A stretch of 63,796 nt of DNA, filler included, from Hausera hauseri (Eukaryota): assembly GCA_046269625.1 (NCBI GenBank). It is 11 parts of 11 records of this genome, joined end to end, with 100 filler letters (N's around TTAATTAATTAA, not from the genome) between each part and the next. Parts side by side here need not be neighbours in the genome. Positions count along the whole stretch, not along the records: positions 49,904 to 54,014 come from JBJURY010754208.1; positions 54,115 to 59,398 come from JBJURY010290503.1; 9 more parts are not named here. One strand, written 5' to 3'. How positions within the stretch are numbered: position 1 is the first letter of the stretch; each line of letters starts with the position of its first letter. A program made the translations under genes and the position numbers. Under the pieces are notes generated by a model. The model saw only the letters and a list, made by a program, of their open reading frames with translations, did no database searches and was not told the DNA's origin. Positions 1 through 63,796 of this stretch are shown here, one piece after another.

Positions 1-3000
1 AATGGTAACTGGGCCAGACGGTTAGCTACTGTATATAGCTCGTATTCTTCAGTTGATAATTCATGGCGGTCTTTGAAAAGCTTGTTTATGTCACGGAGTA
101 TTGGAATTATTTTATTAGTGGTTAAATAGGGGTGTTCTGCTATTGAGCCTACTCCTTGCGCTATCAAAGCTATAATTATCTGCGTTTCTTCTGAGAGTAC
201 GTCAAGCGGAGAATAAATCTCTTCCTTTATGTAATTGGTGATTTCTTTGTTCTGAGCTATTAACTGTATATAATGGTGATTCAATGTTGGCTCTCTCGCA
301 TAGATCTCTAAGTTTAATTGAACTATACCATCAAATTTTAACCATTCTGTTGTTTGATCATAATTCTTAATAAAAATTTGATTTTATTGTTTATCTTCTT
401 GTAGTCTTTTTCTCTCATAATGTTCTACTTGTCGAGATAGTGATAAGTATGGGTTCGGCACGGGGTTTGGGGATTCATTTGATTCTATTCGTCTGCGGAA
501 ATTTTCATCTGTAGGGTCAAATTTTCCTTATCGCTATCAGATAACAAAGGTTTATTAATTGATATTTCCAGCATTCTTGCTAAGGTTCGGCGTTTTATAT
601 ATTTGGGTTTAATGGTTGGAACTTCTTCTGTTATAGTGTGTCCTTCAGTTGGAGTAATCTCTTCGTCTGTATTTGATGGTTCGGACGTCTTCATATGAAA
701 CATTAAATTCACTAGGATCAGTAATAGTAACCACATAGATGAAATTCCCTGGTTAGTATCTATTGTTGGAGATGCGGCGTCAGCCGTTCCGAATAATATG
801 AATGGTATTATGAGTATTACTAATGTTGAGTAGGTGAATCCGTCACTAATTATGCTATATTAATTTTCTTTTAATGAGTGGTTGGGAGTCAGTAATTTCC
901 TTCTGCTGTTTGTTAGTTTATTTTTATACCTATAGATTCATCCTGGCTGACGTTGTCGTTTATCACAGTTTGGTCGTAATTGGCATTTGGCTGAGATGTC
1001 TTGTGTTGTGTCTTAGCTATCATTGGTGGTTCTTGTCAGTATTTTCTTCTGTCTCATCGTTGCTACACACGATGAATCTTCACATTCTTCCATTTTAGAT
1101 CATTTTTAATATAGTAGATGCGCATGATTCGTTTCTCAAAGGCGCTCAATCGTCGTAAATTCCTCGCCATATCGGTTATCTCATCCCTTTCCTTATCTGA
1201 TCTTAATCGACGGTTACTTATTAATCTCTCCCATTCTTCTTTAAATGGTTTAGCTATTTCTTCGCTATCGCTTAACTGGCAAAATATTAGACTATATCGT
1301 AGTGCATCTAACCTACCTCAAAATCCGCTTGAATTTACCGTGTCGAACTTATCTGTATCTTCGTAACCCGGCGGGATTCTTGGTGTATTTACATTCCGAT
1401 TCAAATAATTATTCCGTACTATTCGTGCTTCCTCTTCTTCATAGGCATCTATTTCATCCTGAGTAAGTTTGTTTTTTTATTGCCATAAGTGTATATATCA
1501 TCCAGCAATCATGAAGGAGTCCGAGTGGACTTTACTTACCAACACTTCGCCGTAACTCTTAAATAGTCCTAGACATCTATCGGCCATTTTCATAATTCTT
1601 TTTGGGGGTTGATTTGCTATTAGCTCTGGAAAATTTTCCTGTAAGAAATTAATTACATCCCCTGCGGAAAATAATAATGGTTTTCCTCGTAGAAAAGGAC
1701 TAATTAACATACGTTCTCTGCGGTTCCTGACGAATAAAGGGTGAAATTTAGTTTTATTTCCATACACTATGCTTTGTTCGTGGGTTCATCGGTATTTTTC
1801 TATTAATGGGTCGAATGACCGAAGGAAACTTATTATTTGTAATGTAGAATGGGTCTCTAGTTGAGTTCTTAGTAGTGATTTATGTTTTGGACATTACATC
1901 ATTCCAAGGCCCTATCATGATATTGGTAGGTTTTAACCATATGGGTTGTAGGGACATTTCCATTAAAAGTTTTTGAAGCAAACAAAATCCCTCGTCGTAT
2001 GCTTTGGTTCGAAAACCATTCGATGTGTGGGATAATGACGTATTGGCTTAAATTTTATATGAAGTATACAAGATTCTAGCTATCAGTAGCAATTGGTATC
2101 TATAGTCCGATTCTTTAAAGTTTATTCCAGTTTCCTGTTTTTGCCGATCGAAATATGATTCATATAAAATTGTGTATAATTTCATAAAGTCGTTTTGTTC
2201 CTCGTTGGGTAATTGAACTATAATACGTACTAACACTAAGAAATTTATAATGTCTCCATCCCATTCATGCGCGGTTTCTCTAAATATGCGAAGTATGGTA
2301 GTAGGTTGGTCGTCTTTAGGCATGTTGATGAGCTGGTTGTCTTTTGATTTAATATCGTTTAGCCATCGCTAGGTTCTATTTGCTATAAAACGTAACTTTT
2401 TAATGGTGTTCGAAACACTTTGATCCTGGGGACAGATTTTCAGCGAGTTAGTGATAGTTTGAAGTAATGGCTGATACACTAATGTATGCACTACTCTGTC
2501 CAATTCCTCTCGGGCCGGCGGGAGACTGCTTGGATGTGTTCTTAGAGCATTTATTATCCTAAAGTAAGGAATTATCTTGTTGGCCATCGTGTAATCGTAT
2601 TCACCTGTAGAAACTATTACGTTTGCTATGGTGGTTAGTATGATATTGGTTTAGGGTGTTTCCGTTATTGGCGTCATTTTAAGATATTCTTGTATCACCT
2701 CTATTAAATCTGACGCAAGTAGCCATCGGATTTTGTATGGTTTATTTTCACTTCCATTTCTGTTTAGTCCATCTATGGCGTCTTGTATGGATTCAGGTAA
2801 TTCTTTCCATCCCCTAGTATTAGAGTAGCCTTTCCGTAGTATTTTTTTTAGGGAAATAACATTTTTGTTTCTTTGGAGGGGTTTGATGTTCAATTTCGAT
2901 ACTTTTCCTGTTTTTATATCGATTTGGGTATAATACCCTTCTTTCTGTATGAGAGAAGAAACAGTCGTGATGCACTTTTCCCTTTTGGTATTATCTTACC

Positions 3001-4443
3001 ACTTGTATTAAATTAAATTGATGTTCACTAGGCTTGACTTATTATTGATTTGGTTTTTTACATCATTGTTCGTCGAGTGGAAATTCGACGAGACCTTTCC
3101 GGTTACATAATATGACATCTCATTTGCCAATTTTGAGTCTTATAATACGTATCTTTGAATATTTATCATAACGGAAGCTATGTATTAGGGCGAGTTGCCT
3201 TCATGCTTCAAAATGGTCTCAATATAAATGAGATCTTCGCGTTCCCTTTTGAAGGATTCTGCTATCTCTTGGTTATTATCTAACATGTAAAATAGCAGTC
3301 TATAACACATAGCGTTTAGACTACCAGACAATCCTCTGGCGTTTACTTGTTCTAAATGACTAATTCCTTTGTTGTCTTTTCTGGTTAAAAGAGTATCCCT
3401 ATCTCTACGTAAATAGTCATTCCATAGTATCCGGACTTCCTCCTTTTCCATCTCCTCTATTTCTTCTTCTCTTAGTTCGTCATTTAAGGTCACTAACGTA
3501 TATGTTAACCAACAATTAATTATAAACGAATTGTATATTCTTTTGTTGATTAGTTCTCCGCCAAAATTCCTGAGCAGTCCCATGCATATTTTTCAAGCTT
3601 CTTCAGCCCCTTTTTGGAATATATAGGCGTCACATAATGGAGATGTCTGTTGTAATAAGGTAAGTATATTTACATTAGAGATTCGCAGTTTTTCTTCTCT
3701 TAAGAAATGAGTAAGAAAAATTCGTTCTCGTGAGCTTCCAGTGAATAGGGGTTTGTAGCTCATTACATCTCCGTAAAGGGAACAATCTAATGCTGTCCAT
3801 GTACTCTTAGTGTAAACAATTTTGTTGTCATAAGTCAATCTCTCATTTTGCCAGTTCCAATCGAAAGTACGGATGCGGTATATCAATTCTAATAAGGAGT
3901 GCGTGTGGTGGTCCTGATTTGACATTGGTTGTGTTTCACAGATTTCCTTTAGAGTTTGTGCTAATTCTTGATAATCTGAACTTTCTTCCGTTGGTTGGTT
4001 AATGTAGGAGGACTCCAGCGGTGTTCCAGTATTATTTGCGGGGAATTCGTTTGTTATGCTATTTGGGTCGTTAAATATTTTAGATTTTTCCTTATTGAAT
4101 TGCTTGTTCCAGATATGGTCTGGAACGCTTATTATTTTCTATCTTCAATTTGATTCATCATCGTCGTAGCTATCCGAAAGCTTACCTAATATAAATAATG
4201 AGAGTATTCATAATAATATTAAAGTCCATGAGGGAATAGGGTGTTGAGAGGTGGTCTCAGCCGCCTCGGTTATGCTCATCATGGATAAGAAATATATTCC
4301 CATAAGGAATAACATTCCCAATAAAAATGAGAAATAACCTTTTATACCTGAGGATTCTCGTTTTTTGTCTTTCTCTTGAAGATCTTGGATGTGCATAGCT
4401 CTTAACTCATTAGCAATCTCATCCAGATATTTAATAATACTTC
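1..4443 (-). pseudogene. Decayed fragment of one very long polyprotein ORF (both ends outside the contig) with repeated unknown domains and TM hairpins; probably from a giant retroelement or endogenous virus
   Basis: Minus-strand ORFs starting at 4396, 3925, 3583, 2893, 2587, 2323 and 736 all share one frame and are separated by scattered stops or short frameshifts. A-rich coding strand, no introns seen. Internal protein repeats: 3775-3227 matches 1764-1219, and 2650-2467 matches 185-3. Confidence 0.75.
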
Positions 4444-4543
4444 NNNNNNNNNNNNNNNNNNNNNNNNNNNNNNNNNNNNNNNNNNNNTTAATTAATTAAN
4501 NNNNNNNNNNNNNNNNNNNNNNNNNNNNNNNNNNNNNNNNNNN
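4444..4543. other. Artificial contig spacer (N44-TTAATTAATTAA-N44); identical spacers at 12649-12748, 17866-17965, 22419-22518, 32633-32732, 40532-40631, 45253-45352, 49804-49903, 54015-54114, 59399-59498
   Basis: Ten identical 100-nt N-padded blocks carrying a six-frame stop linker; sequence character changes across them. Confidence 0.99.
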
Positions 4544-5859
4544 TGGTTATCATAATTACCTCGTGTTGTATTGTCTGAACTGGTCAAGCAGTACGGGGTA
4601 GGAGTCGAATTGCATGACGTCGGTGAGAAATTTGACAGAAAACTAATGGAACAGTATGAGTTGGAACTCATAATTGATTTGAGATTTAAATTCATTGGTC
4701 CCAAAGCAGAGGAATGTAAAACAAATTCGATCAAAAGTATAGTTCGTCTGTAAGATGACCCAATGACTGTAGTATTGTTTTGATTTTGTTTGAAGATTTG
4801 AACGATGAAATAGTACATCAATGTTATTAAGTGTTTTCTGGCCTGGTGATAAATATCAGAGTTACATTCAATGTCTAATTCACTTTTGATTAGTTGTAGA
4901 ACTGATTTAGAACAGAATAATTTTTTTGTAATTGATTTGTGTTCCAAAAACAATTGGACAGTCTTGGGATGCTGATGATGTGTTTCGACGTGCAAAGGAG
5001 TTAGCCCCTTTGATGATGTTTTGAAAGTATAAGCCTTCTTTTGCAGTAAAACAATTACAACGTTAAGATTAATGTACTTTCCGGCAATATGTAAGGGTAT
5101 AAAACATCTCTTTGACTTGGCTTCGATATCAACTACGTTTTCAATTAAAAGGGAGGCGGCCTCAGCTTGGCCTTGATTTTCAGCTACGTGCATGGGTGTG
5201 TAGTTGTTTTTTGATTGTGCCTTTGGATCAGAACCACTTTGTAAGGACAATGCCACTGGTTCTATGTTAATGTATTTAATAGCTATATGAAAAGGAGTTG
5301 TATTTTCTTGTTTAGGTTTGACTACGTACTTATTGAACTTTCGAGTTGGTTTTTTGTGATTGCCTAGTCGTGTATATCTAATGTCGTCTTCGATTGCCTT
5401 TATTTTGTTGAAATTATTATGTCGAATCTCCTGAATGTCGAATAACTCCTTGGATTCTTCATCCAATATAATGTCAACGTAATTAGTATATTTAAATGCA
5501 GTATTAAGGCATTTGAATTTATGCCAATCATTTGGCCGAAACGTTATGTTCCTTAGATGACCATTAAATTTGATTGGAGGGACTGGTTTTTTATCATCTT
5601 CGAACTGCATTAGAATTTGATTATTTAAGTATACTTTCGGTAGGTATTTGGAATATTTGATCAGACATGACTGTTGGTTCGCTACCAGTAAAATATCAGC
5701 CCTATCGGACGAAAATGTGGCATAGTATAATGGAATGTGGATTTGGAATTGTCGTAGCAACGCACATCTACAGGTCCAGATTTTTATGACATTTTCCGAT
5801 CCGGCAGATGCAGAAAAAAATATCTTCATTTTATGGCAACAATTTAAAGAAACTATCAA
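4544..5859 (-). pseudogene. Intronless chimeric ORF: WD40 fragment (WDR87/WDR97-like C-terminal blade) fused to about 4 degenerate ankyrin repeats
   Basis: The N-part SAGSENVIKIW...FSSDRADILL...YLPKVYL...FEDD resembles WDR87/97. It is followed by TPFHIA, YTPMHVA, FIPLHIA and LTPLHVE ankyrin motifs at about 33-aa spacing. The ORF runs into the spacer. Confidence 0.6.
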
Positions 5860-6756
5860 TACGACATGATGATCGGTCGGTGAGTTATCAAATAGAACTT
5901 TCGTTTCTGTGTTGTACGTTACAGTGATGAAATGTGCTGCTTCGAGATCACGGAACGCAGTGAATAAATAATGACCGGTGTTACATAAATGGATCGGTAG
6001 TAGAATGTAGCAAAATGAAAATTACTTTGTGAAAGGTTCGGCGGTAAATGGATAAACGTGCCAAATATTGATGGAATTATTATAGATCGATGAGAATAAT
6101 TTATTGTTATGAACATTTGTTGGGTCATATGGTAGCTCCTCATTTCCTTTAGTTCCACCTGTGCTCATTGTAATACTACTTCCATGTACATTGAGATTCC
6201 TAATTCCTCGACTTCCGTTTGGCGTTGAACTTCGATTTCCTGTTACTAAGTCTGACCTAGCAGTTTGACTTGTACATGGCCGTGTGTTTATCATGTCAGC
6301 ATTCATTATGGCGTTACCGGTAAGGGAATTATTGGAAATGTTTTGGTTTAGACTATTCTGAATACGCGCGCTGCCAATACGAGATCCTGTTGGTTTTATT
6401 TGAGCAGCAACTTGGTATCGATTATTGATAGGAGGAAGAGTCCCACTCCTCAGTATGAGATCTGGAGAATGAGACGAATATAATCCCTTTCCTCGGAGAC
6501 ATTTTAGTGGAGATACATTGAATGATACATAATTATTTTGATTGAAAACATACGACCGTTTGTAATCCCTGTCTAAAATGAAACTTGATTCCTGAGTTGG
6601 AACGGGTGTTTGTGATCTATCTTGTCCCCGTTTCTTCGTACTGCCACCAATCAGACTTAACGGATATTTAACTCCACTTAAAGGAATGCTAAGAGGTGCC
6701 CTGAGGTTACCTGAGAAAGTTTGAGGTTGTTCTTGAATGCTTTGTAAATTACTTTT

Positions 6757-7368
6757 CTATCGGAATTGCAGAGTCTTTGATGAAATCTTGAGAATACTGT
6801 CTAAATTATTATTGGCTGCTAAGGTATAAAACGGCTTTTGCACTCGGTAAGTATCAGGTGTTAAATTGTTGCTAATTTGCATAGATTCTGAGGATTCCAC
6901 GACAATGCCATCTTCTGATAAAATTGACTGGTACATTCTTGTAAGTAAAGGAAGAATCCATTCAACAACTTCACTCCAAAGATTGTCAAAAACTGCTGAA
7001 AGTACACCATCTCTCATAACAGCATTCGGGGTAATTGGAGGATAGGCTTTATGATTTCGAAACAGAGAATTATTACACTTCAGTTTTCGGAGATTTTCAA
7101 CGGAATAATCTTCGTCATCCATTTTGTAATCAATTGCGATTATTTCGACAACTTCCCCATCAGATGCAAAAATCTCTTCTTGACTAGTTCCAATTGACGT
7201 GTCTTCATCACTGAAGGACCAATCAGTTTCAAAATCGTCAGGTTTAACTTTGTGACCAACTACAGACAGCCTATCGTAATCTGGTGAGTCACAAATGAAC
7301 CTGGACTGACTATCAGTATTTATTGAAGAATTGTTCGTTGATTGATATTTGAGTAATTCATTCGACAA
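6757..7368 (-). CDS. Unknown acidic/Ser-rich ORF fragment, probably part of a decayed host gene
   Basis: 203-codon ORF with an acidic tract (DDFETDWSFSDEDTS...DDEDY); no family recognised. Confidence 0.3.
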   Translation of the reverse strand: MSNELLKYQSTNNSSINTDSQSRFICDSPDYDRLSVVGHKVKPDDFETDWSFSDEDTSIGTSQEEIFASDGEVVEIIAIDYKMDDEDYSVENLRKLKCNNSLFRNHKAYPPITPNAVMRDGVLSAVFDNLWSEVVEWILPLLTRMYQSILSEDGIVVESSESMQISNNLTPDTYRVQKPFYTLAANNNLDSILKISSKTLQFR

Positions 7369-8938
7369 TAAATTATCTGGTGAAGATGATTTAATAGTTG
7401 ATTCTATCTTCGGTAAAACATCGAATGTTGAAATTAAATGTTGTGGTTTATGACCCCTTTACCAGATGAATGCATTCTCCTTGTAATTTGATTACGGTTT
7501 TTCTGTTTCTGACTTCCATGTGGATTCATGCTTCTGTTATTACACAGTGTGATACCTATGTAACTTCCACGTATTTCTGAATTATAAAATTGACCTGATC
7601 TTTGTCCAATGTCCATGGAAAATCTGTAAAGGAAAAATTTTCTAAATATCCCACTTCTGACACCAATTTAGTTCTTTCAAAAGAAATAAATCCAAAAAAG
7701 ATAGATAAGACGAAATAATATAATGATAATATGTCTTCTATTTCAAATCACAATTACAAATTAATCATCCATATAAAAATCAATTTTTTATACAACAACA
7801 TATATACATCATTATCTCGTAAAAAGGTGTCACATAGAATTTCATTGTAGAGTAGATCAAATAAGCACATCATTTCATTCAAAATATTGTCATTGGTAGG
7901 TCTATTCATTGACAATTGTAATTTCATTCCAATGTCATCGTCAACTTTCTTAAGTAGATAACTCTTCTGCCTACTAAGAGGGAATATTGAAGAAGTATGA
8001 GATGACGTTAACATTTCAATTGCCGGATATTGACGAAGATGAAGTGATTGTTGTATCTTTTATATGGGGTACGAACGCCCCGAATTGGGAGACGAATAAA
8101 AATAATTTAATGATCGACAACTGGTACATTCCATTGATTGAATTGTGTCCGCAATATTTGAGATTGACGATGTGCAGATCCGGTGACGAAACCGAGCGCC
8201 CCCACGGCCGCGACACCACATCACCCCCCGTGGCAGAAGAGAAACTATGTAATGGAAAAAGAATGATGAAGATAATACGAGTGACAACAACGAATCGCAA
8301 CAAGGAATAAAGATTGGTTTCTACTTAGTCTTAGTACGGGTTAGGCGTTGTGTGCCATCAAAGAGCTTTTCTCTGCTGTACGTATTGAATGTCACTCTAC
8401 GAACCTTATTCGATAGATTTGCGATGGGCTGTTGTGTGATATTTTGTGATTGGGCTGATAGCGAAGATGAGTCAAGCAAGAAAGGAGGTGTAGGTTGTAA
8501 TCATGATGATGGAGGGTGAAGTGAGATGGATGGAGGAAATGATGATGATTGAGTGCAATCGAGTAGTGGTTGTTGCACCGGCGCAAAATCGTTTAGAAAG
8601 TCAGTGGAAGTGCTAGCTGAGTCTGAATTGATGAAAAAGGCAGGCTTCAAATTCGAAATGTGGACGTTGTACGGTTTATCTTGGCGTAAGGTTGTTGCTG
8701 TGTGAGATGAAAGATTCAGCAGTTTGTACGGGCCAACACATTGATGTCAAAAACCAGAAAGAGATTGATCTTTTAACCACACAAACTTGGCGGAGTATAA
8801 ATACTTCGGAATGTAGGATTTGTTGTTATTAAAGAGGCGGTAAAATGAATCTAAGCTGACCTCGACGAAGTGAGATTGTGCCGCACGAATGTTTTTGTCT
8901 GCAGGATTGTCGTTGAGAGCAGAAAGCTCAAATAAGGC

Positions 8939-9871
8939 CTAATTGGAGTCCCAAAGAGTGCTTCGGCTGGAGGGCAACCGGTAGTGGTCAAAGGTGTGTT
9001 GCGCCAACCTAGTAGAACAAATGGTAGAATTGACGTCCAAGATTTTTAATGAGACTTTCATTGTACGATGGAACCTTTCAAGAAGGCCGTTTGATTGAGG
9101 ATGATATGGAGTAGTATGAAAATGGGATATCCCCAAGCGTTTGACAAGTGATTTGAAAAGCTCAGACTCAAATTGTGGACCTTGGTCCGTTATTATGTAA
9201 CGTGGGGAACCAAAGCGACTGATCCAGATTTTTATGAAGGCGTCAGCAACTGAATCAGTGTTTGTTGAACGAAGAGGAACGGCTTCAGGCCAACGAGAAG
9301 CACGATCCATCATAGTAAGTATGTGTTGATATCCGTTGTCGGCAGGTAAAGGACCAACTAAATCAAGATGAACTGTATGAAAGCGTGATGTACAGGGAAA
9401 GTGGTAAAGTGGTGGTTTAAGGTGTTTGTTTATTTTGAATTTTTGACAGGCTATGCATTCTTTAACCCAGTCCTGTAGATCTTTACGCATTGATGGCCAT
9501 ACTACATGACGTTGAAGCAGGCGAAAGGTTGCTTTCGCACCTGGATGATGCAGTAAATGCGTATGAACAAAAGCTGACTTTTGTAAAGGTGGTGCTAGAA
9601 TGACATTTTTATTACCTGTATTAGACGTGTCAAAAGCTATTCCATCAAAGATCTCGAAGGATTTGAAGGAACTGAGGAAATTAGCAGATGGTTGATTGGC
9701 CTTTAAAACTTTAGATGAAAAAATCGGCTCAACTGTAATGAATCCAACCGACCTCAATAGAAAGTCAGCTACCAAGTTATCTGTGTCTGAGATATATTCA
9801 AAAGCAAAATTGAACGTAAACAGGTATGATATATTTCTCTCTTGCCTCGGTGATAGCTCTTTTAACGACAT
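8939..9871 (-). pseudogene. Gypsy RNase H end plus integrase (HHCC and DDE)
   Basis: HLLHHPG...CIACQ zinc finger; HLDLVGPLP, ITDQGPQF and NGLLERFHR motifs; frameshifted after the core. Confidence 0.95.
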
Positions 9872-9879
9872 TTTGTGCA

Positions 9880-10340
9880 GCAGAGGCTTATGGTCAGTTT
9901 AAATGACGAATGGACGAAAGAGAAGTAAGTGTTTGAATTATTTTACTGCCAGAACTATGGCGAGTAACTCACAGTAAAATGTGGAGTAACGGCTCTCGGT
10001 TTGTGTAAGCTTTCTAGAATAAAATCAGGTGCAACAGGAATTTGATGATATGTTTTATGCAAGTCAATTGTGGAGTACTTGTTGGTGTTGGTAAGGCCGT
10101 GCAGGATGTCATTTATGAGAGGTAGAGGATAAGCATCCAGGACTGTTAGATTATTTAACTGCCGATAATTACCGCATGGTCTGCATGTGCCATCTTTCTT
10201 CGTCACAACATGCAAAGGTGAAGCTTATGGTGATTTGGATCGTCGAATAATGCCCGCCTTTTCGAGTACATTGAACTCTGATTCAACAGCTTTTCGTCTG
10301 CGAGGTGAAAGTGGCCTTACCTTTTGTATGATAGGTCTTT
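9880..10340 (-). pseudogene. Gypsy reverse transcriptase, internally deleted and joined to the RNase H end
   Basis: HVVTKKDG..RPCGNYRQLN..T..DAYPLP..IDLHKTYHQIPVAP. The YxDD region is missing, and the sequence jumps to ELLAIV...TDHKPL. Confidence 0.9.
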
Positions 10341-10637
10341 GGTGTTTGGTGACTATGTGGTGATATTTAGTAGAATGAGGCTTGAAATTGATGTCCTTTT
10401 TAAGAGTATGGGAACAAGAAGTTTTAGTGTATTATTTAAGATTAGAACCCAACGATAAGAATGATAAAGGCATATTATTGAAAGACTCAGTGGCTGTAAT
10501 TGATGTAGAATGACTGAATAATTCATTAACGACATTCGGTTCAGCCAATTGTTTCAAGATTGATTTATTCCAACTTGATGAGATTGAAAATATTGATGAA
10601 TTGTTAAGTATTTTGTTATCAACCGATGAACAGGATG

Positions 10638-11123
10638 TCAAATTGACATTTGAATGAACAGAGGAGGAAAAAGTGTCCGACTGGTCGTTTGGTGAGCATT
10701 AGTTATAAATTCCAACGAAGTTTCTGCGCAGAGGCATTTATGCTTGCAGTTAACTAACAAATCGTATACAGCCAAGAAATCGGACCCTATTATGGGTGAT
10801 CTGATGTTGGCTATGTGAAATTTCCAGGAGAATTTCCCTGGTAGGTTGGATAATGTGAAAGTCAGTTTTGTGGTACCTACAATGTTTAAAGGTTGAGCAC
10901 AGGCAGTGAAGAATGGAGGAGAGAAAACTGTGTTAGATGTAGGAGCGAAAGGCAAAGGAGGGAGTGAAAAAGCAGCTCCTGAATTGATAAGGAAATCTAT
11001 TTGTGATGTGTCTCCAAATAATATTTCAGCTTTCAACAGAAAGACTGCAGAGGCGGTGTTGGAACGGCCAGTAGTTTGAACGATATTGCCTGCACCAGAA
11101 TGTGCCGTGGCATCTGGTGGCAT
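10638..11123 (-). pseudogene. Gypsy aspartic protease (catalytic Asp replaced by Asn)
   Basis: FLINSGAAFS corresponds to FLxDTGA; followed by IIGSDFL...LLVNCK. Confidence 0.85.
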
Positions 11124-12953
11124 TATTGGTTTTTTGAGACTTGTTGGTAGAAAGAGGAAGAATGGTGAGGGCGCGGAGGCGAATAAAATGGAGAAGAACT
11201 GGAATTTCTTTTATAATGTTTACATCCTGGCACGCATGACCTACCCTTGGCTTAGGAGTCGGTACCTTAAAGCAGGCCTTGACTCGGTCCCATAACCTCG
11301 TGGCGCCAAAACAATAAAACAACACAGAGACAACAAAATAAATGAATAAAACCGGATAATTGTTGGAACATTTATTTTGATAACAATTGCCATCCGCAGA
11401 GGCATACGACTCCTCGGTAGTGGAACGAAACGATCCGAGCCTGCGGAGTCGACGTGGACGGGCTCGAATGTCGTCCGAGCTGGAGCTCGACGTTCGTGTC
11501 CGCGATGCTTCGATGGTTCGGCGGCATGGTATTAACTGACTCTCCGAGGGAGCCAGTCATTCGTAAAGGCGAACGGTTGCCGCCATCAGTCTAAGGAACA
11601 CCGACAGGAAAACCGACGAATCGAAGAGACGTCGGTTTTCCCCGTCCTCGTAGAACCGATGAAGTGTGGTCGTCGGTAAGGCGTAGGGGTCATATTGCCC
11701 TAGACGGGTCAAGTGCCGTACGAAACGGCTCCGTTGTAGGAGCTCCCGTACCGTTAGAAAGTCCGAATAAGACCGGTACGGGGCTCGCCTGTTTGTGTCG
11801 CGACGGCGTTTTCCGAGGGAGGCGGCATCTCACTGGATTGGGCGCGGTTGTTCTTGCTTGCTAGCAGGATCCGGAACGTGATCCGGGTTCTGTGTTTCCG
11901 TCGGTTTCGACCGTTTAGGGATATGGTAATTTGAATCAAAAGTCGAACTCCTTTTCTGGACGGCGACGCCGCCAGATGTGACCTTCGCGCCTTCCGTGGA
12001 GATAGGTTCTCCCAATTTCGGGGCCTTGGTCGAGCATGATTGTTTCATGACGTATCGGCTGGTTGAAGAAGGCATTTTGGTGCTTCTGCTGTTTGGCTGG
12101 TTTGGTTTTTGGTTTTCCGGCATCTTGGTTCTTGTTTTTCTTCTCTTTGTGAATATAATGTTCAATCCTTAGACTGAGGATTTAAAATGATGGATTAAAT
12201 TCACAGATCTTAATTGTTAATTTTTATTATTACAAGTACTGGTTACTTCGGCACTTGTAATCCTGATTTATTTTGTGATTTAATTTTAGTATTTCAATTT
12301 ATTTTGATTAAATCTGTGATTTTATAGGTATTTGAGAAATCTTGTGTTTGGTGAATCCGTGATTTATTTTTCGAATTTTGTTTTTTGAAATATTTTATTT
12401 CTAAATGTTAGTGTCGGACCATATTTGGTATGGTTTATTTTTTATTTTAATATTTCGTTATTGGTATATTTGATTTTGTATTTTTGCTTGCTGAGTTAGT
12501 TTGGTTTAAATAAATTACATATAATGTTTCGTTGTAAGGTGGAACCTTACACACATCATGCATATAGGCTTAAATATATAGGTGCATAGAGTTATTTAAG
12601 TAGGACCAAAATAGATATAATGTACTGATTAGTGCATTGATGCAGTGANNNNNNNNNNNNNNNNNNNNNNNNNNNNNNNNNNNNNNNNNNNNTTAATTAA
12701 TTAANNNNNNNNNNNNNNNNNNNNNNNNNNNNNNNNNNNNNNNNNNNNTTATGTTAAAGTTATGTTGTTGCGAAATAAATGTATTATGAAATTAGTTGGC
12801 CTTATCCTATATAGTAGTTACTTACTTGGTCTTATCCTATATCCCACATTACTTGATCAAGAATGCAACACGATATTTTTTATAAAATTTATTAATACAA
12901 AAACACAACACGTCATAACAAAGATGTTTACATTAATGAACATACCCGTGAGG

Positions 12954-15900
12954 TTATATGCTTATTTTATCATCCAGAATATGCCTCTTATCATCCATCC
13001 AATCTAGGCTTTTCTTCTGTAGTGTTACTGTCTCAATGTTATGAGCCCTAAACTGGATCCTTCTCTTCTCTGATATTAAGTGAGTTTGCTCATGCAGAAC
13101 TTTATCATAGCCATCGAAGCTGATCTTCTTGGCTAAGGTCATCCTTTGAACCCCTTTGGCCCACTTCTTTACTGGGTCACATACATTTTGGACCTAAGAG
13201 CTACAGATCTCGAGATGATGGCCCCAATCATCTCTTCTTTGAATTTCCCAAGGATTTTCTTGTTGTTAATTGAATAGTTAGGATGCTCCTTCGGATAGTC
13301 AGACATATCCATATGCTGACCCAACTTAGCAAAGTCCTCATAAGTGTCCTCCATATGGATCTGATAGATGAACTTATCAGTATCCATGCACATCAGCTGT
13401 ATAGACTTGAATGTGGGGACCGTGATATCGTGGAGGAACTTGTACATCAAGGTCTTTGGCAGATGTAGTATTGTCATACTCACATATATGGGCTTGTTGA
13501 ACTCAAACGATGTTTTCAGCATATGGATGCTGACCAAGTTCTTTGCATATATGGCGCTGCTGTGGAAGTTGGGCTTGGCAATGAGCTTCTTTGCCCTCTT
13601 CCACTCACAGACCACCTCGATGTTGATCCTGTTGCGGATATTCTCCATAGTCTTGCCAAAAACTTGAACTTGTCCTTCTCAAAGTAGTTCTTGGAATTGG
13701 TCCGTAGCTTTCTATTGATGTCTGCATATGGCTGCAGCCACATGGACTGGCTGAACTTCAGGGTCCGACGGATCTTCGTAATGCGGAGTCAATTTCTGGC
13801 AGTTTGCTGTAGATTTATGTAGTGGACTACATACCTCTTTCTACTATCCATGTGGCAGAGCAGCTTTCTATGCTTTCCATGGGGCGGACGCTTGATCTCT
13901 GGCAGGAAAGGCAGCTGTTGATGCCTTGTGTGGATAGAAGGCGGATATTCCATATTCACCTCCAGTATGTAGCCCGTATCTCCACTGGGATCCAAGTCCA
14001 ATATAGGGATGTTTTCGGGATGCTCGACCCACTTGAAGTAATGCTGAGTCCATTTCTGGCAGCTTGCTGGAGATTTATGTTGTGGATGGATCATACTGGG
14101 CCATATACTTGTTGTTGGCCTCACTATACCGGTGAATGACCTGGCATATTCTGCTTCTAATGCCTCTCTGGATCACGAGTATCATGTCATAATTCTTTAT
14201 GATTTGCAGCCTAATATCGGTATAGCGCAGCATTGCTGTCCAACTCATTCCTGGAGCCGTAAATAAATGAGCTGGGTCCAATGCATGACTCTTCATCATA
14301 ACATCCCTGGAACTCTCAAAGACATGGGTCAGAAGCAGCACGTCCGTCTTGAGGTATATATCGTTCTATTCCCCAATTGTCATGCATTGAAATGTATGCC
14401 AGACGTTCTCAGCATGCTGGTAGTCTATATCACTAATATCGGTATCAGAGAGGATATTGTAAAAATTTCTTTTGGCCGGCAATGAGGTCTCATCTAGTGT
14501 TTTCCATGAGGTTATATAGTAATAGGGAAACACGCCTTTTCTTTTAACAAGATCAAATGCGGTGGGGTAGAACCGCTTCGTCTCCTTGAGTTCTTCTGCA
14601 GGGAGGTATCTCACTAAACTGTCAAGTGAAGACGACATGAAACGAAAACTGTCTATGAAGCGGAGCCTGATTTTCCCAACATGCTTCGTAAATGTGATGT
14701 ACTTCTCACTGTTTGAGATCACATCAATGTTTTCTTCAATGTTTCCCAGTTCCCGAACAATGAAGTGGGAATCATAGCCACTGAAATTATGGAACATTAC
14801 AGGCACATATGTACTTGTTTTGCAGCGTTGATTGTAGTTGTTGCATGCCGCACCTCGATATGTGCCTGTAAAATGGCCGTGATCCTTGACTTTATGATCC
14901 TCCTTAGTGAAGGACTTGACGCACAACTAACATGCTATTGCCTTGCGCCATTCTTCTTCTTGCTTATTCGACATGCTCATGTCGTCCTTATGCTGTTGCA
15001 ACATATCTCCAAGCCTATGAGCCATATCTTCAAGTCGATTCATGAAATGAGCTGCTGCATTTGGACCCCTGAATAGATATGGTTTACTGTCAAGTCCTTT
15101 GGCATACATGCAAGATGGCGAAAGTTCATTATAGTGGTATGCCGTTGTGCTATTGTGTTGCGGAGTAGGACTGCAGCTTTGTACTGGACGCAGAATAGTC
15201 CAAAAGTCGCAATAGATGACTATTGGGACCTTGTTCTTCTTCTCGAACTTCATGAATTCAGTGTAGTCCTCCTTGGGAAATTCTGGGCTGATACAATAAT
15301 TATTTTTGCAGTACATCTTGTGCTCTGCAAGTTTGTCCACTGCTGAATCATCACTGAAATAGGACAAGCATCGTTTACATATTTCGATTCTTGTTGTGTT
15401 TCGTAATTTGGGATCTGACTAGACGCTCAAAGTCTTTGATCCAAACATAATGTTTCTTTTCTCCATCGTCTAGTAGGGGCAGATCCCTATAATCTTCCAA
15501 TTCAGTATCGCATATCTGCAGGGGATACAATTTGTCTTCCTCGTCCAATCAAAAGATATTGATGGACACGTTGTTGACTTTTCTAAATTTTTGACTTCAT
15601 CTGTGGATGGTGGTAACTTAATACATTGGAAGTCATAGTTGTGCTGCATGTTCTGATATAGTGAAACACGGTAAACATGCTTTTGATCCGTTACGAGTCT
15701 TGATAGAATGGCATACGTGAAACACATGTTGTCGCTATTATGGACATTGATGCATGCTTTTTTATTAATGATCCATTCAGGGAGCTAAATATATGAACTG
15801 CCCTGCATGGGGGAGTACTTGTTCACATACACAAGAAATCTCTTGATTGTTGCCAGAGTCCAGCCGCTCTTCTTTTTCTGGCTTTCCCCGGCTTCACGGA

Positions 15901-16754
15901 TCAGATTCTCGTGCGCCTCTTGCATCAATTCTGCTATATAGGTGTTTTGTAATATGGGCCTACTTTCGGTCTTGAAGGCTCTATTGGATTCTTCGCCATC
16001 AATTTTGATGTATGTGGCCTCCAGCTTCATATTCACTTTAAGGACTTTGAGCTCAGCCATGTTGTTCTGAAGAATTCCCTCTGTCGCTTCCTTTGTGTAT
16101 AAAAGGAAGTCTTGGAGAGTTGTTTGACCAGTTGCATCAATAACATATCTTCGGACTTTTCTCTTTAATACTGCCGCATCAACTAACCACTGTTTTTGAC
16201 TTTTTGATGGAGCGTTTTCTACTGCTGCTATGCGTTGTAGTCCTGCATCGGGCTTATGCTGCTGCTCATTAAAAATGACCTTCTTTGACTTTGACATGAA
16301 GTCTGTCGAATGGGCAATTTGATCTTCGAAAAACTGCATGTATTCTTCATCACATACAGCCTCACATCCTGGGCAAATATAATCGAGGATCCTATTGGCA
16401 GTTCTGAGGTTTGTATATTGCACATGTGCAATACACGTATGAACTGCATCTTTGATTTTGCTTAGGCATGGAAGTCATTATTGGCATAGTGGGATTGAAT
16501 ATCTGTTTTTTCGACTTGGTGAAGGAAATCAGGTGCTGTTTATGGGTATCGTAAAAGTCCTCATAATTGGATGGGCACACTACTTCACGTGTAGGGCATA
16601 AATAATACTCAGCCCTGTTGTAAAGATGGCTGAAATATTTTTTCTTAATGTTGTTAAAATTATCAGGCTCATGGATTTGAGCCAAGCACTCTTTTTATAG
16701 ATAGCACATCTAAAAATCAATTATTTGAGGAGCATAGATAAAAAATCTCACTAT
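12954..16754 (-). pseudogene. Protein-primed family B DNA polymerase (Cys/His repeats, OTU-like, EndoVII-like, exonuclease and polymerase regions), multiply frameshifted
   Basis: DNMCFTYAIL...HYVWIK (OTU-like), KDHGHFTGTYRGAAC (EndoVII-like), FHNFSGYD, FIDSFRFM, RKGVFPY, FGKTMENIR, MDTD, GKFKEE, ALRSKMY, DDKR. Motif A is deleted and motif B truncated. Confidence 0.93.
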
Positions 16755-16948
16755 TCGTGGAAGTGATTTTGAAAATAATGAAATATATAGCCATGTCAAC
16801 ACACACTGCCTCATTTATGGATTTTTTTAATTTTGAATTTTCGAACATTCTAGAATACTTTGTTTTAATGCATCAAATAAATTAAATGTATGTCGGGCGC
16901 CAATTTCCTTATAGGTTTTCATACATGGGGAATCTAATGACGTCATTA
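12954..16948 (-). mobile_element. Polinton/Maverick-like element arm: inner terminal-repeat segment plus pPolB
   Basis: pPolB pseudogene, plus 16860-16948 homologous to C10 57181-57283 and to the reverse complement of C6 32972-33062. Confidence 0.85.
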
Positions 16949-17965
16949 TTGGCGGTGCGTGAGACCCACAATTCCTTGGTACGGACATAATAATGATTAA
17001 AACTATGAAACGATAGAAAATTTACCCGAAACAAAAATTTCACTGTCGTATTCTTCACATAGTCAGTGGACAAGAAATAGTCCGAATTACCGGTTATATA
17101 GAAATATAACATCAAAAACAATTGAACCACATCAGACCTTTTAATGAAAATTTTACATAATCGAATTCAACGTAAAACGTTTGATAATTATGAAGATTGA
17201 GAAATAGTCAATGTGGGTATTTCTGATCGTCCAAAAAAGAAGTTTAAATTCATTTATTTCATCACTGTTCAGAAGAAGGTGATAAATTCTAAGTTAGAAA
17301 CGAGATAGAGTGAAGTAAAATTCCGAAAATTGTGTACAATAACAATACAAATTTGTTTCGTAATTATAAATAATAACTTTTGGTCGTTTATTATTGAAAT
17401 CCATATCTAATCATGATCTAGTTTTGCATTTATTATTGCAACTAGAATTCATAAGAATGAAATTAAATTGTCTTATATAGTGTATATGATATGTATAGAA
17501 AATTGAATAAAAAGGATGGAAGCAATTTTGTCGATTAGATTGCTAAGTAGCATTCTTAGTAATGTCAATACTGCCTTACTTTGATAAAAGGAAGCTGTAA
17601 TTATTGAGAGGCATTTAATGCTCAAATGCAATTATACAGTGGAGTGTCAGACCATATGCATTAGGGATAACCTAATTGTAGGGGTGAAGAGTAAAGCATA
17701 CTACTGTTTTCTGGGTTTATCTCAAAACACGCCCAGGAGCACTTGCTTCCTTTTGCCAAAGGTGGGCAGAGTAGATGTAATAGTTAATTCTTCTAATTTC
17801 TTTAAACGCCAGAGATTAGAAGGAAGTTAGAGAAAACACCAAACATAGTATGATATGGAAAGAGANNNNNNNNNNNNNNNNNNNNNNNNNNNNNNNNNNN
17901 NNNNNNNNNTTAATTAATTAANNNNNNNNNNNNNNNNNNNNNNNNNNNNNNNNNNNNNNNNNNNN

Positions 17966-18180
17966 GAAACATCGACCCAAAAAGAAGCCCTGGATGACAA
18001 CAGAGATATTAACACTATGTGAAAAACGAAGACAGCTGAAAAATCACAAAGGAGACACAATAGGCAACAAACAATATAAAGTAATAAAGAAGCTAATAAA
18101 AAAGAAAATGAAGCTAGGTAAAAAGTCATGGATAGAAGAACAATGTGAAAACATTGAAGACAACCTTAACAGAAATTATA
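17966..18180 (+). mobile_element. RTE-clade non-LTR retrotransposon ORF fragment (between endonuclease and RT)
   Basis: KPWMTTEIL..CEKRRQLK...QYK...K..W.EEQC.NIE is typical of the RTE/BovB linker region. Confidence 0.75.
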
Positions 18181-19586
18181 GAGTATTAAACAGTGAAAAA
18201 GTTAACTGTAAACTGCCCCGAACCATCAGTGTAGTTAATGTCTTGTATTTCCCTTACATTACATTATTCTATCTTATCATGCGAAAGGAAGAAGAAAATG
18301 CAGTGAATAAGAATGTCCAATATTCACTATTCATATCAACAGTAATGATAGTCTACGTTCCTAATTTTATGTTGTGTAAAAACGTAGAGTATTTAAAAAG
18401 TATAGTTTCTAGACACGTCTAATTTTAATTGATAATAAGGACTGCCTGATAAACTGTCCTTCCGCGCGGTGAGATTTACAACCGCAAGCATGGATCCTCT
18501 GCTCATAGCTCGCCATGTTTTCCTTTCTGGAGTCACAACGAGAGCGTGGGAGGAAATCTTGGCTGCCTGACGTCGGCACTGGCACTGTTTAACAAGGCCG
18601 GACAACAGTTACATGAAGCCCTCAGCGCTTCTGATACGCATTAAATCGGTATTAACATGCCATAGTTTCTGCTGTAGTATACAATGTTTCGTAACTATCT
18701 ATGAATGTAGAAAGCGAGAACCCATTTTACTGAGACGCACAAGAATGGTTACTTCATCGTTTCATATTGACAATGATGCTGAACCCAGCTGTATCTTCAC
18801 GAAAGACAGTGGATCTGTGTTCTCCGTAAAAGGTTGCGGAGAACCACTGCCTGTTTTACATAGAAGAAAAACCGAATCCACGTCCAATCCTGACTTTGCT
18901 TGGTCGTTTCGAATGACGTTTCGAAAAAAAAAAAAAGCATGTACACAGAAAGACTCAGCTACTGTCAACTCTTCTACCTGTGTAACGTGTCTAAGACCTT
19001 AAAGTATGACACCAGACCTGAGGGTTTCAAAGACTAGATCAAAATATAAATGGTGTAACAGTAATTTCAGTCTTTGATTATTGAAAAATGTATAAATGTA
19101 CCTCCTTATTCAGAAACTAATCACTTTCTTGCTGTGTCAGCTGCAGTGTGTCTCATGGTTCTGTTAGCGCTTTCAGTTTCGGTCACACGTAATCAGTTGT
19201 TATGAACGTTAATACAGATCAACCTGAAGTATTATTACAATTTGGAAGCAACATGAACATTCATAGTTTTGTTGAAATTTTACATAAAACTGAAGCTGCA
19301 ATCTCTTTATGTAATTTGTATGCATCATATAATGAGGTTCAGGTTAGGAGAACTTTGACGTCACAGTAGTATGCGCTCTACCATAAAGAGAAGTGGAACA
19401 GCTGCGGTATGTGGGCTATCATAGACAGAAAGGCGAAAATCAGTATTTATCGTTTACCAGTGTTGAACACTCGGTTTTATTGTTGTTGGAGTGGAAATGA
19501 TCCTGGGAATACTATATCTACACTTTTCAATAACGTGACTCAATTTATATATCTGTACTTCCTTATCTTAGACAATTTATAAGAAT

Positions 19587-20549
19587 CTACCAGTGTCGTC
19601 TTTTATAGCAACACGTTTTTATATTTGTAAATGTTTCTTTCAAGGCAGTGGAAAATTCCTGGTTTATACTGGCATAAATTACAAAATTTACAACTGAATG
19701 AAGTGGCATCAGAAAGAACGACCCCATGTAGATATTGTGTGGGACGCCGCGTAAATGCCCAATGCCTACAGATAATATTGGTGTTGCTGTACACACTAAA
19801 AAGACTCCAAACATAAGAACAAAAAACTTGACACTTCTCAAAGCCACACGACTGTTTCTGGGTAGAATGTTTCCTATAGATTCCTGGCGATGGCATCTCC
19901 TAACGTTTGCGGCTTTCTTGTGTTTAAACGCAATGTAAGCGATTAGAAAGTAGCAACCAAATATAATTATCACACTCAGTGTATAAATAGCGGTTCCCAA
20001 CCACTGAAACACACCTGGAATATGTAATATTATGCAAGTCTCATGATACTTGCCATCTCTGAAAAACGTGACAGGAATAAAAGAATAAACAACTCCTACG
20101 ATCCAAGCACAAACAAGTTCGACCAAAATGGTTTTCGTAGTTACATTTTTCATGTAATAAAATGGATGACCAATTTGGATATAACGATCGACAGCGATTA
20201 AACTCATGTGAATCCATGATAAATTAAGTGAGCCAGAACTAATACCAACCACGAAACAGTTCACCAGATGTGTTTTCATTATTGCAGGCAAAGCGCCGGG
20301 AACAAGTGTTAGCTGGTTCAAGGTAAAGTTCACGCCAAATATCAATTCATCAACAGCCATTGACGCTACAATTATATTTGTATTTCCGTGTAATGTTTTG
20401 TGTCTCCATATTGTGACAATCAGAATCAAACACGCACAGACTACGCTGAAACTGATAAATCCTATGAAGTAAATCAAGTAAGTCCCAGAAAACTGTGGGA
20501 CAGAACAAATGTCAGTTTCATTGGGTGTCTGTGTAGTAAGGGCCATCAT
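19587..20549 (-). CDS. Intronless class A (rhodopsin-like) GPCR, orphan/chemoreceptor-like
   Basis: Intact 320-aa ORF with 7 hydrophobic segments, SMAVD in TM2, AVDRYIQIGHPFYY in TM3/ICL2, TM4 Trp, ECL2 Cys, NFVIY-x5-F in TM7/helix 8, and a C-terminal CC. Confidence 0.92.
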   Translation of the reverse strand: MMALTTQTPNETDICSVPQFSGTYLIYFIGFISFSVVCACLILIVTIWRHKTLHGNTNIIVASMAVDELIFGVNFTLNQLTLVPGALPAIMKTHLVNCFVVGISSGSLNLSWIHMSLIAVDRYIQIGHPFYYMKNVTTKTILVELVCAWIVGVVYSFIPVTFFRDGKYHETCIILHIPGVFQWLGTAIYTLSVIIIFGCYFLIAYIAFKHKKAANVRRCHRQESIGNILPRNSRVALRSVKFFVLMFGVFLVCTATPILSVGIGHLRGVPHNIYMGSFFLMPLHSVVNFVIYASINQEFSTALKETFTNIKTCCYKRRHW

Positions 20550-22518
20550 TTTCTAATCAGTAATGCTTGCATCGTGTTTTGTCAGTCCTTGTATGGGATT
20601 AACAGACTTTAGAACAATGATACGCTGTCACATTCGAGCAGCAAATCACAAAAGATCAACAAAAGACGATCACCTGGATGTTTTGGCTTATGAGTATCAG
20701 ATTTTGGCTCAGGCGAGTGTGACGACTCTAAAGTGTCAAGATCCAAGAACTTGAAATTTTGCCCAAAAATAGATGATTTTGTTTTTATCAGATTATCTCT
20801 TGTTGACGATGATGTTTCAAGCGTTAACGCGTTTGCACCGGAGCCTACTTTGTACATGTAGTTGAAATCTTAATATCGTTTTCTTCTCACTGTTTCTCCG
20901 GGTTCAGTAACATTTTCTTTATCTCGTTTGATATAACTCATCCGTTATTTGATAGTACTGACTGTAAATGTCCTAGAATTAATGTGTTTCCTGGACTATT
21001 AATTACCGAGAAGTGTGCGCACTTTTTTTTACCTCGGTCACGGGGTGTCTAAAATACAGTACCCAGTTCTTTCCCATGAAAATGTGTAACTACATCTTCG
21101 TTGTTCAACATATGGCGCCATTTTTGTGGTATGAATGTAAATCAATTTCAGTTGGTACATTAAAATTAGTTTTTGGAAGTTAATAGAAGACAGATCTACA
21201 TGGTTCTTACTGTGAGCAGTAAGAACCATGTAGATTATACTATTTAAAGCTATATTTAAAGACGAAAGAGCATCATTTTAAAATACTTTCACACATTGCA
21301 CAGGCCAGCGTGACAGATGTGTTGACCCATTTTGTATGCAGAATGTTGATGCCTCTGACGAGGTGGATTTATATTTGACTTTTCAGAAACACAATTTAGG
21401 TAAAAGGCCAAGCATGTGTGGCTTTTTTGCCACACTGTGTTGCGTTTCTGTGTGTGAGGATGAGTACAGTATCATAGTAGGTCAGGGGATTGTTTGTCTG
21501 ATCCATTGAGGAGTGATTAGTGCAGACACACTGAGCCGGGGTTCTTCCCACTCATAGAGGGGGAGGATGGCCACTGCCAGACTCACTGGTCCCACTCCCC
21601 ACCAACCCCCACCCCGAACAGCTCCCAAAACCAGACTACAAAGAGGACAGATTGGCTATGTGGCTTTTCCTTTTTATTTTATTTTTATAATGTTCTGCAT
21701 AATAAACACAATTGGTCACATAATGAGTAAGCATTCCAGTGTTAATTTATTTTTATCATCTGTCCGACATCTCTATTTACATTGGTAATTCTTAACGGGG
21801 GCGGTACTGCAGTAAATAAGTTCTTCCTACTATTTCCTTGACCGCAAACATTCATAGCTGTAGATAAAAAAAAAAGCAGCCTTCCTCTAACAAAATTCTT
21901 CATCTTTCAGAATCTACTATTTGGGCAACAGTCTTGCATAGTATGATGCCGCCTTATTAATGTGAGTTCTTTGAACTCAGACCATTTTCTATATTCAATA
22001 TGCAGTGACCTTTTGCTTAATCTTACACCTGAAACCGTTTAATTAGTTCAAGAAAATCCACAGGTATACAACATTCGATGACCTCAAGATGACACCTCTT
22101 TCTTTAAAAAAAATACATGTTGACATCTGAAGGTGTACGAAAAAGAAGTATGTACAATTTTTTTTTATATGCAAGCTTCAGAGGCATGTAAGAGAGTAAT
22201 AATTACACAGATCTTGTATTACCTTTGTATTATGTCTTACTCTTTTTGGTAGTTTTCCAAAAGTGGTGCCTACCTGTCCAATTCGCGTGGCAATTTCCTA
22301 ATTTAATATAGGGGTTGCATTTACAATGGATCCAACAGTGGATCTTTCAGCAGATCCAAGTTCGTTTCCATTCGAGATTTTCAGACTTTCAATCAATTGA
22401 CGTGATCCCACTTCAAACNNNNNNNNNNNNNNNNNNNNNNNNNNNNNNNNNNNNNNNNNNNNTTAATTAATTAANNNNNNNNNNNNNNNNNNNNNNNNNN
22501 NNNNNNNNNNNNNNNNNN

Positions 22519-22620
22519 GAAGTAGGTCAACAGCAGAGATGACTGGGGACACCTGGAATCGCGAGAGGTGGAGATCCATGATAGCCTACGCTTCACAGCA
22601 CGGCACATAATGATGATGAT
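22519..22620 (+). mobile_element. 3' terminus of an RTE-clade LINE with (TGA)n tail
   Basis: Translates as NRERWRSMIAYASQHGT*, immediately followed by TGATGATGAT. Confidence 0.7.
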
Positions 22621-25479
22621 ACTTAAGAACTGTTTCCTGAAGTACTGCTACATGGATGTTTTTGTCTATAAGGAGTTTTATAAGTTCTGGTAATTTGAGT
22701 CTGATCCCATCTATATTGTAAAATATTAAAATCTCCCTCAGTAACATACTAAACACCATTAGCAACTAGGAGACTGCTTGGCGCGGACCTTGTGCGAGGC
22801 GACGTATAATTTCTTTTGAACAAATGGCATGGCATCAAAAGAAAAAAAGGGGAGGGGGTGTGGTTAGCTTCTTCTCATCCCGGTAATTATCCTCTATGCG
22901 GCGTGGTGGGCACTGTACCACTAATCACTGGGGAGTATTTTATTATCCCTTGCTAGCTCTTTAATTGCTTCTGCTGAAGTATCGCTGATTTCTCCCCTTC
23001 CTACTGTTAGTCATCCTACATTCCAGCAGCTACAGACCCAGTGGGGCTCACCGTTGTGCAGTCCCCGATGACCGCTGTATCATGGCTATTACCATGTTTG
23101 GCAGCTATTCTGGGAGCTTATGTGCTCTGTCAAAGGGATCGTCACGTCATGGACCCTGGTGCCTTCACTAAGAGCGCTTCAGGGATGGTCTTGCAGTCAG
23201 ACCATCTCAGGCTCGTGGGAAACGACAGACACACCAAGATGAATAAGAGCGCTCAGTATAGTTTAGCCAGTCGAACGAGACTTACCGGGGAATGGCCACT
23301 GGGAACCATACACTGAACTTCAGAGGTCAAGGTGGACGGGCAGGTTTGAGCAAGTGCGACCGCTTATTCCCGAAAGATGCTACCACTCCTGATCTCCCCA
23401 AAACCCCTCGTGAATACTTCAATACTTCGTGAATGCTTAAATACGTCTGAAGGTAGCTTCTGCCTGTAGTGTCATCTCCAGAACATTCTGGTTTTAATTT
23501 ATGGTGTCCAGTTTAAATTCTCTTTTCTTTCTTGGCCATTGAGAATTCGAATGATCATTCTGCCAAGCGAGCTTTAGTATTATTCTTTAACTTTTCTTCA
23601 TAGGTTGTCACATAAAATGAATAATAGATGGCAAAATGCGCAATCCTGGCAAAGAGCCTCACCGACAAAATGAAGAAAGAAATGTCATACATAAACAAGA
23701 AAACAAAATCCATCACGCAATCCGTCACACTGCAACAAAATCATGAAAATCAAACATGTTAATGTATCAGTGTTTGATAGGATACCTGCTGACTGTAACA
23801 GAAGCGACGAAATCCATTAAGTGTGTTGTCTACATCCTGAAATGGGTGTAATTTAAAAGTATTCTAATCTTCCCAAACAAGACAACTCAGATAAACAATA
23901 CAATGATTTTGACTAGAAACTGTTGACATTTTTGTTGGTTTAAATCTTCAAAAACGTTCACACAAAGATCAACCACTGACTTTGTTCTTTCGCATTTTTC
24001 ACCTGATTGATGTCAGGAAATGATGATTTTAATGTAATTGATACGGTAATTCAAATTGTCCTGAAATGCAGAATTAAGACACCTCTCATAGGCACCTCAA
24101 CAAAATGTCCCTTCTTTGGTTACTATCGAATGTTCTGACGAGAAGAAAGAAACTATGATTAATTCGGTGTAAGCTGGCGGAAAACGCTATAAATTGCATA
24201 TGTAATTTACACGAACGTCTTGACTCGTCATGCATCAAGTCCTAACAATAGAAGTGCAATCCGGATTATGACCGGATAATGAGCCATGACACTTTCGAAG
24301 CACGTGCAGGAAGTGCAGACAGCTTCTACAAATTTTAATACACGGAAACAAGGTCAGAATGTGATAGACTTTCTATACCCAGCTATGACCATTTGTTTCC
24401 TTTTTAATTTTCAGTCTTCTTACTTAGCCTCGGTGCGAGGTTGGCACAGGGATGTGTTTATATGTAACACCTCTCAATACGTAGGGCATAAGGGCTGGTA
24501 GTTAGATGTGTCTGTCAAGGCCCTACCTTCTTGTGGCCCTTAGACTCGATTTTCCCGGTTGGTAACATAATGGGGGCGGTTGTTCGGGGCCGATCCTACC
24601 AAATGACTATCATCCCCATGCTAGTGTGTAACGGGGTCATATAGAAGAGGAAATCCTTGGCAGCCGAAGACGGATGCATGGGGCCATGGTGTCCTTTAGC
24701 GGATCAGAGCGTAAATCGAACGTTCGTACAAATAAGCCCGATCTGAAAGCAGGATGCTACGTGACCCGCTCTAGTATATCAGGAACGACGCACCGGAGAG
24801 CTGTCTCGAGCGAGTGTTATTAATTACTTAGTACGTCATGTTATGTTAATTCATGTTAGACTATCATCATTAAACTCCGGACATATCCGTAAGTAGCGAA
24901 CCTCTACTCAAAATATCCGTTAGCGTCCAGCGTCTAAGTGTGTCGAGTGTCTCTCATATGTCTTGTATGAATCTTCAGTCTCATTTTATGTATTCTGTAC
25001 AAAGATACTGAATAGGTATCACTGTGTCCCCGTATGAAAAATGTAATGAATGAGAAATGCAACAGCGCAATGCAAGGTCTGGGCGACATTCATAGGCCCT
25101 GTTCACAATTTCCGTTCATTTCTCAATCTCTCTTTCCATTCCTCCCACCTTTCTATTAAAGAATAAACTACCAGATATTACGAAAAAAAATTTAATTGAT
25201 TTTTTATGTTCATTTGAATGTAAAAAACTGCATTTCTCATATTTGACTCACTGTAAAAATCGTCCTAATTGCGATAGAGGAATTTTTAAAACGCAATATT
25301 AAAGCTTAGAATGTCTGTTTTCGAATGCATGTAAACTTTAATAATTTTTGCGGAAACCCTATTTATAACAAGTCTGAAAAGTTAATACACCCAATATGAA
25401 ATAATCCTTGCTGGAAACTAGCGCCATCTAGGTGGTTTGTTTTGAAGGGGGCATTTTACGAGCAATTATCTCCGCGGGG

Positions 25480-25926
25480 TGTCATGGGGTTCTAAAGTAC
25501 TGAGTCTCCCCTCTATGTTTTGGGATGTCGCTTCTGCAGTAACTTCATGAGTTGTCCAACAGAAATGCGGTTGGGGTCAGATTTGACCTCCTGACCCACC
25601 AGCTGTGTGAAAATTGATATCTGGACGCTGTGCAGAACTGTAGATGGATCTTCCCCGGAGAAGAGCATCTTGTGCGTATAGGTATGCCATCAGCTCCCCC
25701 CCCCCCCTGAGGAGCAGAAGAGTGAAGTCTTGGTCAGAGCGCGGTCCCAGAATTTTTAGTGAATTTCGGCTGTGGTCCGGACAATTGTGAATCTCTCATT
25801 CCGGTGTCGCGGGTGAGAGTTTTAAAAGTGAAAAGAGTTGTACTGCTGATCCGGGCAACTTATTTTATACGCTACCAAAAGTCTTGTACATATGCTTGTA
25901 AATATAAATAAAATACATACGTTACA
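25480..25926 (+). repeat. Possible solo LTR
   Basis: TGTCA...TTACA termini, AATAAA shortly before the end, and flanks GGGG/GGGT (imperfect 4-bp TSD). Confidence 0.4.
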
Positions 25927-28006
25927 GGGTAATTGATCACTCAAAGAGAAATCGTTTTTAGTATCTCTGTCGTTTTTAGTATCCGCAAAGAATCTCTACT
26001 AGTATATGTTTGTTTTCCAGACTGCTGTGAATTCCCATCCCGTTTTACACTACCTTCGTCTAAGTTACGAAAAAATTCATAATTCAAGAAAAATTGAGAA
26101 TTTTGTAGATTTGTATTCTCGTGAAAAGATGTTTAGGTATATTTGGCGGCCATCCCCGTTTTTTCTAATTCACTGCCCATTTTGTTCTAATGTATTAAAT
26201 TTCAGTATTATTATTTTCACACAAATTTCTAATCATAATGCATAAAGCTTTTTACCGGCGAAATTTTTCACATGTAGGAACTACGAATCAAATGCATTAA
26301 AATATAATAGTCGACTTTCTTTCACCTTTAAAAAAAATGTATTACCGATACGTTTTTCCTGTTACTTCTTGGGTTCCAATACCAATATGTTTATCTTGTA
26401 CCATACACGATGTAAACCATGTGCGCATAATATATTAGTATATTGCATTTTTATTCATCTCTTATTTTTTAGATATATGATTAGTAACTTATACTAACTT
26501 TTTAGGGGTTTATACTGTTGTAGGTATTTAGTCTGGCTAATGGCATTGCATCAGCTGCCAAATTTTATATAATCAAGTTATCTTTGTTAGATTACCATGG
26601 CCTATTTTTATTTCGTAATCTCCTTATTGTGACTTGTACATATGTATCTGATTAGCCACTTTGCTTATTCTTATGAACTACTAGTATTTCCTGCATAATC
26701 TGTTGGTTTATATGTTACTTTATAATATATATATATATTAATCAATAAATCTGGTCTGAACGACGTAGAAGCTGCAAGCCTTCATGGTCGCCGTCATTCC
26801 ATTCCTGTGTGTATGTTAGGTTTTGAATGTTCACTCCTAAATATCTGGAAATATCAGCAATGCAAAAATAAAGAAAAGTCTGTAGTTCAGTTGCACAGTT
26901 ATGTATAATACGTTGCTCATTTCATTTGATTTTCGTGAATTATCCAATACATCCAATATGCTGCTTATTTTCAATTTACGACATTGGTATAAAAATACTC
27001 AAACGTCCGCTCTGACAAGTGCCGTAACTTGACTCAGTGGGGCCCTAGGACAAGGCGGTGTTTTGAGGCCCCCATTGGATCGCAATCCTTTATTAATATT
27101 AATAACATATTTTATATGTTAATAATTTTCATTCGTACATTGTTAATATTTAATAATAAAATTATTAGTTATTAATTTTTATTAATTCATAAGTGATAGC
27201 TACCATTAATAATTAAACGCCCATGTCTATACCGGGACTCCAACTCAGGTCCTCTAGCACTAAAAGACAGAAAGTATGAATTGGTTTCAAACTCATAGTA
27301 AAATTACTAAAATTTCGAATTAGTGGCGTTCTACCGCATTTCTTATTTCCGAAAACGAATTCGAATTAAACATGTTTTGTTAAGAAATGAAACGTGGATG
27401 TAATAAAAATACAATTCCATTTTCCGCTTGAAATCAGCTCTAATATCTGTGCCTTTGGATTATTTAGAAAACAGACTCTAAGGGATTGAAAATACTGCCT
27501 TTCTCCAAGACAAATAAGTGTATATGCAAGTTATTTTAACATTATATGTATTGGGATCAGAGCCCATCCCAGATACATTGCCTTTCTTTTTTTATTGTAC
27601 AAGTGTTCATAAATGGATATCATTGTATCTTAATTATTCACTAAAGGCAATTACAGACACTAAACACAATATACTAATATTAGTTTTTACACATACACAG
27701 TGCTGTTCTTAGCCGTTGCGAGACTCTAGGCAAAGATAATGTGATGTGCCCATTTGCGTAGGTTACATACATAGTGATAAGTGGTTATTACCTAAGCAGT
27801 TTGGAGCGCGGGCCCCTAGATAGGTGGCTTGCCCAGGGCACCTGCCTAGGACCTGTCTACCTCTAAGCATGACCCTGAAACAACATAAAGGGAAAAATAG
27901 TCCCCCCCCCTAGTGTAAGTAATATATCAGGTCTCGGATTTATAATATGTCCCAGTCCTTTTTTTTTACATAAGTCGTGTTATTATAATGTACGTATTGT
28001 TTTTCC

Positions 28007-28171
28007 CAGGAGCGTAGCCAGGGGGTGGCTGATGGAGCAGCAGCTTCCCCCCCCCCGAAATGAGTAAATTTCAAAAGTTTACTTATTTTATTGAAGAAAA
28101 GTACGTATACATGGACACTTTTCGAATTCTCAGCCCCCCCCCCCCGGAAAAAAATCCTGGCAACGCTACTG
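28007..28171. mobile_element. MITE (hAT-like termini)
   Basis: TIRs CAGGAGCGTAGCCAGG / CCTGGCAACGCTACTG (2 mismatches); flanks GTTTTTCC / GCTTTTGC match at 6/8, a putative 8-bp TSD. Confidence 0.7.
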
Positions 28172-29212
28172 GCTTTTGCACTTGATTTGCACATAACGTA
28201 ATAGAGAAACGAAATGTAAATTTATATATCGTATGTGAAGAATAATATTCCTAAAATATAACAAATGCCAAAACATTGATATATTTTTCGCAATGCAGTT
28301 GATATAAATAATTTGTACACATAATATTGTTGCTGATTCTTAATTATCATACAAATTAAATTTTTTTTTTTTTTGCAGTCTAGTACTATGTATTATTTTA
28401 CTGTTTGTGTTTTATGTTCCTCTATTTTGATTGCTCATTAATTTTTAAAAGTACATTAATGAAAAACTTTTGAAGTTATTTATTCAAATTTCAAATTATA
28501 TTCAATACAATGTCGCTATAGGTTGAATGCGATGTAAATTGGAAACTTCTTGAAAGATCAATGAGTGTGTAATTTATGGAATTTTGCTGTGAAATGTCGA
28601 GGATCCCCAAAGATCCTAGTTAAATCCATTCCCCACACGATTCGCTTCAGTAGTTTATATATGATGCAATTCCCAACGTTTATTAAACTATCATTTTATA
28701 GTAAATTTCACCCGAGATTAAAATAAAGCAAAATAACATATTTACAGAAACGATTTTAAAGCAATGTTATAAAAATCTTTTGTCGTGATATTACAAGATG
28801 AAAATTACTTCTGTAATGAATTTTTAATCTGTAAGAGAAAAGTTTTGGAATTTACATTATTTAAAGAAAAGAGGGGGAGGGGTAGGATTAGAAAAAAGAA
28901 AATAAAATAAAGAAAGGAAAATGAGTTAGAAAGCAAGCACTTGTTCGTTGAAATATAAAAATTTGTGAAATTGACCTCCACCCTCCGAAGATTTAAAAGG
29001 AATTTTCTCCCTATTTTAAAACGTTAAACAATCGTTAAAATAATTATTTTAATAAACGTAGTAAAGGTAAATAATAATTTTTAACGAATAGATACAATCG
29101 TCTCGTATTACGGCTGGCGCACTGTTTCTATCCATCCTTATCAAGGAACATTTCTGCCGCTTCATTCAGTCAATTAAAAAAAAATAATAAATCCTTTTTT
29201 TTCCCATCTTCA

Positions 29213-29492
29213 ATTAGGCCCTAATTGAGGACAGGGTTCTAAGTTGTCGCACCACGGGCATCACGCCACCGGGATCTAGGTATCTTTCCTCATCCTTGCC
29301 TTCTCTTTCCCTGTTTTACTCGTCTGGGGATCCCAGTCGAACTCTGTGCTACTACAAGGTAAGTAAATACTGAAGCATGTGTCGCAGATGCCTGGTTCTG
29401 CTCACTCGAGTGCCGCTAGTGTTTTGAAAAAAAAGGGGAGGGGGGGGTAGATGGTTTAGTTCTGTGCAACCGACCGGGTTGAGAGCCCTCAG
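29213..29492. repeat. Dispersed repeat, copy 1 (about 270 bp)
   Basis: Colinear with 31849-32105 (CCTAA.TGAGGACAGG.TTCTAAGTT...CATCCTTGCCTTCTCTTTCCCT...CTGGTTCTGCTCACTCGAGTG). Confidence 0.85.
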
Positions 29493-31848
29493 AGTACTCA
29501 AGACTTCTCACACCCACACTCATTTTCATTCCTATAAGTATTTTCCGGAGTCAAGATATTTGCATTAAAATTTGCTTATAGCAACAAGTAAAGAGCTTTT
29601 TCAATTTTGCCTCTATTAGGAATGCATATTTCAGGTTTGCGAAAAGCAGATCGTAGTAAAGATAAAATCAAAAGATAGAGGGTTAAAAAAACTAAGGAAT
29701 AGCAGTGCCCCCTACACCGGAACATATGTTTAAAGTGGAATCCGAACCACTACAAGAACCATGCCCAACCGGGACCATTGGCATTGGAAGACAGGGATCA
29801 AATATATTAAAATATACAGGTCAATTGAGTTATATTTCGAATGTTCAATATACAATAGAACCTCTTTATAACAACGTCATGATATAACGATTTCTTCGGT
29901 AAAATGAAAGTCCAGTCGATTTACTATGGGCAGTGTTATTACGATTGTTATTCGTTATTGTGACCATTCGTTCAGTCCTTACCAGTGACTGAACAGAATG
30001 ACTTCGCCAGGTGCAATCATAGACTTTTCTCCTTCCTTGAGGTTCACAAGTTCACTGTCTTTTTAGGATTGTTATTTTACCAGCAAAGGAATTTTAAAAG
30101 TTTTTCAGGACTTTTCAGATTTCTCACAGCAAATTTTTCCTTTTGTGTCCATATATTTTTTCCCCCGATCAGTTAGTTATTCGCACACAGGCGTATACGT
30201 AGATGCTATAGTTTTCGAATTCTGTTTCTAGATTCATGCACAAGATAATTGGTCTTAGTTTTTTGTTTACTAAATCTGATTGTTCATTTCTAGAAGTAAT
30301 TTGTAGGTTATTCTGGTGGTATATTTTTAAAACTGTAAAACAAATTTTAGCATTGAATCCGGGTAATCCGAACTTTCTTTCATCCGAATAGGTCTCTGTT
30401 CCATTTATTTCGGATTGGCGGGATTCTATCGTATTTGTTGTTTCGAAAAAGAATTCGAATAGAACTTGTTTTGTTAAGAAATTAAACATGGACGTAATGA
30501 AAAAACAATTCCGTGAAAATTAAATATCATATTGGTAAGTTTTTTTGATATATTTCTCTCAATTCGAAGAAAAATAAAATGAATTTAGAACTTCGATTAT
30601 TTACTTATCGTTCTTTAAAACAGAAAGAAAAAAATGCAGCCCTCCTTATTTTTGAAAAATAATAGTTAGTAGTCACATGTTCGCGGCAACTGTGATTACA
30701 ATTCAAAGAGATCGGTGAAACACTGGCTGTAAGCTGCAAGATAAAACCTCGCATATATTCCCAATTACTTTTACAACCATCATCACTGGCTGATAGTAGG
30801 CCTGGGGAACCTCTTTCCCACTCTTCTGTCAGAGCTGAATTTAAAAGGAATGATGGGGATTTTCTTATACATGTCATCTCTTGAAATTTCAGCACTTTAA
30901 AATATTAAAATATTCTTCACTAATTGTCAAGAATTTTTAAACATTAGTTTTCAAGTACATTTGATCTTGAATCGAATTTCCAGCCTGACACTTATAAATT
31001 CTAGACCAATTGGCTAAACACATGATCACAGGTCAAGCTCTGTTTGAAAGTTGCAATTTTTGATAAAAATATATTTAACGTATTTTTACTAGAAGTATCT
31101 GTACCAATTAAACTACCGAGGAAAACATCTAGATTTTCATGAAGTGAGGAAAACCGAAACAGTTTCTTTCTAGTAGAAAATTAAATGACCGTTACTGTAA
31201 TTCGTCATTGTGGCAACATTAAGTTGCGAATTCTCAACGTCTTCGCAGGTGTTGTGACTTGTGCTATGTTGCGGGCTTATCTATTCCCGGAAGGCCGATC
31301 TTTTGATCCAGTTTTGATTCGGTTTTGAATAAAATATCCCGGATTGTTCCTTTTACTCATAAGGAAAAGTTCTTTTAAATTTTTTAAAAAAAGATTAACT
31401 ATATTTACTTTTTAAAAATTAGATTCTGTAGTTTATAGTTCAAAGAAGTGCATAAATGAATATAACCAATGTTGATGACTCGGTCTGAAGAAAATTCAAA
31501 AACTTTGATGTTTGATATATTTAGATTTTCGTTTACACTAAAAAATGTCCATGAATCGAAACGATACATGCTTCACCAGAAAAGCACATGTGTCATTTCT
31601 AAAATGATAATCTCAAGGAAGAAAGAATTTTTTTTCTTGGTCATTAGGTATAATGTCATATGCCGTTCACGTACATTTGTGAAAATAGGTAAAGTACTAA
31701 AGTACCTATGTTATAACAGAAGTACTCTAGAAACAGGGAACGATATTCTTCACCCCTAATGGACAAAAAGAGAGCACCTGACCGCTTCTTTTTTTTTTCT
31801 TTTTGCACATATGTGGTGTAACGAAGAAAACTTTTATTTTCATCTTCC

Positions 31849-32105
31849 ATTAGACCCTAACTGAGGACAGGATTCTAAGTTACTGTACCACAGGCATCAT
31901 GTCTCCGGAGTCTTGCTATCATTCCACCATCCTTGCCTTCTCTTTCCCTTTTTCACGAGGATCCCAATCGAACCGTGTGCTACTAGAAGGTATCCAGGTA
32001 GTGACTCAGATGTCGCAGGTGTCTGGTTCTGCTCACTCGAGTGTTGTTAGTACTTTGAAAAAAAGGGGAAGGCTCTGTGCAAGCGACAGGGTTGCGAGTC
32101 CTCAG
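31849..32105. repeat. Dispersed repeat, copy 2
   Basis: Same-orientation homologue of 29213-29492. Confidence 0.85.
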
Positions 32106-32546
32106 TGGTAACAGGAAAATGTTTCTGCCGATCGATGACATGGTTGGTCACTGTCTTCCTGTGCCAAAAGTCCCAGTTAGGGATGGGTGTTGTAATGGCT
32201 CCGATTTCTTGGTGTAGGATTCAATAACTTCACAATTGGCTTCAGTTGGGTAATTTGCAGAGTTCCAAGTAAAATGTTCCTAGTCTCACTCAAAGACGCA
32301 GGGCGCCAAGTATCCTGTGTCACGGGGTGAATAATTGGACAGTGCATAGAAATTTTTCAGCATTTGGTCAGTCTGGAAAGCCTTAGTAGCTTCTAAATGG
32401 CTTACTGCCGTTGAGATGCTCTTTTCCTGAGTATTCTATGGGATCTGTTATTAGGTGTAACTTTATTAGGTAAAAAAGAATATACATATTCTTGATGAAG
32501 TAAAAACAACGTTAAAAATGCACAAATAAAATCAAGTTTGATGCAA

Positions 32547-32587
32547 ACGACGTTTCGGAACGATAAAGGCAGGTTCCGTCTTCAGTA
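32547..32587 (-). ncRNA. Degenerate minimal hammerhead-ribozyme motif (Penelope-type)
   Basis: Minus strand reads CUGAAGA-c-GGAAC...GUUCC-GAAAC-GUC; stem II is 5 bp but stem I is weak. Confidence 0.45.
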
Positions 32588-32732
32588 CAGTGCGTCATGG
32601 ACGTATATAAGGGGGGGGCCCAGGAGGCCCGGNNNNNNNNNNNNNNNNNNNNNNNNNNNNNNNNNNNNNNNNNNNNTTAATTAATTAANNNNNNNNNNNN
32701 NNNNNNNNNNNNNNNNNNNNNNNNNNNNNNNN

Positions 32733-32854
32733 TTGCCTAGCACTTTATGGATCGATAGTGTTCCATGTGCACTATCGATCGGCACATGTGCAAATCGATT
32801 TATCGATCCAACCCCCCCGGGGGGTTGAGCCAGAAGCGGTATTTTCCTCCTACT
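32733..32854 (+). repeat. Outer end of a Polinton-like terminal repeat, ending ...CTACT
   Basis: Homologous to C10 58463-58560 (GCACTTTATGGATCGATAGTG...ATCGATTTATCGA...GCCAGAA...TTTTC..CTACT). Homology stops exactly at CTACT, consistent with the 5'-AG...CT-3' termini of Polintons. Confidence 0.75.
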
Positions 32855-33062
32855 AAAGCCATATATGGCGAATCAGAATATGACGTCAGATATTCGAATT
32901 AGAGCTCAAAAGTCGAGTATTTAGCTATTTGAACTTGAAAACGCGGTAAAGCATACATTATTCGAAGAATCTAATGACGTCATTCGTTTCCGCATGTATG
33001 GAAACCTTTCAAATTTGGCGCAAACATAAGTTTAATTTATTTGATGCATTAAAACGAAGTGT
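32855..33062 (+). repeat. Inner segment of a Polinton-like terminal repeat, upstream of pPolB
   Basis: Reverse complement of C10 57181-57400 (for example CATTATTCGAAGAATCTAATGACG and TTGATGCATTAAAAC are shared). Confidence 0.8.
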
Positions 33063-33176
33063 TCTAGTATGTTAAAAAAACGAAAATCAATAAATTCGAA
33101 ATTTAAAAAAATCCATAAATCAGACACTGTGGGTTGATGTGGCTATATTTCATTATTTCTAAAATCACTTCCATGA

Positions 33177-35412
33177 ATGGTGAGATTTTTATTTGTGCTC
33201 CTGAACTAATTGGTTGATTTTTAGATATGCAATCTATGCAAAGAGTGCTAGGCTCAAATCGACCAGCCTGAAAATTGTCACAACATTATGAAGAATTATT
33301 TCAGCCCATAAACAACACCTGATTTCCTTTGCCAAGTCGAAAAAATAAATATTCAATACCACTATGTCAATAATGACTTCCAGGCCTAAGCAAAATCAAA
33401 GATGCAGTTCATACCTGTATTGCACATGTGCAATACACAACCCTCAGAACTGTCATAATACTATGATGAGCTATTATGGACACAAATTCAATAGGTTCCT
33501 CTATTATATTTGCCCAGAATGTGAGACTGTATGTGATGGAGAATACATGCAGTTTTACGAAGATTATATTGCCAATTTCACAGACTTTACGTCAAAGTCA
33601 AAGAAGGCCATCTTTAATGAGCAGCAGCATAAAATTACTTCGGCAGCACAGCCAGTTGTACAGCTTGCTTCTAAAGTACCTTCAGATGTACAGCCTGCTG
33701 CAGCAGCAAGGCCCGATGCAAGACTAAAATGAACAGCTGCAGTAGCAGCAGATTCTCCATCAAAAAGCCAAAGACAGCGGCCAGTTGATGCGGCACATTA
33801 AAGAGAAATGTCCGCAGATATGTTATTGATGCAACTGATCAAACAGCCTTCCAAGATTTCCTCTTATACACAAAGGAAGAGACAGAAGGAATTCTTCAGG
33901 ACAACATGGCTGAGCTCAAAGCCCTTAAAGTGAATATGAAAATGAAGGCCACTTACATTAATGTTGATAGCAAAGAATCCAATATGGCCTTCAATACCAA
34001 AAATAGGACCATATTGGAAAACACCAATATAATAGAATGGCTGCAATAGGAGCACGAGAAGCTGATATGTGAACCCGGGGAGAACCAGAATAAGAAGAGC
34101 GGATGGACTCTGGTAATCTTCAAGAGATTTATTATATATGTGCACATGTACTCCCCCATGCAGGGTAGTTCATATATTCAGCTCCCTTAATGGATCATTA
34201 ATAAAAAAGCATGCATCAATGTCCATAATAACGACAATATATGTTTCATGTATGCCATTCTATTAAAACTCGTAACGGATTCAAATCATGCTTCACGAGT
34301 TTGGCTATATAAGGATGTGCAGCACAACTATGACTTCCAATGTATTAAGTTCCCTCCATCCATAGATGAAGTCAAAAAATTTGGAAAAGTCAACAACATG
34401 TCCATGAATATCTTTGGATTGCATGAGGAGAACAAATTCGATCCCCTGCATATATGCGATACTGAATTGAAAGATCATAGGGATCTGCTCCTACTAGATG
34501 ATGGAGAAAAGAAACATTATGTTTGGATCAAAAACTTTCAGCGTCTAATAAGATCCAAAATTACGAAACATCATGGACAAATAGAAATATGTAAACGATG
34601 CTTGTCCCATTTCAGCGGCGATGTAGCTGTATTGATGCTTGCAGAGCACAATATGTACTACAATAACAATTTTTGTATCAGGTCAGAATTTCCCAAGGAG
34701 GATTACATTGAATTCAAGGAGTTCGAGAAGAAGATTAAGGTCGCAATAGTCATCTCTTGCGACATTGAAGCGATCCCGCGTCCAGTTCAGAGTTGCAGCC
34801 CTAATCCACAACATAGAAGCACAAGGGTATATCAATATCATAAGCTCTCATCATATTGCATGTATTCCAAAGGACTAGACGGTGAACCATACCTATTCAG
34901 GGGTTCAGGCGCAGAAGCTCATTTCATAAAACAACTTGAAGATATAACTAATAAAAGCAAGAATAATGGCGCAAGGCAACAGTATGTTGCTTGTGCGACA
35001 AGTTTTTCACTAAGGATATCATAAGGTCAGAGATCACTGTTATTTTACAGGCACATATCGAGGCCAGGCATGCAACAACTGCAGTCTAAGCTGCAGAACA
35101 TGTACATATGTGCCTGTAGTATTCCACAATCTCTGGCTATGATTCTAATTTCATAGACCGATAATTAGGTAACGTTGAAGGAAACATTAGTGTGATCCCG
35201 AACAGTGAAGAAAAATACGTCACCTTTACGAAGCATGTCGTCAAAGTTCGACTTCGCTTCATAAACAGCTTCTGCTTCATATCCTCTTCACTTGACAGTT
35301 TAGTGAAGAACCTCCCTGCAGAAAAACTCAAGGAAACGAAGCGGTTCTTCCCCACTATATTTGACCTAGTTAAAAGGAAAGGAGTGTTTCTTTATGATTA
35401 CATCACATCATA
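33177..35412 (+). pseudogene. Second Polinton-like pPolB copy, 3'-truncated within the exonuclease region; ATG followed by a 45-nt intron (33180-33224)
   Basis: Colinear homologue of the C3 pPolB: DNICFMYAIL, HYVWIKNF, CKRCL, CDIE, RDHCYFTGTYRG, RKGVFLYDYI; contains stops and frameshifts. Confidence 0.92.
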
Positions 35413-35793
35413 GGTGTGGTACTCACGGTGGCCGGTGCCCTTTGACCCATTTGGTTGGGCACGGCCGGGCCTCCGTTGCTGCTGCGTCGGGCCCATAGGC
35501 GGGCCTCCAATCTTCCAACTATGACAAATTTCATGGGTCATATACTCTTCAGTTACGATCACAAATCAGAACACGACGATCATCCTTGGTCAAAATTGTC
35601 ACAGCCCCCTCCTAATTATAGTCAAAATGATGTTTATTCTCAAACTCAGTCTTATAGTCAATCAGCTTCGTATATTCAACCTCCTACTTCATCATCGGCA
35701 TATAAAAATCCAACTGATCAAATGGCAACCACTGAATCCAAAAAGACGCTTATGATCAGCAAAATGCAATGAAGCTACAAAGTAGCAAACCAA

Positions 35794-36627
35794 ATGGTTG
35801 AAATATCGGGGGAGTCATTCTGTAGAAATGAACCGGTATCACAGAACCCTTACAACACCCAACAAACACTGAAAGCTAATTTTTACAATCCAACAAATTA
35901 TCGATCAGAGTTTATGTCCAATGTACCGTCTGGTAATTTCGTTAACAGACATGCCAAGAAATTACCAATCAGTTTTATCGCTGCCAGAGATTGGAGTCTG
36001 TTCATTCATTTTTCCAACAAATACCGACCGGAGAAACAAAAGAAACCAAAAAACAGAGTGTACAGATTGCTGACTGCGTTCATTAAACTGTATGAAGAAT
36101 ATTCTTACGTATGCTATAAGGTTATTCCGGCACATTCCAGTTTGTTACATATTAAACTATCAACTTTAACCGATGAAAATAAAGCTAACAGTATGCAAAA
36201 CATTGACGTGTCGTGTCATGATAGTGAAATATGGAAAAAACCCTATCAAAATTCGGTAACGTTCAATGATCACGTTTCATATACAAATTACAGTCAAATC
36301 GGTGGTTCAGCCAATTTTGTGGACTATTATTCCAAAAACCAACTATTGAAACGATGGTTTTGTGGGAAAATCTGTCGAATGCGTTCTCTGCGAGCAAGTG
36401 AAATCAAACCGTATGATAAAATCCGCCGATTGCAGCATGAGACAATCGAGATATATTCCACAGAAAATTTCCAAAACGTCGTGAGTTATCGAATTAGTTT
36501 CACTGGATTTGATTCATTTGGTCGACCGAAGATCAAATGGATTCAAGTATCGATAGCACTGGAATTGCTAATACCGAAAGTCCAGTCGAAAATTCAACGG
36601 ATTATGATGAGTTGTAATTTTTTCTAG
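35794..36627 (+). CDS. Unknown 277-codon ORF, possibly a patchwork of host-gene fragments
   Basis: Long ORF in AT-rich DNA lying between a truncated pPolB and a truncated Gypsy; no coherent domain recognised. Confidence 0.25.
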   Translation: MVEISGESFCRNEPVSQNPYNTQQTLKANFYNPTNYRSEFMSNVPSGNFVNRHAKKLPISFIAARDWSLFIHFSNKYRPEKQKKPKNRVYRLLTAFIKLYEEYSYVCYKVIPAHSSLLHIKLSTLTDENKANSMQNIDVSCHDSEIWKKPYQNSVTFNDHVSYTNYSQIGGSANFVDYYSKNQLLKRWFCGKICRMRSLRASEIKPYDKIRRLQHETIEIYSTENFQNVVSYRISFTGFDSFGRPKIKWIQVSIALELLIPKVQSKIQRIMMSCNFF

Positions 36628-36989
36628 GATCCATTGGATAGTGTTTCCGAACTGATGTACTTTATTTACAACGCCGATTTGTGTATTATGCACTTTCAAC
36701 GGACAAAAAAATGTGACATTCTCGAGGGATTTCTGCCACAAAAAAATTGAAAATCAAACAAATCGAATTTCAAGATGACGAAGGATTGCAAGATGAGCTA
36801 GAGAATGTAAAAACCAATCAAAATTTTCTTAACGAAACGCTAAAATGATCCTCATACAAAGGTAATGCGAAATCCGTTGGAATTCTTATTAATTTCAGAG
36901 CCAATCCGAATTATGCGGCCGAGTTTAGTACTGTTACAACACTGCCGAAATTAACAGTGAAGTCATCTGAGGAATTCTCAAGTTTTGCA

Positions 36990-39570
36990 AAAATAAGAAT
37001 TCCCTTTATAGTCACTTTGTCTTGTATTTTGTTGATTATCCGTGTTAAGTGTTTGAACAATCATACTTATAAGTTGGTCGGTGTCTTTGGTGCGTTTCTT
37101 TCGTGTTGCGTTAGGTATGCTTGGGTGGATAGATGTTTCCCTTTTCCATTTTGTATTTATTTTTGCTCCCTTCTTTGTTTAGGCTATTACGGATTTTTCG
37201 AATTTCTTCGTCCTTCGCTTGTTCTTTAGCTATAGCCTCATGTGTAATTGGTATAAACAAAAATATGTGCATTTCTTCATTGACTTCTGCATTATCTACT
37301 TCATCTGTTATGGTTTGAATCAAATCGATCATTTTATAGTACTCGTATAAAATGTCCTCCACTAATGGATCTTTATAGTCACTTGGTCTTGTATTTTGTT
37401 GATTATTCTTGTTAAGTGTTTGAATAATCATACTTATAAGTTGGTCTGTATTTTTGGTGCGCTTCCTTTGTGTTGCTTTGAGTATACCTTGATGAACATT
37501 TTGTGAATAATATTCCTTCAGATCTTGCATGTTCTCATAATCAAGATTAGAGTGATCATTATAATCTTGGTCAATATCTCTTTCTTGAAGTCTTGACAAA
37601 AAATCTGCATTAGCATTTGCTTTTCCTTGTCGATATTTTATCAAAATTTCTAGATCCTGGATTTCTGCAGCCCATTTCTTTAATTTTCGCCTAGTATCCC
37701 GTTGCTTCATTAACCATTGTAGAGGTTTTTGATCCGTATATAATATTATTTCTCATCCAGTAATGTAATATCTAAAATATCGTAAAGCATATACTATGGT
37801 ATAACATTCTCTTTCAATTGTTGACCATCTACGTTGCGTTTCACTTAATGTATTACTGAGACATGCTATTATTCCTTCGCGTGGTCTATCAGGAACTGAT
37901 TGTCCTAAGACTGCTCCTATCGCATAGCCACTGGCATCGGTCATGATTATATAAGGGTAATTGGGATCAGGAAACTGTAATATTGGTGGGGAAGTTAAGA
38001 CTTGTTTTAGGACTTAGAATGATCTCTGATGTATTTCTTCCCAATTCCATGCTGTTCCTTTCTTTATTCATTCCACTAGTGGTTTAACTATACTTGTAAA
38101 ATTATATACAAACTTTCTATAATAATTAGCCATTTCTAACAATCTTTGCAATTCCTTAAGACATTTAGGTGGTTTTAACTTTTTAAGTTTTTCCACATTT
38201 CTAGGATCGGGTTGGATACCTTTACTCGAAACTATATGTCCAAGAAAAGTAACCGTGTTTTCCGCAAACTCACATTTCTTCATTTTAATCTTTAAGTGGG
38301 CTTATTTCAATCTATCAAATACTTGAGAAAGATGTTTTAAGTGCTGTTCGAAGTTTTCGGAAAATATTATTACGTCATCTATATATTCCATGCAGTGGGT
38401 TAACCCTTGCAATACAAAATTCATGCATCTTTGAAATGTAGCGGGTGCCCCTGTTAGACCAAAAGACATAACATTAAATTCCCATAATCCGGTTCCTGTA
38501 GAAAAGGCTGTTTTTTGTTTGTCCTCCTCAGCTACTTCTACCTGCCAAAATCCACACTGTAAATCTAGAGTAGTAAATATAGTGGCATTTCGTAAGGCCG
38601 TCAACATTTCATCTATTTTTGGTAATGGATAATTGTCTTTCTTCGTGACGTTATTTACTGCTCTGAAATCTACACAAAATCGTTGAGTTCCGTCTTTCTT
38701 CTGTACTAATACTACTGGAGATGTCTATGGAGAGAAGCTTGGTCGGGTGATACAGTGTTCCACCATCTGTGCTATTTGTCTGTCGCATTCTTCCTTCTTA
38801 ACTTCAGCCATTCTGTATGGATTTTGTTTAATGGGATAAGTATTCTCTGTAATTATGTTGTATTGAATAACATTAGTTCTACCAATATGATTATCATTCA
38901 TAGCTATGATATCACGATTCTTATGGAACAATTGTAACAATTTCTTTAATTGATAAGGGGTTAAGTCGCCATCCTTAAATTTAATATTCTCATCTTCTAC
39001 TAAAAACGTTGCTGCGCATACTTTAACTGGTTGTAATTGTCCTAAATTAAGATTTTGTCGTAATCTGATTTCTTTCTTATTAATGCTTTCTATTGGTAAC
39101 TCCAGACATTGTACTCCTTTTGGTACAAATAAAATATATTGTAGAATCTTATATTTTTCATTATTGTACAAATTCGGTTCAAACATACAAGTTTGTTTGT
39201 GGTATTGAGATGGTATTGTTAACATTACTACTATCTGTTGTTGTGGTCTGATAGTGACGTTATGGGTTAAGGTCATACTAATCTCCTCTATTGGCAGATT
39301 AGTCATTGTATATTTCAGAGTCTTTGTCGATAAATCCATTGAAAGTCCTGTTATTTGTGATAGTACGTCCATTCCTATTACTAAAGGTACCGGCAATATT
39401 TTATCATCAACCACAAATAAGGTAATTGTATAAAGAATATCATCGAATCTTATCTGGATGTTTATTTTTCCTAAGAATTGTACTTGTGTGGAATTGGCTG
39501 CTGCTATTACTATATCGCTTGGCATAATTGCTCCCTTTTGATCGTCAGTTAGATACGAGTGGAATCAATG
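36990..39570 (-). mobile_element. Degenerate Gypsy pol (protease C-half, spacer, RT, RNase H, start of integrase)
   Basis: LVIGMDVL; PIKQNPYR; KKDGTQRFCVDFR; LDLQCGFWQV; FGLTGAPATFQR; YIDD; FLGHIVS; TDASGYAIGAVL; NANADFLSR. Confidence 0.95.
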
Positions 39571-41449
39571 TATAATTGAATAATAAAAATCAATATTAGA
39601 AATTAATGTAAAGCATATTATTCAAATTAACATAGAACTGAATAATAAAAATTGATATTGATATTTAACATACCACATGACGGCTAGTATATAAACTAGT
39701 CGTAAGAAACCAAAACAACACAACAACCACCAAAAACCCTATTCAGAAATTGTTAATCATTATATTCGCCTTTTTAAGGAAGCGCAATAATATACGTATT
39801 ATTGATCAAAGGACTACGAAGAATCTTTAGTATTGATTTTAAAAGGAAAATTTTATTCCCATCAAACAACAGCAAGTGACTCAGAAATTTAGTAATAATA
39901 ATTTATCTTTCTTTAGACTTGTGTCGGAAGGTATAAGAACTACTATTACTTAAATTAATAGAACTTCGATTCGAATCTATTCTATTATAATGGCAGATCG
40001 AATAGATAATGAACTGGAAGATACCCTCGGTAAAGTATAATTCAATTCTGGTTTATAATGTTATGATGTGAAATATTAGTTCAATGTAATTATCTGTATA
40101 ATTTTGTTATATAAAAAAATTTGTTAAAATGAAATACATCCTAGTTGTTTGACAAAATGAAATGGTGCAATTATTTTTAAAGTTGTAAAAATAGAAAAAA
40201 TGTTCATAGAGACATACTAGATAGCGATATGATTAGCAGTATTAGGATGGAGAGAATGATAGTTAACATTGATATTAGTCGATTTTACGGATCAGGACAA
40301 CTAAATAGTGATATTTATCAAAGTTTGATGACGGTTGATTCTTCCGCTCGAAATTATATATCGAAGGAGTGTCAGATCCTCAATCTTGATCAGGTCCATT
40401 TCAACATAATTACTGTGCGATTGAGAGCAATTTTAAAAATGAATACGAATTAAAATTGTGAGGATATAATTGAGAACAGAAGTTCTAAATTTAAATCAGA
40501 TACATTTTTAAATTTAAATTAAGATTATAATNNNNNNNNNNNNNNNNNNNNNNNNNNNNNNNNNNNNNNNNNNNNTTAATTAATTAANNNNNNNNNNNNN
40601 NNNNNNNNNNNNNNNNNNNNNNNNNNNNNNNAAATATAGTCTTGTATGTAGAGAGGCAAAATGGTGAACGTTTACTCACTAATCAATAGAAGCGCTTTTA
40701 ATAAACATTCAAAACTTTATTGTTGTTGTTAAGTATCTTAAAGCGGCGAGTGATGAGATTAGCTCTCGTTTCGAGTCTTACAAAAGAATGCTTGAGCCCT
40801 GAAAAAAATGTTGTCAGAACCCTGAAAGGGGACAGCCCGTGGTGTGTGCTAAGTGCCGATGCTGTGCTTAAGTCCCGTTAAATTTAAAAAGGGTCTTTGC
40901 GTCAATTAGGCATTGTTAGGCTTCCGTGAAATGTTTCTGCATCCTGCAGGCGGACCATAAATTCTCAGGCTGTTAGACAAAACATGTTCTCAATGTAGGT
41001 TACGAAATGAAGAGGTGAAATGGGGACTTCTGCCAGTTCCGTCTTTGATCACTTCTACTGTTTCCAGCGTGTTGCTTGTATTTGGCCGCACATCGCTTAA
41101 TTCAAAATTGATGCAGTGTAGAGATGGATACAGATGCAGACTCTGCCAGAATTCTCTGTAGAGCGATTCTTGCCATAAAAATACCAATAGATTAATATTA
41201 ATAGCAACCACTCAATTTCAAATGATCTCGTTTACTTAAATTAATATCCTCCTGTACTATCTCGTGGTGGAGAGGTTTTTCAAAGATATTTCCATTAGCT
41301 GTCACAGCATGTCACCTGATGATGATGATGTTCGCAGGTATTCGTGTATATCCAGAAGTGCTCCAAACATCAGATCTAAAATATTTCCATTACATTCAAG
41401 CTTCAAATTTTACGTACAGATTATTATTTATTACTCATGTCGGCGTCAG

Positions 41450-41765
41450 AGGTGGGACTTAGTGGTCTCGTGATAAGATATCGGCCTCGTGTACTAGGGG
41501 TGGGGAGTGCAAATCCAGTTAAAAGAACTTTTTTTTTCCTATTGGATCTTCTAGTAAAAAAACCCAACTGATCTCAGTGAGTGAGATCGGACGTACGTCT
41601 ACGCTGTGGTGTACATTAAAAATCCTTTGACATTTCGAGGTTGAAAAAGAGTAGGCCTAACGGCCGCTGCTCGAAAACAAATTCTAGGAAAAGTCTACCA
41701 AACCTACAAGGTGCTCGCTGATGCTCGAGCACTGAGCTGCGATCTTCAGAACAAAGGTGGAAGAA
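41450..41765 (+). repeat. tRNA-derived SINE-like repeat; partial second copy at about 42600-42740
   Basis: tRNA-like head (TAGTGGTCTCGTGATAAG...GAGTGCAAATCC); body GAAAAAGA.TAG...ATTCTAGGAA.AGTCTACC.AACC...TGAGCT.CGATC is shared with 42612-42725. Confidence 0.55.
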
Positions 41766-41849
41766 GAACTTATGGATATATATCCGTGTGCGAAGATATT
41801 AACCCTTCCACTAAACTAAACAATTCATGTTAGTTTAAAATACCAGTAC

Positions 41850-42868
41850 CTGTAAAGTAATTTTTGACCACATCCAGGTTAAGAATTTGCAAAGCCGGGG
41901 CCAAAGCTGGGGTTGATATATAGGGATTATCATTGTCATCTCCTCCAGCCTCCACGAGTAGCACAGTCACACGTGGGTCCTCACTCAATCTGTTGGCCAC
42001 AACTGCCCCAGCTGATCCAGCTCCCACTGCGGTAAAATTAGTGAATAAAATAAGATAGGTGAAAATGGGTAGTTCATAATGTAATGTACAACTATTTTTT
42101 CACTGTACATAATGTTTGTAATTCTTATCAGCTACAATTGTTTCTATTTAATCTCTATGCACTGTTGCGGCCTTACGCCATCGTTTAACAATTGCATGGA
42201 TGTAGTAATTGTATCAACTTTTATTTTGGTCACATGGCCGTGTCTTTACCGCATGAATCACACTTTTGTCATCTTCAGTTTTTGTTCCATGGAGTGCATA
42301 TTTCAACGATGAAAATCTGAAGAAGCCAGAGAGGAACATTAGGTTTGATGAAAGAGAACAGTCCAACCCTATTTTTTTCAACTGTTTCCCTTGTTTTTAA
42401 ATTGCAGTTCTTTGTAACTTCTTCATTCATGTCTCCTATTTTAACAGATTAATGCGACTCTCATATCCGTCCGATTGCCATGGAATCAAATCCTGGCGGA
42501 AATTCATACAATGTGTTTCTCCTGTATCTTCTAGACCTATCTTTTGGGTAGTAAGCTCGAACGTCCGTGTACAATGTCGCGCATGCTAAATACCTCTTCA
42601 CAGTTTGAAATCGAAAAAGAATAGTCAAAACGACCACAAGATGCTTAACATTCTAGGAATAGTCTACCCAACCCACGGTAGATCCTCGCCGGTAACGGAG
42701 TACGTGCGTTGAGCTACGATCATCCAAAATAGAGGAGACGTGATCAATTACAGATGTTATCAACGTGCGGAATATTTAACACTTTGACTAAACTGAATTG
42801 GTGTATTTTCAGTGTGTTTGTTTATACGTCTGTCTTTACGTCTGTGAATACAGACCACATTTCTCCCG

Positions 42869-42902
<34 letters not shown>

Positions 42903-43102
42903 TACATACACACTCGCGCGCACACAAGAACGCCAATATACATGCCAATTCTACATGTTAACGAATACTTACCTACTGTATAGTCATATGATGCATTAGG
43001 CTGGGACACAAAAGCGGTTGGGGTATTACTGTCTGAAAACATATACCACTTTAAAATGAAGCCCACCAAAACTATCGCGGCTGTAGTCAACATGAGCGCC
43101 AT
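41850..43102 (-). CDS. GMC oxidoreductase (FAD glucose/choline dehydrogenase family), exons 1 (43102-42973) and 2 (42026-41850); the rest was not found in this contig
   Basis: Spliced reading: signal anchor, then YDYTV|[28 protein letters not shown] (GxGxxG FAD motif). The phase-1 GTAAGT...GCAG intron restores the frame. Confidence 0.92.
42869..42913. repeat. Compound (CT)n(CA)n microsatellite in the GMC intron
   Basis: Read directly from the sequence. Confidence 0.95.
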
Positions 43103-44464
43103 TTTCTCCGTTATTTCTGCATTCCAGTTAGTTCAAATAAACGAGAACTTTCCCTCCACACGAACTTTAATTTGTTGAACTGGAATATTTGTTAGAACCG
43201 ATAAACAAACACGACAATAGTTTCCAAACTTACATGCAAGAAATCCAACCGGTCTTAGCCAACGCCTAATTGAAGTTTCACTTTTCTTGTCAGTCTATAA
43301 ATTTTCTGCGGTTTAAAAGAAAAACACTAAAGTAACATAAATGAACAAAGCAGCGGTTCTCAAAATAGAATCCTGGCTACCTTAAATTATGATCAATACA
43401 GATTCTTGATTTTGAAGTTATTTATATGCGATTTTATTACTACACAAATGGTGTTACTAGGCAAATGGTGTTACTAGGTAAATGGTGACACAAGAAAGCA
43501 ATAAACAAACAAAGAAGATACGAAAGAAATAGACGTTAACAAGGTTTCACGGCTCGTGAAGCTAAAGAAGAAGATGTTTGGATGTACCACTTATTCCTCC
43601 GTCATCTACGCTGCTATGGTCTCCTTAAGGGGATGGAGATGCTGTGTGGGTTGGCGATCCATAGACGACCCTGATACACTGTGGACTGATGAATCATAAT
43701 CAGCCAAGATGCTCTGCCACGTTTTCGTCGTTGTCCCCATGAAACGGTAAGGATACCTGTCAGCTAAAGGGTGGAGGCTCGGGATGGTCCCCATTTGAGT
43801 GGTGTATCACTCCTAGGAAACCAAGCATTGGACTAAAGCCTGAATAACCTTGGCCCACCGCCTAGCAACAGCCCCTCTCAAGCTCATTCAGAGGAGTTGA
43901 CGCTCGGTGATGTGGAGATCGAACAAGAACAATAATTCGTATGTGAAGATGTTGACCCTTCGATTGAACTAAACTCACATAAAACAAAGAAAGACAGAGA
44001 GAAAGAGAAACATAGAAAGAAAGAAAGAAGGAACAAGGAAAGATACGTATCATATTTCAATAAACAAGGCTCTACCCGACTTCACGGCTTCATGGGTGAT
44101 GCATGGGTCTACTACTTTTTCTTCTCCCATCTATGGTCTCCTTATGGATGGCGATTCCCAGTACATATTCTACTGACATATTAACATACACATATGACCT
44201 TGCCCTTTTCGATGTCTGTTAAGGGGGAGGGGGGCCATTGAGTTATGAGCTGGATCATTATCACTGCACTCCAGACAAGTCCATAGGTGCTTCACTATCC
44301 CCACCCACCTCCCCCTTCCCAGCGTGTGATGGTCAACTATGTCAGTTCTGTGTTGATTGACAAGTCTGCACGTTCGATATGACTTTAACGTTTGGCTTGG
44401 CCGTGTTTAATCCCTAGTTCTAGCATTCTGGAGATCGATGCTGAATTACAGTTAAGTGAGGTCC

Positions 44465-44700
44465 TCACTCCGTTCTACGATCTAAGATCATTTTGACATG
44501 AGCACGATCCTTTAGCTGACCGTCTGATATGACAGCTGAGCTGGCCAGTCGGTCTGTTCTCTCGTTACCCTCCACGCTGGCATAGCCTTGTACGAATATG
44601 AAGGTGACCTTGCTGACTGTAGAGCTCCGCAGTGATTCAAGCCACTGCCTACCTGTCCAGCCATGCTGTACCCTCTTAAGCAAATTCACTGCGTGAGACA
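44465..44700 (-). pseudogene. RNase H C-terminal fragment of a non-LTR retrotransposon
   Basis: VTFIFVQGYASVEGNERTDRLA matches the xxVPGHAGVxGNERADxLA consensus. Confidence 0.8.
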
Positions 44701-45352
44701 GAATTCTGTTAAGTTGTAACACAATGTTAGTTTAATTAGTTGTTATAATCGATTACTTTAATTAGTTGGTGTAATCGATTGACATCGCAACCGATCAATT
44801 CCGTAATTGGTCCGACCTTATTGTGAATAGTCACAAGGATTTCCAACTCATTAACCCCGTTGCATCGGCGAGGGTCCAAATTGTTTTCTAGTGGGAACTT
44901 TACAGGTAAAAACGTGCACATTAAAGATTCATTAGCAATTGGTAATCGTAAAAACAGTAAGCTCAACGGCCAATGCCCAAACTAAATTCTGGGGAGAACC
45001 CATTCAAACCACGGGGTCCTCGCTGCTGTTGTGCACTGAACTGAGATCCTCCGGAATGGAGGAGAATGGATCCCTAATGGGTGTATGTCCAAGTTCGACG
45101 ACTAGACTTGACTAGACTAGACATTCTCTCTTATACAGACACGCAAAAAGTATTCAAACCTATTACATTCCAGTTGTAATGTTGCGTTTGTCTGTGATCC
45201 ATCCGCGCTGAGAACAGGAACACATTGGTCAATATTTTCGCACACACACACANNNNNNNNNNNNNNNNNNNNNNNNNNNNNNNNNNNNNNNNNNNNTTAA
45301 TTAATTAANNNNNNNNNNNNNNNNNNNNNNNNNNNNNNNNNNNNNNNNNNNN

Positions 45353-47486
45353 GTAATAATAGCATCATCAAATTTTCAGCAACACTTAAAGGATCTGCAA
45401 GATCTTTTTGATAGATGCGAGATAATGGGTCTAAAGATAAATCCCAAGAAATGTTCGTTTGCACAAGCAGAGGTAGATTTCCTCGGACATAAGGTGGACA
45501 GACATGGTGTAAGACCTCAGGACAAGCTTTTAGGAAAAATAAGAGATTTTCCTAAACCAAGTACAGTTAGAGAACTACGTCAGTTCCTAGGTTTAGCAAA
45601 CTATTATCGGCGATTCATAAAGGATTTTAGTAAAATTGCGAAACCTTTGTATGAGTTATTACGTGAAGATTTAGATAAAGTCATCTGGATCAGCGAATGC
45701 CAAAAAGCTTTCAAATATTTAAGAGATTATTAACAGCTCCTATATTAATCCATCCCGACATGACCAATCCATTTATTTTGGCAACAGATGCAAGTGATTA
45801 TGGAATAGGAGCAGTATTATCACAGAACGGTGAAGATGGAAAAGAACACCCTGTGGCCTATGCTTCAACAAAACTTAATAAACATCAGAAGAAATACTCT
45901 GTAATAGAAAGAGTTATTAGCGGTGATATTTGCCTTAGAAGTATTTTCACCGTACATTAGTGAAAATAATCCGCTTATGATTTATACAGACCATAGACCA
46001 CTTCAATGGCTAAAACAGCATGAAAATCCAAATAATAGACTCCTACAATGGGGGCTAAAGTTACAACCATATACATTGAATTTTCAGTATAAACCTGGCA
46101 CGCGAAATGCTAATGGCGATTACCTATCGAGACTACCAGATAAAATAGTAGTATGGATGGATCAACTGAGAAGATTAAGATGAATCAAGATGAAGATATG
46201 GAAATAAGAGCCATTAGGAAATATATAAAAGAGAAAACTATACCAGCTGACAGAGAATTTACCGTCACCTGGTGCGACTCAGCGAAGCGTATGAAGAGAA
46301 GGAAGGATTTCTATATTTTATTAGTCAAAACGGACCTGCATTAGTAATTCCTAAGAAAAATAGAGCAGTTTTACTAACCCAATACCACGATGGATTACTT
46401 GGAGGACACCAATCAGCCAATAAGACACTAAACAAGTTAAAATGAAAATACTTTTGGCCAACGATAATGAAAGACGTACAAGAATGGTGTGAGAGCTGCA
46501 AGCTGTGTGCTATCCGGAAAAACACAGGATCAAAATTCAAAGCACCATTAAAGGTATGGGGTAACCCTCCAGCACCATTCGAGTTTACCGCGATGGATAT
46601 AACGGGGCCATTACCGTTAACACGAAATGGAAATAAATATATCTTAGTATTTATCGATTATTTTACCCGATGGGTGGTTGCTTTACCAATGCCCGATATA
46701 AAGGCAGATACAATTGCTGAAAGATTTGTGGAAAACATACTGTTCAACTATGGAGCTCCAAGAATTCTCTTGACTGATCAAGCATCAAATTTAACTGGAA
46801 CAGTAATGCAGTCCATATATGATATTTTGAAAATATTAAAGTTGCGATCAACGCCCGGACATCCGGAGAATAATGGAATGGTTGAAAGGTATATTGGAGA
46901 TCTGAAAGGAAAGTTACAAACGGTAGTAAATACTAGGCAAGATGATTGGGATGAATACATCAATGCATGTGTTTTCGTCAATCGGACATCAGTCCATGAG
47001 GCTACCAAAGAGACACCCTTCTATTTAATGTATTTGCGGGACGCAAGATTACCAATCGATCTGGCTTTTAACGTAAACCCCATTTCACATTTAATGGAAA
47101 TAGAAGATTATAAACAGTTAATACAAGAACGACTTCAGTTAGCCTACAAAATGATTGGCGATAATCAAAAAGATTATAAATTAAAGTATAAGAAGTATTA
47201 TGACCAAAAGACTAAACAGCCTAAAATCAAGATAGGCGACCAAGTAATGTTGTATTGTCCAGCAATTAAAAAAGGTAAAACGTCTAAGTTAGATAGACCA
47301 TATAAAGGACCATATGAGGTGGAGAAAGTAGATCTACCGAATATTTGTTTGAAGAAAAATAATACTTCTGTAAAAGTACACATTAATAGATGTAAGCCCG
47401 CTGCCAAAGAGAGCAAATTAAGAAAAGGTGAAAAAGAATCGGTATGTAGCATTAGCGAAAAAGTAATTGAAAAAGACTACAAATAA
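45353..47486 (+). mobile_element. Gypsy pol (RT end, RNase H, integrase), frameshifted
   Basis: KCSF..VDFLGH, FLGLANYYRRFI, TDASDYGIGAVLSQ, TDHRPLQWL, HDGLLGGH..CKLC, MDITGPLP, LTDQASN, NGMVERY, and a GPY C-terminal module. Confidence 0.96.
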
Positions 47487-47829
47487 AAAAATATTATTAA
47501 TCATCATTTCGTTAGCTCCCTTGGTGATAGGACAGATGACGGATCAACAAATTAAAGAAGCCAAACTCCATCCAATTCAACAAAATTCATTTCTTAATTC
47601 GAGTTTCCATGGACTTCAACCAAATACTGTTGCAGCAATCAATTACGATATGGAAAGGAAAATATTTGAAAGAAACTGCAATCATTTGCCTTTCATGAGA
47701 TCGAGCAATTTATTTTTGGACACATTAAATCAAAACTACAATTGTTTCGAGAAAATGTCTGATTACAATGACCTCGAGTTATCCAGTCCTCATATTGTTA
47801 TGGAGAAGCATTTGGGTATTTGGAAATAA
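47467..47829 (+). CDS. Short ORF directly after integrase with a signal-peptide-like N-terminus (possible env/ORF3 remnant)
   Basis: KKILLIIISLAPLVIG overlaps the end of pol; no homology recognised. Confidence 0.3.
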   Translation: MKKTTNKKILLIIISLAPLVIGQMTDQQIKEAKLHPIQQNSFLNSSFHGLQPNTVAAINYDMERKIFERNCNHLPFMRSSNLFLDTLNQNYNCFEKMSDYNDLELSSPHIVMEKHLGIWK

Positions 47830-48126
47830 ATTATTGATTTTTGTATTTTCTGCCTTTCTTTGTTTCAATGTATTTATGTACTAATGTATTTTGGCTAATA
47901 TCCGCAGCAGGTAACATTTCGAAATCTTTTTTAGTCTCATAAACAAAATAATGCAAGCAGGCGGCAAAAACTACCGCGAAAAGAATCTTAAGCAAGATGC
48001 TTTTAATTGTCTGTCTGGCAAAAAGGTTCTTCCATGTGTAAAACATCATAAACCCGCAGCTAATATTCGCTAAAGTACGGTATTTATAATTTTAAAAAGT
48101 TGAACTCGGTTTAAAACGCATATTCT

Positions 48127-48169
48127 TATTATAACATGTTTCGGGTTCAAGCGCCATCATCAGATAATA
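48127..48169 (-). ncRNA. Minimal type I hammerhead-ribozyme motif (Penelope-type)
   Basis: UAUUAU-CUGAUGA-uGG...CC-GAAAC-AU-GUU-AUAAUA: 6-bp stem I, intact core, palindromic AACAUGUU stem III; stem II is only 2 bp. Confidence 0.55.
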
Positions 48170-48353
48170 TACTGAAAGTGAATTGAAACCGCAACCTTAA
48201 ATATTCGAAGAGACTATTACATACGCGCGACGCTAAAATAGACAATTAAGAATTAACATTTTGAATCAAGCCTAAATCAAGCCTTTTGAATTAAATCCTC
48301 CGCTTGGACCTTCGAACTCAACATCAAATCTTGTATCCTCAACGATCTAAATG

Positions 48354-48367
48354 TGGCGCCCACCGTG
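48354..48367 (+). promoter_or_regulatory. Possible primer-binding site (tRNA-Lys type) of an LTR element remnant
   Basis: TGGCGCCCACCGTG differs by one base from TGGCGCCCAACGTG; no clear LTR end precedes it. Confidence 0.3.
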
Positions 48368-50208
48368 TATTGTGGCTCCCTGGCCCATTTGGCAGGACAC
48401 AGTAGGGTACGACGTTTTCGTCCCGATGGTGTCACTAACTTTGGCCAGCAATCCTCCCTCGGAGGATCTTACCGTTAGATATTGCATGTCGTTGGACTCG
48501 TAAGCGTAGTGAAAGATATTCTTGAAAGTTATTGTTAAGGATTTGAAGGGAATATGTAAAATTATTGTAGCATACTAGAAATAAAAATGAACTATATAAA
48601 AATTTTTTTAAATATAAAACATTCCGATGCCATTTCAGATTTCTAGTTCCAGCAATCGGTGAATCTGTTGCTGTAAATGTGGTCAAGTTCATCGCAAGAA
48701 GTTTGCAGCTTTAAACACTTTATGTGTTTCAACTGCCAGTTTCAGCAGCTAGAAACCGAAGACAAATTATTCCAGCATTATTTAAGAACTGATGGTTCAA
48801 TTTGTTCAGGTACACCTTTTTTTAGAACTTAATATTTTGAGCAAATTCCACTTACTGGCAAGAAGATTGTTTACTTTATGCACAAAAAATGATGTTTTTA
48901 AGAAACAGTGTCCAGAAATTTCCATCTCCTCTATAATCCTGTCAAGGTTTACGAATGCTGCATGCAAGACCGCCAATCCACGGTGTCTGGGTACATTGTC
49001 AAGTGAGATTTGGAGACAATTTAATCCCTCCAAAATCCTGTTTTGTTTGCTGACATGAAACAGTTTGCCCACTAAAACCTCAATCCAATGAAGATGAGGC
49101 CTTCGGAGTAATAAGGTTTTCATCACCCAGATTGGATCTTTAAATATTTACCATTTGACGTGGCGTGGTGTGTACACACTTTCTTCTGGTTTTAATTAAA
49201 TCCTGGGTGCAGATGCCCTCTATTTCTCACTTTATCTTGACACCAGGACTCTATATAGGGTGGAGGAGGGAGATAAAACACATTAGAAAGGTAAAATAAA
49301 TGATTTGGGGGTATAGACTCTGACGAGGATGAAGATAAAAGACAACTGGCCGTTTAAAACGAAAACAAAGTAGGGTGTTAGGGAGACGGGAAAGAACCTG
49401 ATGACTTGAAAAAGAGCCATGAGGATTAGTACACGTGGAAAAAGAAAACTATATAAAAGATTATGCGATTGTGGAGGAATAAAAAGGGGAGAGATGAGCA
49501 GAATGTTTGTGTAACCAGGTTTACATAGAGTTTATCATTTTGGCAGAGTGCCACTTCCTCTCTGGATTTTATTTTTTATTTTTCGAAACTTGCCCGTCTG
49601 TGTGAGTTTCCTCCTAACTCATACCTGTCTGTGTACGGAGTGTTAGAAGACAATAATGTAAACTCAGGCACATTAGGAGGAATAAAAGATTGCAAAGGTA
49701 GAAAGGTAGAACATAAATCGGAGGAAAACGGTTTGTTTCAGAAAACGACTCACAAAGAAGCTGAACCATCTGATTGGTTGATGACGTCCTTATGGATTCT
49801 CAGNNNNNNNNNNNNNNNNNNNNNNNNNNNNNNNNNNNNNNNNNNNNTTAATTAATTAANNNNNNNNNNNNNNNNNNNNNNNNNNNNNNNNNNNNNNNNN
49901 NNNGGTAAGTTTTTTTTTATCCTCCTCACTCTTTAAAGAAACTGTAGTGACCAAAAACTTGATATCGGTCTCCTCCATATTGAGTTGGTCTCCCATCAGA
50001 CTGGTCCAAGGGTCTTTTCTTCCACTCTATGATAAGAGGCTCTGTCCTGCTGGTCCACATCAGGCCTTCAGTCTTGAGGAGCTTCTTCTTTTAATCAGCT
50101 CTAAACAGAAGCAGGAACCACTGTTAGAGAACAAACATGTGGTTGGTGAAGGTCTGACGTGATAATAGATAGAGTCATTGCTGAGTTACACTACAGGAAA
50201 AGTGGACA

Positions 50209-52025
50209 ATGACTGCGCTATCTGATTTGATATGCTTTTATTTCCTCTTAGGCATGGGACACTGGGAAATATTGAGTTTACTTAATGAGGATGGCTATAT
50301 TATTAGTATGTCGACACTGCGCAGGTATCTTAAGTCCTTGGGGTTGTTCAGGCGAAAAGCCCACTCTGACCTGCTGGAAGTCGCTCTCTTCCTTCAGGAG
50401 CAATTAAACCAGCACGGGATGCTTCATGGTTACAGAATAATGCATCTGAAATGCATCCAGTCTGGCTTGGTGGTGTCACAAAGAACTGTCCGGCATCTGC
50501 TCAAAATCCTAGATCCCGAAGGAGTACAGCTGAGGCTACGGAATCGTCTGAGTCGACGTCTGTACAGAAACCCAGGTCCCAACTTCATGTGGCATGTCGA
50601 TTCATATGACAAACTAAAACCATATGGAATCTGTATCAATGGGGCTGTTGATGGATTTTTGTGTATGGTCATGTGGCTACATGCTTACAGCACAAGTAGC
50701 AATCGCCGGGTTATTGCTGGGTACTTCATTGATGAAGTGGAAAACAGGATCGGCACTCCCACGCGCATCAGGTCAGACCTGGGTACGGAGAACTGTTCAG
50801 TGGAGCAGATGCAGATATTTTTACGAAGTAACCATGGAGACAAATTTTCTCAGAGATGCTACATTACTGGCTCAAGTAATCACAACCAAAGGATTGAACA
50901 GTGGTGGGGATTTTTAAGAAAACAACATGCACAATATTGGATCAATGCCTTTCACGATTTAAAGGACCTGGACCATTTTACAGGGGATTTCCTTGATAAA
51001 AGTTTAATCCAGTTCACCTGCCTGGAAATAATTGAGGTAAACTAAGTCATGCTTTTTGTTTGAAAACATGTTGGATTGGTTCAGTAGCTAATAAATTGCT
51101 AACTTCATTCAATTCAATAAATTAGCAGTGTAGTATTCATTATACACTGCTGTATTGGATTCTTTAACAATCATTCCTTTCCATACCCTGTATATATTTC
51201 TGACATAATTCCAAGGGCACAATCAGCTGTGCATTTATTTAAATTAAAAATATGCATTCCTAAAATCATCTAAAGCTAAAATCAGACTTAGCAGTTAGAC
51301 TTATATAAGAGTAGCTGTCTTCTAAAAATGCAGAAAACGTGTTTACGTCACGCTCAACGGATTTATTCTGAAATGCCACCTACTGACATGTTTGAGTATC
51401 GCCCAGCCACAGTACAAAAAAGTAACACTAAAATTTGTCTATCTTTTAAGTAATTTTGTTTATTGTAGTATAAAGTGGTACCACAACTAACTGTGTTATT
51501 CTGACTTTTTTTTTTACATGTATTTATGCCATTTCAATTATCTTTATTAATATTTTTAAATGTAAACTTGTCAGAAAAAAAAACTGAAGAAATGTTGCAG
51601 TTAATTTATCAGTGTTTCTTTGCAACCTCTACAGAAAAATAAATATAAATGGTATAAACACACAATAATCACTGTAAATTAATTTATTTGTTTTCCAGAG
51701 GGAGCTGCAGCAAGTTGCTCATTTGTGGAACTGCCACAGAATTCGTGCTACCAGGAATGCTGTTTCCCCAAGTGGACGACCATTGATTCTGTACAGCTTT
51801 CCCCACCTTTTGGGCACTGAAAACTACCTCAAGACAGTATCTCATCAAAAAATACAAGCTTGTAGAGAGGAATGCCTACCGAGAGGCCCACATCCATGTG
51901 ATGAAACTGTTTTTGACATTTGTTGCCTGGCAATGTCAGAAAACTATCTACACCCACCTAATACCCCAGAAGAAGCAATTGAGCTTTACCTGTTTTTACG
52001 AGCCTACATCAGAACTCAACTGTAA
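50209..52025 (+). CDS. Spliced DDE integrase-core transposase (IS3EU-like), exons 50209-51036 and 51699-52025, 384 aa
   Basis: N-terminal HTH (ISMSTLRR.L), GYR.M, GPNFMWHVDSYDKL, IRSDLGTEN, NQRIEQWW and WNCHRI. The phase-0 GTAAAC...TTCCAG intron joins the two ORFs in frame. Confidence 0.88.
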
Positions 52026-52630
52026 GGAGTAGACTATTGCTGCTGTAACACGGGTATTTTGTTGAAGAGCAGCCTATCTACAGAACTTATAAGGCCAGTG
52101 GCATACTTTATGTTTGTCACATGGATGCCTTTTTGTCTATTTTGAAATGTTTCAAATTAACATTCCTCAGTGCACACAGAATATTTGACTCTAGGCTTCA
52201 CATCTTGCCAAGCAGATATGAAAAATGGTAATAACTCACAAATTTTAACACATTTATGTGTTTTACAGAGTACTCATTATGTTTACAAAATACATATTCT
52301 GTTTTGTACAAAGGTTTTTTTTTAATTAATTGTTCTGTAATCAATGTGTGCAAATGGTGAATGACAGGTTAGCATTTGTATTGCATCTGTTCCATAATTT
52401 GTGCTGAAAGTAGTCTAACGGTAAAGATGCTCTTATCATTTTCATGTACAGCATCCTGTCTGAGGGCTGCTACATTTCAACACAATGGTGTTTTTATGTG
52501 TGTGTGTGTGTGTGTCTGTGTATGATTCCTTTTTAAAATCAGGTCCTTCTGTGAGTTATTTAGGTGCACCGTTTTAAAAGGTTTTGAGCTCTTTTTTTTC
52601 CTTTTTGTGTTTTGTATTGTGGGTTTTAAT

Positions 52631-52867
52631 GGTTCTCTCTGGGTACTCCGGCCTCCTCCCACACACTAAAAACATGACTGTTAGGTTAATTGGCAATTCT
52701 AAATTGTCCTTAGGTGTGAGTGAGAGTGAATGGTGGTTTGTCTCGTTTGTCTCTGTGTGGCCCTTTGATGGACTTGCCCTGCCCCTCGCACTGTGAAAGC
52801 TGGATATGTGCAGCAGTGACTCCCGTCATCCTGAAAGAAAGAAATGGGTATAGAAAATGAAGGGATG
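52631..52867 (+). repeat. V-SINE-type fish SINE fragment
   Basis: GGGTACTCCGG.CTCCTCCCACA..AAAAACATG..AGGTTAATTGG..TCTAAATTGTCC.TAGGTGTGAGTG core with a TAGAAAATG..GGATG tail. Confidence 0.8.
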
Positions 52868-54116
52868 TATATTATATAAAGTGGTATTAATTTTCTATTA
52901 CATTTTAAAGCCTCCTTTTATTACATTATGGTGGTGTAACATCCATTTAACTGGTGCCCAGCACTTTTACAACACTAATGGGAAATTAATGTTAAAGATT
53001 ACATGTAACAGAAAACATGTTTTGCAATTTCACCAAAAAACAAATGTGAAAATTAATATACACCATCACTAAGCCTGTGCTTCAGTTAAAAAGTAAAAAC
53101 AAAAAGTTGTTTTAAGTTTGTGTCATTGATTCAGTCTATTTTGAATGGAAATACTGACATCTAATCCTAAAGTGAAACACACACAAGCTCCAATAAAGAA
53201 CAAATTTATTAAATGGTAGAAGTCAGCAAACATACAAGTGCAAGTGCATGACAACTGCACTGTTTTCTTTCAAAAATGGAATACAGTACATCAAAACTGT
53301 GACAGGTCAATAACAGTATTGGTCCCATCCCCAAGAACATGTATAAAAACATGTATGCAAATTGTCTTTGCTCATACACTGAATTAAAAAAAAAGTAGGT
53401 AAATGAGGTCAATATTTCAAACAAGGAGCTTTTTTGGAAGCACCATTTTGAGTTCAAAGTTAACAAATGAATCCAGCGCTTAAGTGATAAGGTGTGAGGG
53501 GCTTATCCTATAACTTTGTAATCAACCCCTCAAAAAATGCCAGAACAGAAAAATAAACTTGGAAATGAATTTGAATTATTCTTGCAAAAACCCCTTTACT
53601 GTTACTAGTTTACGTACTCTTTCTGAAACTGAATACACCAAATCTGTGACATAATTACACAGCCAAAAAAAACAAAGAAACAAAGAAACAAACAAAAAAA
53701 AACAAGCAAAAAAAGACTGATGGGGCAGGCCAAGAAAATAGTATTGATCCCATCCACAAGAAAATTTCAAGACATCTGTATGCAAGATTTATTTTACTCA
53801 TAAACTCGAATATGGTATTTGAAATGTGAAACCTTGACATTTTGGAACAATTATTTTAAGTTGAAAATGAACTGAATAATTCAATGCTGTTACTCAGCTC
53901 TCAAATGACAAGGAATGAGGGGCCAGCCCCATACCCTGTCAACACAGCAAGAATACAAACTTCATAAGAACATTAAATCATCAATGTTTCAAACACATTC
54001 TGTTAACAAGTAGANNNNNNNNNNNNNNNNNNNNNNNNNNNNNNNNNNNNNNNNNNNNTTAATTAATTAANNNNNNNNNNNNNNNNNNNNNNNNNNNNNN
54101 NNNNNNNNNNNNNNAT

Positions 54117-54668
54117 GGATTCAGTTTCAGTATAAAGCCATGTCAATGCGTACTGAAATATCCAGAATATACAATAATTCTATTCATGAATAGAAATTGT
54201 CGCGTCATGGGATGCAAGAAATCATTTGATACTACTGTATTACCTCTGAATATTATTATCGAAATAATGCGGTCAGCCTCAGTCACTACTGATATCAAAC
54301 AATCAATTAATCTATACGGTTTATCACAGAATGTACCATGCTTTTATGGGCCTAAAATATTCCTAGCACTTCGACCAACTAATTTTGATCCATTATGTGT
54401 CAATGTTTCCCACACAGGTAGAGTTGTAATCACAGGTTTGAAAACCTTGGAATATAATGATATGGCTAAAAATGTACTAGGAAATGTATTATTATTTGTA
54501 TACTTTGCATTTTCATTTTATTTTCACGTAAAAACTGAATTACTTTGTAATACTTTTGTTGATGAAATTAATGAAACTTCCAGAAAAACACCACATATAA
54601 AATATGAATATTTATTGCATTACCACATATATTCAGTATCCACATTCCGTTATATGAAATTTTGTTAA
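54117..54668 (+). pseudogene. TBP-like protein copy 1 (5' end cut by the contig edge; degenerate motifs; reads past the position of the copy-2 stop)
   Basis: The frame is open from 54117 (GFSFSIKPCQCVLKYPEY...). Gap-free alignment to copy 2 gives 59/126 identities by hand; motifs FYGPKIFLAL and VSHTGRVVITGLK. Confidence 0.75.
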
Positions 54669-55793
54669 ACCTTGACATAATTCATCCATAACTTTTATGT
54701 TGATTGAAAGAGAAATGAGCATTGTCATTATCTTAAAATATTTTCTGTATGCACGGTATTTGATTAGTTCAGGTACTTCATATTCCGAAGTAGCTATTTC
54801 ATACCCATTCATTTCAATGAAATTAACTTTCATTTTCTTAACAGTTTCCTAAAATATTTGCAAATTCATTTAATTTAATTAAATACATAAATTTGAGCAG
54901 CGCAATGTGTGTCGACTGAATGATTACCATAGGCAAAAGACATTTTAGAAACACTAACAAAATTATTGTAGTGTGAAATACACTGTTCATAATACCTTAT
55001 GTGACATTTTCGGGATAAAAAAATAAGCACGAATTCACCCAGTACGGGATAAGTACTAATTTCGGATTTTATACTAATTTCGGATATAATATAATAACCG
55101 ATTCACTCTATGGGTGATAAAAGTTAAGTACCGATTCATCAATTCGTAAAATTCACTTTTGTTTAAACGCATAAATTTAAAAGGAGGGTATATGCTTTTG
55201 TTCCAGAACTTCCATTTTTCCTCTACTATCAATTTTCTTTATAACAAGTAAGCAAAAACATTTATTAACGCACAAAACGTGATAGAAATATAATAAGTGC
55301 CCCTGTAAGAATACTACATGCAAGCAATACATTTCTCTGTCTTCCTTCACGTTCATGTTTAATGTCTCTTAGACATATTGTTCGGACTACAAGTTCTATG
55401 TATTCTTACTCTGTTATGAGCTGATACCGTTCTAATGCTATGGGGAATTGAATACAATCAATTTTCCATCACATATCTCATTTGTAAGTTGTTTAATTTC
55501 AGTTTCTAAGTCCATTTTTTAAAACTATGTATTTAACGTTTTGTTTATCAAAAAGTGAAGAATAACAATAACAAGATTTGTTAACAGAACATTTAACAGC
55601 ACTTAATTTCAATAATTTTCCAAGTGGGTTGAATTTCCCCGTCTTTTTCTTTTAATCCTCGGATATATTTTAATGTAAGCTATTGTATATTGGTATAAAT
55701 CCATTGTCTTTATATTACAGCCCATTAAATCTTTGAATTTTACGGCGTCTGATCGAAAATGATACTGTATCTCATCATTTAACTTTTTAGGGC

Positions 55794-56253
55794 TTATTTC
55801 AAGTGCCTGTAATTCTGAAGACAGTTTGCTGTAGTTATTATCCCTAATACCTTTAACATAGTATCCAATCTAAGTATGTCGAATACGTACTGGATCTGTA
55901 GTTGAATTGTTCTCTTACATTTTAGAAAACTCATTTTGTATCCAATATAGGTTCTTGGAGCTCCCATTTGTGCCATATTTGCTTGGGCAATCTTTAACTC
56001 TAGGCTTTTGAACAATTGGTGGGATGTCATGGGCTTCACACCTACCATTCTGATCCCATCATCGCCATAAGGATATGTAATATCCAATTGCTTTTTCAAC
56101 TTTCTCATATATTCGATCAGATATTCAGTCTTTCTCTTACAGTTTGAAAAGCTCAGCACTTCATCAATAGCTCGACCAAGTGACAAATCAGAATTTTCAA
56201 TGTTGCAATTCTAAAAATAGATAAAGACAGGAAAAGCAGAAAAAACTTACCAT
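55794..56253 (-). CDS. Unknown 139-aa protein; ATG-only first coding exon (56253-56251), 40-nt intron (56250-56211), exon 56210-55794
   Basis: ATG|GTAAGT...TTTTTAG|AATTGC is in frame with ORF 56186-55794. Confidence 0.6.
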
Positions 56254-56378
56254 TCGCCAAAAAGATTTTTGAAGTAATGAAACATATAACCATGCCAACG
56301 CGCACTGTCTTATGCCGATCAATCAGATTTGTCCAATTTGAATTTGACAAGTCAGTTGTACCTTTCATTTTTACAAAT

Positions 56379-56807
56379 ATGCTGAGCAACATCAACTACA
56401 AAGGTTTCACTACAGTTCCCTTGGATGAATTCAAATTTGGATTTAGATCTAAACAGTGTGTTTTACGATACCCTAAATATATGACTGTATTCTTCCCCAC
56501 TGGAAAATGCCGAATAATGGGATGTAAAAAGCCCATTGAGTCATGCAGTTTGCCTTACAATATACCACTTGAGGGAATCCAATCAAGTATAGTGACTTGT
56601 GATTTTGGCGAGCCAATAGATATAAACAGATTGGCTCAGAATAATCCAAGTCTCTATGAACCAAAATTATTTCCTGCCCTTAGATTGACTTGCTATAATC
56701 GTCTATGTGTAAATGTGTTTCATACCGGTAAAATAGTCATTACCGGTTGGAAAGATTTGAATTATAGTAATTTTGTTAGTTGTGTTTTGGATAATATATT
56801 ATTATAG
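56379..56807 (+). CDS. Miniature TBP-like protein copy 2 (142 aa from Met 56379), intronless and intact
   Basis: Two TBP half-repeats: LSNINY..VFFPTGKCRIMGCK and IQSSIVTCDFGEPIDINRLA..YEPKLFPAL..VNVFHTGKIVITGWK (compare TBP YEPELFPGL..IFVSGKVVLTGAK). Confidence 0.85.
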   Translation: MLSNINYKGFTTVPLDEFKFGFRSKQCVLRYPKYMTVFFPTGKCRIMGCKKPIESCSLPYNIPLEGIQSSIVTCDFGEPIDINRLAQNNPSLYEPKLFPALRLTCYNRLCVNVFHTGKIVITGWKDLNYSNFVSCVLDNILL

Positions 56808-56952
56808 ACTTATTTCTCTTTTTCAGAAAAGCAACACGTGTGTATACAACAACTTTATTAACATGACAACAATAACAAACTATACGACATATACATGATC
56901 AATCCTGAATATCACCCTCCTCCTCTTCTTCTTCGATAATATCTATTTTAAT

Positions 56953-57135
56953 TTAGTTATCACCACATTCACTGTGTCGGCAATCTTCGCAGCAGTCCTC
57001 GAACAATTCAGTATCTTCAATCGGATCAGCTGCATCCAACTGAATACATGTATATTCTGTAACATCTTCTTCCAAGTACTCATCATCTTGTTTGCTCATA
57101 TCAATTATTGGTTTATTATCCATTATGTAGGTCAT
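56953..57135 (-). CDS. Small acidic Cys-containing ORF adjacent to the terminal repeat
   Basis: 60 aa, very D/E-rich, ATG start just inside the TIR boundary. Confidence 0.4.
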   Translation of the reverse strand: MTYIMDNKPIIDMSKQDDEYLEEDVTEYTCIQLDAADPIEDTELFEDCCEDCRHSECGDN

Positions 57136-57180
57136 GTTCTACATTTAACACTTGTTTATACACTAAAGTTAAATGCACGT

Positions 57181-58560
57181 TTGTTTTAATGCATCAATTA
57201 AATACATTGCGGCGCCAAATTCAAAATAGATTTTCGCCAAATTCAAATAGGTTTTTAACCTTGGGGAATTGAATGCCGTCATTAGATTCTTCGAATAATG
57301 CATGCTTGACCTAGTTTTCGAGTTAGAATAGCTAGGTATTCGACTTGTAAGCTTGAATTCGAATACCTGATGCCATATTCCAATTCAACATACATGACTT
57401 CCTATCCCGGCCCGATATTAGATTTATTGATTTCCGCTTCACTGGGCTTTAAATGCAGATTTTGCTTAATTCGAAATATTAATTTTGTGCCTATATAGTA
57501 CATTTTCATAGAATAAATTTTATGCACAGGGGGTTTTCGAATATGAGGAATCGATTCCCGCTTTTAGATTTTTCGAATAGTTCGATATTCGAGCGAAAAA
57601 ATATTCGAATTTCAAATATTCGACTCGAGATTCAAGATCGCCATAGTCGATTTCCTGTCTGTCTCCGCTCAATGTTATATCGAATTTTGCTACCTTAGGA
57701 CTTAAAAAACCTATGGGTTGTCTGGCCCAGTTGCACTTTGAATCGAAATTAATCAATAACTAATCGATAAATTTAAATTCTAACTTCACATTCATATACT
57801 ACACCATGTTTGTGTTCGAATGCACCCGGTCACATGTCCTAATCATCAATATTGGAAGTATCGGAAATCCGGTATTACTTGTTTTTGCACTGCATAGTAT
57901 ATATCAAGGTGCATCTCGATGTGCTCTGTCTTCCTGCACTTGACTCCATAAATCCTACGCTGAACAGTGACCAAAGTGTGAAAAGTGAAAAAGTGCCTTA
58001 GCAACCGCATCCAATAGAACACCTCACCCGAGTATTGCACTGATCGAAAGTACATCAAGTACTGCACCTACCAGTATGTGTCATATTGATATTATTGATT
58101 TGCAATTCATGACGGAAAGGCCTATGGGAAGTCTGGCCCACTTGGCAATTTTTCGAAAACCAATCAATATATTTAAATTGTAACTGCACATACACACAGT
58201 GCATGATGTGTGCTTCCGAATGCATCCTGTGCTGTGCCCAAATAATCAATATTAGGAATATCGGAAATTCGATATTATTGATTTTTGTACACTTGCACAT
58301 GTGCTGCACACCTGCACTGTGCACCAGTCGATGTGCACTGCTGTGCCCTATCGACTAGCACTTTGCCCCGATCGATTCGATCAATACTGCACTGTGCAGC
58401 GATCGATTTGTGAAAAGCGCAAAAGTGCCCTTAGCAACGGTACCTAGCGGCACCGTTGTTAGGCACTTTATGGATCGATAGTGCTGCATTTGCAATATCG
58501 ATTTATCGACGCGCACACCCACCCCGGGAGTTGGGCCAGAATTCCCATTTTCTCGCTACT
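57181..58560. repeat. About 1.4-kb Polinton-like terminal inverted repeat ending ...CTACT, with an internal ~400-bp duplication and hairpins
   Basis: The inner part is homologous to the pPolB-upstream DNA of C3 and C6, and the outer part to C6 32733-32854. 57817-58010 resembles 58217-58440. Confidence 0.75.
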
Positions 58561-58987
58561 TTTGTAAAATTTCTTTAGTTGATTGTTGTACTGTAAAAAA
58601 TACGATTTTCAAATTTATTCAAATCAATCAATAATCATGGCAACACTAATCGTCTAGGATTCATGACAGGTGATCTGCAATGGGGACAACTGAATAATCT
58701 ATCAGCACAATCCATACACAATGTATGACCACATTCGAGTACGCAATTGACCATTCGGTCTAAACATACAATGCAAATCTAAAATGAGAGTTATTGTGGA
58801 TATTCATCAGTAATTTACATTTGTTCTATCAGTTGTTTGTGGAGTCCTTTCCTCTTGTTCTGTATTGTTGTCAGATTGGTGTTGCCTATTGTAATATAAT
58901 TCGAATTCTGACCTTAGTTCTTTATTTGTACAAAATTGAATCGCTGTCTTGTTAAATTTGTTGACTTGATAAATATTTGCAGAATCC

Positions 58988-59398
58988 TTAATAAGTTGTC
59001 GTATCCATCTTCTTAACCGTGAAACATTTTCCTGAATTTAAATAATCAATTAAAATCAGCATCACGATATTTACCTTATTGCCTGTTGACATCCTCTGGA
59101 ATATCAAAGACAGTGTCGTATCTCCAGCATTGTTCTCATGATTTACATTTTTCGTTTCTGTAATAAGATCATCGACTAGGTCATCATACTCTAATTCTAT
59201 AGCAACCATTAAAGGGGAACTGTCATTCGCATTACACAATTGAATCAATTCAGATGCACATTTGGACTGCAAAATAAGATCACAAAATCTCATTTTATTA
59301 TCTTTAATCAATGCAGTTAATATTGATTCCCCATTTGCCATACATTTCCATTTTGGATTATGCATTTTCAAAATATCCGTAAAATATTCCACATCATT
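58988..59398 (-). CDS. Ankyrin-repeat protein fragment
   Basis: GESILTAL, DSSPLMVAI and VNHENNAGDTTLSL ankyrin motifs; 5' end at the contig edge. Confidence 0.7.
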   Translation of the reverse strand, partial: NDVEYFTDILKMHNPKWKCMANGESILTALIKDNKMRFCDLILQSKCASELIQLCNANDSSPLMVAIELEYDDLVDDLITETKNVNHENNAGDTTLSLIFQRMSTGNKVNIVMLILIDYLNSGKCFTVKKMDTTTY

Positions 59399-61733
59399 NN
59401 NNNNNNNNNNNNNNNNNNNNNNNNNNNNNNNNNNNNNNNNNNTTAATTAATTAANNNNNNNNNNNNNNNNNNNNNNNNNNNNNNNNNNNNNNNNNNNNTG
59501 GAGAAATACCTAAATCATTATATTTTTATTATTATTTATTTATTTGTTACGTTTTAACTGTGAAGTAATTCTTCCAGTAAGTTTTGAGCAGCCAACCCGG
59601 CTGAGGGAGGATGTGGTCCATGAGGATCCAGCCCAGCTGGGCCACATCTAACCCTCTCTTACCTACTTGGGAGGACCCCCCAAACCCCCCCTGCCACGTT
59701 ATGGTTATGATGACAATTAGTAGCAGCAAAGATGAGTATAATATTAGTACTTATGTGAGCGAAACATTGGCTATAAAATCAGAAAAAAGGTGGTAACTCA
59801 GAAGGTATAAGCAACATTTTAATTTGATAATCAGCCAGAAGCCATTTAATAAAGAGATTTTAGAGGCTTGCAGATTAAATTTGCACATTATGCATTCAAA
59901 TTATTTCTTGCCTGATCAAAAGCACAATAAACTACAATGACTTGCTCTTTTCCTGATTTAATTTTAACTTGATATATTTTTTTAATTTACATTTATCTCT
60001 AACAACGAAAACTTCTTAATTTTTTATTTTTATATGATACGATTCAACGGTCGACGTCTATCCTCATTCAGTTGGTGCTCAAGTGTTAAAAAATTAGAAT
60101 CATAAATAGATCTTTTACCAATCTGACAACAGTGTTAATTTAGTATTTTATTCACTCCGAATTCCATTGTTCCAGAAAATTGCTTTAGAATGATCAAGCT
60201 GTGCATATAATGTTGGGCTTAACAGTCAATGGTATTTCAGGCAGTCTGAATTCCGCTTGTCGTGGCTAAGAGTTGACTTCGTAAAGCTTTGCCAATTATC
60301 GATATTCAATCAAAACCGTCAGTAATCCACCACGTCAGGTCTCTCAACTTATCCAATCAACATACCCACATCCCTCAGCAGGAACGCTCCTTATTGGCTA
60401 CACTCATAATTGTAGAGTATATTGGAGTAACCGGAGCAGTTCTTTTATTTGTCATTAACCGATATGTTATGGGCATTAGTTGCGCTCGAATTCAGACGTT
60501 CATTCATTCGATTGTGTTACATCTGTTTTTTGCTGTCCGGGACGGAGTGAATCTTGATCGTATAACTTCGCTGTTCTAAATTTAAGTATGCAATCATCTA
60601 ATCTTTCTATGAACATTTGAGTTAACACTGTATGATCCATGGAACAACTCGTTATTAATTCTAAAAGAGATCTATTGACACTGCATAATTTATGAACAAA
60701 TTTCAGTATTAAACGAAATTTACTTTTGACAAAATTTTATTGAAAATGCAAATAAATACAATCAGTTAGCGGCTGTAAACTACTGTTACAGATGGGGTGG
60801 CCCTTACCGTCTCCCACTATAACAATATTAGTTTCAAATTAGATTGCTTTTTGAGCAGGTTAGGATTACTCGTTCTCGAGTAATCGGTTTATGCCTTAGA
60901 ATTTATTAATTTAAACTGTATTGCGGGTACTGCTTGTAGATCAAATCTCGTGTATCAATTTATAATCTCTAGTCTTATCTATACGAGTTTGAGTGGTATT
61001 TTATCCTTAATGTAGTACAAATCGTCTTTAAGAGACGATGGAAATCTATATAAATTTAAGTCGTAAAAATAACAATAACCTTTTTTAACACAACTAGCAG
61101 AATAACTTCGATCAACAGATTAATGTCAAAAGTCTTTTAGTAATGGAATATAACTGTAAACTGAATCAATTGAAATATCTGTTTGGTGCGATCCTAAGTC
61201 GCTAAATTTTCTTCTGAATTTTCTCTTTCAACATCTGATTATATAGTAGTAGCATAATATCAAAATCCATTAATTCTGCTTTATTTCCTTTTTTCTCATA
61301 ATTACGATCCATTAATTTTAGTTTTATTTCTCTTTCTCATATTGATACAATACGCGACAGTTTTATTATTTACAGATTGGTTTGTTTTGCCAATAATATT
61401 TACAATTTCCACATTTTGCAATTTTCAATAATATTTATATTTTCTGCGCAGCTGTCGCATTATTGAAAATCTATGCAGCTGTCGCATTATTGGGTTTTAT
61501 TACATTTCTCCCTGAGCGACATCTTCGGAGGAGCCTATTGCGTCAGAAGAGGTGGCGCCCAATGTCCTAGGTCGTTTTAACTGGTTCATTCTTTCGGGCA
61601 AGTCTGTTGCTGAATTTTGATGGTCTTGGTTGGTTACCGGGTTTGTCTCCAAGTTATAATTGTGGTAAGGTTTTATTCGGACAATGCGTGTATAGCTTCC
61701 GTCAAAGTAATACTTCAATTCTGCGGCCTCAGC

Positions 61734-61870
61734 CCGGCATACTGGACACGTTGTTTTTCCGTTGTCGAGTGTCCATTTCTCTAGACAGTCTCTCGATAAT
61801 ATTTATGACAGCAGTTATTGTTATCTAATATCACATATCCTTGCCTCAAATTTGCGTCACATACGGGGCA
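61734..61870 (-). pseudogene. RING-H2-like zinc finger split by a 2-nt frameshift near 61790
   Basis: CPVCDANLRQGYVILDNNNCCHKYYR/DCLEKWTLDNGKTTCPVCR. Confidence 0.85.
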
Positions 61871-62869
61871 TTCACTATCTTCTTTGTCCCAATCGTCTCT
61901 ATCTAAATCGACTTGAATGATCAGTTCGATGGGTTCAAATACAAGGCCATCTGTATCTTGATATAGGTACCCGTGAATTACCTTCTGTTTAGGGTTTATT
62001 GAACTTTTACGCGGATCAGTCTACCTGAATCAGGGTCCAATCCGTTATAAGGTCCTTATCTAGATCAAGAATCCTCCCTTCTATTTTATATTTCTAATAT
62101 TGTTTCTTCAGCAATATTCGGATTTGCTTGTCTACGGGAACTATTATCTTCCCTGTCCTTTTTGAACGAAAGATTGAGGTAAGATAAGTTCCAAGTTTAG
62201 TATTTTCCCATACATAGGTGTTTTTAAAGACCTCTCTGGCCGGGGCAAGTTTGATGAAGAACATGGCTTCCTTTATTATCTTTTTACTGTAATATTCGGT
62301 AGTTACCAACATTCTGGGAAAATCTTGGGCTGTTCTACAGCGTATGTCTTCTTTATTTATTTTTCCTATTAGGGCGTTGATTTCCGTTATTGTGGGACTC
62401 CTAATTCCCCTTTTAAACGGTTCTACGTTCTGTGAGGTACTTGGCTTGTTTTGTTGGTTCTCCACTGTTTCTCTCTCGTCTTCTCTTTTCTTTTTAAATA
62501 AATAGTTATAAATGGATAACGTTTTCTTGGGCTGGGGTTTTTCTTCTATCTTAAGCTTTTATTTTATTGTTTTAATTATTATTATATTATTGTTTTATTT
62601 ATTGTTTTAATTATTGTTCCTCCAGAGACTTTGATGTTCCTTCTAATGTTTTATCTTTCTCTTTAATCGTTTGTACTTCTGTTTTACTTCCTCGTTCTCT
62701 TTTTGGTTCTGGTATTGTAATTCTGAAACTATGTTTGTCTGTTTGCTGAACAGTTCTGATAGAAGAATAAGGTTTGAAGATTTTTCTATATTTGAGGTTT
62801 ATTTGTTCAGGGTTCAAGGAACTTCGTAAATTGTATGTAGGATTTCTAGGGGCCCATTCGTGTTCCCAT

Positions 62870-63345
62870 TTCAATGTTCTATAAATTTCCTGTAAATACT
62901 TGGAATGCTGACTGGCTGTTAGGACCATTAGTTTAAAGAAAATTTCTGATGCGGTCGGTCGATTCCTTCCTTGTACGGTTTCCTCCATTCGTTCTTGGAC
63001 CATTGGATTAGTGGCTATTTCCCTAAGTCAGGCAATATTTGCATAGGATATTTCTACTAGCTCAATCTCTGGTCGTACATTGTAATTAGCTATCATACAG
63101 CCATAAAGACAATAGTCTAACTCTAAACGAACTTGCTGGATATCTGTCCCTCTTATAAGTTGGTCCTTTCGTAACTCAGTCACCGCTGCATATGATTCTT
63201 GGACATGCTTCCGGGGGTTTATGACGGTTGAATATATTTCATTTCCTTCTCTTTCTCTAATAGATATCTCGATGGGTATCCCATAGCCATCGGCTCCTTT
63301 GCCGCAATTTATTACTAAGATTCTTACATTACGTCCATCTTGAAG
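62870..63345 (-). pseudogene. Rex4/ISG20-like DEDDh exonuclease fold lacking catalytic residues
   Basis: ILVINCGKG..PIEISIREREGNEIYSTVINPRKHV..VTELRKDQLIRGTDIQQVRLELDYCLYGCMIANYNVRPEIELV..LREIA follows the ALDCE..RVSIV..G..IYD.YVKP..VSGI..GH.L..DL..IRDT pattern. Confidence 0.6.
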
Positions 63346-63796
63346 TAGCTAAATTATTGCTTATGTTCGTCCTTTTTTACCTCTGTCGGAGTCTGTTCAA
63401 AATCCAGAACCGACAAACCTACGTTGCGGTTCTTTTTATATGTCACTTCGAACATAAGTTTAACAGGAAGGGCTGCTACTCTAAATTCTATGTCATAACC
63501 GATACTTTCCAAGCCCTGTCCGCTTATTTTGAATGTGCTAAATCGGTATTGGCGTTCTTCATTACAGTTCCATTGCTGTTTTTTTATTCTGTAGTACACC
63601 TCGCCATCCGCTAGATGGATAAATATATCTTCCACTTGGGTGACTTTATTCTGGATCATTCCTTTAAAGCTATACGACTTAGCTTGATTGTCCTCGCGCA
63701 TTGCGTGTAAGAAAACTGTGCTATTTTCTTCGGTTGTATCCTCTAAGTCATTGGGTATTTCGTCTACTTTCCGATACTCGACGTACATTTCTGTCT

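Follow-up and report, generated by a model that had tools for sequence, protein, structure and literature searches.

A miniature TATA-binding protein of Polinton-type elements and TATAAAC, a promoter-like word that it may read

Background

The closest described elements are the Mavericks/Polintons (adintoviruses; PMC8502044, PMC8097293), which, according to the accessible sections of these papers, share with the elements discussed here a pPolB, an RVE integrase with a chromo domain, an A32-type ATPase, an adenain-type protease, a capsid-like gene and intronless ORFs. Their reported end motif is (ACT)2, which the terminus found here (...CTACT) fits with one mismatch. Unlike in the present family, a TATA-binding protein (TBP) is not one of their eight core genes. 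There is nevertheless an earlier trace of a TBP on a Polinton-like element: the legend to Fig. 5 in Starrett et al. 2021 (PMC8502044) has “TBP” among its labels. There it concerns MELD viruses with adintovirus-like PolB, and may not denote the same family. This label was the only TBP record returned by a search of the openly accessible literature on Polintons and adintoviruses. The accessible text of PMC8502044 and PMC8097293 yielded no promoter word; TBP and TATA are absent from the main text of PMC11071296, PMC11161782, PMC11131425, 10.64898/2026.10.13.758929 and 10.64898/2026.06.19.733378; and the timing of capsid-gene expression in Polintons is a topic missing from the papers searched.

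TBPs are also carried by viruses. As far as the accessible part of Ravarani et al. 2020 (PMC7221094) describes them, nearly all of these viral TBPs are accompanied by a viral TFIIB, and the first TFIIB-contact Glu is kept in ~40% of cases; the same source defines the N-lobe H2 patch as the site for TFIIA, TAF1, Brf and Mot1. The herpesvirus protein ORF24 reads TATTWAA late promoters (PMC12529657, accessible part).

The window and its two TBP-like ORFs

The window, that is, the whole stretch of Hausera hauseri DNA analysed (63,796 nt), consists of 11 joined contigs, of which C10 occupies positions 54115-59398. The features of C10 are as follows.

54117..54668, + strand: mini-TBP ORF1, 5′-truncated and drifted, with TBP homology to ~54494; likely part of a second element
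55203..55227, + strand: terminus-like motif ending CTACT, likely the right end of the ORF1-bearing element
55542..55549, − strand: one-mismatch variant of the family word TATAAAC, with an ATG 34 nt downstream (25-codon ORF)
55599..55938, − strand: broken homolog of an SSB-like gene, with a stop and a frameshift (tblastn E 3e-9 to L002:464-1114)
56379..56807, + strand: mini-TBP ORF2, an open, intronless frame of 142 aa
56953..57123, − strand: acidic, Cys-tailed 56-aa ORF, convergent on TBP; no match in a Pfam search
57153..57160, − strand: promoter-like word TATAAACA; the acidic 56-aa ORF has its ATG 37 nt downstream
57181..58560, no strand assigned: putative terminal inverted repeat (TIR), ~1.38 kb, ending ...CTACT, from homology boundaries and a depth step

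ORF2 is an intact frame that matches the Pfam TBP family with 56 bits (E 3.7e-15; cut-off 22.9), while ORF1 scores 18.6 bits (E 0.0017), below the cut-off. The two are identical at 59/126 residues in a gap-free alignment, which reproduces the earlier hand count. ORF1 had been placed at 54117-54494; its 5′ end is cut by the contig start, the frame remains open to 54668, and 54494 is the limit of TBP homology.

None of the core Polinton genes (pPolB, RVE integrase, ATPase, protease) lies in C10, and within the window pPolB is found only in contigs C3 and C6, where the following features were recognized.

13142..16339, − strand: broken pPolB of C3 (DNA_pol_B_2, E 2.5e-6, on one piece)
16860..16948, + strand: upstream of C3 pPolB, the inner portion of the terminal repeat (three-way alignment)
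32733..32854, + strand: terminus of another family copy, ending CTACT and abutting the C6 inner repeat (homology to the C10 terminus)
32856..33060, − strand: upstream of C6 pPolB, the inner portion of the terminal repeat (alignment to C10)
33364..35411, + strand: broken pPolB of C6 (sequence similarity)

C10 57217-57400 matches inverted C6 32856-33038 with 78% identity over 184 nt (E 2e-34), and in the three-way alignment its homology to C6 and C3 ends at one point, 57181, inward of which C3 and C6 remain alike toward pPolB. C6 starts with a second copy of the terminus (32740-32779 vs 58463-58502, 90%), which the first-pass annotation does not mention, and at both termini homology ceases directly after CTACT. 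In run X1 the summed contig depth, which is not copy number, was 27,064-641,094 in 25/25 bins of 54115-58539 and 189-561 in the next five; the step was repeated in runs X2-X4. The repeat carrying mini-TBP is high-copy and ends sharply at ...CTACT 58560; a 144-nt direct repeat lies inside its terminal part (57747-57890 / 58147-58290, 74%).

From the inner boundary shared with the pPolB arms, the CTACT junctions and the depth step, we infer that the 1.4-kb repeat is a TIR. The homology between this repeat and the DNA upstream of pPolB had been pointed out in the first-pass annotation, and its proposal that C10 is the opposite arm of the C3/C6 family is supported by the depth step, the shared boundary and the second terminus. 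The CTACT end was observed at two junctions, never as two ends on one element; in the window neither a single element with both ends nor a target-site duplication was seen, and the terminus pattern represented at 55203..55227, devised after its three sites had been seen, had no match in L001-L023.

ORF1 and ORF2 probably belong to two (nested) elements, because they are separated by the terminus-like motif ending at 55227 and each is closer to another relative than to the other ORF (ORF1 77% to P0024, ORF2 72% to P0001, as against 47% between the two). The earlier assignment of both to one element is thus doubtful, while that of TBP to a Polinton-type family holds.

Fold, conserved surfaces and selection

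The AF2 model of ORF2 (pLDDT 89) has the two-lobed saddle fold and can be aligned over its full length (142/142) with residues 66-236 of yeast TBP (Z 12.8, rmsd 2.5), so that the TBP-like identity first proposed from sequence extends to the predicted structure. Residues 1-75 contain no helix of at least four residues. The N-lobe helices are gone in both the model and the alignment, including the basic H2 patch (the TFIIA, TAF1, Brf and Mot1 site).

Conserved residues were surveyed in 106 non-redundant short family members. The L5.1 Phe, a DNA-wedging residue, is present in the N-lobe of 106/106 and the C-lobe of 105/106, and the Glu pair of the TFIIB-contact stirrup is retained in 101/106 (first) and 103/106 (second). 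Glu-Pro-Glu is also found in 22/22 site-covering loci collected by an N-lobe pattern, that is, with no selection on this motif. The column of the first N-lobe Phe is a gap in 106/106, in a region of uncertain alignment, leaving three of the four intercalating Phe; the C-lobe strand-1 Asn is lost. These two losses could weaken DNA binding.

The copies in the window depart from this pattern. ORF2 has both L5.1 Phe and only the first Glu of the acidic pair, and deviates from the family at 4/24 near-invariant positions; ORF1 has neither Glu and no C-lobe L5.1 Phe. At the second stirrup position only 2/106 members, namely the two window ORFs, have a basic residue. Both copies look decayed and are likely dead.

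The family itself is under purifying selection, judging from dN/dS values of 0.15 (ORF2 vs L001, dS 1.5) and 0.26 (L013 vs L014, dS 0.23); a third pair (L009 vs L012), with very few changes, departs from this at 1.2. In a tree of 140 sequences the family forms its own clade (FastTree support 0.993), separate from the giant-virus TBPs sampled; basal supports, which bear on its origin, are only 0.27-0.86.

Polinton context of the family

Core Polinton genes are present at 11/24 family loci (9 distinct), an SSB-like neighbour is common to 10 further loci, and three short loci have no marker; the TBP family thus lies inside Polinton-type elements, as had been suggested. In L005, L010 and L029 a single contig combines TBP with pPolB, RVE integrase, A32-type ATPase and a capsid-like gene. 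The pPolB of these loci was recognized from its similarity to that of C3, as the only Pfam match was Endonuclease_7. Pfam rve was matched at E 1e-12 to 9e-17 in L005, L010, L014, L019 and L029, and Pox_A32 (packaging ATPase) and Peptidase_C5 (adenain-type protease) in relatives. The capsid-like gene, a candidate for the double jelly-roll capsid protein, has no sequence match in Pfam or the PDB; its Atlas look-alikes stand at 0.97-0.98, and 30% and 14% of their members carry PF21738. The ATPases of TBP-positive elements with core genes are 57-66% identical to the first, and these elements look like one clade. A TFIIB Pfam match was found in 0 of 115 ORFs scanned, from incomplete elements in which a divergent homolog could be missed.

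Relatives of the gene beside TBP fold like the single-stranded DNA-binding protein of T7 gp2.5/Enc34 type (Z 8.1; Foldseek E 0.13). The L002 gene of this kind was linked to the TBP family by the marker survey of loci; the broken C10 copy was detected only by tblastn with the L002 gene and was missed by the SSB-like family profile. A role for this companion as a TFIIA/TFIIB-like partner was considered and rejected, the protein modelling as an OB-fold SSB.

No family member was recovered from IMG/VR with TBP, capsid and ATPase alignments, the TBP matches there being only full-length giant-virus-type TBPs. One family locus (L029) was among 21 in a GTDB scan, and a phage collection gave no capsid match. 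Named members of the TBP clusters bear only generic TBP names.

The TBP ORFs might instead be host retrocopies or paralogs (TRF/TLF type) lying beside an unrelated small repeat, as would suit a C10 without a core Polinton gene and a window without a two-ended element. This is scarcely credible: the depth plateau takes in ORF1 and ORF2 and stops at the CTACT terminus, and the well-supported separate clade (FastTree 0.993) is found with Polinton core genes.

The promoter-like word TATAAAC

In six cassettes TATAAAC has a strong strand bias, with 48 sense and 2 antisense occurrences, as against 19:21, 14:11 and 7:4 for TATAAAA, TATAAAT and TATAAAG. An ATG follows at +32..42 in 43/69 cases, compared with a background of 22%, this interval having been picked after the data were seen. 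Within 110 nt upstream, the word is found at 7/8 ATPase, 5/5 PW-like and 4/5 capsid-like genes, and at 0/18 TBP, 0/10 SSB-like and 0/3 pPolB genes; one integrase gene in six has it, and five pentons bear it at mixed distances or as variants. In C10, the variant at 55542..55549 occupies the position that TATAAAC has in L002, following the SSB-like gene. Over its full length the window is not enriched in the word (16 found, 15.9 expected).

Where TATAAAC falls in coding sequence, it occurs in two reading frames, and 22/23 sites (16% expected) are within 120 nt of the end of the upstream gene. TATAAA also serves as a minor poly(A) hexamer. A 3′-end (polyadenylation-type) signal, which would be uninformative on TBP, could account for sites near gene ends and for the L010 site at 10010, downstream of which no ORF is listed on the same strand. 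It would not account for the distance to the next ATG, which peaks at 32-42 nt while that to the previous stop spans -106 to +93, nor for the word preceding genes without a same-strand gene ending upstream (L001, L010 1990, C10 57160), and we regard such a signal as very unlikely.

Eight TBP-positive loci contain 59 TATAAAC against 25.2 expected, 35/59 with an ATG 32-42 nt on, whereas 16 TBP-negative pPolB contigs contain 66 against 63.5 expected, 10/66 with such an ATG. The Fisher p of 3e-7 for this contrast is overstated, since it may represent one evolutionary event rather than 8 vs 16. TBP and TATAAAC may be two unrelated marks of one clade, because the TBP-positive elements look like a single clade and the control contigs are distant and partial. 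The word is absent from TBP-positive L009 (5.3 kb, no core genes).

A single origin would also leave room for mini-TBP as a general helper, which would boost the whole element (for instance, where host TBP is scarce or inhibited) and have no sequence preference of its own, TATAAAC being a lineage habit read by either TBP. The retention of both L5.1 phenylalanines as in host TBP is in keeping with this. Such a helper seems improbable, as TATAAAC is restricted to a single class of genes and is maintained at the DNA level within upstream coding ends.

Alternatively, mini-TBP could be a decoy or repressor that damps host transcription by sequestering TFIIB of the host or by sitting on its TATA promoters, with host TBP reading TATAAAC. 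The TFIIB-contact acids are retained and the activator-side helices lost, as such a decoy might require, and a TATA variant with C at position 7 is bound by host-type TBP according to the title of PDB 1qn3, so that TATAAAC needs no private reader. A decoy leaves unexplained why an AT-rich lineage favours C over A/T at position 7 only in the presence of TBP, and why TATAAAC is missing ahead of the TBP, SSB-like and pPolB genes; we consider it unlikely. The first-pass annotation had offered both an own basal factor and a decoy. The word favours the former, both still being proposals.

Proposed role of mini-TBP

We think it somewhat probable that mini-TBP is a late-gene promoter factor, predicted to bind TATAAAC(A) and to recruit host TFIIB and RNA polymerase II. 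The pPolB, SSB-like and mini-TBP genes, all lacking the word, would be transcribed first by host factors. Mini-TBP would then bind TATAAAC ~30-40 nt before the ATGs of the ATPase, capsid-module and small genes, and, as the elements yielded no TFIIB of their own, its intact C-lobe acidic stirrup would dock that of the host. With the N-lobe helices lost, the surface for TFIIA, TAF1, Brf1/2 and Mot1/BTAF1 would be gone and mini-TBP would escape these regulators, and the rebuilt N-lobe may account for the C at position 7. The broader proposal, that a Polinton/adintovirus lineage runs its own early-to-late switch by one 145-aa TBP tuned to a private TATAAAC box, using host TFIIB and Pol II, has about an even chance of being correct.

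If true, this would amount to an orthogonal module for promoter recognition and to direct evidence that virion genes follow a regulated programme in elements of which no particle has been seen; a dedicated factor and its matching word offer a direct test for a virus-like late phase in Polintons. As a natural minimal TBP, in which TFIIB and DNA functions are separated from the TFIIA/TAF1/Mot1 surface, mini-TBP bears on what Pol II initiation requires of TBP and could give an orthogonal TBP-promoter pair. TATAAAC is in addition a useful marker of small unannotated genes in these elements.

Comparison with known systems

With cellular TBP (PF00352; PDB 1ytb, 1cdw, 9k3b) the family shares the two-lobed saddle, both L5.1 Phe, the post-stirrup Phe, the N-lobe strand-1 Asn and the Glu-Pro-Glu TFIIB stirrup. 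It differs in a core ~29 residues shorter, with ~25% identity and no N-terminal extension, in the absence of N-lobe helices from the model, and in the loss of one N-lobe Phe and the C-lobe strand-1 Asn. At 145 aa it would be the smallest natural two-lobed TBP in the compared set, as part of an early-to-late reading that we hold, taken whole, to be evenly balanced.

Like mini-TBP, the Nucleocytoviricota TBPs (PMC7221094, accessible part) are virus-borne, keep the DNA-facing Phe and have lost the N-lobe regulator patch. They mostly lose the TFIIB acids and bring their own TFIIB, whereas the mini-TBP family keeps the acids and no TFIIB was found in the ORFs scanned; unlike the Nucleocytoviricota, its contigs are <15 kb and showed no RNA polymerase gene. 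A precedent for the proposed model is KSHV ORF24 (beta/gamma-herpesvirus), in which, from the accessible part of PMC12529657, a viral TBP, a variant TATA word, late (virion) genes and host Pol II are combined. ORF24 is a multi-domain protein that binds Pol II directly as part of a six-factor complex and, according to modelling, is incompatible with TFIIB; mini-TBP, in contrast, is a bare 145-aa core with its TFIIB surface intact.

TBP-like genes of C10

C10 (54115-59398), one of the 11 contigs that are joined with N spacers in the window, carries two TBP-like ORFs of what we term the mini-TBP family. The second of these is:

56379-56807: ORF2, mini-TBP, 142 aa (Pfam TBP 56 bits, cut-off 22.9)

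ORF1 has lost its 5′ part at the contig start. The first-pass annotation called it TBP-like, which holds insofar as it matches Pfam TBP at 18.6 bits, though the cut-off is 22.9; the end coordinate then assigned does not hold, the open frame extending to 54668. Alignment reproduced the gap-free identity of 59/126 residues between the two ORFs.

An AlphaFold2 model of ORF2 (11-row alignment) had a pLDDT of 89 and gave 44 Foldseek matches at E ≤ 0.001, with TBP chains in all of the rows listed. That ORF2 would model as a TBP was thereby borne out: 142 of 142 residues align to the 171-residue TBP core (yeast 66-236), with a best Z of 13.2 and 5.4 for the next fold. Because this alignment is complete, the model indicates that ORF2 is a whole two-lobed TBP, some 29 residues short. 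Helices are confined to its C-lobe.

Element ends and probable nesting

The inner repeat of C10 (57181-57400) is homologous to sequence that precedes broken genes for protein-primed PolB (pPolB) in contigs C6 (inverted) and C3, as already claimed in the first-pass annotation. Similarity to both ends at 57181, while C3 and C6 are still about 80% alike further inward; this shared boundary is what the arms of a terminal inverted repeat would be expected to show. C6 opens with a further copy of the terminus, and in C6 and C10 homology stops right after CTACT. Barreat and Katzourakis (PMC8097293) report (ACT)2 as one end motif of vertebrate Mavericks.

Contigs of four public sequencing runs stack on 54115-58539 and fall about 50-fold or more just beyond 58560. 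For the run X1 the lowest inside bin has a depth of 27,064 versus 561 in the highest outside bin, and at the boundary the last inside bin has 641,094 and the first outside bin 408. ORF2 is thus part of a mobile element. Among 74,875 aligned X1 contigs, 4,995 are ≥ 99% alike to the window copy, which has therefore diverged from most other copies. The flank past the terminus (58988-59398) includes part of an ankyrin-repeat sequence (Ank_2 E 2e-5) and appears to be multi-copy too.

Upstream of pPolB, the inner terminal repeat contains CRE/ATF-type palindromes TGACGTCA at 32881-32888, 32975-32982 and 16938-16945, with one-off variants at corresponding places in C10; they are possibly an early promoter.

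The pattern CCAGAA...TTT...CTACT, composed after the sites were seen, occurs three times in the window against 0.03 expected: at the two known ends and at 55203-55227, between ORF1 and ORF2. ORF1 shares 77% identity with database protein P0024 and ORF2 72% with P0001, the two ORFs are placed in sister subclades of the family tree, and long related loci have one TBP apiece. We consider it probable that the ORFs lie in two nested elements. At C6 32733-32860 a family copy is apparently inserted in the terminal repeat of another, which together with C10 suggests frequent nesting. ORF2 deviates at 4 of 24 near-invariant family positions (24, 82, 96 and 108, position 96 being one of two TFIIB-contact positions) and ORF1 at several more; 39 of 50 aligned family members deviate at none or one. 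To judge by these residues, both window copies look decayed.

On other contigs of the window there are pol fragments resembling those of retrotransposons, recognised by eye, together with a 7TM receptor gene that lacks introns and an ORF with an rva_4 integrase core (8939-9871, 19587-20549, 37111-39525, 45425-47486, 50209-51045).

The family in Polintons

Scanning metagenomes for an N-lobe pattern yielded 43 candidate stretches, from which 23 loci were obtained, and L029 was added from a GTDB scan. ATPase, integrase, protease, capsid-like or pPolB genes accompany TBP at 11 of these 24 loci (nine distinct, L007, L008 and L010 being near-identical). The claim that TBP-like genes reside inside Polinton-type elements is thus supported, L005, L010 and L029 each having pPolB, RVE integrase, ATPase, TBP and a capsid-like gene (so called from Atlas look-alikes, only a minority of whose members have PF21738) on a single contig. 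A further 10 loci have a small neighbour gene also found beside TBP in L005, and at the other three, all short contigs, no marker gene was seen. The neighbour gene (L005:1788-2135, L004:1613-1951, L002:464-1114) is modelled with an OB fold resembling the single-stranded DNA-binding proteins T7 gp2.5/Enc34, at a Z of 8.1 that is near the chance-arrangement range; a broken copy of this SSB-like gene lies in C10 at 55599-55938, placed as in L002.

Searched with a profile, a set of 1.84 billion representatives yielded 37 proteins at E ≤ 1e-30; at E ≤ 1e-10 there were 441, ordinary TBPs among them. With FastTree (191 sequences, that is 200 non-redundant minus 9 too gapped; 155 columns) the family groups 140 sequences in one clade (support 0.993), separate from the sampled cellular and giant-virus TBPs. 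The alternative that the TBP ORFs are host retrocopies is unlikely in view of this placement and of the Polinton genes around related TBPs. The dN/dS is 0.15-0.38 across pairs with dS 0.2-2.7, saturated and near-identical pairs being uninformative.

TBP-positive loci also carry host-like genes, namely a ubiquitin-conjugating enzyme (L010:225-719), a dual-specificity phosphatase (L009:4008-4316) and a RING finger (L019:1710-2168). L010:5616-6671 and 6671-7684 are a tandem pair of what we take to be penton-like genes. L029, a near-complete Polinton contig with a terminus-like end (CTACT at 11963), and L030, with a eukaryote-type TBP near 10001, come from two bacterial MAGs, likely through binning contamination. 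Proteins P0085 (376 aa), P0172 (329 aa) and P0157 (219 aa) have extra TBP lobes and may be artefacts or fusions.

A promoter-like word

TATAAAC ranked first in an unbiased word count over the 80 nt before 68 genes (23 versus 2.1 expected). Across six cassettes its strand bias is 48:2, a skew not shared by TATAAAA, TATAAAT or TATAAAG. TATAAAC lies within 110 nt upstream of 7/8 ATPase, 5/6 small PZ-like, 5/5 PW-like and 4/5 capsid-like genes (homologous sites not being independent), of 1/6 integrase genes, and of none of 18 TBP, 10 SSB-like and 3 pPolB genes; PZ, PW and penton are labels we assume for genes of TBP-positive elements. In C10 it is found at:

57160, minus strand: TATAAAC, 37 nt upstream of the ATG of an acidic 56-aa ORF

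When in coding DNA, the word falls no more than 120 nt from the end of the preceding gene (22/23, two reading frames), where 11/22 Ile-Asn pairs are written with it versus 1/39 elsewhere. A poly(A)-type signal is an unlikely alternative reading of such a position, to be set against the ATG that follows at +32..42 in 43/69 cases versus 22% of all positions, a distance window picked after the fact. Eight TBP-positive loci have 59 copies versus 25.2 expected (ATG following in 35/59), and 16 pPolB-related viral contigs without a TBP match in the DNA covered have it at chance, 66 versus 63.5 expected (10/66); these controls are distant lineages, and the comparison is therefore a single between-clade contrast. 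The N-lobe of TBP reads the 3′ half of the TATA box, the half in which TATAAAC departs from the host consensus.

The word also points to small genes of 60-80 aa (L010:3936-4130, L019 near 2849, and the minus strands of L002 and L015); one of these follows the ATPase and encodes a lysine-rich product, and another, whose product begins Met-Gly-Ala, precedes the integrase.

Predicted function

In columns that we assign by motif to L5.1 Phe and TFIIB Glu, the two Phe are kept by 106 and 105 of the 106 short family members; for the two stirrup Glu the counts are 101 and 103. Because the profile favours these motifs, loci found by the N-lobe pattern were checked separately, and Glu-Pro-Glu is present in 22/22 covering the site. 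The N-lobe helices and first N-lobe Phe are absent from the family in model and alignment. According to Ravarani et al. (PMC7221094), the L5.1 Phe of each lobe is the key DNA contact, two C-lobe glutamates contact TFIIB, and a basic patch, mostly N-lobe helix H2, is the site for TFIIA, TAF1, Brf1/2 and Mot1/BTAF1.

We infer a mechanism in which pPolB, the SSB-like gene and mini-TBP would be transcribed by host factors; mini-TBP would next bind TATAAAC, its kept stirrup would dock host TFIIB, and Pol II would start on the packaging and capsid genes, mini-TBP escaping Mot1/BTAF1 and TAF1. Mini-TBP might instead be a decoy or a non-specific helper, readings that are less likely given the placement of TATAAAC. 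We favour binding of the word with host TFIIB and Pol II.

In the text of Starrett et al. 2021 (PMC8502044), TBP is a label in the Fig. 5 legend, without discussion in section 3.4. In the literature searched, the text of that paper included, neither a TBP family of Polintons nor the TATAAAC word was described. The mini-TBP family carried by Polintons, together with a promoter-like word to match, is real and well supported, and its function is predicted. For viral TBPs, Ravarani et al. (PMC7221094) report that the first Glu is conserved in about 40% and a viral TFIIB partner is present in almost all cases, whereas the present family mostly keeps the TFIIB Glu, and the 115 ORFs scanned from its partial elements gave no Pfam match to TFIIB. 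The herpesvirus ORF24, described in PMC12529657 as a viral TBP acting on variant late TATA words, is a working precedent for the predicted late-gene role of mini-TBP.
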